Made by a program: the position numbers and the translations under genes | Notes under the pieces: generated by a model | Database searches by the model: none | What the model saw: the letters and a program-made list of their open reading frames with translations, nothing else | Told to the model about the DNA's origin: nothing | Shown: positions 1-64,000 of the stretch, in pieces | Layout: the number at the start of each line of letters is the position of its first letter | Position numbering within the stretch: the stretch's first letter is position 1 | DNA from: Candidatus Helarchaeota archaeon | GTDB lineage: Archaea > Asgardarchaeota > Lokiarchaeia > Helarchaeales > RDOG01 | Length of the DNA: 64,000 nucleotides | Assembly: GCA_019058315.1 (NCBI GenBank) | Contig: JAHPZH010000005.1 | Location: forward strand, 64,001 to 128,000 | Reading direction: 5' to 3'

Positions 1-2
1 AT

Positions 3-239
3 TTAGATGGAATGCTTATATTGCCATTTATTTTTTTAGCTAATTTACTCCAAGCAAAAATTGAAGAAAAATATGATGTAGGCAAAATTTTTAAGGAAGA
101 ATATGAAGAATATCGGAAAAAGACAAGAATGTTTGGTCCCTTATGGCTTTGGTTAATTATATTGACGATTTTTGTTTTACTAATGATGGTTTCTTACTTT
201 ACTTATTTACCCACCTTAACTGATTTCATACTTTTCTAA
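3..239 (+). CDS. 3' end of a membrane protein, probably isoprenylcysteine carboxyl methyltransferase/PEMT-like (5'-truncated by the window edge)
   Basis: Frame is open to the window edge; 'AKIEEKY..KIFKEEYEEYRKKTRMFGP' resembles the ICMT-family C-terminal EE..L...FG.EY..Y...T.RF.P motif. Confidence 0.55.
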   Translation, partial: LDGMLILPFIFLANLLQAKIEEKYDVGKIFKEEYEEYRKKTRMFGPLWLWLIILTIFVLLMMVSYFTYLPTLTDFILF

Positions 240-242
240 GAT

Positions 243-701
243 CTACAAATTCCATTTCTCAAAATATACATGCTTTAATTTTTCATGTATTGGTTCAACT
301 TTAAATTGTTTGTAACCTAATTTTTTATATAAATAGATATTTTTCTCGCTCTTATGGCCAGTAAATAATTCATATTTTTTAATATCTTTAAAATTATGTT
401 CAATTTCATTCATTAATTTAGAACCGATTCCTTGATTTTGAAAATCGGGATGAACAATTAATCTTCCAATATGGCAAGTGTCTCCTTCTTTATAACCTCT
501 TACAGAACCAACGATTTTATTATCAATTACGGCTTTTAGAAAAGTCTGTTGAGGAAAGACATTTTTCATCTCCTCAATCGTTTCAATTAATGGAGGAATA
601 GTATAATCATTATAAATTTTAGCTTGCACTTGAAAAGCAATTTTTTGTAAATTAAGTATATCTTCCAGATCTTCGCTTTCTACTTTTTCTATTTTTATAA
701 T
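243..701 (-). CDS. GNAT family N-acetyltransferase
   Basis: Motif A 'LIVHPDFQNQGIGSKLM' and 'NIYLYKKLGY'. The frame stays open upstream of the GTG at 629 to an ATT at 701, adding a typical GNAT N-terminus (IIKIEKVESEDLEDILNLQKIAF). Confidence 0.85.
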   Translation of the reverse strand: MIKIEKVESEDLEDILNLQKIAFQVQAKIYNDYTIPPLIETIEEMKNVFPQQTFLKAVIDNKIVGSVRGYKEGDTCHIGRLIVHPDFQNQGIGSKLMNEIEHNFKDIKKYELFTGHKSEKNIYLYKKLGYKQFKVEPIHEKLKHVYFEKWNL

Positions 702-729
702 TTAAGACGACCTTTTATAATTTATTAAA

Positions 730-2865
730 TTAATTTATCTTTTCTAACCTTACTTTAATTCCATCTAATAAAACCATTCCCGCAAAAGTCTCTAAATTCT
801 TCCAATTATCGTCAGTTATCAAATTTATATTATAACCACGTTTTTCCTTTGCAATCCCCTCAGGGGGATTTTCCACTGTTCTTCCCCAGCCATGTGGTAT
901 CCAAATAACACCCTTCATAAGATCATCTATGATTTTTATGGGAATATCTATGGAATTAATTCTACTTTTTACACGAATAATTTGATAATCTTCAACTTCT
1001 AGACTTCTTGCATCCTCAGGATGGATATAGCAATAATTTGTACCTTCCTTTAAATGTAACCAACTATTTATCGTTTCTATATCTCTCCCTGAAATTAAAT
1101 AATATGGAAATTCATTATCATATGGACCTTTCCATTTTCTAAATTTTTCAAATTCATCTATGTAGTCTTTTGGAACTAAATCTATTAATTTATCAGATGT
1201 TTGGAGCTTATCTGGAAGTAAAACATTATATTGAATCTTTTTCTCTTCATTTAGAAAAATTCCCCTTTCAGATTTCATTAAATTCTTGATTTTTTTTCGG
1301 TCTGCTCTTGATAAAATAGATTTAAAAATAGTAATTGGAGGACCACCTATAGTTGGTAATCCCATTTTTTTTCCTAATAGATTAAAAATCTCCCATTCTG
1401 GTTTTTGTTCGGAATCAGGTTGCACTACAGGATCAGAATAACTTGCAAACGGTATAGGGTTAAATGAAGTTGTTGTTAAAGTTAAATCTTCTCTTTCCAA
1501 AAAAGTCACTGCAGGTAGAATATAATCAGCTAAACTTCCCGTATCATTCATGTAAAAATCTATAGAGACTAATAATTCTAATTTTTTAAATGCTTTTTCA
1601 AGTTTTTTTGTGTTTGGACAACTAACTAAGGGATCACCCGCGACAATGAGCATAGCTTTTATTTGATCATCTCCAGGCGTCAATATTTCATCTGCCATTA
1701 ATGCTGCTGGATAAGTTCCCATTAAACTTCGAAATTTACCAATTCTGCTAAGGTTTGCACCTTTATCTGCAACTTTGCCAGTTACTTCTGAAGTTTCAAG
1801 TCCACCTACATTAGAAATACTAAACACATCTATTAAACCAGAACTATAAAAATTTCCCTTTTTATCTATATTTCCAGTAATAAAATTAAATACATCAATT
1901 GCCCAAGCTAGCAATGTAGCAAAAGATCCGCGATCAGTCCCTGCTCTTCCATAAACTGATGCGCCACCTTTTTTGGATGCTTCTAGAAAGTCATTTACAA
2001 TTTTTATTATGTTTTCTTTAGAAATACATGTTATTTTAGCAATTTGATTTAGATCCCCACCAAATTCTTTTGCGATTTTTCGTAATTCATCGATTCCCTT
2101 AGAATACTTCCTAATGAATTCTTTATCTTCAAGATCATTTTCTAAAACATAGTTGATCATACCAAAAAGCAGGTAGATGTCAGTATTTGGACAAATAAAA
2201 TGATGATCGCCGATTTTTTTTGCAATAGGTATTTTTCTGGGATTGATCCAGACAATTTTGCAACCTCGTTTCTCCATTTCTTTTAAACGTTGAGCTGGGC
2301 GGGGAAAAACAACAAAACTAAAATGTGAAGCCCCGGGATTTGTTCCAAGTGCTAAGAAATAGTCTATATTTGCAAAATCTGGAACTATTATAATGAGATT
2401 TGAACCATAAAAACGTTTAGAATGAGCAAATTTATTATTACAATCTTGAGAACCAGCAGAATAAATATTTCGGGAACCTAAGAATCTCATAAATGCTTGG
2501 GTATAAATTGCAGCAGAATAGGAAAAAGCTACGGGATTCCCAAAGTACATCCCAATAGATTTAGGACCGAATGTATTCTTTATTTTTAATAATTTTTCCC
2601 CTATCTCATTTATGGCTTGTTCCCAGGATATTCTTTCATACTTACTATCAATTTTTTTCATTGGATATTTAATCCGTTTGGGGTCATATTGAACATTAAG
2701 CATCGAACGACCTTTGATGCACGAATAACCCTTCGAAACTGGGTGATCCTTATCTGCATAGTATTTTAAAATCCTGTTGCTCTCCACTTCTGCAGTAAAA
2801 CCGCAAGATCCTTCACATATTCTGCAATAGGTATACTTTTTTTCCATTAAAATCACGTAATTCAA
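730..2865 (-). CDS. Molybdopterin-dependent oxidoreductase (DMSO reductase/MopB superfamily) catalytic subunit
   Basis: N-terminal 4Fe-4S motif CRICEGSC...C(IKG), 'ADYILPA..FLERED', and C-terminal dinucleotide-binding domain 'IHPEDA...GVIWIPHGWG'. Confidence 0.9.
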   Translation of the reverse strand: MNYVILMEKKYTYCRICEGSCGFTAEVESNRILKYYADKDHPVSKGYSCIKGRSMLNVQYDPKRIKYPMKKIDSKYERISWEQAINEIGEKLLKIKNTFGPKSIGMYFGNPVAFSYSAAIYTQAFMRFLGSRNIYSAGSQDCNNKFAHSKRFYGSNLIIIVPDFANIDYFLALGTNPGASHFSFVVFPRPAQRLKEMEKRGCKIVWINPRKIPIAKKIGDHHFICPNTDIYLLFGMINYVLENDLEDKEFIRKYSKGIDELRKIAKEFGGDLNQIAKITCISKENIIKIVNDFLEASKKGGASVYGRAGTDRGSFATLLAWAIDVFNFITGNIDKKGNFYSSGLIDVFSISNVGGLETSEVTGKVADKGANLSRIGKFRSLMGTYPAALMADEILTPGDDQIKAMLIVAGDPLVSCPNTKKLEKAFKKLELLVSIDFYMNDTGSLADYILPAVTFLEREDLTLTTTSFNPIPFASYSDPVVQPDSEQKPEWEIFNLLGKKMGLPTIGGPPITIFKSILSRADRKKIKNLMKSERGIFLNEEKKIQYNVLLPDKLQTSDKLIDLVPKDYIDEFEKFRKWKGPYDNEFPYYLISGRDIETINSWLHLKEGTNYCYIHPEDARSLEVEDYQIIRVKSRINSIDIPIKIIDDLMKGVIWIPHGWGRTVENPPEGIAKEKRGYNINLITDDNWKNLETFAGMVLLDGIKVRLEKIN

Positions 2866-2868
2866 TTA

Positions 2869-2976
2869 ATTTTTTTTTATTATTTTGAGTTAATTTTTGA
2901 AATATTTTTGATCAACACTAAATTCATACAATTTTTTTTATTATTTTGAGTAAATTTTTGAACTATTTTTAATCAC
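2869..2976. repeat. Imperfect direct repeat, two copies of about 46 bp with a 61-bp period, just upstream of the Mo-oxidoreductase
   Basis: ttttttttattattttgagttaatttttgaaatatttttgatca versus ttttttttattattttgagtaaatttttgaactatttttaatca. Confidence 0.75.
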
Positions 2977-3152
2977 CTATTTTTATCAAATACTTTTAAC
3001 TGCTAGACAATTCGAAATTGAGCACTTTAGAGAAATTCGGGAATTGCAAAGGGTTAAATATAATGATTCCTTCATATATTTAGTAAGTCAGTTAGTTAAT
3101 TTGAATTAAAAATATGAGAGATTTTTAAGTAAGAATAAAAATTAGAAAATAT

Positions 3153-3350
3153 GTGATGCTATTGATTGAAAGTACAAAAAAAATGAAGAAAAAACCGTCT
3201 ATTAGTTTTTATTGTATGAGATGCAATTTATTCTTTGTAGAAGATGGAGAAACATTATTAGACGAAATTAAATGTCCAGAATGTAATACTCATGAGATAT
3301 TTATAGAATTAGAATTTGATGATGAGAAAACTCCTAGTTATATTTCATAA
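3153..3350 (+). CDS. Small zinc-ribbon protein
   Basis: CMRC...CPEC pairs; followed by a T-rich tract. Confidence 0.65.
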   Translation: MMLLIESTKKMKKKPSISFYCMRCNLFFVEDGETLLDEIKCPECNTHEIFIELEFDDEKTPSYIS

Positions 3351-3614
3351 ATGTGAAGTTCTTCAAATTATTTTTTCTATTTGTTTTTTTTTAGATCATA
3401 AGAACCTCAAGCATACCTAACAAAGAATTTTAAATACGAAGAACTTTAATCTAAAAATTTATTTTTTAAATATTGGATAATAATCATTCAAACAAAAATT
3501 TAATCTTAAGAATGAATTTTTAAGTAAATTAATAATTCATAGATTCAATTTTTTTGTAAATTTTTCTTAAAAAGATAAAAACAGATAAAAATTATTAATT
3601 ATAGATGCTTACTG

Positions 3615-4121
3615 ATGCTACTTACTAAAAAATATGTTGACAAGCTTCTTAAGGATATTTATGACTTGCATACCATTAAGGGATGTATTATCGCGAGTAT
3701 TAAGGGTATACCAATTTGTTCATTATTACCTCAGAACATAGATGAAAGAAAAATATCTATATTAGCTACAGTATTGCTATCTATTAGTGAAATGACCGCA
3801 AAAGAATTTAAATTGTTAAGTGATCCAACAGAATTAGCCTCAATGATGAAATTTGGAGAGTATATTTTAACAATAGTGAGAATAGGTGGAATAGCTTTAC
3901 TTATAACTCTAAATAAATATGATATGAGTCATGATGGATTGATAATTAGAAAAATCATAACCAAGATGCATAGTGAAATTAATAGTATATTAAGAACAGG
4001 ACTTACTGAAAAATTAAGAATTATTAAAAGGAAAATTGATGGAGGATACGTTTCATTAACAAATTTACAAGAATTAAATACAGTAGTAGATGAGATTAAT
4101 GAAATAATAAAAGAACTTTAA
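3615..4121 (+). CDS. Roadblock/LC7 (MglB-like) domain protein with C-terminal helical extension
   Basis: 'IKGCIIASIKGIPICSLLPQNIDERKISILATVLLSISE' matches the roadblock beta-beta-alpha pattern. Confidence 0.75.
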   Translation: MLLTKKYVDKLLKDIYDLHTIKGCIIASIKGIPICSLLPQNIDERKISILATVLLSISEMTAKEFKLLSDPTELASMMKFGEYILTIVRIGGIALLITLNKYDMSHDGLIIRKIITKMHSEINSILRTGLTEKLRIIKRKIDGGYVSLTNLQELNTVVDEINEIIKEL

Positions 4122-4330
4122 ATTCTTTGCATTATTATAAATATTTAAATAAGAAGCACTTTATACAAAAGTGATTATTTTTATAAAAAGGATAATAATC
4201 ATTAAGACTAAAATATAAGACTAAAGTTCAATCTAAAAAAATTACGATAATAACAACTTAGAGATGAAAAATTAATAAGAACTTAACAAAAAATTAACAA
4301 GAATTATAATAAATTAGGGGTGAATATTAA

Positions 4331-5899
4331 ATGCCATTATTAAATAGAGCACATGAGAAGCTTTTATCGAGAAAGTTAAAGGCAGATGATTTACCTTATG
4401 TTACTTCCATTAAATTTAAAGAATTAACTAAAGTTAAAGAAAGTATTGTTGGTAAACCCATTCTTTGTTCAAGTTGTAAAGCAGCACTTACCAATCCAGC
4501 TATGGTAAAAATAGACCAAAAAGTTGGACATCATTTTATATGCGAATTTTGTGGCACATTGAATGTCGTGGATCCTAAGGATTTACCTTCTGGTTCATGG
4601 ACAGATCTTGATTATATTATAGAAACAAAAACGGAACCGAAGGATGTTACTAAGTTAAAAATAACAGGTGATAATATAACTTCAGTTATTGATATTTCTG
4701 GCTCAATGTCGGATGGTAAATTAGAGGCTGTAAAGCGAAGTTTGGTCGAGACAGTTCGAGATTTAAAAGTAAATTCTCCTGGATCACATTTTTCTTTGAT
4801 TACATTCGAATCTAGTGTTCGACTACTTTCGCATAAAGGAAAGGAAGTCCTAAAACTTTCTGGGGATACACTTCATTCAAAAAAGGATATAATCAAGCGT
4901 TTTCAAAAAGCAGATCTTGACTTTGTTCCAATCTCAGATACTGCTGATAGATGGATTGATATGATTAATCAAATGATGCCAATGGATATGACAGCACTAG
5001 GTCCAGCTTTATTAGGGGGAGTAACACTCTTAGGGCGAGCTGGGACTGGTGGGCGACTTATATTACTTACTGATGGGATGGCTAACCAAGGTTTGGGAAA
5101 TTTAGAAACACCAACTTCATCTGGTAAAAAATTCTATGATGAAATGGGTGATTTATGTCTCAATCATAATATAATAGTTGAAGTAGTCGGCGTTCAGAGC
5201 CATGAAGGTGCTAGTGAATTAGGTTTAGATGTTCTAGGACATTTAGCAGATAAAACTGGTGGAGATATATTTTTTGTTACCCGAGAAGAACTTAAAGATG
5301 CATTTGAGAAAATGCGATCCGTTGAATATCTTGCGAAAAATGTTTCTGTTAGCGTTATTGCACCAAAAAAGAGGTTAAAACTTCGAAGCGTATCAGGAGT
5401 TTCGGTCCCTAAAACAGCAGGCCCCATTGAGGTTGGTGCTGTAACTAAAGATCGAGAAATCTTTTATGAAATGGAAACACTTGATGATCTAAAAGAAGAA
5501 GAAGTCCCGGTTCAAACCCAAATTATGTATAAGGATAAAGAAGGAAACACACATTTACGAATTATTAATGAAAAATTAAAAACAACAAAAGATGAAAAAG
5601 AATACAACAAGAAATATAATTTAAACCTAACTACGACTTATAACGTGCAAAAAGCCGGTGAATCGTATTATAAATCGGATGTAAAGGCCGCGAAATCTCA
5701 ATTAAAAGCTTATCAAACCAAAATTAAAAATTTAGCTGCTGGTGGACCAATGCCAGCTGCGGCTGAAGCAGTAATTGCTAAGTTAGATGATGAGATGGAA
5801 GAAATAGATAAAGAAGAAGAGAAAGTAGAAAAATTTAAGGGTAAAAAATCCTATCGCGCAAGTATAGCTCAAAAAATGAAACGAAGATTATCAGAATAA
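4331..5899 (+). CDS. Sec23/Sec24-like protein (Zn finger + vWA + beta-sandwich + helical tail)
   Basis: CSSC...FICEFCGTLN zinc finger; vWA with DISGSM, TALGPAL and LLTDG; 'LADKTGG'; upstream SD-like GGGGTGA. Confidence 0.8.
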   Translation: MPLLNRAHEKLLSRKLKADDLPYVTSIKFKELTKVKESIVGKPILCSSCKAALTNPAMVKIDQKVGHHFICEFCGTLNVVDPKDLPSGSWTDLDYIIETKTEPKDVTKLKITGDNITSVIDISGSMSDGKLEAVKRSLVETVRDLKVNSPGSHFSLITFESSVRLLSHKGKEVLKLSGDTLHSKKDIIKRFQKADLDFVPISDTADRWIDMINQMMPMDMTALGPALLGGVTLLGRAGTGGRLILLTDGMANQGLGNLETPTSSGKKFYDEMGDLCLNHNIIVEVVGVQSHEGASELGLDVLGHLADKTGGDIFFVTREELKDAFEKMRSVEYLAKNVSVSVIAPKKRLKLRSVSGVSVPKTAGPIEVGAVTKDREIFYEMETLDDLKEEEVPVQTQIMYKDKEGNTHLRIINEKLKTTKDEKEYNKKYNLNLTTTYNVQKAGESYYKSDVKAAKSQLKAYQTKIKNLAAGGPMPAAAEAVIAKLDDEMEEIDKEEEKVEKFKGKKSYRASIAQKMKRRLSE

Positions 5900-5931
5900 A
5901 TATTTTTTACTTTTTTTTATTTTTTTTAATT
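5900..5931 (+). terminator. Oligo-T tract (archaeal-type terminator) between convergent genes
   Basis: ttttttacttttttttattttttttaa directly after the stop at 5899. Confidence 0.5.
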
Positions 5932-6861
5932 TTAAAAATTTCTTAATTTTATTAGTTTTAATACGTGCTCCCCGTTTTTTTCAGTAAATTCATAATAAAC
6001 CCATAATTCATTTTCATATTTTAATCCAAATAAATAACGACAAGAACCTTTACCAAAATCAGAGTGATATGTTGGTTCTTCCAAGCTTTGGATTTTTAGA
6101 TTTTTTGGTGAAGATCCGGTTAAAACACCAGATTTTTCTTCACATAAACCAGATTCTTGATCCGTTCCATCGAAAAATCCAAAGTATTGATCATTGAATT
6201 CGAAAATTGATGTTAATCGAATCATATAACTAGCCCATTTACAATCCTTTAAATTAACGAACACATCTCCATTCCATTTGAAGGAAATTCCATCTTGGCT
6301 CGTTAAGAGACCGCTTGATCCCCAAGGTTTTTTCCAAAATCGAAAATAATCGATATAGAGATGAATTTTATCATTAAAAACAGATACAATAGGATCTTTA
6401 ATGCTAAGTCTATGAAAACGGGGCAAATTCCATTTTATCTTTTGTATTTTTTTCGAATCAAAATTCGAGGGATCTCTTGCTACAATTTTTTTAATCTGCC
6501 ATCTAGGAATTATGGCATTAGATTCATATGAAAAAAATAAATTATATTTATCTTGAATTTTAATCATCGATGCTCCTTCGATGCTTTTTACATCAATTTC
6601 TTTTTTTCCCATTTCCCAAATTACTTTAAAATCAGTGCCATTTATTGACTCTAGAATTTGACATTTATACCCTCTATGAGTATCACTGGGTAATACTTTT
6701 CCCTTCTTCGGTCTAGGATTACGAATTCTTACATATAAATAGAATTTCTCGAAATCTTTATCAAAAAAAATTGAAGATGCACCAATCCAATACCCTTTTC
6801 CTTTTCCCTCAGGTTCTAAAATGGTGGTTCCTTCTTGCGGATTAAAAAGAAAGTTATCCAT
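5932..6861 (-). CDS. Putative five-bladed beta-propeller glycosidase-like protein
   Basis: Repeated S.NG..F and SQDGISFKW motifs, 'IKDPIV', 'RY...L......VYYE'. Confidence 0.55.
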   Translation of the reverse strand: MDNFLFNPQEGTTILEPEGKGKGYWIGASSIFFDKDFEKFYLYVRIRNPRPKKGKVLPSDTHRGYKCQILESINGTDFKVIWEMGKKEIDVKSIEGASMIKIQDKYNLFFSYESNAIIPRWQIKKIVARDPSNFDSKKIQKIKWNLPRFHRLSIKDPIVSVFNDKIHLYIDYFRFWKKPWGSSGLLTSQDGISFKWNGDVFVNLKDCKWASYMIRLTSIFEFNDQYFGFFDGTDQESGLCEEKSGVLTGSSPKNLKIQSLEEPTYHSDFGKGSCRYLFGLKYENELWVYYEFTEKNGEHVLKLIKLRNF

Positions 6862-6900
6862 TTAAATCCATCTGATACCAATAAATTAAGCTTTGAATTA

Positions 6901-7284
6901 TTAGCGTAATGATTTAGATCTATAATCCTGATAAATGTCCCAAATTCCATCTATTATAGAAAGGACAATAATTAATATTTTAAAGAAAATTGTATCAGGA
7001 TATACGAGAATTGAGTAAATTGCAATAAATGGGAGCGTAAACACATATGGACCGTGTTCAATATAAGTTCCTCCTATGGGAGATTCGCCATGTCTAATAT
7101 GCCTTTCATCCACAATATCCTTCCAAATTAAAATACCCAAAATGCTTAAACCAAACGTTATAAATATTGAATCAATTACATAATAAGCTCTTGCGGTCCA
7201 TTGTTGAAGATTTAGGATAACAATATAACCAATTAAGTGAATTAAACCAAGCAAAATTGAGATGATATAGTATTTGATTCTCAT
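6901..7284 (-). CDS. Small multi-pass membrane protein
   Basis: About four hydrophobic segments. Confidence 0.6.
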   Translation of the reverse strand: MRIKYYIISILLGLIHLIGYIVILNLQQWTARAYYVIDSIFITFGLSILGILIWKDIVDERHIRHGESPIGGTYIEHGPYVFTLPFIAIYSILVYPDTIFFKILIIVLSIIDGIWDIYQDYRSKSLR

Positions 7285-7406
7285 TAAATCTATTTCCTAA
7301 TAGTCTGGAATTTTTTCATTTTTTAACTTGTTCAAATCTAAGAAATATCATATAATTGAAAAAAAAATGTTTCGTTAGTACTGATGAAAAAAAATCAAAT
7401 GTTGAG

Positions 7407-8933
7407 TTAATGATCATGGTTATGCTCATGATCATGCTCATGTTCTATATTTACACTACGAAGCGAGCCGATAGCCCAACCAGCTACTTCATTTAATGAT
7501 GGGTGAATGACTTGGGAACGATAGATCGGCATAAATGATCCAGCTTCGGGACAGGTTTGCGAATATGTGGGTATTGGTTCAGATTCCGGAGTTGGGCTTA
7601 TATTACAAACGTATCCCGCATTCATAAGATATACAAATGGTTGAACTAACACTGCAGCGTGAGGACCAATAATATGGGCACCAAGTAATGTTCTAGATTG
7701 ATCTACGACAAGTTTTACAAACCCATCATCAATATCTCCTTTGTTTAATCCCATCGCAAACCCTTTTGCCACACTCGAATAATTCTTTTTTGCAACATAA
7801 ATTTTATACCCTTTTTCAATAGCTTCTGCCTCTGTTATTCCCACATGTCCAATTTGGGGGTATGTAAATATAGCCCAAGGGACAGAGGAATAATCAACCT
7901 TTAATCGATTATCTCCCTCAGCAAACATATTATTTTCTACAATCTCTGATTCATAATTAGCTTTATGACGAAATTGATATTTTCCATTTGCATCTCCAAT
8001 GCACCAAATATTCTTTTTGGCTGTTTCTAAATATTCATTTGTTATAATCCAACCTTTTTTATCTGTTTTAACACCAGTTTTTTCCACTTTTAATAAATCG
8101 GCATTGGAGCGGCGACCGGTAGCTACTAAAATTTCTTCAGCTTCCACTTCCGACTTTTCACCAGTTTTCATATCCTCAATTTTAACAATCTTAACTCCTT
8201 TCTTAGCATGTGCTTCAATCGCTTTTTTATTTACAAGAACCTTCATATATTTATTTAGATTTCTTTCTAAAAAAGCACTCACTTCAGGTTCTTCGGTATA
8301 TACTAAACGAGGTAGCATCTCAATTATTGTGACATCAGTACCAAATGCTGAAAATATATGTGCAAATTCAACGGCTATTACACCGCCTCCAAGAATAATA
8401 AGACTCTTCCAAGGTTTTTTAGGAAATTTATCTCCAAAAAAATTTTCATTTGTAATATATTCTATGTTTTCTATTCCTTTAATAGGAGGAATAAAAGACC
8501 GAGCACCAGTGGCTATTAGAAATTTTTCACCCTCAAATGTTTCTGAATAACTTCCATCTTTTAATTTAACCCTCATCTGATAATCTTTAACGAATTCTCC
8601 GGTCCCTTTATAAAACGAAAGTCTAGGTGATTTTGACAAACTTCTCTCCATTCTTTTATTCTCATCAATTTGGGACCACATCCGCTTTCCAATCATATCC
8701 CAATCAAATTTTTCTAATTTAAGTTGTAAACCTACTCGCTCTGCGTGTTGAGCTTCTCTAATTACATCTGCGGGATATACGAGAACTTTAGAAGGTATAC
8801 AACCTCGGGTGAGGCATGTACCACCGACTTTAGTATCTTCGATGATTGCACAACTTAACCGTCTACTAAGTACTGTATTAACAATGTTGAGCCCTGCACC
8901 AGTTCCAATGATAACAACATTATATTTTTCCAT
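7407..8933 (-). CDS. Pyridine nucleotide-disulfide oxidoreductase (dihydrolipoamide dehydrogenase/mycothione reductase-like)
   Basis: GTGAG FAD motif, GGTCLTRGCIPSK redox disulfide, GGGVIAVE, IGDANG, HPSLNE; His-rich tail. Confidence 0.9.
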   Translation of the reverse strand: MEKYNVVIIGTGAGLNIVNTVLSRRLSCAIIEDTKVGGTCLTRGCIPSKVLVYPADVIREAQHAERVGLQLKLEKFDWDMIGKRMWSQIDENKRMERSLSKSPRLSFYKGTGEFVKDYQMRVKLKDGSYSETFEGEKFLIATGARSFIPPIKGIENIEYITNENFFGDKFPKKPWKSLIILGGGVIAVEFAHIFSAFGTDVTIIEMLPRLVYTEEPEVSAFLERNLNKYMKVLVNKKAIEAHAKKGVKIVKIEDMKTGEKSEVEAEEILVATGRRSNADLLKVEKTGVKTDKKGWIITNEYLETAKKNIWCIGDANGKYQFRHKANYESEIVENNMFAEGDNRLKVDYSSVPWAIFTYPQIGHVGITEAEAIEKGYKIYVAKKNYSSVAKGFAMGLNKGDIDDGFVKLVVDQSRTLLGAHIIGPHAAVLVQPFVYLMNAGYVCNISPTPESEPIPTYSQTCPEAGSFMPIYRSQVIHPSLNEVAGWAIGSLRSVNIEHEHDHEHNHDH

Positions 8934-9080
8934 CTAAATTAACTCCTTTGATTGTAAAATCCCAATAATTTTAAAGTAAAATTTTTAATCTAAAGTTATA
9001 CAAATATAAGAAAGTTTACTTATAAAATTAAATTAATTCCAATAATAGGAAGTTCATATCCTTAAATTTCGTGAACTTAA

Positions 9081-10016
9081 ATGATTGATAAGCTCTATAT
9101 TATGTATGAGAACGGTGTATGCGTTTTTGAAAAGATTTATTATACTAGTTTGGATACAATCAAGACAGATTCCCAGCTATTTACTGGTTTCTTAACTGCT
9201 ATTGGTGGTTTTGCTGCAGAAGCTTTGGGAAGCGGATTACAATCGATGCATTTACAGACCGGAGAACAACTCGCAATAATGAAACATGAGTCAAGAATGG
9301 TCGGAATCTGTATCGCAGACGGACGCGATCACGACAAGCTGATTTCATCATTATTAAGAAAGATATTAGATCGATTTTATGAAATATTTAAGAGAGAAGT
9401 TGACATAATGGATGCGTCGTTACTTGGAAAAACTGATAAATTTGGAAAAGAAGTCGATTCTATTTTAAAAAATAAAGCTTCAAGTAGAGCAGATTGGAAA
9501 ATGGGGTTAGGAATATTAGTTGGATTTGCTATTTTAGGCTTGTTAACTTTTGTGATTTTAAATAGGACACTTTTAGAAAATATTCCAAGTCCATTATTTT
9601 TAGCCATACGAAATCCCATAAGTGCAATTTATATTGGAATGCTTGGAGAGTCAATAGGAGGAATATTATCATTAATAATGTTTTTTGTTGCAATATTATT
9701 TTTTATTCCATCAGTTATAACAGGCTATTTGAGCGGTAGTCGTGTTAGAGGACTAATTTCTGGTACAATTATAACTGTTATCGCCTATATTACCTTAATT
9801 TTAGCCAGATTTCAAATAATGGCAAGATTGGGACTGGATTTAAAGGATTGGTTCTTCAGTTTATCCCCTCTTATACTTTTCCTAACTCTATCAGTTTCAT
9901 TTAGTGCGGGTTATATCGCAGAGCGACTACACCTTTATACATTTCCAGAACCAGATAAAGAAATGGGAAAATTAGATAGGATTTTAAAATCTATAAAAGA
10001 TAAGATTGGTTTATAA
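9081..10016 (+). CDS. Longin-like domain + multi-pass membrane protein (paralogue 1)
   Basis: N-terminal 'LYIMYENGVCVFEK...DSQLFTGFLTAIGGFAAE...ILDRFYEIF' fits the Asgard longin pattern, followed by about 4 TM helices. Confidence 0.75.
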   Translation: MIDKLYIMYENGVCVFEKIYYTSLDTIKTDSQLFTGFLTAIGGFAAEALGSGLQSMHLQTGEQLAIMKHESRMVGICIADGRDHDKLISSLLRKILDRFYEIFKREVDIMDASLLGKTDKFGKEVDSILKNKASSRADWKMGLGILVGFAILGLLTFVILNRTLLENIPSPLFLAIRNPISAIYIGMLGESIGGILSLIMFFVAILFFIPSVITGYLSGSRVRGLISGTIITVIAYITLILARFQIMARLGLDLKDWFFSLSPLILFLTLSVSFSAGYIAERLHLYTFPEPDKEMGKLDRILKSIKDKIGL

Positions 10017-10027
10017 GGAATATTCGA

Positions 10028-10953
10028 TGATTCACAAATTATATTTAATGTTTGAAAGTGGAATTTGTATTTTTGAAAAAAATTTTTTTACTCATTTGGG
10101 TAAAGAAGAAAATACTCAAGTTTTTACTGGTTTCATCTCAGCTATCGGAAATTTTGCTTCCGAAGCTCTTGGTAGTACTCTACAGTCCATTCGATTACAA
10201 ACAGGAGAACAGCTTGCTATAATGAGGCATGAGCCATCAAAATTAGTTGTCATATGTGTTGCCGATGGCCGAGATCATGACAAATTACTGGCATCAATAT
10301 TACTAAAAATTCTTGATCGTTTTTTTGAAATTTTCAAAAAGGAAATTGAAGCGGAAGATACATCAATAGCTGAAAAATCTAAAGATTTTGAAAAAGAAAT
10401 TGAAATAATTCTAAAGAAAAAAATTTCAAGTAGAACTAATTTTAAAATGTTTGTTGGTATATTTTTAGGACTAACAATCTTGAGTTTATTAATTTTTATA
10501 GCTTTAAACAGAACTTTTTTAAATAATTTTCCAGGACCATTATTTTTTGCAGCGATGAATAATCCATTAATGCTATTTTTTATTGGTTCGATTGGAGAAT
10601 CAATAGGTTCAATTTTAGCATCCTTAATGTTTTTTATTGGATTTTTATTTATGTTACCTGCATTTATAACAGGTTTCTTGAGTGGAACCAGAGTAAGAGG
10701 ATTAATTTCTGGATTCATTATTATAATTGGTACATATTTAATACTTTTTTTAAGTGCCGTTCGTTTACAGGTTGTTTTAGGATTAGACTTAAGAGGATGG
10801 TTTCTTGGAATATCTCCATTAATCTTCTTCTTGACGTTATCAGTTTCATTTATTTCAGGATATTTAGCTGAGAGATTACGTCTTTATACTTTTGAAGAAC
10901 CAACAATTAAAAAAGGAAGGTTATCTAAGCTGTTAATTTTTAAAAAGAGATAA
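10028..10953 (+). CDS. Longin-like domain + multi-pass membrane protein (paralogue 2)
   Basis: Collinear paralogue of 9081-10016 (shared LQTGEQLAIM, ADGRDHDKL). The ATG at 10028 (MIHKLY) aligns with MIDKLY, so it is preferred over the 10006 start. Confidence 0.75.
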
Positions 10954-10977
10954 TAAAAATTAAAGGATTTAATAAAA

Positions 10978-11274
10978 ATGGAAGAACACGAAATTGACGA
11001 ATTAAGTCGCATATTATATTATGAGTTTAATAGAGGGGAATATGAAGTATTTCGCCTTGAAGTGTTAAATCGAAAAATAAAGACGTTTAAACAAAGGATT
11101 GAGCAAGCAAAAAAGATTTTGTGGAATAAAAATGAAATACTTCTTGCAAAAATTGTTAATTTATTAGAGAAAAATAGATTAGACTTGGTTAAGGAAATTT
11201 TCACTCGTGCTCAGAGACTTTATCGTCAAAAAGAGTTAAGTAAATTTATCAGTATGGATGATTTTGGAGAATAA
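10978..11274 (+). CDS. Hypothetical helical protein
   Basis: 98-aa ORF co-directional with the longin pair. Confidence 0.6.
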   Translation: MEEHEIDELSRILYYEFNRGEYEVFRLEVLNRKIKTFKQRIEQAKKILWNKNEILLAKIVNLLEKNRLDLVKEIFTRAQRLYRQKELSKFISMDDFGE

Positions 11275-11316
11275 ACAAATAATAAAATCTTATAATAATA
11301 AAAAATTTTACGAAAT

Positions 11317-11811
11317 TTATTCAGATTTTTTTTGAAGATATTGAAAAATCCTTTCTAATGTAATTCCTAGAAGAACACAAATATTATATGAAGCAATTGT
11401 ACATTCATGATATTTTTGTTCTACCCCTAATTCTAGATACAATTCTTCCGCAGCAAGATAATATTTAACTGCATTGACCAAATTTTCATTACTTTTTTCA
11501 ATTTTAGTAGCATAATCTGCAAATTTATCTGCTAATGATATCATTAAGGACTTACTATCTTCTTTTAATTCTAACTGATCATAATATTTTGCTGCTTCTT
11601 CTATATATTCCCTTCCTTTGAACGGATCAAGAGCTTTAGTATAATCTTCTAATACTTTAATAGCTTTTTTCATCGTTTTTATGTAATTTTTCTTTTTAAA
11701 ATTTTTATTGTAACATTCTGCAGCATTAACAAATAAATCTTTAGATTTTAAAGGATCTTCCTTTAATACTGTCTTTGCCTGACTCTCTAAGTTTTTACAT
11801 TTTTGAGACAA
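11317..11811 (-). CDS. SNAP-like/TPR helical repeat protein
   Basis: Repeated 'AAECY', 'AAKYY', 'AVKYYLAAEELY' helix pairs; paralogous N-terminus to 11813-12637. Confidence 0.6.
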   Translation of the reverse strand: MSQKCKNLESQAKTVLKEDPLKSKDLFVNAAECYNKNFKKKNYIKTMKKAIKVLEDYTKALDPFKGREYIEEAAKYYDQLELKEDSKSLMISLADKFADYATKIEKSNENLVNAVKYYLAAEELYLELGVEQKYHECTIASYNICVLLGITLERIFQYLQKKSE

Positions 11812-11812
11812 A

Positions 11813-12637
11813 TTATTCCTCCTTCTTTTTCATTAATTGATCTAGAGCTGCCAGTTGTGATTTCTCTTTTTCCTCTAGTTCGGCAAGTTCCTCTTTGTAT
11901 TTTTTGATTTCTTCTGCGGTTTTTCCTTCTTTTACTAATTCTTGCACCACAGCTTTTTCATATTCTTGTTTTTTTTCTAAATATTCTTTCTCTTTGAGCG
12001 TTTTTTCTTTCTCTCTCTCTTTTTCTTCGACTTTCCTTGCTTTTTCTCTTTCTTTCTCATCCAATTTTCCCTTTTCTTCTCGCTCCTTTTTTAGCTCTTC
12101 AAATTCCCTAGTTTCCAAAATGTCAGGTTTTCGAATTGTTGGCAAAACTGGAAATTCTTCTAAAATTGAAGATATTTCATCCTTCGGTAAGCCAATTTCT
12201 TTTTGTATTATCTCAATTAGTTGTTGGTTTTGATTTATTTTATCTTTATTTTGAAGTTCTTCATAAATTTTATTAGCAGTTTGGAGATATTTAATTGCAT
12301 AAATTATTCGTTTTCTAGTATTGTGGAGTTTTTTAGCAGTAGTTATATAAGCCTCAGCCATAGTAACAATACATTTTGATACTTCCTTTTCTTTATCAAT
12401 TTTTTTATAGTATTCAATTGCTTCTTCATAGAATTTCTGTGCTTCTTCAGGATCTTCAAATTGATCTGCGGTATTACTTACAATTTGAGCAACTTTTTCG
12501 TAAGCTTTTGCTGCCTTTTTTTTCTGATATTTCTTTTCCCAACATCTAGCAACTTGTAAATAAGTTTCTTTAGCAACAACGGGATTATCACTAATTTTCT
12601 TTGCCTTATTTTCCAATTCTTTGCAATTTTCTGACAA
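11813..12637 (-). CDS. SNAP-like/TPR protein with charged coiled-coil tail
   Basis: 'AAKAYEKVA', 'AQKFYEEAIEYY', 'AIKYLQTANKIY'; E/K-rich C-terminus. Confidence 0.65.
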   Translation of the reverse strand: MSENCKELENKAKKISDNPVVAKETYLQVARCWEKKYQKKKAAKAYEKVAQIVSNTADQFEDPEEAQKFYEEAIEYYKKIDKEKEVSKCIVTMAEAYITTAKKLHNTRKRIIYAIKYLQTANKIYEELQNKDKINQNQQLIEIIQKEIGLPKDEISSILEEFPVLPTIRKPDILETREFEELKKEREEKGKLDEKEREKARKVEEKEREKEKTLKEKEYLEKKQEYEKAVVQELVKEGKTAEEIKKYKEELAELEEKEKSQLAALDQLMKKKEE

Positions 12638-12842
12638 TACCCTTCAACCTTCCAAACTTTTATGAAGAAATTTATGTCGAATAAATAGTTTCTTATTTTT
12701 GTAATAAATAAATTTTGTTTAATAAAAAAACCTCAAAAAAATAAGAGTTGTTTATTATCTTGTTAATGACTTTCATATCGTCATGAAAATCTAGATTTTT
12801 TTTGCATTTAAATAAAAAAAAGAATAAAAGAAAGGAGTTTAA

Positions 12843-14174
12843 TTATTTTTCTCTTCTATGTGTAACAACAGCAGCGATAAACACTATTCCGGCTGCAATT
12901 CCGATTAAACCACCAATTATAGCAGAGGGGATCCAAGCTTTAGGATTGTAGTTGAATGTAAATATTAATGCTAAAGGTGATTGCATACTGAATATGGGAT
13001 CATGATCAATTTCCTCGCCATCCCATTTATTATAACAGATTCTATGTTGGAACCACTCTCTAACGCGTGTCCATCCACCAGTATGGGAATAAGTGTTATC
13101 CTCAACGTAGCCTTCATAAGTGGTAGTGAACCAAGGGCAGCTTGTGGCGCTGACATTATATAGATCGGTTTTATTCCAAACATAAGTTGGTTTACTTGAG
13201 GTTAAGTCCAATTCCATTAATGATTTAGTTCCATACTCTACAGTGAAATTTGTCATAATTGTACTGTTATCTGGGTCCACTTTTACGGTACCATTTTCGT
13301 CTCTTGCTTCTACATTTATTTTTATATCAAAATCGAGAGTCTGTGCAACATCAAATTGGAGAACGGATAGACCTAAGTTAGTCCAATTATAATCAATATC
13401 CGTATCGGTAAGTTCTCCAAAATGGAAATTTTGAAATAATTCCGTATCACCATTTGAACTAAATTTAAGCATATATGATATATTTAAGTAGTCCATAGTT
13501 TCTGTACCTATCCATGGTGTTGGCCAAGCAGCCCAGTTTTGGGCATCGAATACTTGAACTGTTACACCAGTATAATTTATGCCCCAAGTATATTCCTCTG
13601 ATTGGGAAGGTCGCCATGCTGGACCTTTTTGTGGAGTAAGGTTCATTATTTCATAAGATGTATATGTATCTAGAAAGAGATAATATAAGACTTCTGTAGC
13701 ATTAGTTGAAGGATTTGTGTGATTGAAATATGTATCACAAACCCCATTATTATTAGAATCATTATATGCTTCTAATACTCCTGGAAAAATGGAGCCAACT
13801 GATTTTAATTGTTTAACAGTAAAATAGTAAAATGGCGAATCTCTTAATTCTGCAAATTTTGAAATACCTAAGTGCATGTACCATCCGTGAGCTAAATCAC
13901 TAACAGGAGATAAAGTAAGTCGGCTCAGTCTAGTGCCCCAAGCAAAGGCTATATTATTTCCTGCAATAGCGACATAATAATCTGTTATATCTCCTGCAAT
14001 ACCATAACTAGCATGATTAATTCCTTCAGTAGCGAGTGATAATCCGCTTAAGTAGAGTACCAAGTAGTCTATGTTTGGGTTTCCTCCTTGAGCATTGACT
14101 GTTGTTGCTGGAGAAAGACCTAGAATTGCGAATCCTGCTATTAGACCGAGCAGAATAATAGACATCTTTCTCAT
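12843..14174 (-). CDS. Secreted/cell-surface glycoprotein with C-terminal membrane anchor
   Basis: Signal peptide MRKMSIILLGLIAGFAILGLSPA, many N-x-S/T sequons, C-terminal TM helix plus HRREK. Confidence 0.8.
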   Translation of the reverse strand: MRKMSIILLGLIAGFAILGLSPATTVNAQGGNPNIDYLVLYLSGLSLATEGINHASYGIAGDITDYYVAIAGNNIAFAWGTRLSRLTLSPVSDLAHGWYMHLGISKFAELRDSPFYYFTVKQLKSVGSIFPGVLEAYNDSNNNGVCDTYFNHTNPSTNATEVLYYLFLDTYTSYEIMNLTPQKGPAWRPSQSEEYTWGINYTGVTVQVFDAQNWAAWPTPWIGTETMDYLNISYMLKFSSNGDTELFQNFHFGELTDTDIDYNWTNLGLSVLQFDVAQTLDFDIKINVEARDENGTVKVDPDNSTIMTNFTVEYGTKSLMELDLTSSKPTYVWNKTDLYNVSATSCPWFTTTYEGYVEDNTYSHTGGWTRVREWFQHRICYNKWDGEEIDHDPIFSMQSPLALIFTFNYNPKAWIPSAIIGGLIGIAAGIVFIAAVVTHRREK

Positions 14175-14488
14175 ATTTTTCCCTCTAATGAATATTCTTA
14201 AATTTTTTTCATTTGAACTTTTTTCGTCCGTTTGATTTTTATCAAACGATTCTAAGTATAAAGGATTGGTACTGTTATTTAAAAGTTTTCATTGTGGTTT
14301 GTTGATTTAAGATTGAGCAATTTATAAATTATTTTAAAAGAGTCTGATTAATAATATTTAATTTAAATCCGTTTGAATTTTTTCAAATAATTCTAAAAAT
14401 TAAAATAGAACTTAAACCAAAAAAAAAAAAGAATAAATATTATATTTCGGTTTAGAAAACAAATAATAAATGTGTTGAGAGATTTAAA

Positions 14489-15307
14489 ATGGGATTTGGT
14501 ATAAAAAGTATAAAAGCGGGAATTCAAACTTTTAGAAAAGGTTGGTTAAGCTTTATTTTAATTGTATTAGTATTATCAATTACCTTTATTCCAGCAATTC
14601 TCATTATGTATATGTTTTTACAAGATGTCACAGATATATTAGGATTGATTATTTTTACGTTGACATTTTTTTCATTTTTAATTTTTTATTCCTTACTGGA
14701 GGGAATAGTTCAAGCGATTGGTAACGAAGTTTCGGAAGTTGAGCAAGGGAGGGCGGAGAATATGACGTTTTATATTAGAAGAAATGGAAAAGCTTTGATT
14801 ATAACTGGAATTGTAATATCTGGTTTAGGATTTATTTGTACAACTCCGCTTTTGATTATTATTTACTCAATCGTAAGTAATTTTTTTCTTCCATTTGATC
14901 AAAATTCACTCATTATACTATCAATTGCTAGTTTTTTGATAACAGTCATAATTAATTCGATATTTTGTTTGGCAATATCTGCTATTATATTTAATAATAT
15001 AGATGCATCTCCTGCTTTGAGCAAATCGTTCAATTTATTTAAAACGCATTATAAATCGATGCTTTTTATTACAGTCATTTTTCAAAGTATTTTATGGGCA
15101 ATTGTTTCATTATTACAAATATTTTCAAGAAGTTCGGATATTTTTAGTTTAGAATTTGCTCTTCTAATACTTTTATCAATTTTAATATTATTTTTTGTTT
15201 TTCCTTTGATGAATCTTACCTATTTTCACCTCTACTTAAAAATTACTTTACCTTCTCAGGTTAGTTCAGAAAAATTGGATGAGGATATACCAATAAAAAT
15301 AGTTTAA
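14489..15307 (+). CDS. Multi-pass membrane protein
   Basis: About 6 TM helices; 'ALSKSFNLFKTHY' resembles GDPD-membrane-domain-like families. Confidence 0.65.
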   Translation: MGFGIKSIKAGIQTFRKGWLSFILIVLVLSITFIPAILIMYMFLQDVTDILGLIIFTLTFFSFLIFYSLLEGIVQAIGNEVSEVEQGRAENMTFYIRRNGKALIITGIVISGLGFICTTPLLIIIYSIVSNFFLPFDQNSLIILSIASFLITVIINSIFCLAISAIIFNNIDASPALSKSFNLFKTHYKSMLFITVIFQSILWAIVSLLQIFSRSSDIFSLEFALLILLSILILFFVFPLMNLTYFHLYLKITLPSQVSSEKLDEDIPIKIV

Positions 15308-15308
15308 C

Positions 15309-15905
15309 ATGGTCTATAAAATGAAAGAAGTAATGGTCTTACGGGATCCCGAAAAAGTAAAGATAGTTTTTAATAAATGGAGAGGTAAAATTCTAGATTT
15401 ATTGAGTAAGAAACCTTTTACAATAAAAGAATTGGCAGAAATTTTAAAAATCAATCCAGGGACGGTATTTCATCATATGAAAATACTTGAAGAAGCTGGT
15501 TTGATTGAAATAATCAGAACAGAAATGGTTGGCAACATTGTAATGAAATTCTATCAAGCAGTTGCAAGAGAATTTCGTTTTGATCTTTTAGAGACTAAGG
15601 ATACAAAAATTCACTCTATAATTGAATCAAAACTAAAAAAAATAGTTGATGCCTTAAGCACATACCGAATAAATATCCCCGATGATAAGAAAAAGACAAT
15701 TTTAAAACAAATTGCAGAATTTTGGGATTTGGAAAATAAAATAAAAGAAAATATTGAGGTTGAAACAACAATAAAGGATTTTTCGGCAGACATTCAAAGG
15801 GAAGTTTTTATTCTAGTAAGTCTACTAGAATTAAATAAAAATGAGGAATATATTAAAAAAAGGGATGAAATTATAAAGTTATTAGATAATTATCAAGAAA
15901 AATAA
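15309..15905 (+). CDS. ArsR/HTH_20-type winged-helix transcriptional regulator
   Basis: 'RGKILDLLSKKPFTIKELAEILKINPGTVFHHMKILEEAGLIE'. Confidence 0.85.
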   Translation: MVYKMKEVMVLRDPEKVKIVFNKWRGKILDLLSKKPFTIKELAEILKINPGTVFHHMKILEEAGLIEIIRTEMVGNIVMKFYQAVAREFRFDLLETKDTKIHSIIESKLKKIVDALSTYRINIPDDKKKTILKQIAEFWDLENKIKENIEVETTIKDFSADIQREVFILVSLLELNKNEEYIKKRDEIIKLLDNYQEK

Positions 15906-16179
15906 ATGTAAAAAAGGAGAATTTTTGTTTAAAATTTGCTAAAATATGCTTATTATTAAATATATCAAATAGAAATTATAAGTTTCTCTGTTTTCTTGAT
16001 TTATTTGATAGGCACCATAGAAAAATATTAGCGAGAAAAACAACAGGATTAAAAAAATTATATATAAAGCCCATACCTTTTTTGTTGCCATCCTAAAACA
16101 AATCCTAAAAATTTATGTACTTTTTTAATTTTGGTATTAACTTATTAATAAATGTTGAGTAAATCTGATGAAACTATAT

Positions 16180-17010
16180 CTAAATTATGACAGATTTTAA
16201 GGTTTCATCAACTAACTCATATGCAGATAGAAAAACATCCATATTTCCATTCCATACGGGGATTAAGAATTGTTTATATTTTTTTTCAAATTTTTTAATA
16301 AATTCTTTTAGAAATTTTTTCATTTGCGATGTTTCTCTATTTACTAATAAAACTCCAATCAATCTACTCTGAGGTACAGATTCTAACTTAGTTGGAGGCA
16401 AATCTATAGTCCCATATTCAAAAATGAGCTCTTTATCTCCCATGTCGATATTTCTTAATTTTTCTTCACTTTTAGTTATATGTCTTATAAGATGTCCTAT
16501 TGCATTTAATGCAGATGAAATGAGATGCGAATCTCCTACACCTAGTGGTTCGGGATTATATGAAAATAAGCAACGACCATCAAAATTAGCTACAAATAAA
16601 TTAAAAATTTTGGCTTTGTCAAATTCCTCTTCTAAATCTTCTTCAATAACAGTATCGACCTTTCTCTTTTTTTTAGGAGGAAGGGTTTCTACAATCATTC
16701 CTATTAAATTTGGCTTTTTTTTATCACTAGTATCTAAATTAAGCGTGTTACAAATATCTTCTAGTTCTTTTTTATCAAAACATATATCTAATAATTCATC
16801 TAGACCATAGGTGGATTCATACATAATTTTTAAACATAATGATTCTTTACTTTCGCTTTGTTGCCGAGAGATATTGGCTAATTCAACTAATTCTAATATT
16901 TTCTTTTTTGAAACAAGGTTGGAGAGAAGAATATCATCAAAATGTTTAATTTGTTTTTCTTTTTTAATTGATTTACGTCCTTTTTTTATCCTCTTTGGAA
17001 TTATTATCAC
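16180..17010 (-). CDS. Protein with N-terminal helix-extension-helix (SAP/Rho-N-like) repeats and C-terminal longin-like domain
   Basis: 'KKELEDICNTLNLDTSDKKKPNLIGMI'; C-terminal 'NLFVANFDGRCLFSY...LISSALNAIG...FIKKFEKKY...WNGNMDVF'. Confidence 0.65.
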   Translation of the reverse strand: MIIIPKRIKKGRKSIKKEKQIKHFDDILLSNLVSKKKILELVELANISRQQSESKESLCLKIMYESTYGLDELLDICFDKKELEDICNTLNLDTSDKKKPNLIGMIVETLPPKKKRKVDTVIEEDLEEEFDKAKIFNLFVANFDGRCLFSYNPEPLGVGDSHLISSALNAIGHLIRHITKSEEKLRNIDMGDKELIFEYGTIDLPPTKLESVPQSRLIGVLLVNRETSQMKKFLKEFIKKFEKKYKQFLIPVWNGNMDVFLSAYELVDETLKSVII

Positions 17011-17207
17011 GCCATAATTTTTATTTATTGGAATCTATAATGTAACAGATTAATAAATGTATAATGTGCATTCGTCTAATTTCAAAATTTTAATATAGCA
17101 AATTAATATCAAATTCATATTATGAGTTTCCCTTCTCATTTTTCGAAATTGCTAAATACTAATTTTCTTATAATAACTAACAGAATTAAACTTGGATCTG
17201 CGAATAT

Positions 17208-20200
17208 ATGGGAGATTTCAAGATGAGAATTAATAATTTTAAAAGAAAAGGAAAGATTTTCACAATTCTGATTATCATGCTTATTAGTTTTTCAAACATT
17301 CATTATATCTTTCAGAAAAATCAGCTTGATCCATATAATTTAGCATTATTTACAAATATTTTTACTTCTAATATAAGAATGCCTTCTAATGATGGTCCAT
17401 TTTCCACTAAGTCCTCCTCTAGTGATGTCATTGAGGGTAATGGAGGAAAGTTAGACACTTTATTATATGAAAATATTAGTGGTCAAGTTCTTTCTTGTGA
17501 TACTTCTTCTGATTTTTCTATTTATACAAATGGATGGAATATAACCAAAACAGATCTAATTTTCACAAATGTTAAGGCACCAACAGATATAGATATTGAA
17601 ATATCAGAACCATTTGCGGGTGAACATAGATTGGATACTTTAAGAGCGATGTCATTTACTGTAGGAAGCGTTACCTATTTAAAGAAAATAAATGTTAATT
17701 TGCGATTAAAAAAACTCTACCCTGGTAATGATTTAGATTTATCTGTATTTAATACAAAAGCTACTGGGGAACCCAATAATATTATTTATAATGAAGGATT
17801 TGATTTAGATAGCTATTCTGATGGTTGGATTGAATTAAATTTAAGTTCGGATGTCCTATTGGACCCTGCTGATACTAATAATAGTAAATTTTTCATAGGG
17901 TTAAAAGAAGGTTCTATTTTACCTTCTCCTCAAGTCTATTGGTATTATTTAAATGATCTCTCTACCCCAGATGGTTCAAATGAAGGTGATGACTATTCTT
18001 ACAGTTTTGGAATGTGGACTTCTAATGATGTAGATTATACTTTAGGTCTCACATTAGATACTAATACATTACCATCAAATATAGAATTAAAAGTGAATGG
18101 TATTAATGTGGAGAATTTACAAATAGGTAATGGTACTTGGAATTCATCTGTTTTATATATTGGACCTAATGTTACTTTTAATGTCGAAGCAAATACTTCA
18201 GCGAGATTTGATGTAAATTGGACATGTCAATTTATAAATCAAACATTATCTAATACTTATTTTATTTCTAATGCGAGTAAATCAATTGTCAATTGGAATT
18301 CATCTATTCCAGCTAAATTTCATGCTAATTCATATGCTAGAGGCATTAATATGACAATACCCCTAGATTGGAATATTACTGAAGTAATATATGATTCTAG
18401 CTCACATTTATCTTGGGTTAATATAACAGAAAATGGTAAAAAAATTAATATTATATCCAATGTTTTTAATTCTACCTGGATAGCAGTTTGTATTGGACCA
18501 AACTATGTACGTGAAATAAGCTTAGAAAGAAAGGTTGATTCTAGCTTCACTCCTGTTAACGGTCCAGTTAATGGAACAGATACTATTAGAATAAACGCAT
18601 CTATAAAAGACGGTAAGGGTATTGAAATAATTAATGGGAATGGAAATTTATCTATTTTTAATCCAGAAGAAACTCTAAATTATATTGATCATACACCCCC
18701 AAACAGTACCCATGCTTTAAATGGAATTATAAGTTTTACACCTTGGCGAATTAATTTAACTGGAACAATGGGTGGAAATTATACAATTCAAGTAGTATGG
18801 TATAACCAGACAGAAGTGGGGATAAATGTTACTTCTATTGATATTAAATCAATTCCAACTCAATTAACATTGATTTATAATACCATATCGGCTAATACAG
18901 GGGATCCAATTGATGCTATAATATATTATAACGACTCATATTGGGGATATGGTATTCCAAATGCTAATTTTTATTTAATTAATAACTATACTTCTGGTTA
19001 CCATTTTGATTTTACTGTAACTCCATTATCACCAATGGGTAATTATTCAATTGCAATTTCTACAGCTACATTAACCGCAGGCTCTTATGAATTTATTATT
19101 ATTGCTAATAAATCAGTATATAATACATCAACTGTTAATATCACATTTACTATTCAAGGGAATAAATCTTATGCTTGGATTGTTTCTGGAGCTACACCAG
19201 TTGGACCGTTACTTGGTGGAAGAACCTTAGATGATGGATCTTTTGTTTACGATAATTACACAACAACTCCTTTAAATGATCCCTACTGGGATGATACTTC
19301 TCATAAACTTACAATTTATTACAATGATACTGTAGGAAATCCTATTACAATCGAAGATGTTGATCTGGTTGAAATCAGATGGGATAATAACGAGACAGAC
19401 ATTATCCCAACTTTAGTGGGATCTGGCTTATATAATGTAACCATTGATACAACAGGAATTACTGCTGGAATACATTTCTTTTCAATCATTATGCAAACTT
19501 CTAATTATTATAGAGCATATTTGAATGTGAGTGTAACTGTAAAACCCGTTCCTACTCAAGTTGACCCCGGATTATATGGAAATGTTACTCAATATGAAGG
19601 AGAGGATTTAGAATTCTGGGTGGCATATTTAGATGTTTATCATTCAAATCAACGGATAGAATCTCCACCAGCCATTGTAAAATATAATATTACGGGCTTT
19701 CCAAATATAAATGGAACCATGACATATATAGGAGCCCCAAATTTTGCTTATCGTGGTGAATTTAACCTTGGAGACTTAAGTCTGGGATCTTATAACTTAA
19801 CCATCTATGCTAGTGCTGGCACTGAATACCTTGAAGCAATTAGAAATATAACCGTTAATGTAATTCCAAAATATAATGTCTCTTTAAACTTAATTGATAT
19901 TCCATTTGGTATTAGAGTTGGAGAGGAATTAATCATTAGAGCAAAATTAATTAATGATATTACAGGTGATCCTCTCAAGTATGTGCCCATAAATGTAAAA
20001 ATTACTTTTCTTGATAGTCAAAATGGAACCATATCAGAATTAGAAGCGGTTCTAATCACAAATAATAATGGAACAATAGAAGAATCCTTAATTGTTCCTC
20101 AAAATGTGAAATATGCTAATATTTCTTTATTTTATAACGGGGATGTCAATGTAACTTCGGCAGTAAATAACACAATTCTTAATATCGCCCCCAAAAGATC

Positions 20201-21920
20201 AGTTCATTTGATAGTATTTTCTCCAACACCTACAATATGGGTGGGGGAACTTTTATTTATTGGTGCAAGTTTAACATACGGAGATACTGGGGAAGCGATT
20301 TTTGATGGATCTGTTGAGTTTGAAATAATATTTTTTGGTGAAAGAATTCTCCGATTTACTCAGATTGGAAAAACAGGTTCTGATGGAATTACTTATATAA
20401 GTTTTCCTATTCCATCAGATATTTCGGGAGTTTATTTAATTATGATAAATGCACGACATTCTGGGTCAAATACCGAAGCTTCAACTACTTCAAATCTGTT
20501 TCCTATTAATCTGCTATCAACAGGAAGAATTTTTATAGAAAACATATGGCTTTTTATAGCAATAATTGGAGCGGTTTCTGCTATGGGGACTTATAAAACA
20601 TGGAATTATTTGAGAAATAGAGGGTGGAAGAAGAAGATTGACCATTTATTTATAATAACGCATGGGGGTTCACCTATAAAAGAGTGGAAAATGGGGGGAG
20701 CTATACTAGACGCAACTTTGGTTTCGGGAGCCTTAAGCGGGATTGCATCTATTGTACGAGAAATGACAAAAAGTGTTAAAAAATTAACTTCAATTGATCA
20801 TGAAGATAAAAAATTAATATTTGCTTATGGTAAATTTGTAATTGGGGTATTAATTACTGAAAAAGATCAACCAATAATACATAAAAAACTAGATAAATTT
20901 GTAGATAATTTTGAATCAAAGTATTTTTATTATTTATCCTCTTGGGATGGTAATTTAAAGTATTTTCAAGATGCAGATGATTTATTAGTTGATATTTTCC
21001 CATTTGCAATCCCAGAGACTGTTCAAGAAAAGATTAAATTATATCCAGATATTATTAAAAAGGAAAATAGAATAAGAGAATTAAATATTGAAGCGGGACA
21101 TCTTCTTATGGAAAATAAACCAGCTATGGCAATTGAATCTTATATAGTTGCTGCTAAAATAGCTATTGAAATTGGAGACTTAGAAATATTTGAGAATTTC
21201 ATTATAAATATAAATAATCTTCAAAAAAGACTCTCAAAATTTGAAAAAAGACCAATGAGAAAATTAGATATTAAAACCGAAACTAAAGATAAAAAGAATC
21301 TTGCAACTAATATCGAAAAAATTCAAAAAGCAATAAAAATCTCAGACTTCCTTACAGCATTAAAATTAACTACAAAAAATGCAAACATTTACATGGACCT
21401 AGGGCAATATGAAATTGTTTCAGAATTGTTTCAAAAGATCAATGAATATGGTAAAAAACACAAATTGAAAATGAGAGAGATTCAGTTAAAAGAAAGAACT
21501 CAAAAAACCACAGATAAGATCAACAAGTTGAAAATGAAAGCTGAACTAGAGATTGAAAATGGAAATTTTTTAAAAGCTGCTGATAAGTATAATGAGGCTG
21601 CTATACTCGCAATACAAAATAATGATAGAGATAACTTTCAAGACCTTATGTCAAAAGTCGAAAAATATCAAAAAACTGAAGAAGAGACTACTTTGAAAGC
21701 AGAAAAAGAACGACAATTACTAATTCTTAAGGAATCAATACCGAGGATATTAGCAGAGGCAGAATCAGCAAAACTATCTGGTGATTATGAAAAAATAATT
21801 GAATTATATTTAAAAGTAGCCAATATCAATCAAAGTATAGGTCATATGGAAAATTTTATGAAATATATAACAATAGCGAAAGAATATAGGACAAAACTTG
21901 AAAATTTTACAAACAAATGA
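17208..21920 (+). CDS. Giant single-pass surface protein: Ig-like/beta-sandwich ectodomain, TM helix, cytoplasmic longin and SNAP-like TPR domains
   Basis: N-terminal signal/anchor; N/T/S-rich beta repeats; TM 'IWLFIAIIGAVSAMGTY' (~20543-20595); longin 'IDHLFIITHGGSPI...LVSGALSGIASIVREM...WDGNLKYF'; TPR-like 'KAADKYNEAA'. Confidence 0.8.
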   Translation: MGDFKMRINNFKRKGKIFTILIIMLISFSNIHYIFQKNQLDPYNLALFTNIFTSNIRMPSNDGPFSTKSSSSDVIEGNGGKLDTLLYENISGQVLSCDTSSDFSIYTNGWNITKTDLIFTNVKAPTDIDIEISEPFAGEHRLDTLRAMSFTVGSVTYLKKINVNLRLKKLYPGNDLDLSVFNTKATGEPNNIIYNEGFDLDSYSDGWIELNLSSDVLLDPADTNNSKFFIGLKEGSILPSPQVYWYYLNDLSTPDGSNEGDDYSYSFGMWTSNDVDYTLGLTLDTNTLPSNIELKVNGINVENLQIGNGTWNSSVLYIGPNVTFNVEANTSARFDVNWTCQFINQTLSNTYFISNASKSIVNWNSSIPAKFHANSYARGINMTIPLDWNITEVIYDSSSHLSWVNITENGKKINIISNVFNSTWIAVCIGPNYVREISLERKVDSSFTPVNGPVNGTDTIRINASIKDGKGIEIINGNGNLSIFNPEETLNYIDHTPPNSTHALNGIISFTPWRINLTGTMGGNYTIQVVWYNQTEVGINVTSIDIKSIPTQLTLIYNTISANTGDPIDAIIYYNDSYWGYGIPNANFYLINNYTSGYHFDFTVTPLSPMGNYSIAISTATLTAGSYEFIIIANKSVYNTSTVNITFTIQGNKSYAWIVSGATPVGPLLGGRTLDDGSFVYDNYTTTPLNDPYWDDTSHKLTIYYNDTVGNPITIEDVDLVEIRWDNNETDIIPTLVGSGLYNVTIDTTGITAGIHFFSIIMQTSNYYRAYLNVSVTVKPVPTQVDPGLYGNVTQYEGEDLEFWVAYLDVYHSNQRIESPPAIVKYNITGFPNINGTMTYIGAPNFAYRGEFNLGDLSLGSYNLTIYASAGTEYLEAIRNITVNVIPKYNVSLNLIDIPFGIRVGEELIIRAKLINDITGDPLKYVPINVKITFLDSQNGTISELEAVLITNNNGTIEESLIVPQNVKYANISLFYNGDVNVTSAVNNTILNIAPKRSVHLIVFSPTPTIWVGELLFIGASLTYGDTGEAIFDGSVEFEIIFFGERILRFTQIGKTGSDGITYISFPIPSDISGVYLIMINARHSGSNTEASTTSNLFPINLLSTGRIFIENIWLFIAIIGAVSAMGTYKTWNYLRNRGWKKKIDHLFIITHGGSPIKEWKMGGAILDATLVSGALSGIASIVREMTKSVKKLTSIDHEDKKLIFAYGKFVIGVLITEKDQPIIHKKLDKFVDNFESKYFYYLSSWDGNLKYFQDADDLLVDIFPFAIPETVQEKIKLYPDIIKKENRIRELNIEAGHLLMENKPAMAIESYIVAAKIAIEIGDLEIFENFIININNLQKRLSKFEKRPMRKLDIKTETKDKKNLATNIEKIQKAIKISDFLTALKLTTKNANIYMDLGQYEIVSELFQKINEYGKKHKLKMREIQLKERTQKTTDKINKLKMKAELEIENGNFLKAADKYNEAAILAIQNNDRDNFQDLMSKVEKYQKTEEETTLKAEKERQLLILKESIPRILAEAESAKLSGDYEKIIELYLKVANINQSIGHMENFMKYITIAKEYRTKLENFTNK

Positions 21921-21932
21921 GGGCGTGTTATA

Positions 21933-22451
21933 TTGGAGAAAATAATTTATAAAATTCTTTTATTAGGTGATCCTGGAGTAGGTAAAACAGCTCTTATAAC
22001 TCAATATATTGATAATAGATTTATAACTGATTATAAAGCCACTCTTGGATTTGATATCTTTATCAAAAAAATTATAGGATCCAAAGCAGAATTTTCATTA
22101 GCAATCTGGGATCTCGCGGGACAAGAGAAATATACATCCTTAAAACAATCATATTATGAAGGTGCCCAGGGAATTATTATGGTATATGATGTAACAGACC
22201 GAGAAAGCTATAAAAATATAATACAGTGGTTAACAGAATTGCAAAAAGTAGTAAAAACAATTCCTATTATGTTAGTAGGAAATAAAATTGATTTAACTGA
22301 CGAAATTAAAATCAATACAGAGGATGGGCAACGACTTAAAACAAGAATTAAAGCAATTAATTTTTATGAGACTTCAGCAAAAACTGGACATAATGTTAAT
22401 ACAATTTTTGAAGAACTTGCAGATATTATTAATAAACATTCATCGATATAG
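21933..22451 (+). CDS. Rab-like small GTPase
   Basis: G1 GDPGVGKT, switch I DYKATLG, G3 WDLAGQE, G4 NKID, G5 ETSAK; no C-terminal prenylation Cys. Confidence 0.95.
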   Translation: MEKIIYKILLLGDPGVGKTALITQYIDNRFITDYKATLGFDIFIKKIIGSKAEFSLAIWDLAGQEKYTSLKQSYYEGAQGIIMVYDVTDRESYKNIIQWLTELQKVVKTIPIMLVGNKIDLTDEIKINTEDGQRLKTRIKAINFYETSAKTGHNVNTIFEELADIINKHSSI

Positions 22452-22513
22452 TGTATTTAAAATAAAGCTACATAAATAAAAAATTTTATAGAAGATTAAC
22501 AAAATATTAGGGG

Positions 22514-22906
22514 TTGAATTTAGTTTTAGAACACGACATTTCCTACTATTGCAAAAAATTTAACTGTGGAAAATGCTGTGAAAAGGGTTGGGATATCTTT
22601 GTTACTGAATCTGATATAAGAAAGTGGGAGGAAAAAAAACCTGAAATCTTAAATCAAATAACAACTAAAAATATAAATGGAATAAGAAAAAAATTGCTTA
22701 AAAAACAACCAATCAAACTGCTAGATGGAAAAATACGTCAATTATGTGTGTTTTATGACTTTGAAAAAAAATGTACTATACACGATGTAAATCCTGAAAT
22801 ATGTAAGAAATTTTCGTGTTTGCATCATGTCTATTTCATTTTTCAATTTTTTAATAAAATTTCTGAATTAATAGAAGAATCTGATAAGAAAATGTTGAAC
22901 TCTTAA
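22514..22906 (+). CDS. YkgJ/CxxCxxCC family Zn/Fe-chelating protein
   Basis: CKKFNCGKCC...CVFYD...CTIHDVNPEICKKFSC. Confidence 0.85.
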   Translation: MNLVLEHDISYYCKKFNCGKCCEKGWDIFVTESDIRKWEEKKPEILNQITTKNINGIRKKLLKKQPIKLLDGKIRQLCVFYDFEKKCTIHDVNPEICKKFSCLHHVYFIFQFFNKISELIEESDKKMLNS

Positions 22907-22927
22907 GTAAGTTCAAATTTAGGGCGT

Positions 22928-25588
22928 ATGGCTTATATGAAAGATGAACTTCGAGAAGAAGACTCTAATATCGAGCAAAAATTAAAAGAAACTCAAATTA
23001 AGAGTGAGTTTGATTATCAAAATTTATTTAATGATATTCCTTGTGCTCTTTGGGTTATAAATTTTTCAGATATTAAATTGTACATTGATGAATTACGTAA
23101 TAAAGGAATTAAAGATTTTAGATCTTTTTTTAAAAATGACCCTGATTTTTATTCAACTTGTGTTTCTTTCATGAATATTATAGATGTCAACAGAGCAGCT
23201 ATACAATTATATCAAGCCAAAAACAAGGAGGAAGTTTTACAATATTTAAATGATACCTTTTGCAAAGAATCTTTAGATTTATTTTTAGAAGGAATTATTT
23301 CTATAATTGAGGGTAATTTACCGTTTGAAGGCGAGACTATAATTCAAACTATAAAGGGAAATAAAATTAATGTATTTTATAATTGGTTTATAGCTTCTGG
23401 TTTTGAAAAAAGCTTATCTAAAGTATTTGTAAGTCTCCATGATATTAGTGACCGGAAACAAATAGAATTATTATTACGTAAAGAACGAGATTTAGTCCAA
23501 AAATATCTAGATTTAATTGGAGTTCTTCTTATAACTTTAAATAAAAAAGGTGAAATAACCCTTATCAATCAAAAAGGATATCAGACTTTAGGATATGAAG
23601 AACAAGAGCTTATTGGTAAAAATTGGTTTGATAATTGTTTACCAGAACGAAATATAGAGGAAGTGAAATTAGTTTTTCAAAAATTAGTGGTAGGAGAAAT
23701 TGAACCAGTTGAATATTATGAAAATCCAATTATAACTAAAAGTGGTGAAGAAAGAATTATCGCTTGGCATAATACTGTTTTGACAGATGATATTGGAAAT
23801 ATTATTGGAATATTAAGTTCTGGAGAGGATATTACTGAGCGAATAAGAGGAGAAAAAAAATTAGCAAACCAAATGTATTTAATTGAGTCTATAAATACAA
23901 TATTAAAAGAAGCTTTAAGATTAGACAGTGAAATAAATGTTGCCAAAATGTGTCTAATTTTTGCTGAGGAGTTGACGAATAGCAAATTTGGCTTTATTGG
24001 TGAAATAAATGAAGATGGATATTTCGATACTATTGCTTTAAGTAATCCAGGATGGGAGGCGTGCACCATGGAAAAAACCGCTGCAATAAAATTACTTAAA
24101 AACATGGAGATTCGCGGCATTTGGGGGGAAGTTTTAAAAAGTGGGAAAACTTTAATAGCAGATGATCCCGAATCTCATCCTTCAAGTGTTGGTACTCCTG
24201 TTGGTCACCCAAGATTAACAAGTTTTTTAGGAGTTCCGTTATTTTACGCTGGAAATACATTTGGAATGATTGCTGTGGCTAATAAAGAAATAGAGTATAA
24301 TTCTGATGATCAGCAAGCCATAGAAACTCTTTCAATATCATTCATGGAAGCTTTGATGAATAAAAGAGCAGAAATAAAACTAAAAAATGCCAAAGAAACA
24401 CTTTTAGAAGCGCAAAAAATAGCTCATATAGGAAATTGGGATTGGAATATAGTTACTAATGAATTAAGTTGGTCTGATGAAATTTACCGCATATTCGGGC
24501 TTGCTCCACAAGAATTTGGAGCAACATATGAAGCATTTTTAAATAGTGTCCATCCCGACGATAGAGAATTTGTTACAAAATCCGTTAATGAAGCCATTTA
24601 TGATAAAAAACCTTACTCTATTGATCATCGTATTATTTTACCTGATGGGACACAACGAATAGTACATGAACTAGGTAAAGTTACATTTGATAAGGATGAT
24701 AAACCAATTAGAATGTTAGGAACTGTCCAAGATATCACCGAATTAAAGCTAATTGAAAATGAATTAAAGAAACATAGGGACAACCTTGAAGAATTAGTTT
24801 TAGAGCGTACAAGAGAATTGGAATTAGCAAATAAAAAACTTCAATTAGAAATTGAACAAAGAATAAAAGCTGAAAAAGATCTGGAACTATTCGTATATGC
24901 AGTTTCTCATGAAATAAGAACACCAATTTCAGTTTTAGTCCAATCTATAGATAATTTAGAGGTTTATGGAGAAAAATTATCAGAGAATTTGAAATCAAAA
25001 TTAATAAAAACGATGTCTAGAAATACATCATTATTATCCGAATTAATAGAGGATCTTTTATTAGCTTCAAGGATAGAAAGAACAGAAATAGAATTAAAGT
25101 GGGAAAATTACAAGCTATTCGATGTTTTAAAAGATGTATTAGACCAAATGGAACCTCGTTACAAATCAAGAGGAATAAAAATTGATACAGATGTGGATAT
25201 AAATATTCAATTATTTGGTGATATCAAACGTATTGCACAGATCTTTCGAATATTTATTGATAATGCTATAAAATATTCAAAAGAAAGATCACTGATAAAG
25301 ATTAAAGTATTTAATAAATATAAAGGAGAATTTAATCCGAAATCAATTGATGGTGTTTTAATTCAGTTCATTGATAATGGAATAGGTATTAAGAAGGAAG
25401 ATATCCCTAATTTGTTTAAAAAATATTTCAGATCTAAAGACGCAATGAATATTCCTGGTACAGGTTTAGGACTAACTATTGCAAAAACTCTAACTTATTA
25501 TCATCAAGGAGAAATATTTGTAGAAAGTGATTATGGTAAAGGAACGACTTTTTCCATTTTTCTTCCCAGATTAGAGGAACAACCATAA
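22928..25588 (+). CDS. Cytoplasmic PAS/GAF sensor histidine kinase
   Basis: Three PAS/PAC segments, GAF 'HPRLTSFLGVPL', H-box SHEIRTP, N-box DNAIKYS, G boxes DNGIGI and GTGLGL. Confidence 0.95.
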   Translation: MAYMKDELREEDSNIEQKLKETQIKSEFDYQNLFNDIPCALWVINFSDIKLYIDELRNKGIKDFRSFFKNDPDFYSTCVSFMNIIDVNRAAIQLYQAKNKEEVLQYLNDTFCKESLDLFLEGIISIIEGNLPFEGETIIQTIKGNKINVFYNWFIASGFEKSLSKVFVSLHDISDRKQIELLLRKERDLVQKYLDLIGVLLITLNKKGEITLINQKGYQTLGYEEQELIGKNWFDNCLPERNIEEVKLVFQKLVVGEIEPVEYYENPIITKSGEERIIAWHNTVLTDDIGNIIGILSSGEDITERIRGEKKLANQMYLIESINTILKEALRLDSEINVAKMCLIFAEELTNSKFGFIGEINEDGYFDTIALSNPGWEACTMEKTAAIKLLKNMEIRGIWGEVLKSGKTLIADDPESHPSSVGTPVGHPRLTSFLGVPLFYAGNTFGMIAVANKEIEYNSDDQQAIETLSISFMEALMNKRAEIKLKNAKETLLEAQKIAHIGNWDWNIVTNELSWSDEIYRIFGLAPQEFGATYEAFLNSVHPDDREFVTKSVNEAIYDKKPYSIDHRIILPDGTQRIVHELGKVTFDKDDKPIRMLGTVQDITELKLIENELKKHRDNLEELVLERTRELELANKKLQLEIEQRIKAEKDLELFVYAVSHEIRTPISVLVQSIDNLEVYGEKLSENLKSKLIKTMSRNTSLLSELIEDLLLASRIERTEIELKWENYKLFDVLKDVLDQMEPRYKSRGIKIDTDVDINIQLFGDIKRIAQIFRIFIDNAIKYSKERSLIKIKVFNKYKGEFNPKSIDGVLIQFIDNGIGIKKEDIPNLFKKYFRSKDAMNIPGTGLGLTIAKTLTYYHQGEIFVESDYGKGTTFSIFLPRLEEQP

Positions 25589-25648
25589 AAAAATATATAT
25601 AGAAAATGAAATGTAATATATCTGATGAAATAAAAAAGGAGTTTCAGC

Positions 25649-26536
25649 TTGAAGCCATTAATACTATGTGTAGATGACAATGAAGATATTTTATTAAATC
25701 TACGGTTAACATTAGAATTTAATGATTATGAAGTAATCACGGGAAAAAATGGCATAGAGGGTATAATCATATTATCCGAACTCGGGCGACTTCCAGACAT
25801 CATAATAAGTGATATAATGATGCCCGAAATGAATGGATATGATTTCTTTAAAAAAGTTTCTGAAAACTCGAAGTGGAATCGCATTCCATTTTTATTTTTA
25901 ACAGCTCGAACTTCTCCAACAGATGTTAGATTTGGCAAAATGTTAGGTGTTGATGATTATCTTACTAAACCCTTTAAAAAAGAAGATTTGATGGCCATAA
26001 TTGCTGGAAAACTTGCTAGAAGAAGAAAAACAGAAGAAGTTAGTGAAAAAGTTGAAGAAGTTCTCTCCTCTTTAAAAATTGATGAAAAACCTTCAATCTC
26101 TATTGAAGAAAAATTTTTAGTAAATTTATTATTAGTGTTTTGGGACGATAAAACGGGTCCTAGGGTTTTAAATTACTATCCAAAAGACATTAAATTACCT
26201 TTTTCTGTTGATAAAATAGGTGTTCAATTATATAATTCTATAGTTTCTATTTATGGACAAGGAAAAGTTGCTGAAGCTCAAGGTATATTATTAAATATAA
26301 AAAATATCGAGAGGGATGGTTTTATTTATTTTGATTCATATCCAGATAGTTCAATCAGAGGAGGTGAACAACAATATATGTTGGGGGTTATTGCTCCAAA
26401 GATTAATTATTTTGAATCTTTAAAAATTGGTGAACGCTTTAAACATATATCTTCACATATTAAATTAAAGGAAGATTGGGATTTTAAAAGTCATTGGGAA
26501 GAAATTGCAAATCTTTTATCAACTCCTTCACTGTAG
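25649..26536 (+). CDS. Response regulator (receiver) fused to a longin/uDENN-like domain
   Basis: Receiver: VDDN, SDIMMP, FLTA, YLTKPF; C-terminal 'LLLVFWDDKTGPRVLNYYP'. Confidence 0.85.
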   Translation: MKPLILCVDDNEDILLNLRLTLEFNDYEVITGKNGIEGIIILSELGRLPDIIISDIMMPEMNGYDFFKKVSENSKWNRIPFLFLTARTSPTDVRFGKMLGVDDYLTKPFKKEDLMAIIAGKLARRRKTEEVSEKVEEVLSSLKIDEKPSISIEEKFLVNLLLVFWDDKTGPRVLNYYPKDIKLPFSVDKIGVQLYNSIVSIYGQGKVAEAQGILLNIKNIERDGFIYFDSYPDSSIRGGEQQYMLGVIAPKINYFESLKIGERFKHISSHIKLKEDWDFKSHWEEIANLLSTPSL

Positions 26537-26668
26537 ATAAAATAATCTTCATTTTTAAGATTTATAATTCTTAATCGAATGTTTCGAGTAATATAAATAC
26601 ATTTTAATAACCTTGTTTTTATTTTCTATAAGGTTGAACTATCTAAAGAAAAACAAAGGTAATAACAA

Positions 26669-26956
26669 ATGATGACAAAACAAGATTTTGAGATATATTT
26701 AGATTATATGATAGATTATTACGGAGTGGAAAGATCAGAATTACGAATATCGGCTTATAAGGTGCAAGGTGATGATAGCTATGAATTTTTCGAGAGTGCT
26801 AGAATAATTTCGATTTTAGAGTCAGGAATTATGGTTTGGAAATATGAGGATGAGGAAGAAGAGGAAAATGAGTCAGCATTCGTCTCATGGTCCGCCATAG
26901 ACGAAATTTCAATAATGCTAAGAGAAGTCGATGAAGATGAAGAATATGAAGATTAA
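26669..26956 (+). CDS. Small acidic hypothetical protein (possibly Sm/LSm-like beta fold)
   Basis: 95 aa with 'FVSWSAIDEISI' and acidic runs. Confidence 0.55.
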   Translation: MMTKQDFEIYLDYMIDYYGVERSELRISAYKVQGDDSYEFFESARIISILESGIMVWKYEDEEEEENESAFVSWSAIDEISIMLREVDEDEEYED

Positions 26957-26961
26957 TTTTT

Positions 26962-27888
26962 TCAATCCTTTCTACTTAATAAATTTTCAGCTTTATAGTG
27001 TATAATTGTTGCTCCATGCTTATAATATTCTTTTAATGTTATCCAATTTTTTGAAGGATATTCAAACTCTTTAAGAGATCCAAGTATAGAAGAACCAAGC
27101 CAAGAAGAATATTGTTCAGCTTGAGTGATTTTAATAGGAAAGGTCGCTAAATTTTCTAATTCCTTTTGTAATCGTGCTTTCATACCCTTAATTTTTAACC
27201 CTGATACTATTATGTTCTTGGATAAATCTTCTCTAATAGTTGAATCTAGTTTCATTAGGGTATCAAAAATTTCTACGTCCAAAGGTTTTATCTTATCTTT
27301 ACCCGTCATTTTAGGTTTAAAATAGATTTCTGGAGCTAAAAATAATTCATCTAATTCGAGTGTAGTACCATCAGGTAATGTATAAGATTTTTTACTACTT
27401 TCCTTATCAGGATCTAGTGCTACAAAACAAAGTTTTTCGCGAATATCTCTTAAAATTTCCCTTTCTGCTGAAGTACGAAAATCATAACTCTTTTTTTTTA
27501 GGATCTTTTGTAGATAACTCGTTACATCTTCAATTCCTAAATCTATTTTTTTGATAAAATCAGTTAATGGGTAAGAATCCCAAACTGGTACGATATAAGT
27601 TGGATTTTTTAACCTAATAACTAACCCAGTAGTTTTTCCAACACACATTGCATCTGCCAAAGCTGCATTGACTAAAAGTATAGCCGGAATATTAAAATCT
27701 TCAAATAGAAAGCTACAAATCTTTTCCCTTTGTGACCTAGAAGTTAGTGGATGCTCGATAAGGATTAATCCGTGTTCAGATGGATCGATTTTTAAATCAT
27801 TATAGAAAATATAATGAACAAATTTCTTTATAGCATTAAAATCGACTATTTCTTCATTAATTATTGGAAATGTATTTCTTAAAACCAT
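26962..27888 (-). CDS. N-terminally truncated, divergent actin-related protein (corresponds to actin residues ~64 to end)
   Basis: 'HYIFYNDLKIDPSEH', 'REKICSFLFEDFNIPA', 'TSAEREILRDIREKLCFVALD', 'SYTLPDG', 'LAPE', 'YSSWLGSSILGSL', 'WITLKEY'; ATG preceded by SD GGTGA overlapping the upstream stop. Confidence 0.9.
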   Translation of the reverse strand: MVLRNTFPIINEEIVDFNAIKKFVHYIFYNDLKIDPSEHGLILIEHPLTSRSQREKICSFLFEDFNIPAILLVNAALADAMCVGKTTGLVIRLKNPTYIVPVWDSYPLTDFIKKIDLGIEDVTSYLQKILKKKSYDFRTSAEREILRDIREKLCFVALDPDKESSKKSYTLPDGTTLELDELFLAPEIYFKPKMTGKDKIKPLDVEIFDTLMKLDSTIREDLSKNIIVSGLKIKGMKARLQKELENLATFPIKITQAEQYSSWLGSSILGSLKEFEYPSKNWITLKEYYKHGATIIHYKAENLLSRKD

Positions 27889-27894
27889 AAGATT

Positions 27895-28932
27895 TCACCT
27901 CAAAAATTTTTGTAACAACTCTTTCATACTCTTCGGAAGTTGTCCATTAGATTCTAAATCTAAAATAAAATCTTCTACAAGATCTACTTGGCTTAGTGCT
28001 ATGGCAACAATGAGGTCTGGAATGTCTGGAGTATTTTCCAGCATAAAATGTTCTCCTTGCGTGATATTTGCAATTTCTTTAAAGATTTTTTCAGTTTTAC
28101 TATCTTTTACAATTTGTATAGTGTAAACTTTAACCTCATTAGAAGCTAACTTTTTTGATTCTTCTCTCCAATTCAATTTCTTTGGACATTGGGAAGGATC
28201 GTGTGGGGGAGCGTCCGCGATTAATATTGCGATCTTTTTAACATTTACCCATTGAAAATCTTGAAGAGAGCTTAATGCATCCTCAACCGCCTCTGGAATA
28301 TCTCCCCCACCATCTGCAGTCCATTCCTTTATAAAACTTGTTAGTTCTGAATAATATTGGGATTCTGTAAACGGGTAACATTTTAGTAAATAAGAACTTT
28401 CTTCGTCACAATGATCACGATAGGTTAAGGCACCAATTCGAACTCCTGGAATTTTTTCTGATAGAAAGTAAAGCATTCTAGCAATTTCCTTTTTTATGGC
28501 CCCAAGAGCAGATCCCATAGAACCTGTAGAATCAGCCACTACAACTAAGTCAAGCATTCCTAAAGATTCAATCTTTTCTTTTATCATTCTACACATATCT
28601 TTGTCATTTAAAGATTCCATAAAAGCTAAAGCTCGTTGATAAGCCTTGTAAGCATAACCCATCTTTTTTATTGATTCAAATTCTCTAGCAGCCTGTAACA
28701 TTGTTTTTCCGGCTTTTTCAGGTTCTCCTTGTTTATCTTGTAATGATGCTATCGAAACTAGAGTAATTACGGCTTGTAGCTTTAGATTTCGATTAATAAA
28801 TGTTTCACGTAATTTCATATAATTATTAATAGCTTTTTTCCAAGCTTTATTTTCCATTTTCAGGCAAATTTTATCCGAAATCGCTTTCAATTCATACTCA
28901 ATTTCACTTAACATTCCATTATCACAATCCAA
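27895..28932 (-). CDS. TPR/SNAP-like + vWA domain protein (paralogue 2)
   Basis: MIDAS DSTGSM, 'YRDH', 'GGGDIPEAV', 'IADAPPH'; N-terminal 'AYKAYQRAL'. Confidence 0.85.
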   Translation of the reverse strand: MDCDNGMLSEIEYELKAISDKICLKMENKAWKKAINNYMKLRETFINRNLKLQAVITLVSIASLQDKQGEPEKAGKTMLQAAREFESIKKMGYAYKAYQRALAFMESLNDKDMCRMIKEKIESLGMLDLVVVADSTGSMGSALGAIKKEIARMLYFLSEKIPGVRIGALTYRDHCDEESSYLLKCYPFTESQYYSELTSFIKEWTADGGGDIPEAVEDALSSLQDFQWVNVKKIAILIADAPPHDPSQCPKKLNWREESKKLASNEVKVYTIQIVKDSKTEKIFKEIANITQGEHFMLENTPDIPDLIVAIALSQVDLVEDFILDLESNGQLPKSMKELLQKFLR

Positions 28933-28936
28933 GGAA

Positions 28937-29965
28937 TCATATTAATTCTTTAAGGAGCTCCCTTTTACTTTCTGTGAGTTTTCCTTCAGATTCTATATCA
29001 ATAATAAAATCTTCTGCTAAATCAAATTGATGTAATGCTATTGCTACGATTAGATCTGGTAAATCAGCTGTGTCGGATAAAAGAAAAGATTTTGATTCTG
29101 TTATCCTAGCAATTTCTTTGAAACTTTCTATAGTTCTCACATCATTACCACAAATCACAGAATAAACTTTTATTTCATCATTTGCTAATTTTGCAGAAAT
29201 TTTTTTCCAGTCTAATTTATTAGGACATTTTTCAGGGGGGTGTGGGGGTTCATCAGCTATTAATATTGATATTTTTTTAACAGATTCCCATTCGTAACCT
29301 TTTTGAAGGTAGTCTAATGCGTCTGCAACTGCCTCACCACCATCTCCACCCCCACCATCAGGCACCCAGCTATCTACAAAAGAAACCAATTTGGCTATTT
29401 CAGAAGATACTTGTTCAATGAATGGTTGAGCTTTAATCAGATAAGAAGTATTTTCGTTACAGTGGTCTCGGTAAGTTAAAGCACCTATACGAATGCCTGG
29501 GATTTTATCTGACATCTTATATAGCATTTTCGCTATTTCTTTTCTAATAGAATCAAGACCACTTCCCATCGATCCTGTAGAGTCGATCACAATTACTAAA
29601 TCTAGCATTCCGAGAGATTCTATTTTCTGCTGAATATTTTTTACTTTACCAATTTGATCACATGATATCATAAGGTCTAGAGCTCTTTGATATGCCTTGA
29701 ATGCATAACCCATTTTTCTATGTTCTTCGAATTCATTAGCAGCACTTAACATAATATTTCCAGCTTTTTCGACCTGACCAATCGTTTCTAACAACGAAGC
29801 AATACTCACAAGCGTTAAAGTGGCTTGAGAGTTTAATTTAGCTTCAAGAAAATGCTCACGTATTCTCTCATAGTCTTTAATTGCAACGATCCAAGCTTTA
29901 TTGCACATATTAAAATGAATTTCTTCTGATAATGTATTCATTTCATATTCTATTTCTTTTAGCAT
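28937..29965 (-). CDS. TPR/SNAP-like + vWA domain protein (paralogue 1)
   Basis: DSTGSM, YRDH, GGGGDGGEAV, IADEPPH; collinear with 27895-28932. Confidence 0.85.
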   Translation of the reverse strand: MLKEIEYEMNTLSEEIHFNMCNKAWIVAIKDYERIREHFLEAKLNSQATLTLVSIASLLETIGQVEKAGNIMLSAANEFEEHRKMGYAFKAYQRALDLMISCDQIGKVKNIQQKIESLGMLDLVIVIDSTGSMGSGLDSIRKEIAKMLYKMSDKIPGIRIGALTYRDHCNENTSYLIKAQPFIEQVSSEIAKLVSFVDSWVPDGGGGDGGEAVADALDYLQKGYEWESVKKISILIADEPPHPPEKCPNKLDWKKISAKLANDEIKVYSVICGNDVRTIESFKEIARITESKSFLLSDTADLPDLIVAIALHQFDLAEDFIIDIESEGKLTESKRELLKELI

Positions 29966-29981
29966 TTTGAATTACAGACCT

Positions 29982-32900
29982 TTACTCTATTTGGAGTATA
30001 TTTACTGAAGAGTTTGCTCTTAAATCTACATTATACATTGGATAACCCACCGTCTCCTTTACAATTATTTCTCCCGGTTTTGTTGCAGTCATATTATAAG
30101 TTAAGGTTATTGATCCATCCAATTCATTTAGATAAAGATTCAATTTGTCACTAGTTAATTTATATGATGTGATTTGATATTCTTCCACCAGTTTCTTTAA
30201 TGATTGTTCCACAACTAAAAAACCAGCGGGGATAGGTTCCTCTATTGCAAACATTCCCTGTTTTTCGGTTGTTGTTATATTAAGTTTAACACTTATGGAA
30301 TCATTCTGTGCAACTTTATTTGAACTGAAATCTCTTGTTATTGTTAACATTTTGGGTTTTAGAAGATATTCTTTAGGATACCATGCTTCTATTGTTAAAT
30401 CGTACACTAATAAGCCCTCACCATTCTTTTCTAATATCAATTTATTTTCAGAATTTAGATTATCTAACGGAATATTTCTCATATCATAAACAATATGTTC
30501 TAAAGTGTCTTCATTTACTTCGAATTCTCCTATTACCTGTTTATTAAAAATTGCCTGTGTTAGAAAATTCGTTTTTTCGCTTCTTGCGCAATTAGAAAGA
30601 CAAAGAATAGCGGCTATAGTATCTGATGTTGTACTCCATCCACCACCTTTAGCGCGATTAGCCATAATATAATTTAAGACCCTTTGAACATTTACTGGAT
30701 CTCCTCCTGCAATATTTAAAGCTAGTGCAGCATAAGCTGTAGATTCAACTTTTCCAGCTAGTGATGAACCAACGTCCCAATAGACGAAATCGCCTTCATT
30801 ATGAGCTGATGTATTTAATTTTTCTATAAGGAGGTTCAATTCCTTATTGTATTTATTTGACCCTTCTTTAATGATGTCGATTATTAAATAGGCTAATAGG
30901 TTTGGGTCGTTCGTTCTCTTTGAGGAGAGGATAGCGTTTGATATAATATTTTCTAAAGCTTTGTCAATAATTTCTTGATTTACGTTATATCCAGCTTTTT
31001 TAGCCTCGAGTAATGCTTGTATAACATACGCTGTACAGAAGTCTTTCCCTCGTCTATTTGATTCCCAAGTCCCTTGAGAAGTTTGTATTTTCTTTAATTC
31101 TTCTATTGCAGCATTAATTAGTTTTTTTTCTATAAAAAATCCCGAGTTAATTGTATAAGCCAAACCAAACAATACATAGGCTGTAGTGAAAGGCTCTGAT
31201 TGCTCATTTCCCCAATATCCCCAACCACCACGGTCATTTCGAAGACTTATTAATTGTTGAATACCCTTAGTTGTCATTTCTTCAAATTGTTCTTGGAATT
31301 TGTTAGTAAGCATATTATTTTCTTTTAGCAGATTGTAAACTAGAACGTTAGGTAAAAATTTCGACATAGTTTGTTCTACACAACCATGAGGATATCCTAA
31401 TATCGATTCTAATCCATCCATGCAACCCATTTGATAACCAGGTATCAATGAAAGGCGTGCTTTATAAAAAATTGCGTCTCTTGGTATAGTTGGAGATATA
31501 TTAATAATTTCATCTTCCAAAATAAGTCCCGTATATCTGAAAATATGAGGTTCTCCTTTAGGATTTATTTTTATTTTTTTTCTTAAGACATCAATATGCT
31601 TCGGTGTTTTAGCTTCGATCCAAAATGTCGCCTCACCTGGATTAATTGCTTTCAATTTGAAATCGAGACGTTTCATCCCATTTGCAGGAACGAGAATATT
31701 CCCTTTCGGTATGTCAACTTTTAATTTATATTTATCAGCATTTAAATTAACGTTACATTCTAAGTTTTCTTTTGTTAGATTTGTCAAAATTATTCCAAGT
31801 TGAATATTATCTCCATGAGTTAAAACTGGTGGGATATCAAGTTTTGCAAAAAAATCTTGTTTAACTGTAATTCTATGAGTTCCCATACCTATCTCACAAT
31901 CTTTTGTACTTGCAAACACTGTCAACTCATGACTTGTTATCTGATCTGGTAGCTCTGTTTCTAGCATAGATTGACCATCTGATTCTAGGAATGGAATCCA
32001 AAGAGATGTTTCTGGGAAATTGAATCGAACACTGACCATAGATATTGGGTTTACTGAATCAGTTAAAATTAAACCTAATTTTGCACCCGGCGTACTAGAA
32101 CCCCCAAAGCATCTATGAACAACACTTGGACCGCTTGATTTGCCAGCGACTGAATAAAAACCATAACCTGAACCTGAACTTGTGGTAATACCAATTGTTC
32201 GTTTATAATCCTTAGTGAAAGATCCTCCCCTTAACATCAGCGCTTCTTCTCCAATATAATATTCACGTGAATAATGTTCGACATCGGTCATAATTGACAT
32301 ATATTTTGGATACCCTACTATAGTGGGAAGCACAGAACGAGGACCATCTTCTCCTGCAAAACCCGCATAACTAAAATTCGATCCTAATTCCAAACAGATG
32401 GGGTTTCCTTTTGGATCTTTGTATACTTTCGGTTTTACCTTTTTGAGAGATTTGAATTTTATATCAATTTTTTGAATAAATTTTTGTATTTGCCTTTTAG
32501 AATCACTCTTTATCAACATTTCATTAAGAACTGCTTTTATTTCGTTTGTAAGGGGAGAATCTTTTGTACAAATTGTATTAAAAATCCTTTCGCTAATATT
32601 AATTAAACATTCATCTTCTTGTTCCTTTGTAATATGACCCTCTTTTGATAACTGATGAATATCTGTAACTATTTCTTGATACAAATCAATATTATTATCA
32701 TCGATTTGGCTTATCTCATCTTCTGCAGCTATCATTAAGATGTTATTATCATTTACTAGAATCAAACTTTCAGAAATAATTTTTAAAATATTATAAATGA
32801 GAGTTTTACTGTTTTTTTCTTTATTTTTTTCTGCAATTTCTTGAATAAGTTCAATTATTTTCCTCTTTACAAGCCTATGATTAACATCTTGTATCATCCC

Positions 32901-34934
32901 AGCTTTCTTTGTAATTCTTAGAAATTCAAGCCCTGTACCAACTAACTTAGGATTGAGATAAATATAGTGAATTAGTGCATCTAATAGTGCATTAAAATAT
33001 GGTCCATATTCTTTTGTATCCCAACTCAATATTTCTGAATTATTTTTCTTGATAAATTCCTTTTTAAAAAATATTTCTAATGGAGTTTCAATTTTTCGTC
33101 CTAATTGGAGAACAGATGCATCAACTAACATAGCACCTAAGCAGCATGCTATAGCTTTATCATCTTGTAATATTTTAACTTGAAAATTAGCCTTATTACC
33201 GGGTTGATAAGTGCTTTTATCACTTTCAATATCAATTTTTAGCTCTTTTCTCTCAGGATTTACGTAAATCTTTCTTTCATTTTTTTCTAGGATACCATTT
33301 GATCTAAAAGCATATGTTATAACTTTTAAATTACCCCACATCTTTCTAGTGATTGGAATTTTAAAATCCGCCGTTCCCTCAGTTGCAAGCTTCACTGTTC
33401 TATAAATTATATTCTCCTTCTCGATATCGACATAGATAGGAATATTCTCCCTATCAACAACTGCATTTAAATGTAAAAAATCGTTAATATTTAAGCTAGG
33501 GGATTCTATGTTTGTATTAAGCCATATTTTTGGGTTTTCTTTTTCTCCTTCTTTCTGCTCTTTTTCTTCTTTTATTACTGCTTTTTCAACAGTCAGTCCT
33601 TTGCGGACTGTTTTGGATTCATCTAATAATTCCGATTCAATCATGATATTAATATCAAAATTCTTCTTTTTCTCTGTAGGATAATCAATTTCAAAAGTTA
33701 AGGGACATCTTCCTTCATTATCTGTTTTTGCTACTTTGAATTTTGCATGGTGTTTCAGCTCAGTATCATTTATCGAAGCTAAAACAAAACACTCGTTTAA
33801 TGGGACTTTTTTATTTTCTAGGGTTGGAACTTCTGTTTTAATTATTACTTCTGCTTGTTGACCTGGTTCAATACTTCTCGCCATATCTGTTGTTACGATC
33901 AAAGCTTGCTTTACTGTGCTAATTTTTATTTCCTTATTAGCTTTGCGTTTTAAACTGTCAGTAAGTTCAAATATAATTTTAGATTCTCCCTCTTTCATTT
34001 CAGGAACTTGGAACCTATAAATATATTCTCCTTTTTCATCTGTTTCCCCATAAGTTTGGAGAATTTGTTTATTTTCTGGTGATATAATTTCAATTTTAGC
34101 ATTGGCTTTTTTCACGGGTGCTCCGTAAAAATATTCGGACTTTAATTCGAGTCTAAATTCGTCCCCTATTTTTAGATATTCTGGTTCACATTTTACTTTC
34201 AATTCTATGTCTGGTGGTTGATAATTCTCGATTTTAATTGATTTTTCAGATTTAAAACCTTTAACCGAAACTTTAACTTTATAAACTCCTTCTATTGCCT
34301 CTTCAGCTATTGGAATTTGAAGTTCTCCTATCCCAAATTTAGAATCACATGAAATTTTTCTAATAAGTATCCTATTATTTTGTGGATCAGTTAATGTTAC
34401 TTTAATAGGCTCTTGACTTGGTTGATAAGTACTTCCTAACAGTTTCCAAAGGATAAAACGAATAAGTATCCTCTGTCCTGGCATGTAATAATCACGATCT
34501 GTAATCATATAGCATATATATTCTTCCTCTTTTCTGGTAAGATCCAACCTCAAAGTTTTTTCTTTTCCATCAATTTTAACCTTAATTTCATAAAATTTAT
34601 ATTCAGCATCAAATTCAAATTCCAATGAACCTAAATTATCTGTTAATCCCTTAAAAACAGTTTTATTGCCGTTGATCAACTTTACTTTACAATTAATGGG
34701 AAAAAAGTTCTGATCCATACAAATAATACGGCCAGAAATTTTCTCACCTTCTTCGAACTCCGAATTCATTTTAACAAAAATAAGTGGGGGTTCCCTTAAA
34801 TTCGAAATTTGACTGATCAGACTTTGAACTTTCTCAACATCTATTGAAGTTATTTGATTAAGAATATCCACATCAAGTTTATCTTTTTCTTTAATATTGA
34901 GGAGCCTTTTTAGTTTTTTACATGTTGTATCCAA
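29982..34934 (-). CDS. Alpha-2-macroglobulin/thioester-containing protein without signal peptide; expanded bait region contains actin and GTPase fragments
   Basis: 'TDRDYYMPGQ', 'YFYGAPV', 'SDKSTYQPG', 'LVDASVL', 'RFNFPETSLW', thioester GYPHGCVEQT (CVEQ 31371-31382), 'VESTAYAALA', 'GGWSTTSDT', 'EEPIPAGF'. Confidence 0.92.
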   Translation of the reverse strand: MDTTCKKLKRLLNIKEKDKLDVDILNQITSIDVEKVQSLISQISNLREPPLIFVKMNSEFEEGEKISGRIICMDQNFFPINCKVKLINGNKTVFKGLTDNLGSLEFEFDAEYKFYEIKVKIDGKEKTLRLDLTRKEEEYICYMITDRDYYMPGQRILIRFILWKLLGSTYQPSQEPIKVTLTDPQNNRILIRKISCDSKFGIGELQIPIAEEAIEGVYKVKVSVKGFKSEKSIKIENYQPPDIELKVKCEPEYLKIGDEFRLELKSEYFYGAPVKKANAKIEIISPENKQILQTYGETDEKGEYIYRFQVPEMKEGESKIIFELTDSLKRKANKEIKISTVKQALIVTTDMARSIEPGQQAEVIIKTEVPTLENKKVPLNECFVLASINDTELKHHAKFKVAKTDNEGRCPLTFEIDYPTEKKKNFDINIMIESELLDESKTVRKGLTVEKAVIKEEKEQKEGEKENPKIWLNTNIESPSLNINDFLHLNAVVDRENIPIYVDIEKENIIYRTVKLATEGTADFKIPITRKMWGNLKVITYAFRSNGILEKNERKIYVNPERKELKIDIESDKSTYQPGNKANFQVKILQDDKAIACCLGAMLVDASVLQLGRKIETPLEIFFKKEFIKKNNSEILSWDTKEYGPYFNALLDALIHYIYLNPKLVGTGLEFLRITKKAGMIQDVNHRLVKRKIIELIQEIAEKNKEKNSKTLIYNILKIISESLILVNDNNILMIAAEDEISQIDDNNIDLYQEIVTDIHQLSKEGHITKEQEDECLINISERIFNTICTKDSPLTNEIKAVLNEMLIKSDSKRQIQKFIQKIDIKFKSLKKVKPKVYKDPKGNPICLELGSNFSYAGFAGEDGPRSVLPTIVGYPKYMSIMTDVEHYSREYYIGEEALMLRGGSFTKDYKRTIGITTSSGSGYGFYSVAGKSSGPSVVHRCFGGSSTPGAKLGLILTDSVNPISMVSVRFNFPETSLWIPFLESDGQSMLETELPDQITSHELTVFASTKDCEIGMGTHRITVKQDFFAKLDIPPVLTHGDNIQLGIILTNLTKENLECNVNLNADKYKLKVDIPKGNILVPANGMKRLDFKLKAINPGEATFWIEAKTPKHIDVLRKKIKINPKGEPHIFRYTGLILEDEIINISPTIPRDAIFYKARLSLIPGYQMGCMDGLESILGYPHGCVEQTMSKFLPNVLVYNLLKENNMLTNKFQEQFEEMTTKGIQQLISLRNDRGGWGYWGNEQSEPFTTAYVLFGLAYTINSGFFIEKKLINAAIEELKKIQTSQGTWESNRRGKDFCTAYVIQALLEAKKAGYNVNQEIIDKALENIISNAILSSKRTNDPNLLAYLIIDIIKEGSNKYNKELNLLIEKLNTSAHNEGDFVYWDVGSSLAGKVESTAYAALALNIAGGDPVNVQRVLNYIMANRAKGGGWSTTSDTIAAILCLSNCARSEKTNFLTQAIFNKQVIGEFEVNEDTLEHIVYDMRNIPLDNLNSENKLILEKNGEGLLVYDLTIEAWYPKEYLLKPKMLTITRDFSSNKVAQNDSISVKLNITTTEKQGMFAIEEPIPAGFLVVEQSLKKLVEEYQITSYKLTSDKLNLYLNELDGSITLTYNMTATKPGEIIVKETVGYPMYNVDLRANSSVNILQIE

Positions 34935-35166
34935 AAATAGACCACCTAAAATTATAATTCGATGTCTATAACGTAAAATATATTTTTAATTTTTCTAGCT
35001 AAAGCCCTTCTTTTATAGTTTTATTTGTAAGACCTTTATCATCGACAAAGTTCATAGTGTTGAAAAAAATTCATTCAGTTGATAATTTCCTAATTTGATT
35101 CAAATTAGAAAAAAAGAGCAAAAATATTTCAAATGAAATAAAAAATTAGAATACTAGAAGAAATAT

Positions 35167-36333
35167 TTAGATTACACCATCTTTTTGTAGCTTAGAAATT
35201 TTTTCTGATGTATATCCCAATAATTCCGATAAAACTTCTATGTTATGCTGTCCTAATTCTGGTGCTTTAGTTTTAAAAGACCCAGGACTTTCGGATAATC
35301 TTATAAAAATATTTGGAAACCATGGTTTTTTTTCTGCTTTTGGAAAATCGAATTTATCAACTACCATTTGCCTTGCTATAATCTGAGGGTGTTTGTGTGC
35401 TTCCTCATATGGAACAATTCTTCCCGCCGGAATATGAGCTTTTTCAAGAATTTCCAATAGTTCTTTGACGTTTTTTGATTTAATCCATTCACGAAATATT
35501 GGAAATAATAAATCAGAATTTTCTCTTCGTAGTTTTGTATTTTTGAAGCGTCTATCTTTGAGCAAATCTGGTCTTTCTATTGCTTTACAAAAATTTCTAA
35601 ATTGTCGTTCTGTTGCAACCACAAGAGCAATTGATCCATCTTTTGCCTGATAACAATTATAAGTTGGACGGTCTTTTTCAAGTGTTTCTTTATCAATATA
35701 ACTTAGAATATGTGCCCGAAGATTGTAAGCAAACATCATATCTTGCATTGAAATATCAACGAATTGACCTTTTCCAGTTTTATCTCTAAAGCGTAGTGCC
35801 TCTAAAATCCCTAATGCAACATATGCACCTGCATTTAAATCAGAAAAAGGTATTCTTGGGGGATATGTATAAATTTCATATACATCTAAAATACCGCTTG
35901 TCGCTTGTGCTATTATATCAAATGCTGGTTTTCCCTTGTAAGGACCCGTTTGCCCAAATCCCGTAATTGCTGCATATATTAATTTAGGATTAATTTTTTT
36001 TAATTCTTCATAACCAAGACCTAATCGTGGCATAACATCAGGAGTAAAATTCTCTAATACCACATCAGTTTTTTTTACTAATTCTTTAAAAATTTCACGG
36101 GCTCTAGGTTTTTTAAAATCTAGAGTTATGGATTTTTTATTCCTATTTAAATATGTCAAAAGCGGGTCTATTTCTGGTCGGATCAAACAAGCTAACCTGA
36201 GTGTTTCGCCAAATCCTGGCATTTCAACCTTGATTACCTCCGCTCCCATATCTGCGAGAAGCTGAGATCCCCAAGGACCTGAAAAATATTGAGATAGATC
36301 CAGTACACGAATTCCCTCTAAAGCATCTTTCAT
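35167..36333 (-). CDS. CoA-transferase family III (CaiB/BaiF)
   Basis: 'LEGIRVLDLS...GP...LADMGAEVIKVE', 'NRNKKSITLD', 'ENFTP', 'APELGQHN'. Confidence 0.95.
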   Translation of the reverse strand: MKDALEGIRVLDLSQYFSGPWGSQLLADMGAEVIKVEMPGFGETLRLACLIRPEIDPLLTYLNRNKKSITLDFKKPRAREIFKELVKKTDVVLENFTPDVMPRLGLGYEELKKINPKLIYAAITGFGQTGPYKGKPAFDIIAQATSGILDVYEIYTYPPRIPFSDLNAGAYVALGILEALRFRDKTGKGQFVDISMQDMMFAYNLRAHILSYIDKETLEKDRPTYNCYQAKDGSIALVVATERQFRNFCKAIERPDLLKDRRFKNTKLRRENSDLLFPIFREWIKSKNVKELLEILEKAHIPAGRIVPYEEAHKHPQIIARQMVVDKFDFPKAEKKPWFPNIFIRLSESPGSFKTKAPELGQHNIEVLSELLGYTSEKISKLQKDGVI

Positions 36334-36446
36334 CTAATACCCTCTTTTCTAAAAAATTTATAAAATTTCGGTTGTAATAAAATATGATTTAATTAAAATG
36401 TAAATACTAAATTTAAAAAAATAAAAAAATTTGGGAAAGAAAAAAT

Positions 36447-36551
36447 CTAACGATCAATTTCTGATAAATCAAACCATTTTTCTAATTCTTCGATGTCTTC
36501 TGGGTCTAATTCTCCCCAATCGGGCCATTTTTCTTCTTTTTCTTCTTCCAT
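36447..36551 (-). CDS. Unannotated 34-aa acidic, Trp-rich micro-protein (MEEEKEEKWPDWGELDPEDIEELEKWFDLSEIDR)
   Basis: Read by hand: ATG at 36551 with upstream AAGGTG, TAG at 36447; immediately follows 36563-36808. Confidence 0.55.
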   Translation of the reverse strand: MEEEKEEKWPDWGELDPEDIEELEKWFDLSEIDR

Positions 36552-36562
36552 CGGAACACCTT

Positions 36563-36808
36563 TTATAGATTTTTTTCAATCCATTCCTTTAAAGCTTCTT
36601 TTCCGGCTTTTTTTACGTTTTCCGCACTAAAGGAGCCATATTTTTTTACAATTGCTTTTTCTAATTTTGCAAAAGTATCATGTTCCATTACAAAATGCAT
36701 TCTAGGTTTCATTTCATTAAGAAAATATTCAACTATAGTGTCTTGCTCGCGCATATATTCAGAAATATCCTCTTTTTTTATTCCAGGCTTACCTAAAAAT
36801 TCTGCCAT
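36563..36808 (-). CDS. Small hypothetical protein (possible ribbon-helix-helix-like)
   Basis: SD GGTGA upstream; 'KKYG......KKAGKEALKEWIEK'. Confidence 0.55.
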   Translation of the reverse strand: MAEFLGKPGIKKEDISEYMREQDTIVEYFLNEMKPRMHFVMEHDTFAKLEKAIVKKYGSFSAENVKKAGKEALKEWIEKNL

Positions 36809-36829
36809 AATTAATCACCACTTTTTTGC

Positions 36830-37099
36830 TTATTTTACTCCCTTAGGTACTTTTAAAATCAAAAAATGGCCATCTAAAGGCCAATCGAGAACAACCCTCT
36901 TTCCTTGACTCCATGTACCCTGATAAACACCACCAGTACCGTCTGCCCAATTCGAAATTAGAGCACTGCAAAGTGTTTCAATTTTTAATCCAGCCTTTCT
37001 AGACCATTTTTTTAGTTTTTTCATGGTTTCCTCAGAAATTGAAACTTCTATCTTTTCATTTCTTTCTTCAGTAAAAAATTTTGATGGTTCTTTTGACAT
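36830..37099 (-). CDS. Small CopG/ribbon-helix-helix-like protein
   Basis: 'KIEVSISEETMKKLKKWSRKAGLKIETLCSALISNW'. Confidence 0.55.
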   Translation of the reverse strand: MSKEPSKFFTEERNEKIEVSISEETMKKLKKWSRKAGLKIETLCSALISNWADGTGGVYQGTWSQGKRVVLDWPLDGHFLILKVPKGVK

Positions 37100-37158
37100 T
37101 TTTTACCACTTCTTTTTAAAATTAATTTAATTTAAATATTTTACAAATCACCTTAAAC

Positions 37159-38628
37159 TCATTCTTTAAATGCCATTCTTTTATATGTTTTCGCCCAATA
37201 ACCGTCATAAAACAAAGAACTGACTGGAAATCTGGGAGGTGAAGCCATCCTAGGTGTTGCTGGAATTCCTATACTCAATGTTGTAGGAACTATCCAGCTC
37301 CCAGGAATTCCAAGTTTATCCATCCATACTTGTTTACGCCTAGTATCAGCCGCAGTAAGGGCATTAAAACCCATTCCAAGCCCAAGCACCGGACATAAAT
37401 TCCACATATTTTGAATTAACATCGATAAAACCATTGTTGCTGTACTTGTGCCTCCCATTCCACCCCTTGGTTCAAAGTTATATGATGTTTGTATACAAGG
37501 TATTATAGTTGCATAGCTACGTGCTGGATAATACATAAGACTGCCGTCAGCCATATATTCATTAATTTTGGGATATATTGCCTCAGGTAAATACCATAAT
37601 CTATCTGCAACCATCTTCCAAGGAACCATTCCGAAGACAAACTTTGACATTTCCATTCCGCATTTTCCTAGAAATAATTTAGCATCATGATCTCTTGGTT
37701 CCCGTAAGAGAACTAAACGAAAATTTTGCATATTAACCATAGAAGCGGTGTTTCTGGCAGCTTCTAATATTGCTTCAATTTTCCACTCGGGCACCTTACC
37801 GCCTCCATCCTGCTCGTAAACATCATGATTTTCTTTAAATATTCTAATTGATCGTCTTAGATAAATAGAATCAAATACATCCATGTTAAATTCGAAGTCT
37901 TCTGGCATTTGATCCTTTTCATTCACATTTTCTCTAAAAGCAATTCGTCGATAGGGTCTTCCCCAATATCCATCAAATACAAGGCGTTCTAACGGTAATT
38001 TTGGTGCACGTGCAGTTGGATATAGTCGATTACCTTGCTCAGGCATACCAAAACATAGCCCAGCGAAGAGTTCCCAATCATGAGGAACACCCAATTTATC
38101 CTTTATCATCATTGCAGTGCGTTCTGAAGCAAAGGGTGCTGTTACAATAGACATTCCTACATTTTTACCAACTGAAGCGGTCCACATATTTTGAATTCCG
38201 GTTGCACAGACTACTGCACCGAATTCTGGTGGAGCTACCATATAGGGAGTGTCATACCAATTGCCATTTCCTATAGCCAAAACGAAAGTATCACACTTTT
38301 CAATAATATCCCCAGCAGTCTCATTTTTTGTCCATTTTTCGATATATAGGGGGCGGACCTCTGGGGGTATATTTTTTAGTCGTTCATTTAAAAGTGGTGC
38401 AGGAAGCATAGTTTTTCCGTGAATGTGGATTTCTCTACACATTTTAGCAACCCAATTTTTTATATCCTCATCCTTAACAATTATAAACCGTAAATGCTGA
38501 ACATTCTCCGGCGAGGGGGCCCACCGAGCCGCGTCATAAATGCCTTCCATTACTTCAGGTTCTATTTCACGCTCTGGTTTAAAGGTTTTAACCGAGGACC
38601 TTAACATTAATGCATCATAAATATTCAT
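37159..38628 (-). CDS. Tandem two-domain nitroreductase-family flavoprotein
   Basis: Two repeats: 'LRSSVKTF...AARWAPSPENVQ' and 'LRRSIRIF...AARNTASMVNMQ'; both end in 'DGYW...Y.R.AF'. Confidence 0.85.
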   Translation of the reverse strand: MNIYDALMLRSSVKTFKPEREIEPEVMEGIYDAARWAPSPENVQHLRFIIVKDEDIKNWVAKMCREIHIHGKTMLPAPLLNERLKNIPPEVRPLYIEKWTKNETAGDIIEKCDTFVLAIGNGNWYDTPYMVAPPEFGAVVCATGIQNMWTASVGKNVGMSIVTAPFASERTAMMIKDKLGVPHDWELFAGLCFGMPEQGNRLYPTARAPKLPLERLVFDGYWGRPYRRIAFRENVNEKDQMPEDFEFNMDVFDSIYLRRSIRIFKENHDVYEQDGGGKVPEWKIEAILEAARNTASMVNMQNFRLVLLREPRDHDAKLFLGKCGMEMSKFVFGMVPWKMVADRLWYLPEAIYPKINEYMADGSLMYYPARSYATIIPCIQTSYNFEPRGGMGGTSTATMVLSMLIQNMWNLCPVLGLGMGFNALTAADTRRKQVWMDKLGIPGSWIVPTTLSIGIPATPRMASPPRFPVSSLFYDGYWAKTYKRMAFKE

Positions 38629-38646
38629 TTTTCACACCCTGCATCA

Positions 38647-39069
38647 TTAGCCTGCCATATCAGCCAATTTTTTTGAAAAATCAGGGTCTCTTGAAATTAT
38701 ACTGGAAGAAAATTGAAGACCTTCATTTAAATTAGCCATTATCCAACCTTTTCCTGCTCTTATTACCTTCATCAACATTCCTGGATTTTTGAATATCTCA
38801 ACACCATCTGCATCATTTATAAAACAAAAAATTACTTCTGGGGAAGGATACTCACCTGAACGAACTTTCATGATCAAGTTTTCATTTTTAAAATAAATTA
38901 TGAGATGAAACCGTTCTTCCCATTTCGAAGATTCTATACTACCATTGATTCTAAAGCCGATGACCTTTCCATCGTATGTAGAAATCCATTTTTTAACTGA
39001 TTCTTTGATTTTGTCAGATTTTGGAGCTTCTTTAGCTATAAATTCGACTAATTCGCGTATTTTTCCCAT
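38647..39069 (-). CDS. SCP2 (sterol carrier)-like lipid-binding protein
   Basis: 'VRSGEYPSPEVIF...MKVIRAGKGWIMANL' SCP2-like pattern. Confidence 0.5.
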   Translation of the reverse strand: MGKIRELVEFIAKEAPKSDKIKESVKKWISTYDGKVIGFRINGSIESSKWEERFHLIIYFKNENLIMKVRSGEYPSPEVIFCFINDADGVEIFKNPGMLMKVIRAGKGWIMANLNEGLQFSSSIISRDPDFSKKLADMAG

Positions 39070-39295
39070 TTTTATCCCTTGTTTAAGTTTTTTTATTCTT
39101 AAAAAATATAAATTTTGTAAACAAAATAAAGTAGTAAGTAAATTTTAAGATATTTGTTTTCGATTTGTTTTGTTAGAGACTATGAATCCCTCCCTTTAGG
39201 AAAGAGTATCACAAACGTCTATTACTAATAAAATTAAAAAATAAAAGATAAAATTATTCAATAATACGTTAATCATTAATTGAGATGTTGATTGC

Positions 39296-40714
39296 TTGGA
39301 AATAGATTTTAACCCACTTTTTTATCCAAAATCTGTGGCAGTTTATGGAGCCAAAGAAAATAGGGCGGGATATATCACGCCTTTTCAAGAATTCAATTAT
39401 CAAGGTAAATTATTTCTCATCTCTGATAAAGAAGATGAAGTCTTTGGGATTAAATGTTATAGATCCATTTTTGATTTTCCTGATCCAGTCGATTTCGTGA
39501 TAATTGCAATTCGACGCGAATATGTATTACAGGCTATTAAAGATTGTAAAAAAAAGGGAGTAAAATTTGTCCATATCTTTACTGCAGGTTTCAGCGAAAA
39601 AGATAGTGAAGGAAAGGAAATTGAAGATAAAATATTAGAAGTTATTAATAAGGAGCCTAGAGGACCTCGAATAGTTGGACCTAACTGTATGGGATTATAT
39701 TCTCCGGAGGGAAGGTTGTCATTCGGTCCGAGCTTTTCGAGAGAAAGTGGTCCTGTAGGTGTTATAAGCCAGTCAGGAGCATTAGCATATAGATTTGTGT
39801 TTGATGGAATGTATCGAGGATTTAGATTCTCAAAATTAATCTCGTTAGGTAATAGTATTGATTTAACGATGTTAGATTTTCTAAAATATTTGAATCAAGA
39901 TCCAAAGACAAAAGTTATTTGTATTTATTCAGAGGGACTCTCTTCAAATCAAGGAAAGGATTTATTGAAAATTTTAAGGGAAGTTAAAAAACCAGTCGTT
40001 ATACTAAAAGGAGGTTTGTCAGAAGTCGGTAAAAGAGCTGCGATGTCCCATACAGGTTCTATAGCTTCGGATCAAAATGTTTGGAATTCAATTTTCAAAC
40101 AAACATCTGCAATTTCCGTCGAAAGTCTGACTGAACTTGCAGATCTTGCTCTTGCATTTTCTTATACAGATTTTCTTCCAAAAACTAAAAGAACTGCGAT
40201 CATGTCTTTTTCTGGTGGAATTTCAGTTGTCGGAGGAGATTTATGTACTAAAATTGGATTAGAAATTCCTCAATTCACAAGTCAAATTCGAGAAGAAATG
40301 AGAAAATATTTTCCTCCATGGGTTGAACCCCAGAATCCTTTAGATCTTCCTTCTATTTTTCGAAAACCACGAATGTTAGATATATATAGAAGTTTAGCAG
40401 AATCGGATTTTATAGATTCTGTCATCATTCAAGCACCTGGAAGGCTTGCGGACCCTTATTGGGATAAATTGAGACAGAGAAATCCAATTACTGTTCTAAA
40501 ATACTTAACAGAAGGTGGTGAAATTCTAAGAGAGCATAAAAAATTATATTTTATCTCATGTCCACCTTCTTATTTTTATCAAAAAAGAGAAATGATAAAA
40601 GAGAATTTCCTATCCCGTCGTTTTCCAGTATTTTTTTCGGTCCTTGACGCCGGTAGAGCGATATTAAAAATGAATGAATATTATTTAAAACAAGAAAAAT
40701 TAAGTCAATTATAA
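39296..40714 (+). CDS. NDP-forming acyl-CoA synthetase, alpha-subunit-like
   Basis: 'LFYPKSVAVYGA', 'TAGFSE', 'GPNCMG', 'SQSG', phospho-His 'SHTGSIA', 'NPLDL'. Confidence 0.9.
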   Translation: MEIDFNPLFYPKSVAVYGAKENRAGYITPFQEFNYQGKLFLISDKEDEVFGIKCYRSIFDFPDPVDFVIIAIRREYVLQAIKDCKKKGVKFVHIFTAGFSEKDSEGKEIEDKILEVINKEPRGPRIVGPNCMGLYSPEGRLSFGPSFSRESGPVGVISQSGALAYRFVFDGMYRGFRFSKLISLGNSIDLTMLDFLKYLNQDPKTKVICIYSEGLSSNQGKDLLKILREVKKPVVILKGGLSEVGKRAAMSHTGSIASDQNVWNSIFKQTSAISVESLTELADLALAFSYTDFLPKTKRTAIMSFSGGISVVGGDLCTKIGLEIPQFTSQIREEMRKYFPPWVEPQNPLDLPSIFRKPRMLDIYRSLAESDFIDSVIIQAPGRLADPYWDKLRQRNPITVLKYLTEGGEILREHKKLYFISCPPSYFYQKREMIKENFLSRRFPVFFSVLDAGRAILKMNEYYLKQEKLSQL

Positions 40715-40716
40715 AA

Positions 40717-41304
40717 TTAAGAGATTAATAATAATCCAAAGTATTTCAGTTCGTCTAGATTTTTTTCAGTTATAGTTTCAAGATTAAGACCAACTTTTTT
40801 CACTGTCGAAAATACATCAATCCCAACTGCTTCCATAGAGGGTCTAGCTTTATTTCTATGTCTACAAAATGTCCGTGCGACTAAAGGATCGATATCATCA
40901 TCCAATTCTTGCTTAATACATTTTTTACACAACAAACAACTTCCTGTAGAAAAAGCAAAAGCTTTAGGATAATTTAATTGAAATGCTTTCTTTTCTAATT
41001 TAACCATGGTTTTTTGCATTTTTTTATGATTTTGCATTAAAGGACCTGAAACTTCGCCTTTAAAGCCGATAAGAAGTGCGTGTGTATAATCTTTGATAAA
41101 TTTTTTTGTTTCCTCTATACTTGGGACAAAGGGAGGACAACATAAGGTATTTCCATAGACTTCGCACCCAAACATACATTTCCAACGTGGCCATCCATCA
41201 ACTACTACTTTTTCAGCCGGAATATATTTGGTGAATTCTCGAGATGCTCCCCACTTAACAGCAGAATCAGTTAGAATTTGAATAAGTTCATTAATTTCAT
41301 CCAT
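40717..41304 (-). CDS. DUF2284-like metal-binding protein
   Basis: 'KCMFGC..YG..LCCPP', 'GSCLLCKKC', 'RPSMEAVGIDV'. Confidence 0.8.
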   Translation of the reverse strand: MDEINELIQILTDSAVKWGASREFTKYIPAEKVVVDGWPRWKCMFGCEVYGNTLCCPPFVPSIEETKKFIKDYTHALLIGFKGEVSGPLMQNHKKMQKTMVKLEKKAFQLNYPKAFAFSTGSCLLCKKCIKQELDDDIDPLVARTFCRHRNKARPSMEAVGIDVFSTVKKVGLNLETITEKNLDELKYFGLLLIS

Positions 41305-41408
41305 TTTAATTACCAGAAAATTGAATTCTTTGAAACTATTAGATGAATCTATTTTAGAGATATAAGTTTGATTAAAAAGTAAAGACTATTTTTCTTATTT
41401 GATTTTTA

Positions 41409-42209
41409 TTATTTCTTTTTACTATTTACATGGTTTAGGAATGCTTTAACAACCATATGGAACTTGGGATCAGGCACAACGGAGAGATGGTCTCTGCCTT
41501 GTATCTGAAAATGACAGGCACCTGGAATTAGATTTGATATCAATGTTTTATTTTGAATTAAGATATCATTAGAACCCACTACGGTCATTACAGGTACTTT
41601 AATTTTTTTGAGAGCTTTTTTCATTTTTGAACGAGTCGTAAACTCTTCTTCTGCTTCTTGAAAATTACCCTCCATTACCGCGGCCAAAGCCTTTAGATCG
41701 CTACCTGTAGACTCCGCAAATGTTCGAAATTGACGAGCTACTGCATCATTTATTTCGTCTAGACTTTCTGCCCTTAATGCATCTACCATAACCCTAAACA
41801 TTGAATTAATTTGTTTTGTAGTTTTAGAGGGTAATGTTAGTCCATATCCGCCTAAAATAGCACAATTAAAACGTTGTAGCTCTCGGACTAATAAACCTAA
41901 AGTGATTCGAGCACCCATAGAATAACCAAAGAAGTTTGCTTTTTTAATAGATAAATGATCCATAAGTTTGGTGACATCTTCCAACATTTTTATACCATAT
42001 TGAGCTGGGTCTGTTGGTTTATCGCTTTTTCCATGACCTCGACAATCAATTAAAATTAGTCTATTCTCATTCTTTAGAACCTTTATCCAATTTGTTGCTC
42101 TCCAATTAAAGTCGATATTAGCTGCAAATCCATGAATCATAATTAGATCTGGACCTGATCCTTCAATTTCATAGTAAATCTTAACTCCCTCATTATCAAA
42201 AAATGGCAT
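41409..42209 (-). CDS. Alpha/beta hydrolase
   Basis: HGF oxyanion motif, DCRGHGKS, GYSMG nucleophile, GSND, RDH. Confidence 0.9.
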   Translation of the reverse strand: MPFFDNEGVKIYYEIEGSGPDLIMIHGFAANIDFNWRATNWIKVLKNENRLILIDCRGHGKSDKPTDPAQYGIKMLEDVTKLMDHLSIKKANFFGYSMGARITLGLLVRELQRFNCAILGGYGLTLPSKTTKQINSMFRVMVDALRAESLDEINDAVARQFRTFAESTGSDLKALAAVMEGNFQEAEEEFTTRSKMKKALKKIKVPVMTVVGSNDILIQNKTLISNLIPGACHFQIQGRDHLSVVPDPKFHMVVKAFLNHVNSKKK

Positions 42210-42260
42210 TATTATCCTTCTCCAATTTTTTTATGACTAAATAATTAAAGTATTATTAAT

Positions 42261-43508
42261 TTATTCAAAGAACTTTTCTTCGGTATATTCTGCTCCAACT
42301 GCATCTTTTTCTACATCTCGAGCTTCGATTTCAGGTATTTGTTGAAGTTCTTTATAATATTCATGTTGAATTAATAGATTCATTATTTCATTAGTCCCAG
42401 TCCATATTGTTGTAAGTCTAGCATCTCTCAAAAGTCTTTCTATTGGATAAACGTTCGTATAACCAATTCCTCCTAATATTTGCATAGCATGATTTATTAT
42501 TTGCCAATTCGCATCAGTGGAAAACTTTTTTGATTGACTTACCATTCGACGAATAACACCAGAATTCATCCCATCATTAGCATCGATATGCCTAGCAGTT
42601 GAGTAAACTAAACATCTTGCAGCATCAAGTAAGGTTATACAGTCGGCTATTTTAAATGAAACTCCTTGATACTTCATGATTGGGCTTCCAAATGCTTTTC
42701 GACGGGTGCTATATCTCGCAGCAATCTCTAATGCAGCTCTTCCAGAACCAATAGCACCACCTGCGCTGGTCATTCTTTCTGGGATCATCATTTGATTAAA
42801 AATTAATCCACCCATATTTAATTTACCTATTAGATTTTCTTCTGGAACTTCAACATCTTTGAAAAATAGTCTACCAGTTCCACCACCACGAGACCCCATG
42901 AGCCCATAGACATGTTTTACTTCAACTCCAAAATCTCTTTCAATAAGGAGCACACTTATTGATTGGTGTGGATCAGAAGTTTTTGGGGCCGTTTTAACAT
43001 AAACTAGAAAAACATCGGCACCTTCTGAACCAACCACGAATCTTTTCTGTCCATTTACAATAAAATATCCATTCTTTTTTTCTGCTAAACAGGTAGCACC
43101 AAAAAAATCTGAGCCGCCCCTAGGTTCAGTTAGAGCTTCAGCACAAAACATTTTTCCCTTTAGAATAGGCTCGAGATATTTCGTTTTTTGTTCCTCATTG
43201 CCAAATCTATTAATTGCCTCCCCGATTATACTGACAAGTGAATATAAACATGCTAATGAGCAACCTAAAACTCCTATTTCCTCTAAAGCTGCGATCTCTG
43301 CGACCCAGTTGAGCCCTTGCCCTCCATACTTTTTCGGAAATCTAACGCCTAATAATCCTTCTTTGGCAAGTCCCTGCACATATTCCTTTGGATATTGAAT
43401 TTCTTCTTTATCCATTTTTCGTAATAAATCATGAGGTACATTTCTTACATATTCTCTCGTTCTATATTTTATATTTTTTTGTTCCTTGTCTAAAAAAATG
43501 TCATACAT
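42261..43508 (-). CDS. Acyl-CoA dehydrogenase
   Basis: 'ALTEPRGGSD', 'NGQKRFV', 'RKAFG', 'QILGGIGY', 'IWTGTNEI'. Confidence 0.95.
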   Translation of the reverse strand: MYDIFLDKEQKNIKYRTREYVRNVPHDLLRKMDKEEIQYPKEYVQGLAKEGLLGVRFPKKYGGQGLNWVAEIAALEEIGVLGCSLACLYSLVSIIGEAINRFGNEEQKTKYLEPILKGKMFCAEALTEPRGGSDFFGATCLAEKKNGYFIVNGQKRFVVGSEGADVFLVYVKTAPKTSDPHQSISVLLIERDFGVEVKHVYGLMGSRGGGTGRLFFKDVEVPEENLIGKLNMGGLIFNQMMIPERMTSAGGAIGSGRAALEIAARYSTRRKAFGSPIMKYQGVSFKIADCITLLDAARCLVYSTARHIDANDGMNSGVIRRMVSQSKKFSTDANWQIINHAMQILGGIGYTNVYPIERLLRDARLTTIWTGTNEIMNLLIQHEYYKELQQIPEIEARDVEKDAVGAEYTEEKFFE

Positions 43509-43690
43509 GATTATTTAGCTCCATCTATTCTTTTTAAGATTTTTTTTCTATTTGGTTTTTTCATAGATACTTTAGACTTTTATCTTTAAATATTGGTAGT
43601 TTCTATTGTCTTTTATTATTTTAAATATAAGGTTTAGAGATTTTTTAATATTTGATGAACATAACTTAGTTTTCATAAATCTATGGTTGA

Positions 43691-45109
43691 ATGCTTATGG
43701 ACTCAAAACATTCTGAAAAAGTACCACTTAAACAAAAGTTAGGTTATTCATTTGGTGCAATCCCTGGCGGATTACTCGCGTTTGTGTTTACTATATATTA
43801 TGTTGAATTTTTTTACAATGATTTAAAACTATTACCTATTTATTTTATCGTAGGACAGATTATATATGCAATTGTTAATGCATTTAATGATCCTCTCCTT
43901 GGTCAACTCTCAGATCGTACAGATCGCAAGAAATGGGGAGGAAGAAGAATTCCTTATATAAAATATGGAGCACCTATCTGGGTACTAACATATATTATGA
44001 CTTGGTTCCCCTGGAGCTTTGATAATCAAATCATAATTTTTCTTCATTTTGTTGTGAGTATTTGTGCATACGATACTATGCTAACCCTAGTAATTTTATG
44101 CTGGATGGCGTTAGTTCCGGAAATGACATCAGATATAGACGAACGTAATAAAATTAATTTTCTAACCTTATTAGTCGGTTTTTTTGGTATACTACCATTC
44201 TTTATTATCATGCCTGGTGCAAAAGCAGCGGGTTTGGGACCTTTTCAATTTGTAAATATCATAATTGGAATAATTTCTTTGATATGTTATTTTATTGTCG
44301 CAGCAACTAACAAAGAGAAACCTGAATTTCAGAAAGATGAAGTTTTTCCTCTTATAAAATCAGCAAAAGAAACTGTTAAATTAAAATCATTTTTACTATT
44401 TATTGGTTATAATTTTTGTGGAGTTTTAAAAGGATCTATTAGTTTAAGTTATATTTTCGTTTTTGCTTATATTCTAGGTGGGGAACCATCTGATGCTATA
44501 ATTTTGTTTTTACTAGTCTATTTACCTGTTTCTTATGTTTCATATATATTTTGTATGAGTTTAAATTCAAGATCAAATTGGAGTATGCGGAAAATTATCT
44601 TAATTTTTGGGTCATTACAAGTTATAGGAAATATTGTTATATTTCTGCTTATAATTAATCCACAAACCGAATCATTAGTCTGGTTTGGGCTTGTTTGGAC
44701 GACTTTCTTTGGGGGTTATGGTATATTTACAACATCTATAATGAGTCTCTCAATGGATGAGGATGAAGTCAATCAAGGAACTCGTAGAGAAGGTATGTTC
44801 TTAGGAATGAATGCTTTATTTACAAAACCCGCAAATAGTATAGGGCCTATATTTGCCACATTTATTCTTGAAGCATCTGGGTATTTAAAAGGTTTGTTAT
44901 TGATGAGTCGTTCTCTTTTTCAGTTACCAGAAGCATTGTTTGGAATAAAAATACTATTTTTAATAATTCCTGCAATTTTTTCACTAATTAGTTTTATTTT
45001 TATGTATTTTTACCCACTGCATGGTGAGACATTAAAAGAACTACAGTCAAAATTAGAAGAACTTCATAAGAAAAAAAGAGAAAAATTAGTATCGAATTCA
45101 GAAAAATAA
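43691..45109 (+). CDS. MFS transporter, GPH (MelB-like) family
   Basis: 'NAFNDPLLGQLSDRT...GRRIPY', 'DEDE...GTRREG'. Confidence 0.9.
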   Translation: MLMDSKHSEKVPLKQKLGYSFGAIPGGLLAFVFTIYYVEFFYNDLKLLPIYFIVGQIIYAIVNAFNDPLLGQLSDRTDRKKWGGRRIPYIKYGAPIWVLTYIMTWFPWSFDNQIIIFLHFVVSICAYDTMLTLVILCWMALVPEMTSDIDERNKINFLTLLVGFFGILPFFIIMPGAKAAGLGPFQFVNIIIGIISLICYFIVAATNKEKPEFQKDEVFPLIKSAKETVKLKSFLLFIGYNFCGVLKGSISLSYIFVFAYILGGEPSDAIILFLLVYLPVSYVSYIFCMSLNSRSNWSMRKIILIFGSLQVIGNIVIFLLIINPQTESLVWFGLVWTTFFGGYGIFTTSIMSLSMDEDEVNQGTRREGMFLGMNALFTKPANSIGPIFATFILEASGYLKGLLLMSRSLFQLPEALFGIKILFLIIPAIFSLISFIFMYFYPLHGETLKELQSKLEELHKKKREKLVSNSEK

Positions 45110-45139
45110 AAAATTCTTGTTAAGAAGTTAAACAATAAA

Positions 45140-45781
45140 ATGAATCTAATTACAGAAAATTATTTGGAACAAATTAAGCGTTGGCCTAAAACTGGGCATC
45201 ATATATTGGCGCAATATAATGATAAATCTGTTGTTGTATACCAAGCTTATAGCACTTCTATAGGTCATTTTGCTGCAACTCATGGATATTTCGGTGGAGA
45301 ATTCAAATTAAATCGGATGTCTTGGATTAAAACAAATTTCCTTTGGATGATGTATCGCAGTGGGTGGGCCACGAAAATTGGGCAAGAGGTCATTCTAGCA
45401 ATTAAAATTAAACGTAATGCATTTGATTCCATACTATCACAAGCCATCCATTCAACTTTTATCCCAGAAATTTATGAAAGTAGAGAGAAATGGAAGGAAT
45501 TAGTTAAAAATTCAAATGTAAGACTACAATGGGATCCTGATCATGACCCTTCAGGTAAAAAATGTGAAAGACGAGCAATTCAACTAGGTCTTCGTCGAGA
45601 TGTATTAAAGAAATACGCAAAAGAATGGATTATTGAAATCGAAGATATAACTGGTTTTGTAACTGAACAGAAACAAAGTATTCAAAACGATAATTTTTCC
45701 AAATTAATAACGCCACAAGAAAAAGTATATCCAATTACTAATCTAAAAATTATTAAAAAGTTTGGATTATCTAAAATCTAA
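45140..45781 (+). CDS. DUF4291 family protein
   Basis: 'VYQAY', 'RMSWIKTNFLWMMYRSGWATK', 'VRLQWDPDHDP', 'RRAIQLGL'. Confidence 0.85.
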   Translation: MNLITENYLEQIKRWPKTGHHILAQYNDKSVVVYQAYSTSIGHFAATHGYFGGEFKLNRMSWIKTNFLWMMYRSGWATKIGQEVILAIKIKRNAFDSILSQAIHSTFIPEIYESREKWKELVKNSNVRLQWDPDHDPSGKKCERRAIQLGLRRDVLKKYAKEWIIEIEDITGFVTEQKQSIQNDNFSKLITPQEKVYPITNLKIIKKFGLSKI

Positions 45782-46916
45782 TCATTTTTATTTTTAATCC
45801 ACAAAAAATACAAAAAGAAGAATCACTAGGTATTGATTTCTTACATTTAGGACATTCTATTGATGAACTTTCTTTAATATATTCATCTTTTTCTAAATAT
45901 TTTTGATATTCCCAGAGGTCTAATTCTTTATTACAATTCTTACAAATTGCTTTTACTTTCAACCATTCAAAAAATTCAGCCTTATGATAATTTGCATTAC
46001 AAAAGGGACAATAAACGATTTGTTCTGCACTTATGGTTCTATTGCAAATTAAACATTTTGGAATGTTATTTAAACAAGATTTACATATTTTAGCACTTCT
46101 TGGATTTGCATTTCCGCAAGATGAACATATCAGGGGCTTGGATGGAATTTCAAACTCTTCGCTTAGATGAACTTTTTCATGTATTTTTTCATTGGATAAA
46201 TTAAATTCATTGGTTGGCGGTTTAGGGGTATTAGGGGCGTGGGTATGGTGAGAGAGTCTCTCTATAGAAATACTTGGAGGTTTAGGAATAGGTGACCTCC
46301 AATCTCTATAACTTGTATCTATCCCGCTATCAATTCTATAATTTCTTAACCTTCTAGCTGGAGGGTTTCTTTCTATGATGTATTGTATATGTTTCATCAT
46401 TTTTGGTTTGTAATATCCAATTATATTTATAATCATCCCTATTATTGCTACTACGATATTAGTTCCTATACCACCTACTCGATTGGCAGTCATTCTTTGA
46501 AATTCTTCAATAAAAATAATTAATGCTCCTAGGAATGGAGGTAAACCCATTTCAAAATTTAATTCTATATCTAATGAAAGAATTATGTATGCAACCGTAA
46601 AAATAGTCAGTCTTATTTGTGAAATAATATAGTCTAATTTAATAAACAAACTAGGGATTATAATAATTTGTGCAATTATTCCTATAATTATTCCAGTATA
46701 TATCAATTTATTATTATCTAATTTACTCCCAAAATATACTAAAGCAAATTCAATAAGAAGACCACTAATATTAAATATGCCTACATATCTATATTCAGGA
46801 GTTTTTCCCACAACTGTGATGAACACAGTTATTGCTGCGTTTATTATTGTAGTAATGATGAAAATAATCCCAATAAAATATCCAATTCCAGAACCTTCTT
46901 CATTATTTAATGTCAA
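45771..46916 (-). CDS. Multi-pass membrane protein with Zn ribbons and RING-like domain (putative E3 ligase)
   Basis: About 5-6 TM, Pro-rich linker, CSSC..CKSC, CLIC..CPFC...HKAEFFEWL...CKNC, CPKC..CIFC. Confidence 0.75.
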   Translation of the reverse strand: MTLNNEEGSGIGYFIGIIFIITTIINAAITVFITVVGKTPEYRYVGIFNISGLLIEFALVYFGSKLDNNKLIYTGIIIGIIAQIIIIPSLFIKLDYIISQIRLTIFTVAYIILSLDIELNFEMGLPPFLGALIIFIEEFQRMTANRVGGIGTNIVVAIIGMIINIIGYYKPKMMKHIQYIIERNPPARRLRNYRIDSGIDTSYRDWRSPIPKPPSISIERLSHHTHAPNTPKPPTNEFNLSNEKIHEKVHLSEEFEIPSKPLICSSCGNANPRSAKICKSCLNNIPKCLICNRTISAEQIVYCPFCNANYHKAEFFEWLKVKAICKNCNKELDLWEYQKYLEKDEYIKESSSIECPKCKKSIPSDSSFCIFCGLKIKMIRF

Positions 46917-47800
46917 GACATTTTAACCCCACAAAAAATACAATAAACTGAATCCCTAGGAATGTGTTTTTTGCAGTTTAAGCACATTTTTGGTGATAAT
47001 TTTTCAATTTTACGATCAATTTTATCGGTAATTTCTTCTAACTTCTCTTGAAGATCTAAATATTTTTGAAATTCCCACATATCAATTTCTTTCTTACAAA
47101 TTGGACAGCTTGCATTTACCTTTAACCATTCCAATATCTCAATTTTATGAAATGGAACACTACAATAAGGACAAAAAACCGATTCAATCAATGGAATAAG
47201 TTTTTTACAAATAACACACTCACCAAATTCAGTTGAACAATATCCACACTGCTTTGAATTTAATGGAATTGTATGGTGACAGATAGGACAGATATTGGCT
47301 TCATAGAGGGCTGATCTTTTTTCATATATTTCAGATATATTATTTAATAAATTGAATATATCATTTGCAAGATCTTCTAAATCTTTTTTTAATTCAGATC
47401 TATAAATTAATGGAATTAATAAAAGAATACATATAAAAGGTATAAGGATAATAAAAAATACAATTTGAGAATGTAATGAAGTATAAATTGATAATGTAGC
47501 TAAAAAAGCTATAGATATAGAAATTAAAATATACAACATTACTAGTACTGTTCTCTTATATCTAATTGTAATATTGGTCCCTATATTCTCTGCAAATGTT
47601 ACTATACCTTTATAAGGAATAGTTTTATCTGGACTATTAAAAAATTTCTTTTTAAATTCAATAGAAGATTCAGTTATTTTAGTTATTGATGCAGAATTGT
47701 CTTTTAAAAAAGCGATAATTTCTTTTTTACATTTATCTTTAGATAATTTTATTGTTGCAGAATGCAAAATGATACCATCTGATGATAATTCCAATAACAT
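46913..47800 (-). CDS. Two-TM protein with Zn ribbons and RING-like domain
   Basis: CVIC...CPYC...HKIEILEWLKVNASCPIC flanked by double Zn ribbons. Confidence 0.75.
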   Translation of the reverse strand: MLLELSSDGIILHSATIKLSKDKCKKEIIAFLKDNSASITKITESSIEFKKKFFNSPDKTIPYKGIVTFAENIGTNITIRYKRTVLVMLYILISISIAFLATLSIYTSLHSQIVFFIILIPFICILLLIPLIYRSELKKDLEDLANDIFNLLNNISEIYEKRSALYEANICPICHHTIPLNSKQCGYCSTEFGECVICKKLIPLIESVFCPYCSVPFHKIEILEWLKVNASCPICKKEIDMWEFQKYLDLQEKLEEITDKIDRKIEKLSPKMCLNCKKHIPRDSVYCIFCGVKMS

Positions 47801-48006
47801 ATAAATAAAACTGACATTTCCCTACAAATTATCTTTTAATTCATAGTTTATAAAAATTAATTTTATTGCAAAGAAAATAAAAATATTATTTTTTTATCTC
47901 AATACAATTCTTTTTAACAAAAAAATTTGAGTATATCAGTTGTTTCTGCCGATTTTTAAACTTTTTTGAATTAATATTAAAATATCAAATTACATTGCCT
48001 TTTTTA

Positions 48007-48861
48007 TTATTTGTCGTAAATTATTCTAATCCCACAAAATATACAATAAATTGAATCCTTAGGAATCTGTTTATTACAGCTCGTACATATTTTAAAAGAT
48101 AATTTCTCGATTTTATGATCACTTTTATTGGTAACCTGTTCTAACATCTCTTGTTGTTCTAAATATTTTTGAAATTCCCACATATCTATTTCTTTCTTAC
48201 AATTGGGACATTGAGCCTTAGTTTTTAACCACTCAAGAAACTCGATTTTATGAAAACAAGCATTACAAAAGGGACAAAATACTGCCTCAACCAAAGCCAT
48301 TTTTTTCTTACATATTATGCATTTTTGAAATTCAGTAGAGCAATTTTTGCATTTTTTTGCAATTAATGAATTTTCAATACCACAGATGGGACATTGAATT
48401 GTTTGAGGACCTTTTAAATAGTTTTCATCAAAAAGTCTAAATTGTAATAAATGATTAATAATAACATCTGCAATTTTTGATTCTATATTCATATATGCTA
48501 CGATTACAATAATTGGAATTACAATTCCAAAAAAAATCGGAACTAACCCTAATAGTATATTCGAAATTATAAGAAATATCCCAAGACCTAATAAAAATAT
48601 TGAAAAAAGAGATGAAAGTAAAAGGAGGACGAAGTTGTCAATTTTAATATATATTTTTGTTTGAACATCTCCTTCAAAGGTTACTTTTCCTTTATATACA
48701 ACCTGATCTTGTGTTGTTACTGAATCAATTAGTCCAATTTTTTCAAATTCTATTTCAGTTTCAGTTAAATTATGTATTGAAAAATCAGCAGAATTTTTGA
48801 AAAATTGGATGATTTCATTTCTGGATATATTCATAGGTAAATCGATTAATTCAGATTTCAA
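48007..48861 (-). CDS. Two-TM protein with Zn ribbons and RING-like domain
   Basis: CIIC...CPFC...HKIEFLEWLKTKAQCPNC; close paralogue of 46913-47800 (shared KKEIDMWEFQKYL). Confidence 0.75.
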   Translation of the reverse strand: MKSELIDLPMNISRNEIIQFFKNSADFSIHNLTETEIEFEKIGLIDSVTTQDQVVYKGKVTFEGDVQTKIYIKIDNFVLLLLSSLFSIFLLGLGIFLIISNILLGLVPIFFGIVIPIIVIVAYMNIESKIADVIINHLLQFRLFDENYLKGPQTIQCPICGIENSLIAKKCKNCSTEFQKCIICKKKMALVEAVFCPFCNACFHKIEFLEWLKTKAQCPNCKKEIDMWEFQKYLEQQEMLEQVTNKSDHKIEKLSFKICTSCNKQIPKDSIYCIFCGIRIIYDK

Positions 48862-48981
48862 ATTAAATTTCCAGCGGATTAAATTTTAAATAATGAAACA
48901 ATTTGATTTTCCCTATTCAAACAACAATAATTATTAATTTAAATAGATTTGTATTAATGCATTTAAAAAATAAAAAGAAAT

Positions 48982-50244
48982 TTATTCTTTAAGTTCTCTG
49001 TATAACTCTCTTTGGCATAAAAATCTTAAAATATCTGTTGTTCCTGCTGATATTTGACCAATTTTTGCATCTCTAAAAAAACGTTCTACTGGAAAATCTT
49101 TAGTGTATCCAACTCCACCACAGATTTGAACTGCATCCAGACAAATCTCCATCTGATAATCCGCACACATAAACTTTGCAGCAGCAACTTCTTTAGTCGC
49201 CTTTAATCCAGCATCTAGCATTCTTGCAGCTCTTAACATCATCAATCGTCCAGCTTCTAGTTTTGCGTACATATTAGAGATTCTAAAACTTATCCCCTCA
49301 AATTCCCGTAAAAATTGACCGAATTGTCTCCGTTTATTTGCATATTTAAACGCAACTTCAAATGCAGACCTTGCAATGCCAAGATATTGTGAGCATGTAA
49401 AGCATCGTTCACCATCCAGCCCCGACATCATAATACTAATCCCTTTATTCTCCATATCAGGTCCACCAACGAGGTTCTCCTCCGAGACTTCACAATTATT
49501 AAATTTTAAATGTGAGTTGATAGAACCTTTTCGTCCACATAGTTCATAATCTCTTACTCTTTTAAAACCTGGAGTATCGGTAGGAAAGATAAATGCACTA
49601 ATTCCTTGATGTTTTCTTGGCGCATCGGGATTTGTTAATGCGTATAATAATAAATAATCGGCTTTGCTACCATTTGTAATGTATCTTTTTTCTCCATTTA
49701 TAATATATTTATCTCCTTTTTTAATGGCTGTAGTCCTCATACCACCAACTGCGTCTGACCCAGCAGTAGGCTCTGTTATAGCAATTGCTCCTAATTTCTC
49801 ACCTTTTATACCAACGGGAATTAAATATTTCTTTTTCTGCTCTTCAGTTCCAAAATGGATGATAGGTGCACAAAACAAATTAGCACTTGCACCATACGTC
49901 ACGACAACTGCAGAATTTATAGCAGCTAATTCTTCTCCAGATATTACTCTGTATACAAATCCCTTACCACCCCCCCCAATAGAAGTGGGAAATGCGAGAG
50001 ATAATAACCCGTCTTTAGCCATTTTTTTATAGATATCAACACAGATATCAAATGCTTTATCAAGATCTACATTACCTATCCTTTCTATTTCAGCATCGAC
50101 TGGAAGAATGTTTTTTTTTGCCCATTGTCTCATTTTGAGTCTAAATTCGTTTTCCTCATCACTATATAAGAATAAGCTTCCAGGATTATTAATGGATTCA
50201 CCATATTCTACATTAAGATCTTCAAAATTGACTTTTCCTTCCAA
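48982..50244 (-). CDS. Acyl-CoA dehydrogenase
   Basis: 'AITEPTAGSD', 'NGEKRYITNG', 'RRQFG', 'QICGGVGY', 'RDAKIGQISAGT'. Confidence 0.95.
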   Translation of the reverse strand: MEGKVNFEDLNVEYGESINNPGSLFLYSDEENEFRLKMRQWAKKNILPVDAEIERIGNVDLDKAFDICVDIYKKMAKDGLLSLAFPTSIGGGGKGFVYRVISGEELAAINSAVVVTYGASANLFCAPIIHFGTEEQKKKYLIPVGIKGEKLGAIAITEPTAGSDAVGGMRTTAIKKGDKYIINGEKRYITNGSKADYLLLYALTNPDAPRKHQGISAFIFPTDTPGFKRVRDYELCGRKGSINSHLKFNNCEVSEENLVGGPDMENKGISIMMSGLDGERCFTCSQYLGIARSAFEVAFKYANKRRQFGQFLREFEGISFRISNMYAKLEAGRLMMLRAARMLDAGLKATKEVAAAKFMCADYQMEICLDAVQICGGVGYTKDFPVERFFRDAKIGQISAGTTDILRFLCQRELYRELKE

Positions 50245-50316
50245 ATTAACTCACCATTAGTTATAATTACAATCTATTTGTGATTCAATTTTCTTTTTTT
50301 TAAGGTTTGGGTTTTC

Positions 50317-51687
50317 TTATTGTTCTTCAAGTTTAGTGGTAATCAAACCAGATATAAACAATAAAACACCGAGTATAGGTCCTAAAAAGTAAAATGCGCC
50401 TTTAGCCCCTAAAGAGTAAGTAAATACTGCCATAAACATGTTTCCCGTTGCTCCTGATATACTAATAAATGTGGCATTGAATCCCATACAAGTTGCTTCT
50501 TGATCTTTTTTCACAATCCCCATTAATATACTAAAAGGTAAAATTAGAATTCCTGATAATCCCACAGCCAAAAACAAAAACCAAATAACACCTTGAATTT
50601 GGATAGAAATGATGGCAGAAGATGGTAATTCAATAACGAATTTAAAAAGACCAGGAAATTCTACAAAAATGATTGAACTTGGAGTTAGGGTAAAAATTAG
50701 TGTGAATGGAAAAACTGCGGCTAAGAAGAACAAACAAAAGAGAATACTTCTTTTTTTTCCCCAAACATCACCTTTTACGTTCCAAATATAAATAAATCCA
50801 CCTAAAATTAATAAGAGCAAAATTCCCATAAGTCCAAATTCTAATTCATTTTTTATTTCAAATACACTAACCGCAAATGCTGTTAGGGAAGATAACATAA
50901 TGAGAAAGCCGAAATTCCATACGAATTGGGCAATTTGAAAGAGTAAAAATTGTCTATCTTTTAAAATTTCGGTATAAGATCCTTTTTTGGGGTTCTCATT
51001 TACTTTTAGAAAAGGTCTTTCTGGTTCTTTAATTTTTAAAAAAGTTATAATAGAACTACAAAGGAGAATAAGTGAGAGTACTCCGCATACAAAAATATAT
51101 GAATCTATAATAACTAATAGAAATGCGGGTAGAATGATCATAATTCCTGTTCCTATACCACCGATTATATTCCAAAAACTTGACATCTCTATTCTTTGGT
51201 CTTCAGGGGTTATTTCCGGCATCAGAGCGACGTATGGGATGTTCATGCCATTAAATATAATGGAATAGACTATATAAATGGCAATTATATAAATAAAGAT
51301 TGCCCCAGGTTGTGTCTGGAGATCTTGACGAAAAAATGGAACAGAAATCAACCAAAATAGAAATGCCGAAATTGGTGAAAATATGATTATCCAAGGTCTC
51401 CTTCTCCCATATTTTGATTTAGTTTTATCTGATAAATGACCAAAGATAGGAGCAAAGATTATTCCGATTATACTCCCCATACTTAGTAAGAAATATCTAA
51501 AAAAATCTTGATTTAAAGTAAAATGCAATTCATCTTGAAGGAAGAAATATAAATAACTCGTGGGAAAACTTGTTATCAGGAAAATTCCTAAGTTCATAAT
51601 CGAATAATATATCATTTCTTTCGTTTCCATTCTTGCACCACGAAAATTTATATTACTAAAGAATAGACTTTTTGACAATTTTTTCAT
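50317..51687 (-). CDS. MFS transporter (GPH-like); true start probably the internal Met of METKE
   Basis: 'GHLSDKTKSKYGRRRPW', 'PYVALMPEIT', about 12 TM. Confidence 0.88.
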   Translation of the reverse strand: MKKLSKSLFFSNINFRGARMETKEMIYYSIMNLGIFLITSFPTSYLYFFLQDELHFTLNQDFFRYFLLSMGSIIGIIFAPIFGHLSDKTKSKYGRRRPWIIIFSPISAFLFWLISVPFFRQDLQTQPGAIFIYIIAIYIVYSIIFNGMNIPYVALMPEITPEDQRIEMSSFWNIIGGIGTGIMIILPAFLLVIIDSYIFVCGVLSLILLCSSIITFLKIKEPERPFLKVNENPKKGSYTEILKDRQFLLFQIAQFVWNFGFLIMLSSLTAFAVSVFEIKNELEFGLMGILLLLILGGFIYIWNVKGDVWGKKRSILFCLFFLAAVFPFTLIFTLTPSSIIFVEFPGLFKFVIELPSSAIISIQIQGVIWFLFLAVGLSGILILPFSILMGIVKKDQEATCMGFNATFISISGATGNMFMAVFTYSLGAKGAFYFLGPILGVLLFISGLITTKLEEQ

Positions 51688-51758
51688 TGTCTAATAAAAT
51701 TTGTTCTATTTAAACAATCAAAAAACCTTTAAGTTAGTTTAAAGAGAATAAATTAAAA

Positions 51759-53087
51759 TTGAAATTGGTGAAGATTATGGGATTAGATTATAAAAAAACA
51801 TTCTATATAGGACTTGGATTCTTCACAACAGGAATTACATGGAGTTTATTTAATGCATATGTTCCAATTTTTCTCTCATATTTTGGGATTCCCTTTACAC
51901 TGATTGGTTTTATTATGACACTTGATAATATTAGTGCAATAACCCTCCAACCAGTTATCGGGGCTCAAAGTGATAAAACTTGGTCAGATAGATTTGGAAG
52001 GAGGATACCTTATATTCTTATTGGTATACCATTAGCGGCTTTCTTTTTTACATTAATTCCAATATTTACGCCCTCAAATATAATCAGTTTCGAAAATTTG
52101 AGGAAAATATTCGGTTTTGGACCTGAAGATATTATTTTAGACAGAACTCTCATCGGTTTTGCATTTTTCACAACTTGGGTTATCTGTTTCAATATAGCAA
52201 TGTCATTATATCGAGCCCCTACAGTTGCTCTTATGCCAGACCTTGTTGAAAATGAATATAGAAGTCGAGCTAATGGAATTATTAATCTTATGGGCGGAAT
52301 CGGATCGGTATTTGCATTTGCTGTAGGTTCAATCCTCTATGATATGAATTGGATACTTCCATTTTTAGTTACATCTGGTTTGATGATTGTAGCTTTGATT
52401 ATTTTAGTCTTAAAAATAAAAGAACCGAAAGTTCCTATGGGTACTGTGAATGAAGAGGAAAAAGTTAATATTATAGAAGGTTTTAGGGAAGTCTTTAGTA
52501 GTCGAGATGATAAGAGTATTCTTTTTATATTATTAGCAATCTTTTTCTGGTTTTTCGGATATAATGCAGTTGAAACATGGTTCACGACTTATGGAAAACA
52601 AGTTTTAGACATCTCAGAATCCAGTGCGGCATTTTCATTGAATCTAATTGCCATACCATTTATATTAATGGCAATACCTGCTGGAATTGTGGCAGAACGA
52701 ATCTCAAGGAAGAAAACAATAATGATCGGTTTAGTGATGATTATTGCTTGTATAAGTCTGGTATCATTATTAAGCCTGATAATGAATCCTCAAAATATAT
52801 TATTAATAATTTTGATAAGTTTTCCTATAGTTGGGGTTGGTTGGTCACTTGTAAATATAAATTCTATTACTATGATCTGGGAAATTGGAAAAGGTGAGAA
52901 ACAGGGAGCTTATACTGGTATTTATTATTTCTTTAGTCAAGCAGCAGCAATATTAGGCCCTCCATCAATAGGACTATTTTTTGATATTTTTGGTACACCT
53001 CTGCCATTATTTCCACTTTCAACAATATTCTTTGTATTAGCGTTTATATCAATGATTTTTGTAAAGAGTGGAGAATATCAGAAATAA
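51759..53087 (+). CDS. MFS sugar transporter (SLC45/maltose-permease-like), paralogue 1
   Basis: 'QPVIGAQSDKTW..FGRRIPY', 'ALMPDL', 'GAYTGIYYFFSQ'. Confidence 0.9.
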   Translation: MKLVKIMGLDYKKTFYIGLGFFTTGITWSLFNAYVPIFLSYFGIPFTLIGFIMTLDNISAITLQPVIGAQSDKTWSDRFGRRIPYILIGIPLAAFFFTLIPIFTPSNIISFENLRKIFGFGPEDIILDRTLIGFAFFTTWVICFNIAMSLYRAPTVALMPDLVENEYRSRANGIINLMGGIGSVFAFAVGSILYDMNWILPFLVTSGLMIVALIILVLKIKEPKVPMGTVNEEEKVNIIEGFREVFSSRDDKSILFILLAIFFWFFGYNAVETWFTTYGKQVLDISESSAAFSLNLIAIPFILMAIPAGIVAERISRKKTIMIGLVMIIACISLVSLLSLIMNPQNILLIILISFPIVGVGWSLVNINSITMIWEIGKGEKQGAYTGIYYFFSQAAAILGPPSIGLFFDIFGTPLPLFPLSTIFFVLAFISMIFVKSGEYQK

Positions 53088-53205
53088 TAATTTTTTTTTC
53101 TCTTTTTTATTTAAAACTTATTTATTAACTCTTTTTCATATGGAAAAAATTTTATAATCAATCATTTAATTAAGAATCTATAATTTACTAAAATGGAGTT
53201 ATCAA

Positions 53206-54534
53206 TTGGAATTTAGTTATAAAAAAGCCATAATATTAGGATTAGGGCTTTTTACTACCGGAATAACTTGGAATTTATTTGTTTCATACGTACCTATTTT
53301 CCTAAGTTATTATGGTATTGCTTTTTCAATTATAGGTTTGATAATGACATTTGATAATTTCACCGCAATATCAATCCAACCGTATATTGGCACAAGATCT
53401 GATAAAACTTGGTCTCATAGATTTGGAAGAAGAATGCCTTATATTCTTATAGGAATTCCGATTGCTGCATTTTTCTTTGCTTTAATCCCCCTATTCATAC
53501 CTAAAGATTTGATTAATTTTGGAAATTATTCTATTTCACTTAATCCAGATATAGTTAGCTTTGGATTTTTAATTACTTGGATAATTTGTTTTGATATCGC
53601 TATGGCAATTTATCGCTCACCTGTGACAGCTCTAATACCAGATCTAATTGATAACGAACATCGAAGTAAAGCAAATGGAGTTGTGCAGCTGATGGGAGGG
53701 ATCGGGGCTATCTTTGCCTATACAATTGGGGCAATATTATATAGTATTCACTCTGAAATTCCCTTTTTAGTGACCTCTATCGTAATGATTATAGCATTAT
53801 GTGTTTTGGTAATAAAAATTAAAGAACCTGAAGTTTCAATAGTTAAAAGTGACAACAAGTCTGAAATTAACTTAATTAATGGATTTAAAGAAGTATTTAG
53901 TAAAGAAAATCGGAGTTTATTATATATTCTCTTAGCAACTTTTTGTTGGTATTTTGGTTATCAGGCTATAGCAACTTGGTTCACGACTTATGGAGTAAGA
54001 GTCCTCTTAATTGGTGAAGCAGTGGCTTCTAGTTATTTAACTTTAATAGTCTTTCCATTTATACTCTCCACACTACCAAGTGGAATTCTAGGTGAGAAAA
54101 TTTCCAGAAGGAAAACGATATTTATTGGATTATTATTGATAATATCTTGTTTTTTGATTATTTCCATTTATAGTATAATCTTTATTATTCCTATTGACCC
54201 AATTTTGATACCTTTATTTAGATTTAACCCACCAAATACTCTAATTTTACTGATTCTTATTTCTTTTCCCATTATAGGAGTTGGATGGGGTTTTATAGAA
54301 ATAAATGCTATTACTATTGTTTGGAACATGGCAGGAAAGGAAAAACAAGGTACATATACCGGAATATATTATTTTTTTAGTCAGGCCGCAGCAATAGTAG
54401 GACCCCCACTTATTGGATTAACATTCGATTTAACGAAAACTCAACTTCCTTTATTTCCAATTTCCTTGATATTTTTTATATTAGCCTTGATGTCAATGTT
54501 TTTCGTAAAAAATGACGAATACACACAAAAATAG
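53206..54534 (+). CDS. MFS sugar transporter, paralogue 2
   Basis: Collinear with 51759-53087. Confidence 0.9.
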   Translation: MEFSYKKAIILGLGLFTTGITWNLFVSYVPIFLSYYGIAFSIIGLIMTFDNFTAISIQPYIGTRSDKTWSHRFGRRMPYILIGIPIAAFFFALIPLFIPKDLINFGNYSISLNPDIVSFGFLITWIICFDIAMAIYRSPVTALIPDLIDNEHRSKANGVVQLMGGIGAIFAYTIGAILYSIHSEIPFLVTSIVMIIALCVLVIKIKEPEVSIVKSDNKSEINLINGFKEVFSKENRSLLYILLATFCWYFGYQAIATWFTTYGVRVLLIGEAVASSYLTLIVFPFILSTLPSGILGEKISRRKTIFIGLLLIISCFLIISIYSIIFIIPIDPILIPLFRFNPPNTLILLILISFPIIGVGWGFIEINAITIVWNMAGKEKQGTYTGIYYFFSQAAAIVGPPLIGLTFDLTKTQLPLFPISLIFFILALMSMFFVKNDEYTQK

Positions 54535-54840
54535 ACTTTTAATCTGACTTATTATCCATTTCTTTTTTTAAAAAATACAAAATAAAAAATTTAAAGCATA
54601 ATATTTACTTTTTATACAATTGTAATAAAATGGACATAATTATACAAAAAGGTACTAAATATACCAATAATACATAAATTTGTAACAAGATATACTAACT
54701 ACAACTAAATAGTAATATGTTTGATTAATTAGATTTAAAAATTATCCCTCTTTTTTTTATGTAGAGATTGATTATTGCTTAAAAAATTTACCAAATCATA
54801 TTTGGAAAATAAAAAAATAATTAATTAAAGGTGTGAAGTT

Positions 54841-54957
54841 ATGATTTCAATCGAAAATCTATCATATTCAATTAGTTTAGTCCCATCAGAAGATAAAGCA
54901 GAAAGTATCATTTTAGCATTTATTCAATTAGTTTTTAGGCAAAATTTAAAACGCTAA
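54841..54957 (+). CDS. Possible 38-aa micro-protein (MISIENLSYSISLVPSEDKAESIILAFIQLVFRQNLKR)
   Basis: ATG preceded by AAGGTGTG in a ~500-bp gap; no homology evidence. Confidence 0.3.
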   Translation: MISIENLSYSISLVPSEDKAESIILAFIQLVFRQNLKR

Positions 54958-55036
54958 AGAACTATTTCAGCAAATAAATAGTTCTTCTTATGAGAGAGAG
55001 GATCATAAATAAAAGATTTTATAAAAAATATTATAA

Positions 55037-56419
55037 TTATGGTTCCATTTTGTACCATTCTTCTATTTTTTTCATTAGGGAGGTAGAATGATCGATTAAT
55101 TCCCCATCGGCATCCTTAAGTATCATATTAAACATTTTTTGATTTAATTCAGAATTTTCTTTGGCAATATTCGTGTTTTGTTCTGGATCCTTTTTTAAAT
55201 CGAATAAATATTCATTCTTTCGTTTATAATCTGTAATATATGCATAATTCTCATCACGAACCCAAACATAGCTATTAAAACCACATGTTACAAATTTTCG
55301 ATCTTCAATATAGTCATTGTCAAGTAATTTCCAGAGATTTATTCCATCAATAGGATTTGGAGGAGTGGCATCTAACACATCTAATATTGTTGGAAAAACA
55401 TCAAAATTGTAAACAAAGCTTTTAATATGCTTTCCCTTTCCTAATCCTTTCGGATGTCGTATAAAGAAGGGTATGTCAATTAATTCTGGATATAGACCCC
55501 ATGGAATTTTTCCTGTCATATTATGTTCACCAAGTTGATGACCATGATCGGATATACAAAAGATAAATGTATCATCTAATAGTCCTAAATCAATAACTTT
55601 ATCCATTAATTTTCCTATCCAAGTATCCACCATTGTAACTTCACCAGCATAACACGCTCTCATATATTTAAGTTCGTCGGGAGTAAGATAATCTATATTA
55701 GTGAGATAGTTTGGAGTAATAATTTCTTGACCATCATAATTGGGAAAATACATGTCTCGATAGTGCTGAGGTGGATCCCAAGGTTCATGTGGATCAAAAG
55801 AGTCAATACATAGGAAAAATTTCTTTGATCCCTTAGTTTCTTCTAACCAATTTATTGCTTTAGAAAATACTTGAGGAGCAAAATAATCCTCTTCTTTATT
55901 ACGATTTGCAACGTTTTTTAAATATTGATCTAGAACTAAAGCCATATGGGCGGAAATACCACTTTTAGGAAAATATTTTTTCATATCTTTCCCACGAATT
56001 TTTGGAGTAGATTTATACAGGTCTCCTTCTTGTCCTCTAATCCAATAAAATTTAAATCCGCGATGAAAATTCATTGATGGTTTGAACTGATGATAAGTAT
56101 CTGTAATGAAGACATTCCTATATCTACGTTTGAGAAGTATTTCAGCAAGAGTAACTTGCTTTTCAGGGATAGGTTCCCAACCCATTGCGCGTACCATATC
56201 GCCTTTGCGAGGATTATATGTTTTAAAAGGAAAACAGCGAATTCCTGTATGTATAGCTCGTCTAACCGGAATAGTAGGCAAGGATTCTGGGTACGCATTA
56301 TCGAAAATTATACTATCCTTTGCGAGACGATCCATATTTGGAGTTTTAATCCATTTATTGCCATAAATCCCGACATGATCTTTTCGCAAAGTATCTAAAA
56401 TAATAAGAATTACATTCAA
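55037..56419 (-). CDS. Sulfatase/alkaline phosphatase superfamily protein
   Basis: 'DTLRKDH', 'PTIPVRRAIHTG', 'FDPHEPW', 'SDHG', 'LFDLKKDPEQ'. Confidence 0.88.
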   Translation of the reverse strand: MNVILIILDTLRKDHVGIYGNKWIKTPNMDRLAKDSIIFDNAYPESLPTIPVRRAIHTGIRCFPFKTYNPRKGDMVRAMGWEPIPEKQVTLAEILLKRRYRNVFITDTYHQFKPSMNFHRGFKFYWIRGQEGDLYKSTPKIRGKDMKKYFPKSGISAHMALVLDQYLKNVANRNKEEDYFAPQVFSKAINWLEETKGSKKFFLCIDSFDPHEPWDPPQHYRDMYFPNYDGQEIITPNYLTNIDYLTPDELKYMRACYAGEVTMVDTWIGKLMDKVIDLGLLDDTFIFCISDHGHQLGEHNMTGKIPWGLYPELIDIPFFIRHPKGLGKGKHIKSFVYNFDVFPTILDVLDATPPNPIDGINLWKLLDNDYIEDRKFVTCGFNSYVWVRDENYAYITDYKRKNEYLFDLKKDPEQNTNIAKENSELNQKMFNMILKDADGELIDHSTSLMKKIEEWYKMEP

Positions 56420-56539
56420 TTGATAACTTCCGTATAAATTTTTTCAATACTAAATCATTTTATATGATGAATAAATAAATTATTTATTGGAATTATATAA
56501 TTTAAAGCTCTAATTCAAAAATGTAAGGAAAAAATTGGG

Positions 56540-56923
56540 ATGAATCTAAAAGAATCGTCATTTCTTATTTATGGCATAATATTATGTGTATTTGGAATAT
56601 CACTCTTAATATACGGATATGGAATTTACAAAAAAGAAGCATTAAGATTTAATATTTTAACTTTTTTAATATTTATGGAAATCGCTCCCGAATTTAAATT
56701 AGACTTTTCTTTACTTCCATATTATTTCGCATTTTCTTATTATCCCATAGAAATATTTTTTAATATTTACATATTATTACTGGAGTTTATTCAAAATACT
56801 TTACAGCCTTACATAATATCTGTATTTTATCCAATTGTAGGTGTAGTTTTCATAACTATTGGATCGATATTCATAACTCTAGGAATTATATATTTTCGAC
56901 AACAATATTCCAATATTCAATAG
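56540..56923 (+). CDS. Small membrane protein
   Basis: Three to four hydrophobic segments. Confidence 0.55.
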   Translation: MNLKESSFLIYGIILCVFGISLLIYGYGIYKKEALRFNILTFLIFMEIAPEFKLDFSLLPYYFAFSYYPIEIFFNIYILLLEFIQNTLQPYIISVFYPIVGVVFITIGSIFITLGIIYFRQQYSNIQ

Positions 56924-56954
56924 CTTGGGAAGAAGAATTAGAATTTAGATTTAA

Positions 56955-57398
56955 TTAATTGAGATTTTCTAAAAAATCTTTAATTTTTTTTACCATAACT
57001 TTGGCATCATCTTCATTTTTCGGATACTTTATCCTAATTATTGGGATATCTTTTATAGAAACTAAATATTTTATTAAATTAGCGGCACGTGTACAGCCTA
57101 AACAACCAATACTCCAGTCATCGTCGGTTTCCTCAATAATAATCGCAGCTTCAGCTTCTTTAACTAGAGGACCGATAAGCCCCATTCTTCCCCTTATACC
57201 GCTGGGCGCTTCTACTGGGACGAAGTCAAGTCCTTTTTTTAAATCATCTTCTGTTATATTAAAAGGAGGACTATCTATATCAGGACTTAATATTCGTTGA
57301 CGAATTTGTGTTTGAAGCATTAATGGTTGATGCCCAAAACGTTCAACTAGGTCACCTAGAATAAGACTATTTGGGGGATAAATGAATATTTTTTTCAA
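56955..57398 (-). CDS. mmp5: Methanogenesis marker protein 5 (DUF2112)
   Basis: 'KIFIYPPNSLILGDLVERFGH', 'DSPPFNIT', 'PSGIRGRMGL', 'GCLGCTR'. Confidence 0.9.
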   Translation of the reverse strand: MKKIFIYPPNSLILGDLVERFGHQPLMLQTQIRQRILSPDIDSPPFNITEDDLKKGLDFVPVEAPSGIRGRMGLIGPLVKEAEAAIIIEETDDDWSIGCLGCTRAANLIKYLVSIKDIPIIRIKYPKNEDDAKVMVKKIKDFLENLN

Positions 57399-57413
57399 TT
57401 TTTATTCTCTTAT

Positions 57414-57884
57414 CTATTTTTTTGGGATAATTTCCTCAATTATGTTCTTAATTTTTTCTGAATTAAGAGGAATTTCTTTTTTAGGCTCTTCAATTTCAAT
57501 TTTTTCCTTATTATCGATCGAATTTAGAGCTTCGCTTATATATGGAAGAAGTGAATGCTCAAATTCTAAAAAATGAAATCCGTATCTTGGTCCTCCACCC
57601 GATGTAGCTCTACAAATTCGGGGATCACCTGGTGGAAAGCCTCTCATTCTGGTAAATATATTATTTTTATCTAAAGAGCGAATTTGATTTGTGATTTTTG
57701 AAATAATAGTTTTTTTTCCTTCAACTATAATACCAAAGCAGGTTTCTTTGATTTTTATTGGTAATCTTAAGTTTATAACGAAGCTTAACAGTTCAGCAGG
57801 AGTTAAGCGGGAATAAGGACTTAATATATAGATCCTAGCTTCGAAATCTTCGTTATCTTGACCCATTTTCAAATTATCCTTCAT
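57414..57884 (-). CDS. mmp6: Methanogenesis marker protein 6 (DUF2102)
   Basis: 'IKETCFG..VEG', 'RGFPPGDPRICRA..GGGPRYGFH.LE.E'. Confidence 0.9.
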   Translation of the reverse strand: MKDNLKMGQDNEDFEARIYILSPYSRLTPAELLSFVINLRLPIKIKETCFGIIVEGKKTIISKITNQIRSLDKNNIFTRMRGFPPGDPRICRATSGGGPRYGFHFLEFEHSLLPYISEALNSIDNKEKIEIEEPKKEIPLNSEKIKNIIEEIIPKK

Positions 57885-57982
57885 TTTTCTATATCATTTC
57901 AAACAAAATTTGTATATTTCAAAATTTTTTCTAATAAACAAATATTAAATTTCATTATAAATTTCATCAATATTCGAATTAT

Positions 57983-59539
57983 TTACTTAAGTTCCATAAT
58001 CCAGATAATATCTCCAATATCAAGTTTTTTCAAAAAATCTAATCCTTCTTCAACATTTCCAATATAATTTGTTGCCTCTAAAACTTCTCCAGTAGCACCA
58101 TACTGAGTGCTTTCATCTAATCGAATACCTATTAACCCAGTTAATCGCCTCATTGCGTTAGTTAAACCTATATCACCCGGTCTATAAATTTCTGGTGAAT
58201 ATTCTCGTGGAACAGTTCGAATAGTTCTCTTTCGACTAAGTGGTGCTAATAAAACCATATTTTCGGTTACTTCCATTATTTGGAGTCGTCCAATTGGTGT
58301 GTGAATCATGTCTGCCGCTGTTCGAAAGTGCATGGTGCTTCTAGGAGAACTTTCATCATCAAGTTTAACTTTGATTAGTAAATCAGGATCGAGTCCTAAT
58401 GATTCTACGGATTTTTTTGTCCAGACGTCCATGGTATATTGAGGATTTTGTTCAATTATTATTGCATCATCCCCTTTGTATCCATTTCTTATTAATATAA
58501 TATTTCTTCGAGCAAGGTATTCTTCTGCTTCTCTATTTGTCATTTGAATAATCCGTAAATTATCCGGAATCGTTTTAATCAAAATTTTATCCTCTAATCC
58601 TGCATGTGTAATAATATCGATGCCCTTAGTGACCCTACCTATAACATTATGAGACGCTGTAAAGGATGTATCTTGTTTATAAAAGTATAATGCACCGACT
58701 TCATGACCGGAATTTCTAACCGTTATTGCTCCTTTCACTCTAAAAACAGTATGTTCTTTCTCAACTTTTATTCCAACAAGATCATTATTTTGCAAATACA
58801 TTGAGGTTGAGAAATCTACAGATAAAATATTGTTGCTATTTTTAATTATACTTAAAAAATGATCTGCGGATTGAGGTGCATTCTCAGATAGTACTACTTC
58901 AATATAAGAATTAATTTTCATATTCTTAGTTACTTTTTTTTCTATAATGTCTTCATAATATAAAATTGCAGAAAATTCTCTGCTTAATTTAGTTGGTCGA
59001 ATATCAATTATAGAATCTGTTCTTCCAAAGCTCGGAAGTAAGTATTCTCCTCGAATTACTGTTCCAAATATACCATTGCTTTTTGTCTCTGGAGCTCCAT
59101 ATGTTCCTTCATGGTTTAATTTACAAAAACATAAATGGGCATTTTCAGAATCAAAACCGCCAAAACTAAAAAATATGTCTCTTTTTTTATATTTAACTGG
59201 TGTTTTTAAAGCATTTAAATTGAATTCTCTTAAATCTATAGGTCCGAAGGTTAGAATTGGTCGGGCTAACCAGCCAACGCTTTGGTTTTTCAAATTTTTA
59301 TAAATTTTCATCCAAATTTGTTGAAATTCAATATCTGTTAAACGAATTTCTATTAGACCTTTGGTAGTTTCGATCTCGAATTCTTGAATTTCCTCCCTTT
59401 CTTCAATTTGTTCTTCTTCCCATGTAATCACAATAACACAACGTTTATCAAAGGGCATATTTGCTTCTTTTAATGCCTCAAATACCGTACTTCCCTCTTT
59501 TACTTGGAATTCAACTCCATTAATTTCTATAGGAATCAT
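57983..59539 (-). CDS. mmp3: Methanogenesis marker protein 3 (cyclophilin-like)
   Basis: 'IETTKG', 'GAITVRNSG', 'SHNVIGRV', 'IGLTNAMRR..GLIGIRL....YGATGE....TNYIG'. The ATG at 59539 (MIPIEING) is preferred over 59587. Confidence 0.88.
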   Translation of the reverse strand: MIPIEINGVEFQVKEGSTVFEALKEANMPFDKRCVIVITWEEEQIEEREEIQEFEIETTKGLIEIRLTDIEFQQIWMKIYKNLKNQSVGWLARPILTFGPIDLREFNLNALKTPVKYKKRDIFFSFGGFDSENAHLCFCKLNHEGTYGAPETKSNGIFGTVIRGEYLLPSFGRTDSIIDIRPTKLSREFSAILYYEDIIEKKVTKNMKINSYIEVVLSENAPQSADHFLSIIKNSNNILSVDFSTSMYLQNNDLVGIKVEKEHTVFRVKGAITVRNSGHEVGALYFYKQDTSFTASHNVIGRVTKGIDIITHAGLEDKILIKTIPDNLRIIQMTNREAEEYLARRNIILIRNGYKGDDAIIIEQNPQYTMDVWTKKSVESLGLDPDLLIKVKLDDESSPRSTMHFRTAADMIHTPIGRLQIMEVTENMVLLAPLSRKRTIRTVPREYSPEIYRPGDIGLTNAMRRLTGLIGIRLDESTQYGATGEVLEATNYIGNVEEGLDFLKKLDIGDIIWIMELK

Positions 59540-59691
59540 AAAACATTGCCAAAAAAAATTATATGGAATATATAAAAGCAAACACAAAACAATTTTTATA
59601 TTCTTCCAGCAATCGATGAAAAGTTAATATATAATTAATATTAAATTTATCTCAATATGTTTTATATAATATAATTCCAAAGGTTTTTATC

Positions 59692-60537
59692 TTGTTGCGT
59701 GAGCTTACAATTTTCCGTGGGCATGATAAAATTTTCCAACAAATATATGGTCATTCCTTAGATCTTTCATCATTAGTAGATTTCCTAAGGCAGATCAAGA
59801 AAGATTTTATTCAAATTATAAAGATTGTAGAGTTTAAAATCGCTTATGCAGTTAATAGAGAAAGAGATTTACTCTTCTTATTCATTACCGATTTTACAGA
59901 TGATGATCTAACAATTTATAATACTCTTGAACCTATGATTGAAGAATTCATTGAAAAATATGGAGAAAGTATAAAAACCGCTCCATCAGAAACATTTAAT
60001 TCATTCCTGGATATAGCGGATAGGGTTTTTGAAGAAGTTAGAAATAAAGTCACATTAATCGGATTTTCAGGGACTGGTAAAACCACAATCGCAAGGTTAT
60101 TGGAAAAAAAGGAATTACCGAAACGTCACATTGCCACAATTGTTGGAAATGAAGTTAAGATTCCATTAACTGATGGGACTAAACTTTATTTTTGGGATAG
60201 TGCAGGGCAAGAGAGATATTCAAAAATGTGGCCGAAATTTATTGAGGGAGCGGATCTCGTCATGCTTATTGTCGATTCTACAGAAGAAAACGTTCATGAA
60301 TCTCGTTTATTCTTAAAATTAATTGAAGATAATGAACCAGCAGCAAAAGTTGTAATAATAGCCAATAAACAAGACTTACCAGACAAATTGTATCCTCAAG
60401 AAATTCAAAAACGATTAGTAGATAAAAGATTAGGGGAAATTCCCACATATGGTTTTGTAGCTCTCGATCCTGAAAATCGTACAAAAATGTTGGAGATTAT
60501 TAAAGATAACTTACGACTATATTCGATTAAATTTTGA
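59692..60537 (+). CDS. Longin-like domain fused to an Arf/Rag-like small GTPase
   Basis: G1 GFSGTGKTT, G3 WDSAGQE, G4 NKQD; N-terminal 'LLFLFITDFTDD...EEFIEKY'. Confidence 0.85.
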   Translation: MLRELTIFRGHDKIFQQIYGHSLDLSSLVDFLRQIKKDFIQIIKIVEFKIAYAVNRERDLLFLFITDFTDDDLTIYNTLEPMIEEFIEKYGESIKTAPSETFNSFLDIADRVFEEVRNKVTLIGFSGTGKTTIARLLEKKELPKRHIATIVGNEVKIPLTDGTKLYFWDSAGQERYSKMWPKFIEGADLVMLIVDSTEENVHESRLFLKLIEDNEPAAKVVIIANKQDLPDKLYPQEIQKRLVDKRLGEIPTYGFVALDPENRTKMLEIIKDNLRLYSIKF

Positions 60538-60644
60538 GTTTTTTTAATTTCAAACTGTTGAATTTTTTAATATAAGCTCAAGTCTAATTTATATTCATTA
60601 GAAGAAAAATAAATTAAAAATAATAACGACTTTTATTGAAAAAA

Positions 60645-60875
60645 TTAACCAATTTTCTTTAGATATTGGTCTCTACACTTTGGACATTCTGGTTCATGTA
60701 GAGGATCACTGAATGTGGAGTCCCAAGCGCAGTTGGGGCACTTTAAGAGATCTCCCGAGTGCATAATCCTGTAAAGCTTATTATGTCCTGTGGTACAATC
60801 GGGACAAACAGGAACCATTATAGCTTCTTCTTCTGAGAATTCATATTCGCATCTAGTGCATTTATATTTTACCAT
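60645..60875 (-). CDS. Small double zinc-ribbon protein
   Basis: Four CxxC pairs in 76 aa; SD-like GGAG upstream. Confidence 0.8.
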   Translation of the reverse strand: MVKYKCTRCEYEFSEEEAIMVPVCPDCTTGHNKLYRIMHSGDLLKCPNCAWDSTFSDPLHEPECPKCRDQYLKKIG

Positions 60876-60921
60876 ATTAAACTCTCCATTTTCTAAGAAA
60901 AAAAATTATAGAATGATTATT

Positions 60922-62157
60922 TTAAGATATCGATATTGGAAAGTTTTCGGGTTCTTCACCTTCGTCAACACGTTCTATGTGAGCTTGGAATAACTTTTCT
61001 TTTTTAATTTTTGCTGCCTGATTTGTAGCATCCGCATATTCAAATCTACTTGAATCCTTTCCTTTCCAAATCCAAATTATATTCTGACCAGGGTCCGATA
61101 TAATTGCAACCATTTTACTATTGATGGCATCTGTCTCTTCTAAGCCTTCCCTCTTTACTTGGTATATCTTTAGTTCCATTGCTTCTTCTTCAGGCATTTC
61201 ACTTGTCAGCATAATTTTAATCTTAGGTCTATCTGCACTACGCCAACCACAGCTCGTGTTCGGGCAGTATTTCCGTATTAGCTGCTTTTCACCTTCTACA
61301 AATTTATATTCTTCATAAGTTGGGAAGCCACATTTGGGACATGGACCGCCTTTTACCGTTTCTTCAGCTTTTTCATAAACAGGTTTCTTAGGAATTTGCT
61401 CTTTTAATTCTTCTATTTTATTATTAAGTTCTGTGATTTTTTTATTTAATTCATCCGTTTCAGTATTAGCTGCATCAATTTTACTATTTAATTCATTAAT
61501 TTTTTCGTCTTTTACTGAAACTTCTTTTTTTAGTGAATCGAACTGAGCTAATTGATCCTCAAGATCCTTTATTTTTGATTCATTCTCAGATTTAAGGTTT
61601 TCTAGCTCGGAAACGTTGCCCTCCAATTCTGAAGCTTTACTCTTCAGATCAGAAACTTCGCCCTCCGATCCCGCACTTTTGTCTTTTAATGTAGAAATTT
61701 CATTTTTTTGTTCGTTAATTTGATTCTCCAGTTCGGAAATTTTACTATTTTTATTAGAAACCTCCTTGTCCAACTCTTCAAGTTCATTCGTTTTATCTGA
61801 GATCGCTTTTTCCAATTCGGATATTTTTTCTTTTTTTTCGTTTAAAGAATTTTCAGCATCTTTTTTAGTTGTAGAAAGTGAATTATTCAAATCATTAATT
61901 TTATTTTCTAATGAAGTAATGGTTTCTTTTTTTTCTTTAAGCTCGGTTTCTAAATTTTCTAGAATAGTTTTTAATTCATCATGATTCTTAGTTAATTCTG
62001 CAACGATTTTTTCTTGTGATTCTATTTTTAAATTTAGATCTAGAATATCAGTACCCAGAATTTTATGACTTTTACTTGGATTGCTTCTAATTTTATTAAG
62101 AAGATCTTTATCAATCGGCATAATAATCCCATGAAAATGTAATTTTATTTTTATCAA
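60922..62157 (-). CDS. Long coiled-coil + Zn ribbon + gelsolin-like domain protein (start probably the internal Met of MPIDK)
   Basis: About 220-aa heptad region, CPKC...CPNTSC, C-terminal 'IIWIWKGKDSSRFE...IERVDEGEEPENF'. Confidence 0.75.
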   Translation of the reverse strand: MIKIKLHFHGIIMPIDKDLLNKIRSNPSKSHKILGTDILDLNLKIESQEKIVAELTKNHDELKTILENLETELKEKKETITSLENKINDLNNSLSTTKKDAENSLNEKKEKISELEKAISDKTNELEELDKEVSNKNSKISELENQINEQKNEISTLKDKSAGSEGEVSDLKSKASELEGNVSELENLKSENESKIKDLEDQLAQFDSLKKEVSVKDEKINELNSKIDAANTETDELNKKITELNNKIEELKEQIPKKPVYEKAEETVKGGPCPKCGFPTYEEYKFVEGEKQLIRKYCPNTSCGWRSADRPKIKIMLTSEMPEEEAMELKIYQVKREGLEETDAINSKMVAIISDPGQNIIWIWKGKDSSRFEYADATNQAAKIKKEKLFQAHIERVDEGEEPENFPISIS

Positions 62158-62260
62158 TTAACATATAATCAATTAACATATATTTTTAGGAATCTTAGCT
62201 TATTTAATTTTTCAAATTCAGTTTATTCAGTTTTTCATTGTTTCTTTAAAATAATAATTT

Positions 62261-62761
62261 TTATTCTTCAATTTCAAGCATTGTTACAGAATCACCTGTA
62301 ATCTCAACAAAACCTTTCTCAACTAAAAGGGGAACTACTCTATTTTTTATAACAACTGCTGGAATTTTAGTTCCTTTATGTAACTCATCAAATGTAGCTG
62401 TATGTTCAGTACTTTCAGACAAGGTAATCAAAATATCTATAGATTCTTTCTGTGAAGGTAACCAGCTTGAAATTATCTTAGTAGAATATCTATATCCTTC
62501 CAATTTTTTATTCAAAGAGCTGTTCTCATTTTTTAATGGTTCAATTTCATCCTTCAACTTCATAAGTTCATTTTTTTCTTGTTCCAATTCTTGAATTTTT
62601 TCCTTAGTTCTTTGTAATTCGGCCTCCAATTCATCAATTTTATTGATTTTGTCTTTAGTTGTTTCTACTTCTTCTTTTAATTGCTCAATTTCTTTATTCT
62701 TTTCATCTAATTCGTTTTTAACAAGTGCCTTCAATTTTTCTAAATTTTCTAATATTGACAA
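62261..62761 (-). CDS. Coiled-coil + winged-helix-like protein
   Basis: N-terminal heptads; C-terminal 'TFDELHKGTKIPAVVIKNRVVPLLVEKGFVE'; SD GGAGG upstream. Confidence 0.65.
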   Translation of the reverse strand: MSILENLEKLKALVKNELDEKNKEIEQLKEEVETTKDKINKIDELEAELQRTKEKIQELEQEKNELMKLKDEIEPLKNENSSLNKKLEGYRYSTKIISSWLPSQKESIDILITLSESTEHTATFDELHKGTKIPAVVIKNRVVPLLVEKGFVEITGDSVTMLEIEE

Positions 62762-62868
62762 ACTTGAACCTCCATTGATTCATCCTCTTTTTTCTCAATG
62801 AGAAAATTAATTTTGGTTGACTAGTGTTATTATTCATTTTACTATAAGTATCTAAGTGGTAATAAAAA

Positions 62869-63714
62869 TTGATAGATTATCATATTCACTCAAAATTATG
62901 TCGTCATGGAGAAGGAGATTTAGAAGAATATGTTAAGTCAGCAATTAAAAAAGGTCTTATTGAAATTGGATTCTGTGAGCACTTCCCACAAGAATTTTTA
63001 ATTGAGGATTTACCTAAAAAATACCATAATTTAATTCCAATTGAAGATTATGCAATGCCATTTGATGAATTTCCTAATTATGTTGAGGAAGTATTGAGAC
63101 TACAAGCAGATTATAAAGATAAGATGATAATTAAATTAGGAACAGAATTTGATTTCTTAAAAAATAAAATTGACTTCATTTCTAAAGAAATAAGAAAATA
63201 TCCATTTGATTATGTTTACGGTTCTATCCATCAAATATATTTTAATGGAAAACCATTTGCATTTGATGATAGTCGATTCTTAAATTTTTATGATGAATAT
63301 GATATAGACCTTCTTTATGAAATTTATATTAAAGCCTTAGAACAATTAATTAGTTCAAAATTATTTGATGTTGTTTCACACTTAGATTTAATGAAGAAAT
63401 ATGGGTTTAGACCTAAAGATACAAGCAAATATAAATCATTAATAAACCAAATTTTAACTTTAATTCAAAAAAATGATTTAATTATCGAATTGAATACCGC
63501 AGGATCACGAAAGAAAGTAGGCGAATTTTATCCTGAAGATTTTATTTTACTCGGAGCATATGAAAAAGGAATCGATATCACTTTAGGCTCAGATGCACAT
63601 AAACCCAATGAAGTTGGTTATAAATTCGATGAAGCCATAAATAAATTAAAAAATATTGGTTTTGAATATATAATAAAATTTACAAGGAGAAAAAAGCAGG
63701 AATATTATATTTAA
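62869..63714 (+). CDS. Histidinol-phosphatase, PHP (HisJ) family
   Basis: 'DYHIHS', 'CEH', 'GSIH', 'SHLDL', 'ELNT', 'GSDAH'. Confidence 0.85.
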   Translation: MIDYHIHSKLCRHGEGDLEEYVKSAIKKGLIEIGFCEHFPQEFLIEDLPKKYHNLIPIEDYAMPFDEFPNYVEEVLRLQADYKDKMIIKLGTEFDFLKNKIDFISKEIRKYPFDYVYGSIHQIYFNGKPFAFDDSRFLNFYDEYDIDLLYEIYIKALEQLISSKLFDVVSHLDLMKKYGFRPKDTSKYKSLINQILTLIQKNDLIIELNTAGSRKKVGEFYPEDFILLGAYEKGIDITLGSDAHKPNEVGYKFDEAINKLKNIGFEYIIKFTRRKKQEYYI

Positions 63715-64000
63715 TTTGAAAAACTTTTTTAAAAAAACTAATTTTTCCTAAATTCATAATCTTGAATAAATTAATTTGTTGATATTTAGACTAATTTGAA
63801 AAAAGTAATATAGAATTTTATTTGAAATAAAATTAATTATTTAAAGCAATTACTTAATTACTAACAAAATAATTCTAACAAAATAATTAAAAAGAAAGAA
63901 TATCTAGAATGAATAAATTTGATTAATTTTCGTGTTGATAATAATGGCTGTAAAAAACGACGTTTTAAAAGAGACTTTTGAAAAAGTTAAAGAATTTTTA

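Follow-up and report, generated by a model that had tools for sequence, protein, structure and literature searches.

A longin-tailed surface glycoprotein with an exchangeable ectodomain is a candidate membrane dock for a Rab-like GTPase in a Helarchaeota archaeon

The longin domain is a fold that eukaryotes use for docking GTP switches. Longins dimerise in TRAPP, Mon1-Ccz1 and CPLANE, and Mon1-Ccz1, Fuzzy-Inturned and the TRAPP core are each an obligate heterodimer of two dedicated longin subunits that, as a Rab GEF, speeds up GDP release by its cognate Rab. The longin GAPs FLCN, NPRL2 and SMCR8 have a conserved arginine finger beside a GP motif. Eukaryotic Rab proteins end in a hypervariable tail with cysteines for geranylgeranylation. 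Longin GAPs are marked by a GP motif that either precedes strand 2 or opens it, and look-alikes of these proteins occur in Heimdallarchaeia (PMC12290439). Published surveys describe expanded Asgard longin families, with 41 predicted in a Loki genome, as well as fusions of longins to GTPases and to two-component, TPR and Ig-like domains in patchy, lineage-specific architectures (10.1101/2020.10.19.343400, PMC10933270, PMC11188069). According to Tran et al., it is difficult to pair Asgard Rab-like GTPases with regulators from genome layout, and MK-D1 GTPases generally lie outside operons with longins (PMC10933270). The passages of Liu et al., Tran et al. and Makarova et al. available to us contain no longin-tailed single-pass glycoprotein, ectodomain exchange or matched GTPase, and literature searches, with most subscription papers outside their scope, found no paper on single-pass longin receptors.

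Here, we analyzed a 64,000-nucleotide stretch of contig JAHPZH010000005.1 from a Candidatus Helarchaeota archaeon (referred to as the window), in which a gene for a longin-tailed surface protein (the receptor) lies between genes for a soluble longin and a Rab-like GTPase (Table 1).

Table 1. Features of the receptor-GTPase locus, in window coordinates
Feature	Coordinates	Strand	Description
Soluble longin gene, 276 aa	16180..17010	-	Rho_N/SAP-like helical domain (residues ~20-115), C-terminal longin (133-273)
Divergent intergenic region, 197 bp	17011..17207	.	AT-rich
Receptor gene	17208..21920	+	1570 aa; surface glycoprotein with one membrane pass; tail of a longin plus three-helix units
Signal or anchor helix, N-terminal	17256..17312	+	Residues 17-35, after basic n-region
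Ectodomain, ~1070 aa	17313..20522	+	47 sequons; exchanged segment, residues ~400-1100
Transmembrane helix	20529..20591	+	Residues ~1108-1128, then basic residues
Longin domain	20631..21005	+	Residues 1142-1266; AF2 model, fold matches
Four tandem three-helix units	21039..21914	+	Residues ~1278-1343, 1355-1422, 1427-1492, 1497-1569
Spacer, receptor to GTPase, 12 bp	21921..21932	+	
Rab-like small GTPase, 172 aa	21933..22451	+	Pfam Ras match, G1-G5 motifs
Downstream genes of conserved block	22514..26536	+	Co-oriented genes for a CxxCxxCC protein, a PAS/GAF histidine kinase and a response regulator; genomic context, candidate members only

The single-pass topology and big ectodomain of the original prediction are confirmed by the reading frame, by the two hydrophobic segments and by the unequal composition of the two sides. 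There are 47 N-glycosylation sequons in the 1,070-aa outer part (shuffle mean 19.8, maximum 30) but 2 in the 440-aa inner part, and Lys+Arg content rises from 5% outside to 17% inside. Neither the full receptor nor its ectodomain matched Pfam or NCBIfam. As a lead only, Atlas features point to an Ig-like or lectin-like ectodomain (0.84; all Atlas matches were below 0.9). On its topology and the ectodomain exchange described below, the receptor is a modular surface glycoprotein that combines an exchangeable outer part, putatively for binding or adhesion, with a conserved cytoplasmic tail.

The tail had been described as a longin followed by TPRs, and the longin part was borne out. AlphaFold2 models this domain with high confidence (pLDDT 93.4) in the longin order, strand-strand-helix-strand-strand-strand-helix-helix, with a five-stranded sheet. 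Its top structure matches are longins aligned over the whole domain, led by CPLANE (7q3d_C; Z 12.9, rmsd 3.0, 122 aligned) and including Mon1-Ccz1 (9rs7_A; Z 11.8) and TRAPP (3cue_C; Z 11.5); the longin of the SNARE VAMP7 and the sigma/mu subunits of adaptors match about as well as the Rab GEFs. At the sequence level, the tail has a weak Pfam Fuz_longin_1 match (E 0.018), and PDB sequence searches with longin and tail profiles found no significant relative. The TPR part was weaker. A TPR solenoid consists of tandem 34-residue helix pairs stacked as a superhelix. The family HMM finds one longin per receptor chain, and the remainder of the tail is modeled as all-helical, with units of three helices repeating every ~72 aa and joined by long helices. 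A TPR-like sequence pattern is present, Pfam TPR scores fall below the cut-off, and the TM-score to LGN TPR is ~0.2, in a model whose inter-unit geometry is uncertain (pTM 0.59, 8 sequences).

The receptor longin thus shares its fold with the eukaryotic longin-dimer Rab GEFs (CPLANE Fuzzy-Inturned, 7q3d and 9rs9; Mon1-Ccz1, 5ldd and 9rs7; TRAPP Bet5-Trs23, 3cue), at Z 11.5-12.9 over 120-122 residues, and likewise has a Rab-like GTPase as candidate client. In contrast to these GEFs, it is 12-16% identical to them in sequence, is the one longin of its chain and is fused to a single-pass ectodomain; its GTPase is non-prenylated, its dedicated second longin is at best a candidate, and it has neither the tri-longin subunits nor the TRAPPC3-fold partners found among them. 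With the longin GAPs FLCN-FNIP, NPRL2-NPRL3 and SMCR8-C9orf72 it shares the fold and a conserved Gly starting strand 2. Unlike in those GAPs, the GP motif occurs in 0 of 128 longin family members (G-x-P in 17), with G-S-P at this position in the receptor and G-R-C in the soluble longin. No Arg column of the longin alignments is conserved above 56%. MglA-MglB and Ragulator-Rag have a related fold (MglB, Z 11.4; MK-D1 Roadblock3, Z 11.6 over ~100 residues) and tether a lipid-free GTPase to the membrane, as we propose for the receptor. Unlike these Roadblock platforms, which use a basic patch or a lipidated scaffold, the receptor domain has the longin helix order with two C-terminal helices, and the proposed tether would be an integral surface protein.

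As originally predicted, the gene 12 bp downstream of the receptor encodes a non-prenylated Rab-like GTPase. It matches Pfam Ras (PF00071) at 184 bits and has the G1 (GDPGVGKT), switch I (TLGFDI), G3 (WDLAGQE), G4 (NKID) and G5 (ETSAK) motifs of Rab-like Ras-superfamily proteins, together with the switch II Gln and RabF-like motifs; the motifs are intact in all five orthologs. It ends 5 residues past the G domain without a C-terminal Cys or the tail of a eukaryotic Rab; according to Tran et al., Thor-Rab likewise has no C-terminal Cys (PMC10933270). Of the 54 short GTPases in the genome, only 1 carries a Cys among the final five residues, so membrane contact of these proteins would need a protein dock. 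A GAGGG purine run overlaps the receptor stop codon and is kept, along with the 12-bp spacer, in the related locus L003, a layout that suggests that receptor and GTPase are probably translationally coupled.

The divergent gene was expected to carry a similar longin, and it does (36% identical to the receptor longin over 108 aa, E 8e-11), but not as a bare domain. Its protein, for which we found 11 homologs, has a 14-aa insert between longin strands 4 and 5 and a conserved domain of ~115 aa at its N terminus that matches Rho_N/SAP weakly (the best E is 8e-5, with Rho_N hit in 3 of 13 members). In the intergenic region, a scan that models bacterial promoters gave 44 sites against 41 by chance. 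The motif common to both longins (ITK/MTKS... and W.GN...F) was originally read as the mark of partner longins. We rule it out as a sign of a dedicated pair: it is the consensus of the whole family, to which ~145 genes of this genome belong (family HMM), with columns conserved among 128 relatives at E49 (92%), S53 (81%), D64 (80%), G72 (95%), W110 (80%), G112 (98%) and F117 (95%). Genome-wide, the soluble longin ranks fifth in identity to the receptor longin, where seven others tie with it at 33-36%; by tree distance it comes 11th among ~140.

The genome also encodes 108 GTPases. Longin and GTPase genes are adjacent in 21 of 138 cases, compared with 5.4 (maximum 12) in shuffles, or about four times chance. 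Most of this excess is due to soluble longins of the N-terminal class (12 of 45); C-terminal longins contribute 2 of 34. This source of the excess speaks against a dock, as do two other observations: among the sequon-rich single-pass proteins of the genome, 2 of 10 that have a longin and 3 of 52 that lack one adjoin a GTPase, and no GTPase lies within three genes of the closest tail paralog (C3:435484).

We surveyed the GTPase-receptor neighborhood at five metagenomic loci; those that are informative are few in number and closely related. The GTPase directly follows the receptor in the window, L003 and L111, despite ectodomain exchange: the ectodomains of L003 and L111 are 22-35% identical to the window's (22-33% over residues 440-1100), while their longins are 79% and 69% identical, respectively. 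The GTPases of the receptor-linked loci form one group (89/95 support). Throughout the exchange of the ectodomain, the tail has remained directly upstream of a single GTPase clade. All three genes occur together in the window and L111, which has two GTPases and an extra 95-aa gene that copies unit 4 (49-51% identical). The neighborhood is not kept throughout. In L110, the receptor is deleted to a 16-codon remnant, leaving in place an intact soluble longin and a GTPase that is 63% identical and has its motifs intact, and L002 has a receptor copy (58% identical), split by an in-frame stop, with neither gene as neighbor. We also considered the receptor as a late insertion between the two genes and ruled this out, as the first branch in both trees is L111 and the remnant persists in L110. 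Since L110 has lost the receptor but not the GTPase, the two are a loose candidate pair rather than an obligate one.

Beyond these loci, scanning metagenomes with the GTPase returned no orthologs, only paralogs at 39-47%; a search with this query found no GTPase above 46% identity in the six other genomes of the order (82-94% complete), and a genome-collection scan with the receptor tail found nothing. Among the sequencing runs listed as containing the sequence, none was of RNA. DNA reads from four runs gave fragments only; one contig from another study spans the receptor-GTPase junction, but with only ~35 bases on the GTPase side, and showed no informative joint. Among longin-tailed homologs of the ectodomain in other genomes of the order, 9 of 11 have no adjacent GTPase. 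In two Helarchaeales-order genomes (L142 and L149), a longin-tailed member of this ectodomain family does lie beside a GTPase; these GTPases are orthologous to each other, distinct from the window's and differently arranged.

We tentatively propose that the receptor is a modular membrane dock for the Rab-like GTPase. Its longin would dimerise, either with itself or with one of the many related longins of the genome, and the dimer would hold the non-prenylated GTPase at the cell membrane beneath the receptor. The likeliest client would be the GTPase encoded next to it, which is probably co-translated with the receptor, and its binding may be assisted by the last three-helix unit. The link would be optional, with the GTPase having other inputs and outliving receptor loss. 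Docking is more likely than catalysis by the receptor longin and, were the longin catalytic, exchange would be likelier than FLCN-type GAP activity. A predicted complex of tail, soluble longin and GTPase scored 0.49 and a control with the tail replaced scored 0.36, which favors neither side. Anatomy and tail retention fit the receptor-to-GTPase link of the original prediction, the neighborhood test gives a divided result, and the findings would suit a GEF and a scaffold alike.

A somewhat unlikely alternative is passive synteny: the receptor would fill a slot in a genus- or family-level block without the adjacent GTPase being its client, and its longin would either belong to a combinatorial network that includes some of the other 144 longins or serve as an adaptor for sorting or clustering the surface protein. 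Unrelated genes of the block (for an ArsR regulator, a membrane protein, the CxxCxxCC protein, the kinase and the response regulator) are equally syntenic, conserved as neighbors at 53-89%. Receptor loss in L110 and relocation in L002, the 9 of 11 homologs without a GTPase, and the frequent adjacency that 145 longin and 108 GTPase genes would produce also fit passive synteny, as does the layout in MK-D1, where GTPases generally lie outside longin operons (PMC10933270). Against it stand the retained 12-bp spacer and purine run, the tail kept through ectodomain exchange, the duplication of both unit 4 and the GTPase in L111, and the fourfold excess of longin-GTPase adjacency. It is quite unlikely that the soluble longin is instead the real regulator of the GTPase, as a homodimer like MglB on MglA, with the receptor an optional insert. 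Both genes are intact and head-to-head in L110 after receptor deletion, and the soluble longin is in the block in all four loci showing that side (window, L001, L110 and L111). However, among the neighbors seen, its homologs in L113-L116 and L127 and its in-genome paralog (47%) have neither GTPase nor receptor; it is a C-terminal longin, the class with low adjacency, and its N-terminal domain hints at a different job.

The original prediction went further, joining the receptor and divergent longins into a dedicated, ligand-switched heterodimeric GEF that activates the GTPase, like Mon1-Ccz1 or Bet5-Trs23. We regard this as very unlikely. The three genes do occur together in two loci, the two longins are among each other's closer paralogs (34% identity where the median is 23%; they rank between 4 and 11 among ~140), and CPLANE, Mon1-Ccz1 and TRAPP longins are among the top fold matches. 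The case for a dedicated partner rested on the family-wide motif, though, and the genes separate: the soluble longin persists without the receptor in L110, the L002 receptor copy lacks the soluble longin, and distant soluble-longin homologs have neither neighbor. Finally, the three-helix units could be the working part. The MIT domain is an asymmetric three-helix bundle that binds ESCRT-III MIM peptides, and MIT-like units would bind ESCRT-III-type helices and sort the receptor into vesicles or protrusions. The tandem MIT of calpain-7 matches them best (Z 10.8, rmsd 7.2, 129 aligned), the archaeal Vps4 MIT matches as well (2w2u; Z 9.5, rmsd 1.5, 63 aligned), and such units also end longin-less surface proteins of this genome. 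Helarchaeia have many ESCRT-related architectures (PMC11188069). We consider this reading highly improbable, since the MIT scores (Z 8.7-10.8) lie within the range of unrelated bundles: below Z ~13, helical-bundle matches may reflect a widespread arrangement, and bundles designed de novo reach equal scores. The units also carry the TPR-like pattern, and none of the genes in the block was identified as ESCRT.

The weight of these findings is limited, as sediment metagenome assemblies are the only source for the organism here and the pair is not obligate. Pairing Asgard Rab-like GTPases with regulators from genome layout has been called difficult (PMC10933270), and this locus offers natural experiments: an ectodomain swap with tail and GTPase kept, a receptor deletion, and joint duplication of unit 4 and the GTPase. 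A longin-tailed membrane protein would be a simple answer to how Asgard Rab-like GTPases, which have no lipid anchor, could get to the membrane and pick up signals from outside at a time when there were no endomembranes. It is unlikely, though conceivable, that such receptors combine interchangeable sensing parts with a constant longin tail that switches a dedicated Rab-like GTPase at the membrane. If they are such a matched switching pair, this would be outside-in small-GTPase signaling through the fold of eukaryotic Rab GEFs.

The three ORFs, with their lengths and 12-bp gap, are as the original prediction gave them, and the receptor has the single-pass surface topology proposed for it. Hydrophobic segments lie at residues 17-35 and 1108-1128, and sequons are distributed asymmetrically, with 47 in the outer part (shuffles: mean 19.8, maximum 30) and 2 in the inner part, which fixes the topology. 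Modeling with AlphaFold2 on a 128-sequence alignment bore out the longin in the tail, with a predicted fold for residues 1137-1271 (pLDDT 93.4) that we regard as secure. Its top structural matches are nearly tied across CPLANE (Z 12.9, rmsd 3.0, 122 aligned), the VAMP7 longin (Z 11.9), Mon1-Ccz1 (11.8), MK-D1 Roadblock3 (11.6), TRAPP (11.5) and delta-COP (11.5) and therefore do not choose among GEF, adaptor and SNARE-type longins. FLCN-type GAP chemistry appears unlikely because the GP motif, as defined in PMC12290439, is absent from all 128 aligned family members. Beyond the longin, the tail consists of four three-helix units of ~72 residues each. These helical repeats had been called TPR, a loose label given that Pfam TPR falls below cut-off, TM-scores to TPR solenoids are ~0.2, and MIT-like bundles come out as the best matches. 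The same units, without a longin, occur in the tails of two other host-genome surface proteins (see table).

The GTPase is Rab-like, as proposed, with a complete set of G motifs, a Gln in switch II and signatures typical of Rabs. It also lacks a prenylation tail, as predicted, and a lipid anchor is missing in 53 of the 54 short GTPases of the host genome. PMC10933270 describes Asgard Rabs as being without a lipid anchor.

Sequence comparison indicates that the outer and inner parts of the receptor recombine, and that the tail is the constant part before this GTPase clade. Over residues 440-1100, the receptors of two related loci, L003 and L111, share 22-33% identity with the window protein; identity rises to 79% (L003) and 69% (L111) for the receptor longin and is 42-79% for the helical units. 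The middle ectodomain in L003 is 50-66% identical to a host-genome paralog, C3:435484, and that of L111 likewise matches this paralog rather than the window protein; the longin of the paralog is merely ~25% identical. Residues 500-900 of the window receptor are 48-56% identical to P0004, an ectodomain homolog with a short tail and no longin.

Five loci in close relatives are informative on the neighborhood (L001, L002, L003, L110 and L111), and the conserved gene order that the original prediction called for was found in part. In L003, the receptor occurs together with a GTPase 83% identical to that of the window, and CxxCxxCC, kinase and regulator genes still follow downstream. Receptor and GTPase are together again in L111, where the soluble longin and receptor are accompanied by a 95-aa gene and two GTPases in an order incompatible with a single tandem duplication. 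In L001, the soluble longin is head-to-head with a 71%-identical receptor, and the contig stops before the GTPase position. L110, in contrast, has the block as elsewhere but the GTPase (63%) directly head-to-head with the soluble longin. Immediately upstream of this GTPase are 16 codons matching the receptor C-terminus. The match scores 211, whereas the highest score was 166 among 500 shuffles and 162 among real intergenic stretches (n = 600). Since L111 branches earlier than L110 in both the longin tree (94/89) and the GTPase tree (94/88), this remnant indicates that the receptor was ancestral in the slot and was lost from L110 by deletion, leaving the soluble longin and GTPase intact. L002, which shares its assembly with L001, carries a 58%-identical second receptor copy, interrupted by an in-frame TGA stop, at a different site with neither partner gene nearby. 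That site is a variable slot flanked by an MFS gene and a sulfatase (window 51759-54534, L002 6822-11531), which holds two 442-aa ten-helix membrane genes in the window and this split receptor copy in L002. The assembly of L001 and L002, GCA_048887025, is labeled Hodarchaeota, while many of its genes are syntenic with and 75-95% identical to those of the host genome, whose other close homologs are labeled Helarchaeota; one side may be mislabeled, or the bin may be mixed.

The window is C2:64001-128000 of the host genome (5.8 Mb, GC ~30%), probably that of a Helarchaeales-type Asgard archaeon; Candidatus Helarchaeota assemblies and one assembly labeled Hodarchaeota supply the closest named homologs. 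Genes of this one longin family number ~145 in the host genome, well over the 41 longins that PMC10933270 predicts in a Loki genome. Of these, ~52 encode multi-pass membrane proteins and 45 soluble proteins with an N-terminal longin; another 7 are GTPase fusions, and 7-10 encode single-pass surface proteins. GTPase genes of the window GTPase's kind number 108. About ten members of the longin family are soluble proteins of 1110-1140 aa with the longin at the C-terminus. The order comprises 7 genomes and the class >150, and each of the 151 class genomes searched contains the family. Three papers (PMC10933270, PMC11188069, 10.1101/2020.10.19.343400) report expanded Asgard longin families and longins fused to GTPases and to two-component, TPR and Ig-like domains; the literature searched yielded no paper describing single-pass glycoproteins with a longin tail. 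The window encodes further longin proteins, among them a tandem pair with the domain order reversed relative to the common membrane-longin order (a single copy in L110). Residues 844-901 of its alpha-2-macroglobulin-like protein give a Pfam Actin match just short of the 27-bit cut-off (26.8 bits, E 2.5e-6), possibly an inserted domain.

Features of the window, host genome and locus L111
Feature	Coordinates	Strand	Location
N-terminal longin + four transmembrane helices, tandem gene pair	9081-10016, 10006-10953	+	window
1650-aa alpha-2-macroglobulin-like protein (TED, A2M, MG2, bait region)	29982-34934	-	window
281-aa fusion, longin + Arf/Roc-like small GTPase	59692-60537	+	window
2497-aa surface protein, seven three-helix units in tail	C5:1105353-1112846		host genome
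2033-aa surface protein, one three-helix unit in tail	C5:633464-639565		host genome
Separate 95-aa gene, a copy of the last three-helix unit of the receptor	L111 2368-2655	-	between receptor and two GTPases

Longin genes adjoin GTPase genes in 21 of 138 cases in the host genome, a fourfold excess over the 5.4 expected by chance (maximum 12) that comes mostly from soluble proteins with an N-terminal longin (12 of 45, against a background of 3.4%). A GTPase adjoins 2 of the 10 sequon-rich single-pass proteins that have a longin and 3 of the 52 that lack one. In the order's other genomes, 2 of 11 longin-tailed homologs of the receptor ectodomain adjoin a GTPase; these two are kin, with GTPases orthologous to each other and not to the window GTPase, and in different arrangements. 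The link is thus a recurring yet minority trait in the receptor family. Two longin-less members of the ectodomain family (L004 149-5848 and L148 5914-10218) each have a 264-266-aa GTPase directly upstream, so the linkage is not confined to longin-tailed proteins; the GTPase in L004 bears a C-terminal Cys-pair extension. In L139, a 1277-aa ectodomain homolog (from 3749) ends in a partial longin and the next gene (408 aa) has a longin match plus one helical unit, which looks like a longin split over two genes.

The best-supported reading, which we hold tentatively, is a membrane dock for a Rab-like GTPase beneath a variable surface glycoprotein. The best positive sign of a receptor-GTPase link is that the tail was kept through ectodomain exchange, but recombination inside a fixed slot, with no functional link, would look identical. 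Moreover, conservation of position is just as good for the flanking ArsR, membrane, CxxCxxCC, kinase and regulator genes as for the three genes themselves, so synteny by itself does not single the latter out. That receptor and GTPase are passive neighbors is accordingly a serious alternative, if a somewhat less probable one.

Roles for the soluble longin are considerably less likely. The divergent gene does carry a similar longin, 36% identical to that of the receptor, but the motif they share is the consensus of the whole family and so no special mark of pairing. Although a nearer-than-average paralog (34% versus a median of 23%), it ranks 5 by identity and 11 by tree distance, and by these measures is not a special one. 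It has a conserved N-terminal domain of its own, with weak Rho_N/SAP matches, and neither receptor nor GTPase was found among the neighbors seen around its other-genus homologs and in-genome paralog. That it is the real regulator of the GTPase, beside which it persists in L110, is improbable, and the three-part GEF originally proposed, uniting both longins with the GTPase, is marginally more so. Least probable is a MIT-like role for the helical units, whose matches to such bundles have Z values common among helical bundles.

Under the docking reading, the constant tail of a variable surface glycoprotein would hold a Rab-like GTPase at the membrane. The client would probably be the downstream GTPase, the tail longin would pair with some dimer partner, and the receptor might also signal. 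What gives the locus particular value is that swap, deletion and duplication variants of it occur in nature, and together these set out a small biochemical test.

Follow-up and report, generated by a model that had tools for sequence, protein, structure and literature searches.

In this study, we found a locus of a Candidatus Helarchaeota archaeon in which one actin fold is divided between two genes. Its N-terminal piece is embedded in the bait region of a thioester protein of the A2M family, predicted to be cytoplasmic, and its remainder is encoded by a neighboring gene as a short pseudo-actin; no single polypeptide of the locus contains the full fold. As the best overall explanation, we tentatively favor that this split pseudo-actin is reconstituted on the bait region of a thioester trap in the cytoplasm, where it may serve as an actin decoy. 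It is surprising that two genes should share the coding of one actin fold, that one of the pieces should lie within another protein, and that the break point should shift between lineages while the pieces stay complementary. The predicted cytoplasmic work of a protein of the A2M/complement family is likewise surprising, and both features are present in the archaea most closely related to eukaryotes, a group whose cell architecture depends centrally on the actin cytoskeleton. In the literature searched, we found no report of an A2M with actin in Asgard archaea, of a split actin, or of a cytoplasmic archaeal A2M. The architecture thus appears to be undescribed, as had been supposed in a previous reading made from the letters of this DNA (hereafter, the sequence-only reading).

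The locus and its thioester protein

The locus lies in the window, the whole stretch of 64,000 nucleotides that was analyzed. The positions of the open reading frames (Table 1) confirmed the sequence-only reading of four co-directional, tightly packed genes, as the intergenic gaps are 16, 4, and 6 nt, and all four genes are on the minus strand (26962-34934).

Table 1. Features of the locus, in window coordinates
Feature	Position	Strand	Description or basis
A2M-family thioester protein	29982..34934	(-)	1650 aa; Pfam MG2, A2M_BRD, A2M, TED, bMG10; predicted cytoplasmic
TPR-like + vWA protein, paralogue 1	28937..29965	(-)	342 aa; Pfam VWA 42.9 bits
TPR-like + vWA protein, paralogue 2	27895..28932	(-)	345 aa; Pfam VWA 45.9 bits
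N-terminally truncated pseudo-actin	26962..27888	(-)	308 aa; Pfam Actin profile 65-408
Orphan all-helical domain in A2M (~residues 612-835)	32430..33101	(-)	AF2 model
Actin N-terminal piece in A2M (residues 844-903)	32226..32405	(-)	Pfam Actin profile and alignment to the genome's own actin
Gly/Ser-rich linker from actin piece to A2M (MG7) domain	32031..32225	(-)	Homologue alignment, AF2
Copy of actin C-terminal peptide, GPSVVHRCF, within linker	32106..32132	(-)	Proteome comparison
Thioester motif GCVEQ (A2M residues 1184-1188)	31371..31385	(-)	Motif search

Such an arrangement could be an artefact, either a misassembly or a dying actin gene beside an unrelated A2M, and the short-read contigs of other runs do end at 32242/32291, at a 50-nt stretch similar to the true actin gene. 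However, a 72-kb contig from the probable source run spans the locus with zero differences, and contigs from a second study (~96% identical) run across each of the three junctions between the genes, which removes the worry about misassembly. Among the public runs listed as containing the locus, none was of RNA. The fear of an oddity or of decay confined to one genome was also dispelled, since intact open reading frames of the same design were found in at least 14 independent assemblies and the D-loop of the insert is under purifying selection (see the next section). We rejected the artefact as almost certainly wrong.

We collected 14 loci with genomic context from Asgard genomes and metagenomes. 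The expected Asgard synteny held for the A2M and the short actin, which directly adjoins the actin-bait A2M at all 14 loci, and failed for the vWA gene, present at 5 of the 14. Three further proteins recovered by A2M similarity, G397 and P0286/P0287, were canonical A2Ms without the actin motif and fall outside the family; G397 and P0286 also have signal-like N-termini. The sequence-only reading had placed the genes in a surveillance or defense module. The neighboring genes are metabolic or two-component genes without defense-gene surroundings, and a search of PADLOC-DB 2.0 returned zero matches at E ≤0.01 for any of the four proteins, so that this context found no support.

The 1650-aa protein matched MG2 (54.7 bits), A2M_BRD (44.1), A2M (54.3), TED (98.4), and bMG10 (37.5), all above the curated Pfam cut-offs, and its domains follow the order of the A2M family (A2M_BRD at 494-611, A2M at 976-1064, TED at 1172-1447), indicating that it is a member of the A2M/thioester-containing family. 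The GC[VTI]EQ thioester is unbroken in every actin-bait A2M examined, and the intact CVEQ claimed for the window protein was recovered in the motif search as GCVEQ. Its N-terminus has no hydrophobic stretch, with a Kyte-Doolittle maximum of 0.55 over the first 60 residues, as compared with 2.85 for a canonical 2082-aa A2M of the same class that carries a hydrophobic N-terminal segment. In the hydropathy scan, such a segment was absent from all members with the actin bait, bearing out the claimed lack of a signal peptide and predicting that these proteins are located in the cytoplasm. In phmmer comparisons, the window A2M matched metazoan members with E values of 4e-34 to 4e-27 and bacterial members with 1e-16 to 3e-15; the A2M part resembles metazoan A2M, CD109, and TEP1 more closely in sequence than it does the bacterial A2Ms.

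The actin insert sits exactly between A2M_BRD and the A2M domain. Directly after the bait-region domain comes an all-helical domain of ~220 aa, which is common to all aligned family members and was modelled by AF2 as helices with a pLDDT of 70-87. A fold search gave only generic helical-repeat matches for it (Z ≤10.3, under the level meaningful for helical proteins), and it belongs to no Pfam or NCBIfam family, lacks a paralogue in the genome, and has no atlas cluster at ≥0.9. The linker behind the actin piece is poorly conserved among subtype-A homologues (the window's subtype) and has a pLDDT of 25-40. Its peptide GPSVVHRCF is identical at 8 of 9 positions to the final nine residues of the genome's own actin, the top non-self match in the whole proteome (E 0.055), and degenerate versions stand at the equivalent position in L020, L022, P0006, and P0283. 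The whole window linker is collinear with actin, mainly with the phosphate-2 strand and the C-terminus (chain score 89, against 56 ± 7 for shuffles, 0/300 of which reach 89); the linkers of three homologues gave no collinear actin signal. For the linker stretch taken for a GTPase mimic, small-GTPase switch-I regions are indeed the top hits of the proteome (E 0.32-1.5). The GTPase look-alike that had been read in the bait is statistically insecure at these E values of 0.3-1.5, and the stretch concerned aligns about equally to the phosphate-2 strand of actin.

The two vWA paralogues are 57% identical to each other, and paralogue 1 is 52-54% identical to the single vWA protein of related loci; the pair in the window is a local duplication of one gene. 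The AF2 model of paralogue 2 (pLDDT 94) consists of six N-terminal helices in three pairs, of ~17 residues each (residues 5-123, without a Pfam TPR match), followed by a vWA fold whose best Foldseek matches are integrin beta I-like domains (E 7e-9). The MIDAS-type residues D134, T136, S138, and D240 (D-x-T-x-S and a later Asp) are conserved at ≥90% in 40 relatives. Together with Pfam VWA scores above the cut-off, these data uphold the identification of two MIDAS-vWA paralogues. The closest relatives are not of complement type; they are vWA domains of the cytoplasm, fused to Hsp70, ubiquitin, FHA, or Ras. In each of the five subtype-A loci, the vWA gene is flanked by the genes for the A2M and for the short actin, and it is absent at the other nine context loci; a query with the window vWA found no orthologue elsewhere in five genomes whose locus lacks it. 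The vWA protein, taken earlier for a component of the module, is accordingly not part of its core.

An actin fold divided over two genes

The claim that the missing N-terminus of the short actin resides in the A2M bait region was confirmed, and the two pieces proved exactly complementary. Residues 844-903 of the A2M correspond to residues 7-67 of the host actin, comprising strands 1-3, the D-loop, and the subdomain-2 helix. The Pfam Actin profile matches this piece over profile positions 5-55 (A2M residues 844-901) with 26.8 bits, against a cut-off of 27, and matches the short actin from its position 65 onward with an E value of 6e-55. Residue 2 of the short actin aligns to actin residue 68, so that the pieces abut without gap or overlap; when mapped on the solved Asgard actin 9wc4_A, they cover chain residues 22-90 and 91-396, respectively. 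The break point falls at residue 67/68 in the type found in the window; the other types are broken within the D-loop (~49-53), and the pieces are complementary in each subtype. This shift with retained complementarity argues for selection on the complete fold. The short actin lacks three core strands of subdomain 1 and is expected not to fold alone. We consider it very probable that the two polypeptides join non-covalently into one actin fold. In some members, only ~20 residues of the insert are recognizably actin-like.

The assembled fold would differ from a working actin. The phosphate-2, catalytic, and adenosine positions of the short actins show an identity of 0-0.47 to the Lokiactin consensus, as compared with 0.88-1.0 among Lokiactins, and the phosphate-1 motif DNGTG is replaced by ELGSN in the insert; the ATP-binding motifs (phosphate-1, phosphate-2, and adenosine) and the catalytic Gln/His are thus not retained in the split actin. 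The short actins form a single fast-evolving group separate from the Lokiactins (tree support 98/97). These features indicate that the split actin is a fast-evolving, Lokiactin-derived pseudo-actin, predicted to be ATPase-dead. With interface residues that we presume to follow eukaryotic F-actin, from which they were assigned in place of a Lokiactin filament model, conservation is highest in the subdomain-2 strand 64-72 and in the subdomain-4 loop 238-246, and decay is greatest at the ATP site and in the barbed-end cleft (133-150, 163-171, and 345-353).

The insert is identical to the genome's own actin at 40 of 60 residues and, in its D-loop/helix part, at 26 of 30. All nine aligned inserts have the same first half of the D-loop, which is identical or nearly so to that of the host actin. 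Recent gene conversion from the actin gene was excluded as the source of this identity by the diverged synonymous sites (third positions are the same at 15 of 26), and the match therefore reflects selection rather than recent copying, indicating purifying selection on the D-loop. In G197, the insert has three of the D-loop residues that separate the Lokiactins of its own family from those of the window's class; since the actin of G197 was not found in its assembly, host tracking in this case refers to actins of the same family.

Proposed mechanism and alternative readings

We propose that the bait region has been rebuilt as the helical domain, to which the N-terminal strands and D-loop of the pseudo-actin are joined, and that the neighboring gene would supply the rest, so that the actin fold would assemble on the bait. 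The ATPase-dead look-alike would display a faithful copy of the D-loop face of the host actin as a decoy. A protease or effector attacking the host actin would cut or disrupt the bait at or just after the D-loop, beyond which a Gly hinge would lead the chain into the body of the A2M. This protein would then change its shape as in other family members, and its thioester would covalently capture the attacker. The TPR-like vWA protein, duplicated in the window, may be a component added in the window's subtype. An actin-mimic trap is the reading that best fits the mechanism of the A2M family. The D-loop is the classic protease-sensitive site of actin, and actin nicked there by subtilisin or ECP32/protealysin remains folded as a two-fragment complex. 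Since nicked actin stays assembled, a cut within the folded actin might not free the bait in the window's subtype, and we know of no candidate attacking protease in Asgard biology. That the decoy is attacked and the A2M thioester captures the attacker is possible, and we hold it with reserve. A guard-type surveillance of the Asgard cytoplasm, in which an attack by a viral or bacterial effector on the split actin decoy of a complement/A2M-like protein fires the covalent trap, is somewhat doubtful.

The pattern of conservation, with the D-loop and the subdomain-4 loop kept and the barbed cleft lost, fits docking on real actin equally well. In that case, the pointed-end face of the pseudo-actin (D-loop and subdomain-4 loop) would attach to Lokiactin monomers or filament ends at their barbed face and so bring the thioester protein to the cytoskeleton, with a possible role there as a cap, as a local inhibitor of proteases, or as a covalent cross-linker that is set off by a trigger. 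Besides the best-kept subdomain-2 strand and the decayed ATP site, the invariance of a D-loop that tracks the host actin and the absence of a defense context speak for docking. However, the insert occupies the one site whose cleavage triggers A2M proteins, a place that an anchor does not need, and in most subtypes the chain exits the fold at the tip of the D-loop, which may hinder insertion into the actin cleft; we regard docking as unlikely. It is improbable that the pieces do not complement each other at all, the actin-like stretch being a flexible bait peptide, the short actin a separate protein (for example, a regulator binding elsewhere), and the boundaries the trace of one rearrangement. 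The AF2 model of the insert alone, in which the actin piece has a pLDDT of 25-40, agrees with this view, but so low a value is expected of a fragment modelled without its partner and is uninformative; moreover, the break point has moved between subtypes with the pieces still complementary, and the short actins lack three core strands. The sequence-only reading had drawn an analogy with complement and had let the vWA proteins read out the activated state, a role that is speculative, given that they are not core. In such a cascade, the vWA proteins would bind the activated thioester protein through their MIDAS and relay or amplify a signal, as factor B/CR3 do with C3b/iC3b. The MIDAS-type vWA of every subtype-A locus, and a folded helical domain where C3/C4/C5 have the anaphylatoxin domain, are consistent with such a cascade. 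In opposition to it, no locus encodes a protease domain, leaving the analogy without a protease partner, nine loci lack the vWA gene (five of their genomes also gave none with the window query), and the vWA relatives are the cytoplasmic fusions described above. We consider a complement-like cascade highly improbable.

If the decoy reading is true, something in these ecosystems attacks Lokiactin, and the locus offers a tractable handle on immunity inside archaeal cells and on the ancestry of defense by thioester proteins. In its guard-type form, it would give the first case of a naturally split actin and of thioester-protein immunity within the cell, with TEP-type immunity beside an actin cytoskeleton in archaeal relatives of eukaryotes. 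Docking, if true, would define a new class of actin-end-binding factor. Under either reading, structural and engineering studies gain from this locus a split-actin pair of natural origin.

Comparison with known systems

The window protein shares the MG body, bait-region domain, MG7, and TED, as well as the CxEQ thioester and C-terminal MG10-like domain, with the A2M/TEPs (human A2M 6tav, CD109, A2ML1, and insect TEP1; bacterial SaA2M 4u48 and ECAM/YfhM 5a42). In contrast to these proteins, it has no signal peptide or lipobox, their short disordered bait is replaced by the ~220-aa helical domain and the actin fragment, and an obligate neighboring gene encodes the remaining actin. Complement C3/C4/C5 are similar in that the helical domain holds the anaphylatoxin-equivalent position beside the activating cleavage site, and factor B/CR3 in that the locus of one subtype also has a gene for a MIDAS-type vWA protein; unlike complement, the locus has no convertase protease and no C345C domain, and vWA is missing from most loci.

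As compared with Lokiactin ("HC1 actin", 9wc4), the two pieces jointly cover the whole actin fold, and the D-loop and subdomain-2 helix of the insert are nearly identical to those of the host actin, whereas the fold is split over two genes, its ATP/catalytic residues and barbed-end cleft are decayed, and its evolution is much faster. Protease-nicked actin, likewise two fragments with a break in the D-loop, resembles the loci split in the D-loop; since it holds its fold, the D-loop split of most loci should be structurally viable. Here, unlike in nicked actin, the break is genetic and the N-terminal fragment is embedded in another protein. The integrated decoys of plant NLRs are alike in concept only, in that a copy of a host target is carried in a sensor and an attack on it triggers a response; the proteins and chemistry are unrelated, and a role of the present module in immunity is conjectural.

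Composition, occurrence and neighbourhood of the locus

By sequence, the 1650-aa protein is a member of the A2M family, as its Pfam matches to MG2, A2M_BRD, A2M, TED and bMG10 all exceeded the curated cut-offs. Pfam also identified both middle proteins as vWA proteins, which share 57% identity, and the downstream protein as an actin fragment. All elements observed in the sequence-only reading, namely the four-gene set, the thioester, the vWA pair and the split actin, are present in the sequence. In a phmmer search of solved structures, metazoan A2M, CD109, A2ML1 and insect TEP1 came out closer to the A2M body, at E 4e-34 to 4e-27; the bacterial proteins SaA2M and ECAM were more distant, at E 1e-16 to 3e-15.

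Coordinates of the four-gene locus, its protein features and associated genes
Feature	Sequence	Position	Strand	Description
Four-gene set	window	26962-34934	minus	ORFs of 1650, 342, 345 and 308 aa; gaps of 16, 4 and 6 nt
A2M-family protein	window	29982-34934	minus	1650 aa; MG2 and bMG10 also matched
A2M_BRD	1650-aa protein	residues 494-611		Pfam
Actin piece	1650-aa protein	residues 844-901		Pfam Actin profile positions 5-55
A2M	1650-aa protein	residues 976-1064		Pfam
TED	1650-aa protein	residues 1172-1447		Pfam
Thioester motif	1650-aa protein	residues 1184-1188		GCVEQ, intact
vWA gene	window	28937-29965		342 aa; relatives of its protein are named in the text
Short actin	window	26962-27888	minus	308 aa; Pfam Actin profile positions 65-408
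Actin-like stretch	window	32242-32291		50 nt of the A2M D-loop coding region, ~90% match to the true actin gene
PAS/GAF histidine kinase and response regulator	window	22928-26536		flank the module; unassigned ~170-aa output domain in the regulator
PAS/GAF histidine kinase and response regulator	locus L022	13670-17148		as in the window
1570-aa ORF	window	17208-22451		no Pfam family; Ras/Rab-like small GTPase (Ras 1.4e-54) 12 nt later
Abhydrolase_3 alpha/beta-hydrolase	D-loop-split locus L017	8539-9660		behind A2M, same strand
Abhydrolase_3 alpha/beta-hydrolase	D-loop-split locus L018	3958-5052		behind A2M, same strand
Interrupted Lokiactin gene	locus L051 (G201:C155)	3150-3300	minus	32 nt with a stop separate DVE from HYV in the D-loop
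Separate A2M family	locus L029	G054:C1:2324000-2334000		~2010-2080 aa

A misassembly was ruled out, since a 72-kb contig from the probable source run spans the locus with zero differences, and contigs from a second study (~96% identical) cross all three gene junctions. Contigs of four short-read runs end or switch at the 50 nt resembling the genuine actin gene, stopping at 32242/32291. This resemblance accounts for the fragmentation of such loci in assemblies, and actin-bait A2Ms are likely to be under-assembled in metagenomes.

The synteny of A2M and truncated actin recurred when Asgard genomes and a large protein collection were searched, with 14 loci found in a count limited to those with visible genomic context. 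In subtype A (the window, L020, L022/L023, L024 of genome G268, and L026), the order is A2M, vWA, short actin, and the proteins P0006 and P0283, seen without genomic context, resemble this subtype. In a second group without vWA (L016, L017, L018, L019, L039, L052, L053, L054 and L055), the A2M gene has the short actin as its immediate neighbour on either the downstream or the upstream side. With an E-value limit of 1e-55, a match was obtained in eight of 400 Asgard species genomes. One of these, G397, was rejected as a carrier because its A2M is canonical; this protein and P0286 both lack the actin motif and have signal-like N-termini. The seven remaining carriers fall in five families, and the module is rare and patchy in Asgard genomes.

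A hydropathy scan detected an N-terminal hydrophobic segment in none of the actin-bait A2Ms, in agreement with the earlier statement that the protein has no signal peptide, and in contrast to a canonical 2082-aa A2M of the same class, which has such a segment. A separate, widespread A2M family, encoded by many genomes of the class, has a CVEQ thioester and, at its N-terminus, a segment resembling a signal or anchor; it lacks the actin motif and is the canonical secreted type of these archaea. The suggestion of a defence module found no counterpart in the neighbourhood: the adjacent genes are metabolic or two-component genes, none of them defence genes, and PADLOC returned zero matches for the module proteins.

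The two actin pieces

Taking residue numbers from the Lokiactin that the same genome encodes (contig C5, locus L002), we found that the A2M piece corresponds to residues 7-67, ending in LRG, and that residue 2 of the short actin corresponds to residue 68. On the solved Asgard actin chain 9wc4_A, the pieces cover residues 22-90 and 91-396, respectively. Strands 1-3 of the subdomain-1 sheet are absent from the short actin, as is subdomain 2 apart from its last strand; independent folding of this protein is unlikely. The break point is not fixed. In subtype A, the A2M piece stops at residue 65-67 and the short actin begins at 68. The A2M piece of the second group stops within the D-loop (~49-53), a Gly-rich hinge follows in every case, and the short actin picks up at ~51-54, in some cases behind an extra N-terminal tail (in L052, the insert ends DVE-GG and the short actin starts MGYTREYY). 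The boundary shifts yet stays complementary, which argues for selection for one complete fold and is our main reason to consider it very probable that the two pieces complement each other into a complete actin. Actin keeps its fold when subtilisin or ECP32/protealysin nicks the D-loop, which would make a split in this loop plausible on structural grounds. The ordinary Lokiactin gene of L051 is interrupted at this same site; its two actin ORFs lie in different frames, excision of exactly 32 nt gives one actin frame, and pairing between the exon edges encloses a hairpin (-25.1 kcal/mol, z -3.7). The interruption may be a small archaeal mRNA intron, or else an indel.

Judged from its residues, the split actin is a pseudo-actin. 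Identity of the short actins to the Lokiactin consensus at the phosphate-2 loop, catalytic Gln/His and adenosine motif is 0-0.47, as compared with 0.88-1.0 among Lokiactins, and the phosphate-1 motif DNGTG is ELGSN in the window's insert. In an unbiased window scan, the most decayed segments were 133-159 (catalytic Gln, cleft, phosphate-2), 163-171 and 345-353, which we take, from eukaryotic actin, to form the barbed-end cleft. A maximum-likelihood tree placed nine short actins apart from Lokiactins and eukaryotic actins across a 98/97-supported branch, the short-actin branches being much longer and long-branch effects possible.

Among nine aligned inserts, invariant columns occurred only in the strand-3 to D-loop stretch, comprising two prolines preceding the D-loop and G-Y-P-x-Y-x-x-I-M-T-D. 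Over the stretch running from D-loop to subdomain-2 helix, the window's insert shares 26 of 30 residues with host actin, as against 43% identity in the remaining pseudo-actin. Only 15 of 26 third codon positions are shared with the host actin gene, so recent copying was rejected as the source of this identity, which instead reflects protein-level selection. Host and insert D-loops likewise agree, save one to a few substitutions, in genomes G058, G090 and G139, and in G197, from another class, the D-loop of the insert follows the variant seen in Lokiactins of its own family, with Q replacing T, D replacing E and V replacing T as compared with the window's class.

The remaining bait region and the vWA proteins

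An all-helical domain of ~220 aa (pLDDT 70-87) precedes the actin piece in both groups; no recognisable relative was found in Pfam, NCBIfam, a fold search, the atlas or its own genome. In subtype A, a Gly/Ser/Pro-rich linker of 45-90 aa follows the actin piece. The window's linker holds GPSVVHRCF, identical at eight of nine positions to the last nine residues of host actin, its top non-self match across the whole proteome (E 0.055), and other subtype-A proteins have degenerate copies at the equivalent place. The linker segment FTKDYKRTIG had been read as a GTPase switch-I mimic. It does match many of the organism's own small GTPases, but with E values of 0.3-1.5, and a rival alignment makes the whole linker collinear with actin, part of the segment falling on the phosphate-2 strand; its likeness is ambiguous.

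The AF2 model of the vWA protein (pLDDT 94) comprises six N-terminal helices forming three TPR-like pairs; the vWA fold behind them has its nearest Foldseek matches in integrin beta I-like domains. Conservation within the family is at least 90% at the MIDAS-type D-x-T-x-S and at a later Asp. Among 1.8 billion representatives, the full-length architecture forms one 50%-identity cluster. Relatives of the vWA domain taken by itself number in the thousands, and the close ones carry fusions to Hsp70 (an actin-fold ATPase), ubiquitin, FHA or Ras, which points to a cytoplasmic signalling-type vWA and hints at a signalling or conflict family; the closest with such fusions are P0132, P0135, P0139, P0157, P0173 and P0178. 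The vWA genes are restricted to subtype A, the window's two copies being a local duplication, and we regard them as accessory rather than as the system core.

Possible function and comparison with known A2Ms

In the A2M family, bait cleavage causes a conformational change that exposes the thioester. Among actin's loops, the D-loop is the one classically cut by proteases. In this locus, a reconstituted look-alike of actin would be positioned exactly at the bait, the chain leaving the actin fold at or just past a D-loop kept identical to the host's. On these grounds, the most economical reading, which we put forward tentatively, is that the split pseudo-actin may act as an actin-decoy trigger of a cytoplasmic covalent trap. 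The main rival, that the thioester protein docks on real actin through a conserved pointed-end face, may draw on the best-retained segments in the scan (subdomain-2 strand 64-72 and subdomain-4 loop 238-246), but we consider it somewhat less likely, and the placement at the bait leads us to prefer the decoy trigger.

Other explanations seem less likely still. A complement-like read-out by the vWA proteins would suit their MIDAS-type residues, but the second group does without them. If there were no fold complementation whatever, the actin piece would be flexible, and AF2 gave it a pLDDT of 25-40 when the insert was modelled alone; this is, however, as expected for a fragment lacking its partner, and the shifting yet complementary boundaries weigh against this view. 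Artefact or decay could account for the contig breaks at 32242/32291, but hardly for the spanning contigs or the selected D-loop.

Literature searches on A2M and actin in Asgard archaea, split actin and cytoplasmic archaeal A2M found no description of such a system. As compared with described A2Ms, the protein is predicted to be cytoplasmic, has a split-actin bait and depends on an obligate partner gene. Taken together, these features set the protein well apart, as a distinct variant, from the A2M-family members described so far.

Follow-up and report, generated by a model that had tools for sequence, protein, structure and literature searches.

The locus described here raises the question of why an Asgard archaeon should carry a piece of actin inside the bait region of an alpha-2-macroglobulin (A2M) family protein, and should end the same operon with an actin that begins where that piece stops. 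The window, by which we mean the whole 64,000-nucleotide stretch that was analysed (positions 64,001 to 128,000 of contig JAHPZH010000005.1, Candidatus Helarchaeota archaeon, assembly GCA_019058315.1), holds all parts of this operon on the minus strand (Table 1); the strand had been left unstated in a preliminary description of the locus. Current annotation of the genes goes no further than "MG2 domain-containing", "alpha-2-macroglobulin family" or "hypothetical", their neighbours are metabolic and two-component genes with no recognisable defence island, and searches with PADLOC (for defence) and NCBIfam (for naming) returned nothing relevant. Two VWA genes separate the A2M gene from the truncated-actin ORF, which begins 6 nt past the end of the second; the four orthologous operons described below have only one VWA gene each, as compared to the two of the window.

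Table 1. Features of the A2M/split-actin operon, in positions of the window.
Feature	Position	Strand	Basis or remark
A2M/thioester-protein gene, 1650 aa, TTG start	29982..34934	-	ORF and Pfam
Insert of ~230 aa (aa 612-844), between A2M_BRD and actin piece	32403..33101	-	without family match
Actin N-terminal piece, A2M aa 845-903, equal to canonical Lokiactin 9-67	32226..32402	-	translation, Pfam, BLASTP
D-loop segment GYPKYMSIMTDVEHYSRE, A2M aa 874-891	32262..32315	-	top conservation within bait region
Variable Gly/Ser/Pro-rich rest of bait, aa 904-968	32031..32225	-	indel-full among orthologues
Thioester motif C-V-E-Q, aa 1185-1188, in TED (aa 1172-1447)	31371..31382	-	regex and Pfam TED
VWA protein 1, 342 aa, helical N-terminal part and VWA domain	28937..29965	-	Pfam E 7.9e-11
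VWA protein 2, 345 aa, paralogue of VWA protein 1	27895..28932	-	Pfam VWA E 9.3e-12
N-terminally truncated pseudo-actin, 308 aa, equal to canonical 68-378	26962..27888	-	Pfam Actin E 6e-55

The large ORF has the architecture of the A2M/thioester family, an MG array followed by TED and a C-terminal MG/RBD, and the Pfam families MG2, A2M_BRD, A2M, TED_complement and bMG10 all match it above their cut-offs. Among solved relatives it is best matched by human A2M, CD109 and TEP1, and these eukaryotic proteins are nearer to it by sequence (E 4e-34 to 4e-27, the value for human A2M in phmmer being 4e-34) than bacterial A2Ms are (E 1e-16). The thioester site reads GCVEQ, with the Cys as residue 1185, and from this motif a thioester bond is predicted; CxEQ is present in all D-loop-bearing relatives examined but P0143, which has CVDQ. 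The position of the bait, aa 612-975, lies between PF07703 (A2M_BRD, aa 494-611) and PF00207 (A2M, aa 976-1064), and in the alignment with human A2M (6tav) residue 968 of the query corresponds to chain residue 730, just past the human bait. The next MG domain then starts with VRFNFPETSLW, and the variable remainder of the bait holds the short peptides DYKRTIG and SGPSVVHRCF. In known A2Ms the trap is sprung, and the thioester exposed, when the bait is cut. With regard to location, the window A2M has no N-terminal hydrophobic segment (within its first 75 aa the 15-residue Kyte-Doolittle maximum is 0.55), a hydrophobic N-terminus was found in none of 15 family members by a simple scan as opposed to a dedicated predictor (15-residue Kyte-Doolittle mean at most 1.13), and the protein is probably cytoplasmic.

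The preliminary description had read 59 residues of the bait as the N-terminal part of an actin, and this reading stands. The reverse complement of 32226-32402 translates to exactly those residues, the Actin profile PF00022 (positions 5-55) matches A2M aa 844-901 (E 2.5e-6 when the whole protein is searched, 1.7e-7 for the excised piece), and BLASTP against the archaeon's own 378-aa Lokiactin gives 40/59 identities (68%) without a gap over residues 9-67 (E 2e-28). The piece comprises strands beta1-beta3 of subdomain 1 and the entire subdomain 2. The 308-aa ORF was said to lie 4.3 kb downstream and to take up actin where the bait piece leaves off; the spacing of ~4.3 kb is correct, with the two VWA genes in between, and the ORF covers Actin profile positions 65-408. 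It starts M-VLRNTFPI where the canonical sequence continues LRG-VLRLNYPI, and the join is exact, LRG/(M)VLR as against canonical LRGVLR, with zero overlap and zero gap. No single chain carries the four-subdomain actin fold; the A2M and the ORF jointly cover the family model, and bait fragment and ORF are colinear with Asgard actins when aligned. Protein trans-splicing by a split intein was considered and rejected, neither the A2M nor the truncated actin having a Hint or intein Pfam match; downstream of the junction come a Gly/Ser linker and an MG domain.

One might suspect an assembly chimera, or the decaying and functionless remnant of a rearranged actin gene, and the 40 nearest species-level genomes indeed hold no orthologue of either gene, their matches being only canonical actins or distant A2Ms of ~2000 aa. 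This explanation is hardly credible, as four further A2M-VWA-truncated-actin operons with the same split occur in other Asgard assemblies (sources: GCA_019056875.1, GCA_041862095.1, a Logan run and two JGI samples), and the architecture recurs in independent NCBI, JGI, ENA and Logan assemblies. The orthologous operons keep their frames intact at only 53-61% identity, with intergenic gaps of 0-16 nt and truncated actins of 306-311 aa, every one starting MVLK/R. The bait piece is free of indels in the five orthologues, and distant A2Ms (25-36% identical) from Lokiarchaeia and Sigyn-, Hod- and Heimdallarchaeota, by their source names, bear the same D-loop peptide at the same place. Over nine A2Ms sharing only about 30% identity the D-loop columns P..G.PKY..IM.D are invariant, and the segment matches the canonical consensus at 0.85-0.92. 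The motif is absent from at least 80 other A2M loci (78 bacterial and two Asgard, among the matches listed).

The residue at which actin is broken differs among these operons. In type I, whose orthologues also share the conserved ~230-aa insert (itself without a Pfam match), the split point is by actin alignment the equivalent of Gly63-Ile64, and in type II the break falls in the D-loop. In G244, G280 and G281 the A2M piece ends at V49 and the partner resumes at R54. In a Sigynarchaeota contig the last actin residue on the A2M is about E60 and the first on the partner about Q64; in BAJALOKI1 the corresponding residues are G59 and E60. The gene order differs as well, with three orders observed. 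At least nine operons, with four break points among them, show exact or near-exact complementarity, and it is difficult to see how this could have been kept at differing break residues if the halves did not function as one unit. Subdomain 2 is divided between two polypeptides in type II, both portions being still canonical, and the A2M chain bears the initial half of the D-loop in all variants.

Alternatively, the bait might be a linear peptide mimic only, with the truncated actin unbound and in a separate role, for instance a regulatory or cofactor role. A2Ms usually have a bait without fixed structure, which would suit such a mimic, as would the A2Ms of G087 and Heimdallarchaeota P0143, which carry little more of actin than the D-loop peptide and have no detectable actin partner adjacent to them. 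It follows from these two that reassembly is not needed in every member of the family. (A 355-aa ORF downstream of the G087 A2M was considered as a partner actin and set aside as unrelated to the truncated-actin profile, with an hhalign probability of 1%.) We nonetheless regard a purely linear mimic as quite improbable: strands beta1-beta3 would have no role in such a bait and are indel-free in the five orthologues, the partner would be left without three core strands of subdomain 1, and the complementarity at four break points and in three gene orders, together with the canonical type-II half-subdomains on different chains, would go unexplained.

The prediction of a complex between fragment and partner also speaks against the linear mimic, with an ipSAE of 0.88 in three runs and 0.00 for the best of three controls (the mark for this prediction is attained by 58/80 solved complexes and 2/110 mismatched pairs), although the pass may reflect memory or likeness, because the actin fold has already been solved. 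The runs share at least 87% of contacts, the pLDDT of the partner is at least 75, and strand beta1 of the fragment is predicted to pair with partner residues 39-44. The folded actin with an exposed D-loop that the preliminary description had envisaged is what the prediction returns: fragment and core adopt the actin fold, and fragment residues 40-52 (A2M aa 879-891), the D-loop, make no confident contact with the partner.

The way in which the two parts have drifted is informative with regard to their function. In the split actins, identity to canonical Lokiactin is 67-94% in residues 33-67, 21-58% in residues 9-32 and 35-48% in residues 68-378, and ordinary actin paralogues have 22-53% in residues 33-67; this segment-wise pattern is independent of which polypeptide bears the segment. 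Third-codon-position identity to the host actin is 47.5% and 47.3% for the two parts (chance 33%), and given this equality the two parts are equally old and the conservation of subdomain 2 reflects selection and not recent copying. Recent gene conversion from the host actin was likewise rejected on the equal synonymous divergence of both halves, and for G244 on the three positions, counted by eye, at which the pieces differ from their own canonical actin. In separate trees both parts fall outside, but adjoining, the canonical Lokiactin clade, the 59-column tree of the N-terminal part being weak, and the partner actins of types I and II sit on long branches. Neither part is nested in an unrelated actin clade, as might have been feared for the naturally split actin of the preliminary description.

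Beyond subdomain 2 the pseudo-actin has lost a good deal. In the window the phosphate-1 loop DNGxG reads ELGSN, Q137 is A, the phosphate-2 loop DxGDG reads RL-KN, H161 is Y and G302 of the G301-G302 pair is deleted, and the loss of the ATP site is similar in all eight split actins examined. The lost residues are on both pieces, the phosphate-1 loop on the A2M and Q137, phosphate-2, H161 and G302 on the partner, which would fit one degenerate unit. The barbed-face segments match the consensus at 0.27-0.43, and to judge from the sequence such poor conservation would argue against normal polymerisation.

Longitudinal contact in F-actin is made mainly by the D-loop, and its canonical state beside drifted barbed-face segments might be taken to mark a cytoskeletal adaptor, in which the D-loop/pointed face of the pseudo-actin docks in the barbed-end cleft of Lokiactin and caps it or anchors the A2M and VWA proteins. 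The subdomain-4 tip SYxLPDG is fairly well kept in the split actins (0.72), but it is conserved in ordinary paralogues too (0.52). Moreover, an adaptor does not explain why the A2M chain, just ahead of its next MG, should always carry the first half of the D-loop, nor why CxEQ and the full TED domain are retained, and we consider it an unlikely explanation.

We favour, with a probability of roughly 0.55, a cytoplasmic thioester trap of the A2M family whose bait is a pseudo-actin decoy reassembled from the products of two genes. The A2M chain would supply actin strands beta1-beta3 and subdomain 2 with its D-loop, the last gene of the operon would supply the remaining fold, and the two pieces would join non-covalently, completing the beta-sheet of subdomain 1. 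The product would be an ATP-blind actin look-alike tethered in the bait, its subdomain 2 near-identical to that of filament-forming Lokiactin. As the first half of the D-loop is on the A2M chain, cleavage within it divides the A2M between its bait-region domain and the MG that follows; such a cut is the trap-springing event in known A2Ms, and the arrangement is therefore read as a substrate-mimic decoy trap. We infer that the halves physically reassemble, that the D-loop is cleaved and that the attacker is captured covalently. The candidate target would be an actin-directed protease, whether viral, bacterial or endogenous, and the VWA proteins may be accessories. The wider proposal, that an intracellular complement/TEP-like thioester trap guards the actin cytoskeleton by capturing attackers of the Lokiactin D-loop covalently via an integrated decoy, is a tentative one, to which we would give slightly less than even odds.

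Proteases with such a preference have been described: for grimelysin and protealysin the cleavage site in actin is Gly42-Val43, within the D-loop, joined at higher dose by Gly63-Ile64, and the 8- and 36-kDa fragments of the cut actin do not come apart (PMC7311988). Certain archaea, too, have protealysin-like proteases (PMC6778150). Nicked eukaryotic actin holds together only with cation and nucleotide bound (PMC7311988), and we note as a counterpoint that the pseudo-actin is without the cation and nucleotide sites on which this cohesion depends.

The literature on Asgard and other archaeal A2Ms, on split actin and on the Lokiactin D-loop yielded no description of an A2M/split-actin system; a preprint on a CAGE complex proved unrelated. 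To our knowledge no natural two-gene actin has been described, and plant NLRs are the only integrated-decoy sensors known to us. Eukaryotic cell biology and immunity have actin and the A2M/TEP/complement proteins among their hallmarks, and in this operon the two are physically combined in the Asgard archaea, to which eukaryotes are more closely related than to any other archaea. Should the decoy reading be true, it pays Asgard archaea to guard their actin cytoskeleton as a target, actin-cleaving enzymes are to be looked for in Asgard viruses or neighbouring organisms, and there is a prokaryotic precedent for integrated-decoy sensing and for A2M baits that are specific and not broad. If the guard-trap reading is true, actin-directed attack and defence predate eukaryotes. 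Whatever its function may be, the family offers a natural experiment in how actin folds, with splits after residues 49, 59, 60 or 67 (Lokiactin numbering), and circular permutation of actin may possibly be tolerated in it. One actin, P0153, looks permuted.

With the thioester A2Ms and TEPs (6tav, CD109, TEP1, ECAM/YfhM) the Asgard protein shares the MG array, the position of the bait, the TED with CxEQ and the C-terminal MG/RBD-like domain, and bait cleavage, which we propose as the trigger, is the established mechanism of that family. It differs from them in having no signal peptide or lipobox by the simple scan, in a bait that is its best-conserved part where known baits are the most variable, and in the nature of that bait, a piece of a folded host protein that a second gene completes and an insert of ~230 aa precedes. 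Protease-nicked actin, as produced by grimelysin/ECP32 and protealysin (PMC7311988), likewise consists of two pieces broken in the D-loop or at Gly63-Ile64, their non-covalent association being predicted in the Asgard case; here, however, the genome itself encodes the break, each piece is a separate gene product with one embedded in an A2M, and the stabilising nucleotide site is gone. Lokiactin, the other Asgard actin paralogues and the ARPs belong to the same fold family, and both parts branch beside the canonical Asgard actins, but the pseudo-actin is split over two genes, ATP-blind and canonical in subdomain 2 only. Finally, in the integrated decoys of plant NLRs the sensor bears a copy of a host target, and attack on the copy triggers the sensor. 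The likeness lies in a copy that is kept similar to the real target, and the two systems differ in receptor family, in domain of life and in read-out, a thioester trap as compared to NLR signalling.

Translating the reverse complement of 32226-32402 reproduced the 59-residue actin-like peptide that the preliminary description had quoted from the window's A2M, and we consider it likely, with a probability of about 0.8, that this peptide and a separate truncated actin together make up a two-gene pseudo-actin. The A2M carries a full alpha-2-macroglobulin set by Pfam (MG2, A2M_BRD at 494-611, A2M at 976-1064, TED at 1172-1447, and bMG10), and Actin (PF00022) profile positions 5-55 match its aa 844-901 (E 2.5e-6 for the whole protein, 1.7e-7 for the excised piece alone). 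In an alignment to human A2M (6tav), query residue 968 equals human residue 730, just past the human bait, which places the actin piece at the bait position. Among sequence matches to the window A2M, the eukaryotic proteins A2M, CD109 and TEP1 are closer (E 4e-34 to 4e-27) than bacterial A2Ms, among them 4u48 and YfhM (E 1e-16 to 3e-15).

Features of the operon and of the compared loci (window positions unless a locus is named)
Feature	Position	Strand	Basis or description
ORF, 1570 aa	17208-21920	plus	no Pfam match at a threshold of E 0.01
Truncated actin, 308 aa	26962-27888		Actin profile positions 65-408, E 6e-55 (Pfam)
Two VWA genes	27895-29965	minus	tandem duplicate in this genome only
A2M ORF, 1650 aa	29982-34934	minus	ORF and Pfam
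Bait linker	32031-32225	minus	short peptides recurring in some orthologues only
Actin bait piece, 59 residues, aa 845-903 of A2M	32226-32402	minus	reverse-complement translation
ORF, 218 aa	L041:484-1140 (ENA ERZ23498360, 1226-bp contig)		60% identity to the window's truncated actin
Abhydrolase_3 alpha/beta-hydrolase gene	L083:2539-3660 (G281); L084:1959-3053 (G280)	same as A2M	immediately after A2M
TPR-containing protein, 601 aa	L091:4139-5944 (Heimdallarchaeota GCA_014730365.1)		upstream of A2M P0143; no actin Pfam match
P0153, 715 aa	L093:6001-8148; L094:1163-3310		apparent circularly permuted actin

The genome has one canonical Lokiactin (378 aa, on a different contig from the operon), and the bait piece aligns gap-free with its residues 9-67 at 68% identity (E 2e-28). 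Across the join the canonical sequence is ...EEALQLRG-VLRLNYPI; the bait piece terminates ...EEALMLRG and the 308-aa ORF, separated from the A2M by the two VWA genes, begins M-VLRNTFPI, so that the earlier claim of neither overlap nor gap between the pieces holds to the residue. Both halves have lost ATP-binding residues: phosphate-1 DNGTG has become ELGSN, Q137 A, phosphate-2 RL-KN and H161 Y, and G302 is deleted.

No orthologue was found among the 40 nearest species-level genomes. Protein searches retrieved both truncated actins (306-311 aa) and A2Ms with a Pfam actin match (1630-1660 aa), and the order A2M (actin piece)-VWA-truncated actin is repeated on contigs of four further lineages, namely GCA_019056875.1 (the contig of our genome G158, from another class, a related A2M being named Freyarchaeota by the source), GCA_041862095.1 (source name Lokiarchaeia), a Logan assembly and two JGI metagenomes. 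In these type I operons, the window's included, the bait piece is indel-free (5/5) and the partner starts with MVLK or MVLR (5/5), and indels are abundant in the linker that follows the piece. Conservation across independent assemblies excludes an artefact or relic. Each of the four orthologous operons has a single VWA gene. The variable bait holds DYKR[ST]IG in the window and orthologous locus L043. The window shares with L042 and L045 an actin-C-terminus-like x-V-V-H-R/E-x-F/C there; the C-terminus that the truncated actin itself retains differs from this motif. The 1570-aa ORF precedes a PAS/GAF histidine kinase and response regulator, two genes that also flank the operon in L045. The L041 ORF, which starts about 88 residues further in than the window's truncated actin and adjoins a NIL-domain gene rather than a VWA gene, could represent an additional truncated copy or a chimera on a short contig.

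Conservation is uneven along the split actins, whose identity to canonical Lokiactin is 21-58% over residues 9-32 (beta1-beta3), 67-94% over 33-50, 71-88% over 51-67 and 35-48% over 68-378. Ordinary Asgard actin paralogues reach 22-53% over residues 33-67, the region where eukaryotic actins resemble Lokiactin least. In a 12-residue window profile the consensus match peaks across residues 37-60, with type I at 0.85-0.92, and is low in barbed-face and nucleotide-site segments. In type II operons residues 51-67 are encoded by the partner, not the A2M, and are still 76-82% identical to canonical; subdomain 2 thus stays canonical throughout, whichever gene encodes it. A recent copy of host actin as the source of the N-terminal piece is ruled out by third-codon-position identity at conserved residues, which is as high in one half (19/40) as in the other (62/131; chance 33%). 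Judged from these sequences, the piece is maintained by purifying selection. Separate trees gave no sign that the halves derive from unrelated actin clades: in the C-part tree the five type I partners form one clade (SH-aLRT 99) outside that of canonical Lokiactin and eukaryotic actins, with type II not resolving in this tree, and in the weakly supported N tree (59 columns) the split pieces neighbour the canonical Asgard clade and are separated from both paralogues and eukaryotic actins.

GYPKY(T)SIMTDV recurs at the corresponding site, just ahead of the next MG domain, in more distant A2Ms that share only 25-36% identity with the window's. For instance, the piece in type II genome G244, a match to Pfam actin 6-45 (E 4e-4 when excised), breaks off at ...SIMTDV|GG, and its partner, 1 nt downstream, covers profile positions 45-407, resuming at REYYVGEEALQLRG; G280 and G281 share this break with the partner upstream of the A2M. 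In the pair on a Sigynarchaeota contig, ...REYYVDE closes the A2M piece and MALKGVLKL opens the partner (profile from 57); in BAJALOKI1, whose partner lies upstream, the corresponding piece end and partner start are ...RESYSGG and MSEVFQLSGILKI. In canonical numbering the breaks fall at 67|68, about 60|64, 59|60 and 49|54, and the halves stay complementary although the break shifts between operons. By source names the members span Lokiarchaeia, Freyarchaeota, Sigynarchaeota, Hodarchaeota and Heimdallarchaeota, with 11 clusters at E below 1e-30 in the profile search. In the A2Ms of G087 and Heimdallarchaeota (P0143) the actin-like part is barely longer than the D-loop peptide, and at those loci no adjoining gene was recognisable as actin. 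The motif occurred in 0/80 other A2M loci listed (78 of them bacterial), and it was not found in the ~2000-aa Asgard A2M loci as far as these reach.

Several neighbouring genes deserve mention. No VWA gene occurs in the G244 and G280/G281 operons, and in the Sigynarchaeota operon its slot is filled by a 311-aa TPR-like protein with no VWA Pfam match. The L091 TPR protein bears EPLQLRGVLKLGDG near its N-terminus, which in actin comes after the D-loop peptide ...HYTREYYG, itself present in the bait of neighbouring P0143; EPLQLRGVLKLGDG here could be a partner remnant or chance. P0153 occurs on 5 contigs, drawn from 2 samples or more, and does not adjoin an A2M. Its sequence begins near actin residue 79 and continues to the end of actin (Pfam profile 69-409); next come a short linker and the N-terminal ~65 actin residues, a canonical D-loop included, and then a linker rich in E/K and a C-terminal region that is hydrophobic.

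Structure prediction was consistent with fragment and core folding together. With a 15-row alignment for the truncated actin and a 14-row alignment for the bait piece, ipSAE was 0.88, 0.88 and 0.89 (best of three controls 0.00), passing a mark attained by 58/80 solved complexes and 2/110 mismatched pairs; since actin structures are solved, this pass reflects likeness to the actin fold and is no proof of binding. Contacts agreed between runs at 87% or more, with partner pLDDT at least 75. Fragment residues 6-11 (beta1) are predicted to pair with partner residues 39-44, the predicted interface includes both sides of the junction (partner 1-12, fragment 62-64), and the D-loop (fragment residues 40-52) is without confident contacts. 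Were the bait a purely linear mimic of actin, the conserved beta strands and the sliding yet complementary break points would be left unexplained.

All variants have the first half of the D-loop on the A2M chain, with the break always C-terminal to it, so a cut in the D-loop would sever the A2M between the bait-region domain and the MG domain that follows. Severing at this position springs the trap in known A2Ms, and a protease cutting the D-loop could spring this one likewise. The thioester motif is kept in nearly all members. Grimelysin and protealysin, which are bacterial "actinases", cleave actin within the D-loop at Gly42-Val43 and, at higher dose, additionally at Gly63-Ile64 (PMC7311988), which in alignment with Asgard actins is the type I split point; protealysin-like proteases are found also in certain archaea (PMC6778150). 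The severing that such a cut would cause, the retained thioester and the D-loop cleavage by actinases together lead us to lean towards the bait as a decoy trap for an actin-directed protease. Alternatively, the assembly might serve as a filament-end adaptor, which leaves unexplained both the need for the D-loop to be on the A2M chain and the retained thioester. Of our two claims the structural one is the stronger and the functional one, the decoy trap, the weaker.

A simple hydrophobicity scan found no N-terminal hydrophobic segment in any A2M member, nor was one seen by eye in the partner actin, and the system is for this reason most likely cytoplasmic. There was no PADLOC match to a defence system, and the operon's neighbourhood is metabolic rather than a defence island. 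Database names of the genes are generic, and literature searches found no published description of an A2M-split-actin system.

One point weighs against the proposed reading: the two fragments of cleaved actin stay together while cation is bound (PMC7311988), whereas the nucleotide/cation site that stabilises nicked actin is missing from the split pseudo-actin. Membership of the A2M/TEP family is clear. What would be new within it is a protein that appears, on sequence grounds, to be intracellular, and a bait that we are inclined to regard as a conserved, folded, two-gene decoy of a host protein.

Follow-up and report, generated by a model that had tools for sequence, protein, structure and literature searches.

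Organization of the locus

The window, by which we mean the whole 64,000-nucleotide stretch of DNA analysed, belongs to a genome of 5.8 Mb (30% GC) that encodes a Lokiactin-type actin (L001) and two more actin-family genes, namely a 570-aa actin-related protein and a truncated paralogue. The same genome (G000) contains 117 small-GTPase-like ORFs and 23 roadblock/LC7 domains. The locus of interest encodes an A2M-family thioester protein, P0001, together with VWA proteins and an N-truncated actin (Table 1), and this A2M-VWA-N-truncated actin operon is kept in four orthologous loci. The two VWA genes of the window, which lie between the A2M and truncated actin genes, encode helical-repeat plus VWA proteins, an arrangement that recalls the pairing of C3b with factor B (VWA).

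P0001 matched the Pfam HMMs for MG2 (PF01835), A2M_BRD (PF07703), A2M (PF00207), TED_complement (PF07678), and bMG10 (PF17973) above cut-off and in the canonical order of the A2M/thioester-containing family, with the bait-region domain at aa 494–611, the A2M domain at aa 976–1064, and the thioester domain at aa 1172–1447. The thioester motif has the CxEQ pattern of the family, and its Gly, Cys, Glu, and Gln are invariant across the aligned family members (7/7). Approximately 350 residues sit between the bait-region domain and the MVSVRFxFPETSLW segment, arranged as a helical domain followed by an actin piece and a 62-residue linker (aa 904–965). The studied stretch thus occupies the classical bait position, between A2M_BRD and FPETSLW. 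The linker resembles a bait in its position upstream of FPETxxW, its hypervariability (see below), and its richness in Ser, Gly, Thr, and Pro, which make up 52% of its residues compared with 21% of the whole protein.

The helical insert matched no Pfam family and is placed where complement proteins have their anaphylatoxin domain. A structure model of aa 590–1075 was confident for this insert only, with pLDDT values of about 25 even in the flanking MG domain, and is therefore uninformative on disorder of the linker. P0001 looks cytoplasmic: as judged by eye, the N-terminal 60 residues of P0001 and of its orthologue P0005 are rich in charge, and neither a signal peptide nor a lipobox nor a hydrophobic run is present among them.

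Table 1. Features of the A2M-actin locus, with positions in the window
Feature	Residues of P0001	Position	Strand	Basis
A2M-family thioester protein P0001, 1650 aa		29982–34934	minus	Pfam, translation
Helical insert, ~230 aa	612–841	32412–33101	minus	AlphaFold2 helices, pLDDT 80–94
Actin N-terminus and D-loop piece	842–903	32226–32411	minus	Pfam Actin, 26.8–30.9 bits
Rab-type switch I look-alike GSFTKDYKRTIG	904–915 (G904–G915)	32190–32225	minus	PSSM, proteome matches
Ser/Gly-rich spacer with GYGFYSVAG	916–933	32136–32189	minus	10-mer scan at null level
Actin C-terminal look-alike SGPSVVHRCF	934–943 (S934–F943)	32106–32135	minus	Nonamer search
TPGAKLGLILTD	948–959 (T948–D959)	32058–32093	minus	Not roadblock; possible faded GTPase YYxGAxGxxLV remnant
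Start of post-bait MG domain, MVSVRFxFPETSLWIP		31992–32039	minus	Invariant in orthologues; Pfam A2M from aa 976
Thioester motif GCVEQ	1184–1188	31371–31385	minus	Alignment
Two paralogous VWA genes directly downstream of the A2M gene		27895–29965	minus	ORFs; one VWA gene in orthologous loci
N-truncated actin paralogue, 308 aa		26962–27888	minus	Pfam Actin positions 64–408; alignment A4
Rab-like GTPase of the window, comparator of the original prediction		21933–22451	plus	ORF; seed of the GTPase collection

A split actin shared between the bait and its neighbour

The actin piece is 67% identical over 61 aa to the organism's own actin, and its last 30 residues differ at only 3 positions. Over the corresponding 30 codons, pN is 0.10 and pS is 0.76 relative to the own actin gene. 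In L077, the strands on either side of the D-loop have degenerated, yet the D-loop itself is nearly perfect. This retention, together with the low pN and saturated pS, indicates that the sequence itself is under selection and not the fold alone. The L077 protein (L077:3127-8568) is a distant, 1813-aa family member with degenerate actin strands and a perfect D-loop, GYPKYTSIMTDV; its truncated actin is encoded upstream, not downstream, of the A2M-family gene.

The truncated actin of the window begins exactly where the bait actin piece stops. In two distant lineages (L036:7740-8759 and L077:2073-3092) the break point is shifted, and the bait piece and the partner actin are still complementary. 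Judged from these alignments, the locus encodes a naturally split actin whose two halves are co-evolving. The truncated partner is without the phosphate-2 and adenosine motifs.

A model of the complex placed only residues 4–43 and 58–65 of the bait fragment (fragment numbering) in contact with the truncated actin, with an ipSAE of 0.91 compared with 0.00 for the best of three controls. Runs agreed in at least 71% of contacts, and the pLDDT of the partner was at least 49. Of 80 solved complexes, 58 attained the mark set for such models, as did 2 of 110 mismatched pairs; these figures apply only roughly here, since our own alignments were supplied. Neither the D-loop nor any part of the linker belongs to the confident interface. 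A predictor that has learned solved actin structures can pass a split actin on that account, and the model therefore shows likeness rather than binding; the truncated pseudo-actin probably docks on the bait actin piece. The last residues of that piece, LMLRGG (32223–32240, minus strand), resemble the tail of ubiquitin. A ubiquitin-tail mimic was considered and rejected, as LRGG occurs in P0001 and P0008 only, the other orthologues have LGAGG, and LRG is native to actin.

A switch I island in the linker

The original prediction had described the linker as a string of mini-mimics of host proteins following the actin piece, and the three peptides that it named were found in frame and exactly where it had placed them on the minus strand. 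To score the proposed switch I mimic, a position-specific scoring matrix (PSSM) was built from 69 Rab/Ras-like domains of the same genome, and its 11-column windows were slid over the linker. SFTKDYKRTIG scored 18.8 bits, the best of 159 windows and a score reached by none of 300 shuffles. The PSSM window giving this score is switch I itself (consensus KFEEDYKPTIG). Among 1.64 million non-GTPase ORF positions of the genome, no position reached 16 bits, and in a leave-one-out comparison 28% of the genuine own GTPases scored below the bait peptide, which thus lies within the range of the 69 genuine GTPases and above every non-GTPase ORF. An independent scan, in which 10-mers of aa 900–968 were compared by BLOSUM score with the six-frame proteome against a shuffled-window null, gave only GTPases as top matches at aa 904–909. 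The resemblance to switch I, as originally proposed, is confirmed to be beyond chance.

The Rab-like GTPase of the window, to which the peptide had first been compared, does show the similarity (6 of 11 positions), and other own GTPases match better (8 of 12). Even the best own GTPase genes share only 24–25 of 36 bases with the island, which is therefore not a fresh copy. The Ras-superfamily G1 P-loop, G3 DxxGQ, and G4 NKxD motifs are absent around it, and the full GTPase HMM aligned over nodes 29–42 only; applied to the linkers, this HMM aligned its switch I nodes alone and with weak scores. A Pfam search with aa 890–975 returned nothing, and no GTPase family, at E-values up to 10.

A look-alike of the actin C-terminus

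The second island, GPSVVHRCF, is identical at eight of nine positions to the end of the own actin, GPSVIHRCF, and conforms to the actin C-terminal pattern GPS[VI][VI]HRCF. When the own-actin nonamer was searched against 2.8 million six-frame positions, the only exact match was actin itself and the only match with a single mismatch was the bait, with all other positions at three or more mismatches. In the BLOSUM scan, SGPSVVHRCF scored 40–51 against a null of 29–37. Tails of the type [VIA][IV]HRCF were present in 46 of 49 fetched Asgard actin tails; in the Freyarchaeota/Jordarchaeum clade the actins have AIHRCF at their end. The original assignment of this peptide to the actin C-terminus is thus borne out, and the resemblance is confirmed as far beyond chance. 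The codons differ from those of the actin gene at synonymous sites (pS 0.65; AGT against TCT for Ser, for example). As synonymous sites are saturated while the amino acids are kept, we reject the idea that the actin gene was recently copied here by gene conversion or was misassembled into the locus.

The remainder of the linker

The third proposed mimic, a roadblock motif at TPGAKLGLILTD, did not hold up. With a PSSM built from 23 own Robl/LC7 domains, its best window scored 5.5 bits, a chance-level value reached at 1.7 per 1000 proteome positions. No Robl protein was among its top proteome matches, none of which rose above the shuffled-window level. The same PSSM gave KDYKRTIGITT 12.6 bits against the N-terminal helix, which we put down to the small size of the profile and regard as noise, given that this segment matches GTPases far more strongly. 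GYGFYSVAG, suggested as a possible further mimic, likewise gave no proteome match above shuffled controls. Of the predicted string, then, switch I and the actin tail beat their controls, whereas TPGAKLGLILTD and GYGFYSVAG did not.

Weaker signals in the linker point back to a GTPase. A BLAST alignment to one own GTPase extends from switch I to the β4 strand, suggesting that TPGAKLGLILTD corresponds to GTPase YYKGADGALLV; in the GTPase window it scored 1.7 bits (p ~0.08 for the linker), and in alignment A3 it falls under GGVAYMIG, which follows RYYRG in P0005. The VAGKS of the spacer is faintly DxxG-like (block B2, 2.6 bits). TPGAKLGLILTD is at best possibly a faded GTPase YYxGAxGxxLV segment. 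A colinear test was made with three blocks, namely switch I, LIWDIAGQEK, and LYYKGADGALLV. The second and third of these beat 996 of 1000 shuffles in P0001 (p ~0.004, post hoc), and comparable values were obtained for P0005, P0006, and P0007; since the blocks were picked after the alignment had been seen, this result is a lead only. The proposed fragment order, switch I followed by a faint DxxG and then YYxGA/β4, is clearer in the Freyarchaeota/Jordarchaeum clade. The linker thus does carry short host look-alikes, but the switch I island is probably not the independent cassette that had been envisaged and looks instead like the portion best preserved from a single GTPase fragment with an internal deletion.

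Turnover of the linker among orthologues

Five orthologues that keep the P0001 architecture were identified in a large protein set, with 59–65% identity over the C-terminal two-fifths (aa 976–1650). The closest relatives are labelled Lokiarchaeia, Freyarchaeota, and Jordarchaeum, which places the host among the Asgard archaea, and more distant family members have 29–33% identity. A close orthologue was absent from the genomes of 40 relatives. Searching the large protein set with the studied region returned P0001 alone, a search for shorter fragments was negative, and a DNA pattern search of metagenomes returned the Freyarchaeota locus alone. Where inspected, the close members and the distant P0009 and P0011, which have the actin piece, are without a signal peptide. 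Two other distant members, P0012 and P0013, have a hydrophobic N-terminus and no actin piece, several hydrophobic helices replacing the helical/actin insert, from which it follows that the cytoplasmic actin-bait form may derive from a membrane-associated one.

Identity to P0001 peaks at 77% in the D-loop-to-LRG segment and is lowest, at 16.5%, in the linker, the pattern expected of a bait. A tree of the six proteins separates P0001, P0008, and P0004 from P0005, P0006, and P0007. The first group has the actin-tail-like peptides GPSVVHRCF, GSDVVHESF, and GPEIVHRSC, and the second has the GTPase-like DYKRSIGAD (13.5 bits), SIGVD, and SIGID. DYKRSIGAD is paired with RYYRGG, and SIGVD or SIGID with YY[KR]GG; RYYRGG and IYYKGG are similar to YYRGA, a motif that follows switch II. 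Switch I is absent in P0004 and P0008, the actin C-terminus is absent in the Freyarchaeota/Jordarchaeum clade, and P0001 alone combines a switch I island with an actin tail in which both are strong. A comparison of orthologues for gain or loss of such segments, which the original prediction had put forward as a check, thus shows that the sets differ and that islands were gained or lost between these proteins. The non-consensus Arg of DYKR[ST]IG is common to P0001 and P0005, across the deepest split, with 3 synonymous differences, which argues for common descent and retention over two independent captures. The sample on which selection on the islands can be judged is these six close orthologues, too few for rigour.

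The 10-mer scan of the orthologue linkers against the proteome of this genome gave no other convincing host look-alikes. In the P0006 linker (L086:1100-1220, Freyarchaeota), GGGSTEVAGI resembles GGGATEIAGL in two 289-aa ORFs of this genome, with a BLOSUM score of 44, near the top of the null range.

Possible roles of the islands

A2M proteins are cut by their prey in the bait, and C3 is cut after its helical anaphylatoxin domain; we take the P0001 linker to correspond to these positions. We propose, giving it a little under an even chance, that P0001 is a thioester trap set off by proteases and that the islands and the D-loop serve in it as decoys to be cleaved or recognized. The islands and the exposed D-loop would decoy enzymes that attack actin and small GTPases, the simplest candidates being proteases of viruses or competitors. 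A cut in the linker would trigger an A2M-type rearrangement, exposing the GCVEQ thioester so that the attacker could be trapped or marked. In its simplest form the model would be a trap in the cytoplasm, baited with copies of surfaces of the cell's actin and Rab proteins. GtgE cuts switch I of Rab32 after the glycine of TIG (PMC5752668), and grimelysin cuts actin between Gly42 and Val43 in the D-loop (PMC7311988). The position, composition, and hypervariability of the linker all fit the decoy or tripwire role, recording the targets of enemies, that was originally suggested. Several points count against it. GtgE uses a large interface, and a peptide outside its fold may escape enzymes that read a folded GTPase. 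We know of no precedent for a thioester trap working in the cytoplasm. In addition, the islands are not universal among orthologues, and colinear GTPase remnants fit with the simple insertion of a gene fragment.

The islands could instead be neutral relics, the slowest-decaying leftovers of an inserted small-GTPase fragment and an actin 3′ end in a linker kept for its length and flexibility. The colinear order of switch I, AGxx, and YYxGA/β4 in P0001 and the Freyarchaeota/Jordarchaeum clade speaks for such an origin, as do the loss of switch I from two orthologues, the lack of the actin C-terminus in three, and the unalignable remainder of the linker. Simple decay sits poorly, however, with a switch I island that has lost its neighbours and still reaches the score of a genuine GTPase, with an actin nonamer that keeps 8 of 9 residues despite diverged synonymous sites, and with the persistence of DYKR[ST]IG across the deepest split with 3 synonymous changes; we consider neutral relics unlikely. 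Retained sequence could also reflect docking, with the islands and D-loop recruiting host partners to the A2M/split-actin complex for cytoskeletal or trafficking regulation; candidates would include the actin barbed-end cleft, profilin-like proteins, GTPase effectors, GAPs, and roadblock partners. A docking role would explain why no part of the protein is more conserved than the D-loop, why the operon with pseudo-actin and VWA proteins is kept, and why the split point co-varies with the bait piece in three lineages; the predicted assembly of the split actin also fits it. Binding motifs would nevertheless be expected to be conserved rather than swapped among orthologues, the thioester and full A2M trap architecture are strictly conserved, and the site is the bait position, so that docking appears quite improbable to us. 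Chance resemblance of a low-complexity linker to abundant protein families accounts for TPGAKLGLILTD versus roadblock and for GYGFYSVAG, but the shuffles and the proteome-wide null distributions exclude it for switch I and the actin C-terminus; as an explanation of the islands it is very unlikely indeed.

If the islands are decoys, integrated-decoy sensing and thioester trapping would already have been combined in archaea related to the eukaryotic ancestor, and the actin D-loop, the actin tail, and Rab switch I would be named as targets of Asgard-directed enzymes. What attacks the Asgard cytoskeleton and GTPase network would then become testable, with the bait as a substrate for capturing the enzymes. 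A broader reading, which we offer tentatively and think rather doubtful, is that Asgard archaea have a thioester sensor of the complement/A2M type inside the cell, and that its bait, assembled from pieces of the cell's actin and of Rab switch regions and changing in evolution, acts as an integrated-decoy immune trap. The pieces in question would be the D-loop shown on the split pseudo-actin, the actin C-terminal tail, and the Rab switch regions. An immune trap of this kind, if true, would report which cytoskeletal and trafficking proteins Asgard viruses or competitors attack, and would do so in the lineage from which eukaryotes arose. Under the rival readings too, the coupling of a thioester protein to a naturally split actin makes for an unusual architecture, and our literature search found no paper on an Asgard A2M with actin in its bait.

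Comparison with known systems

P0001 shares its domain order, CxEQ thioester, and TED with A2M and the bacterial A2Ms (ECAM, YfhM). In those proteins a flexible, hypervariable stretch before FPETxxW springs the trap when cut, and the P0001 linker has the position and hypervariability of such a stretch. Unlike these proteins, P0001 has no visible signal peptide or lipobox, its bait of ~350 aa includes segments of host actin and GTPase along with a helical domain, and its operon pairs it with VWA proteins and a truncated actin instead of Pbp1C. The helical insert lies at the same site as that of complement C3, C4, and C5, in which the activating cut falls between the insert and the xFPExWLW segment (α′NT) and the partner is, as here, a VWA protein (factor B). 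The insert of P0001, in contrast, has three times the size and no sequence relationship, no protease domain of a convertase is encoded beside the VWA, and the setting is apparently intracellular.

As in protease tripwires, such as the linkers of NLRP1 and CARD8, and in the integrated decoys of plant NLR-IDs, a putative sensor here would carry copies of the host sequence targeted by a pathogen, and the putative decoy segment turns over rapidly. In those systems attack on the copy triggers defence, an activity that in P0001 is inferred only; the chassis is a thioester protein rather than an NLR, and the host is an archaeon. Lastly, the switch I island resembles the substrates of GtgE (Rab32) and RRSP (Ras) in its F-x3-Y-K-x-T-I-G pattern, the Thr and Gly of which flank known cut or modification sites. 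Unlike Rab32 and Ras, the island is no GTPase: it has only 11 residues and is devoid of the P-loop, DxxGQ, and NKxD motifs.
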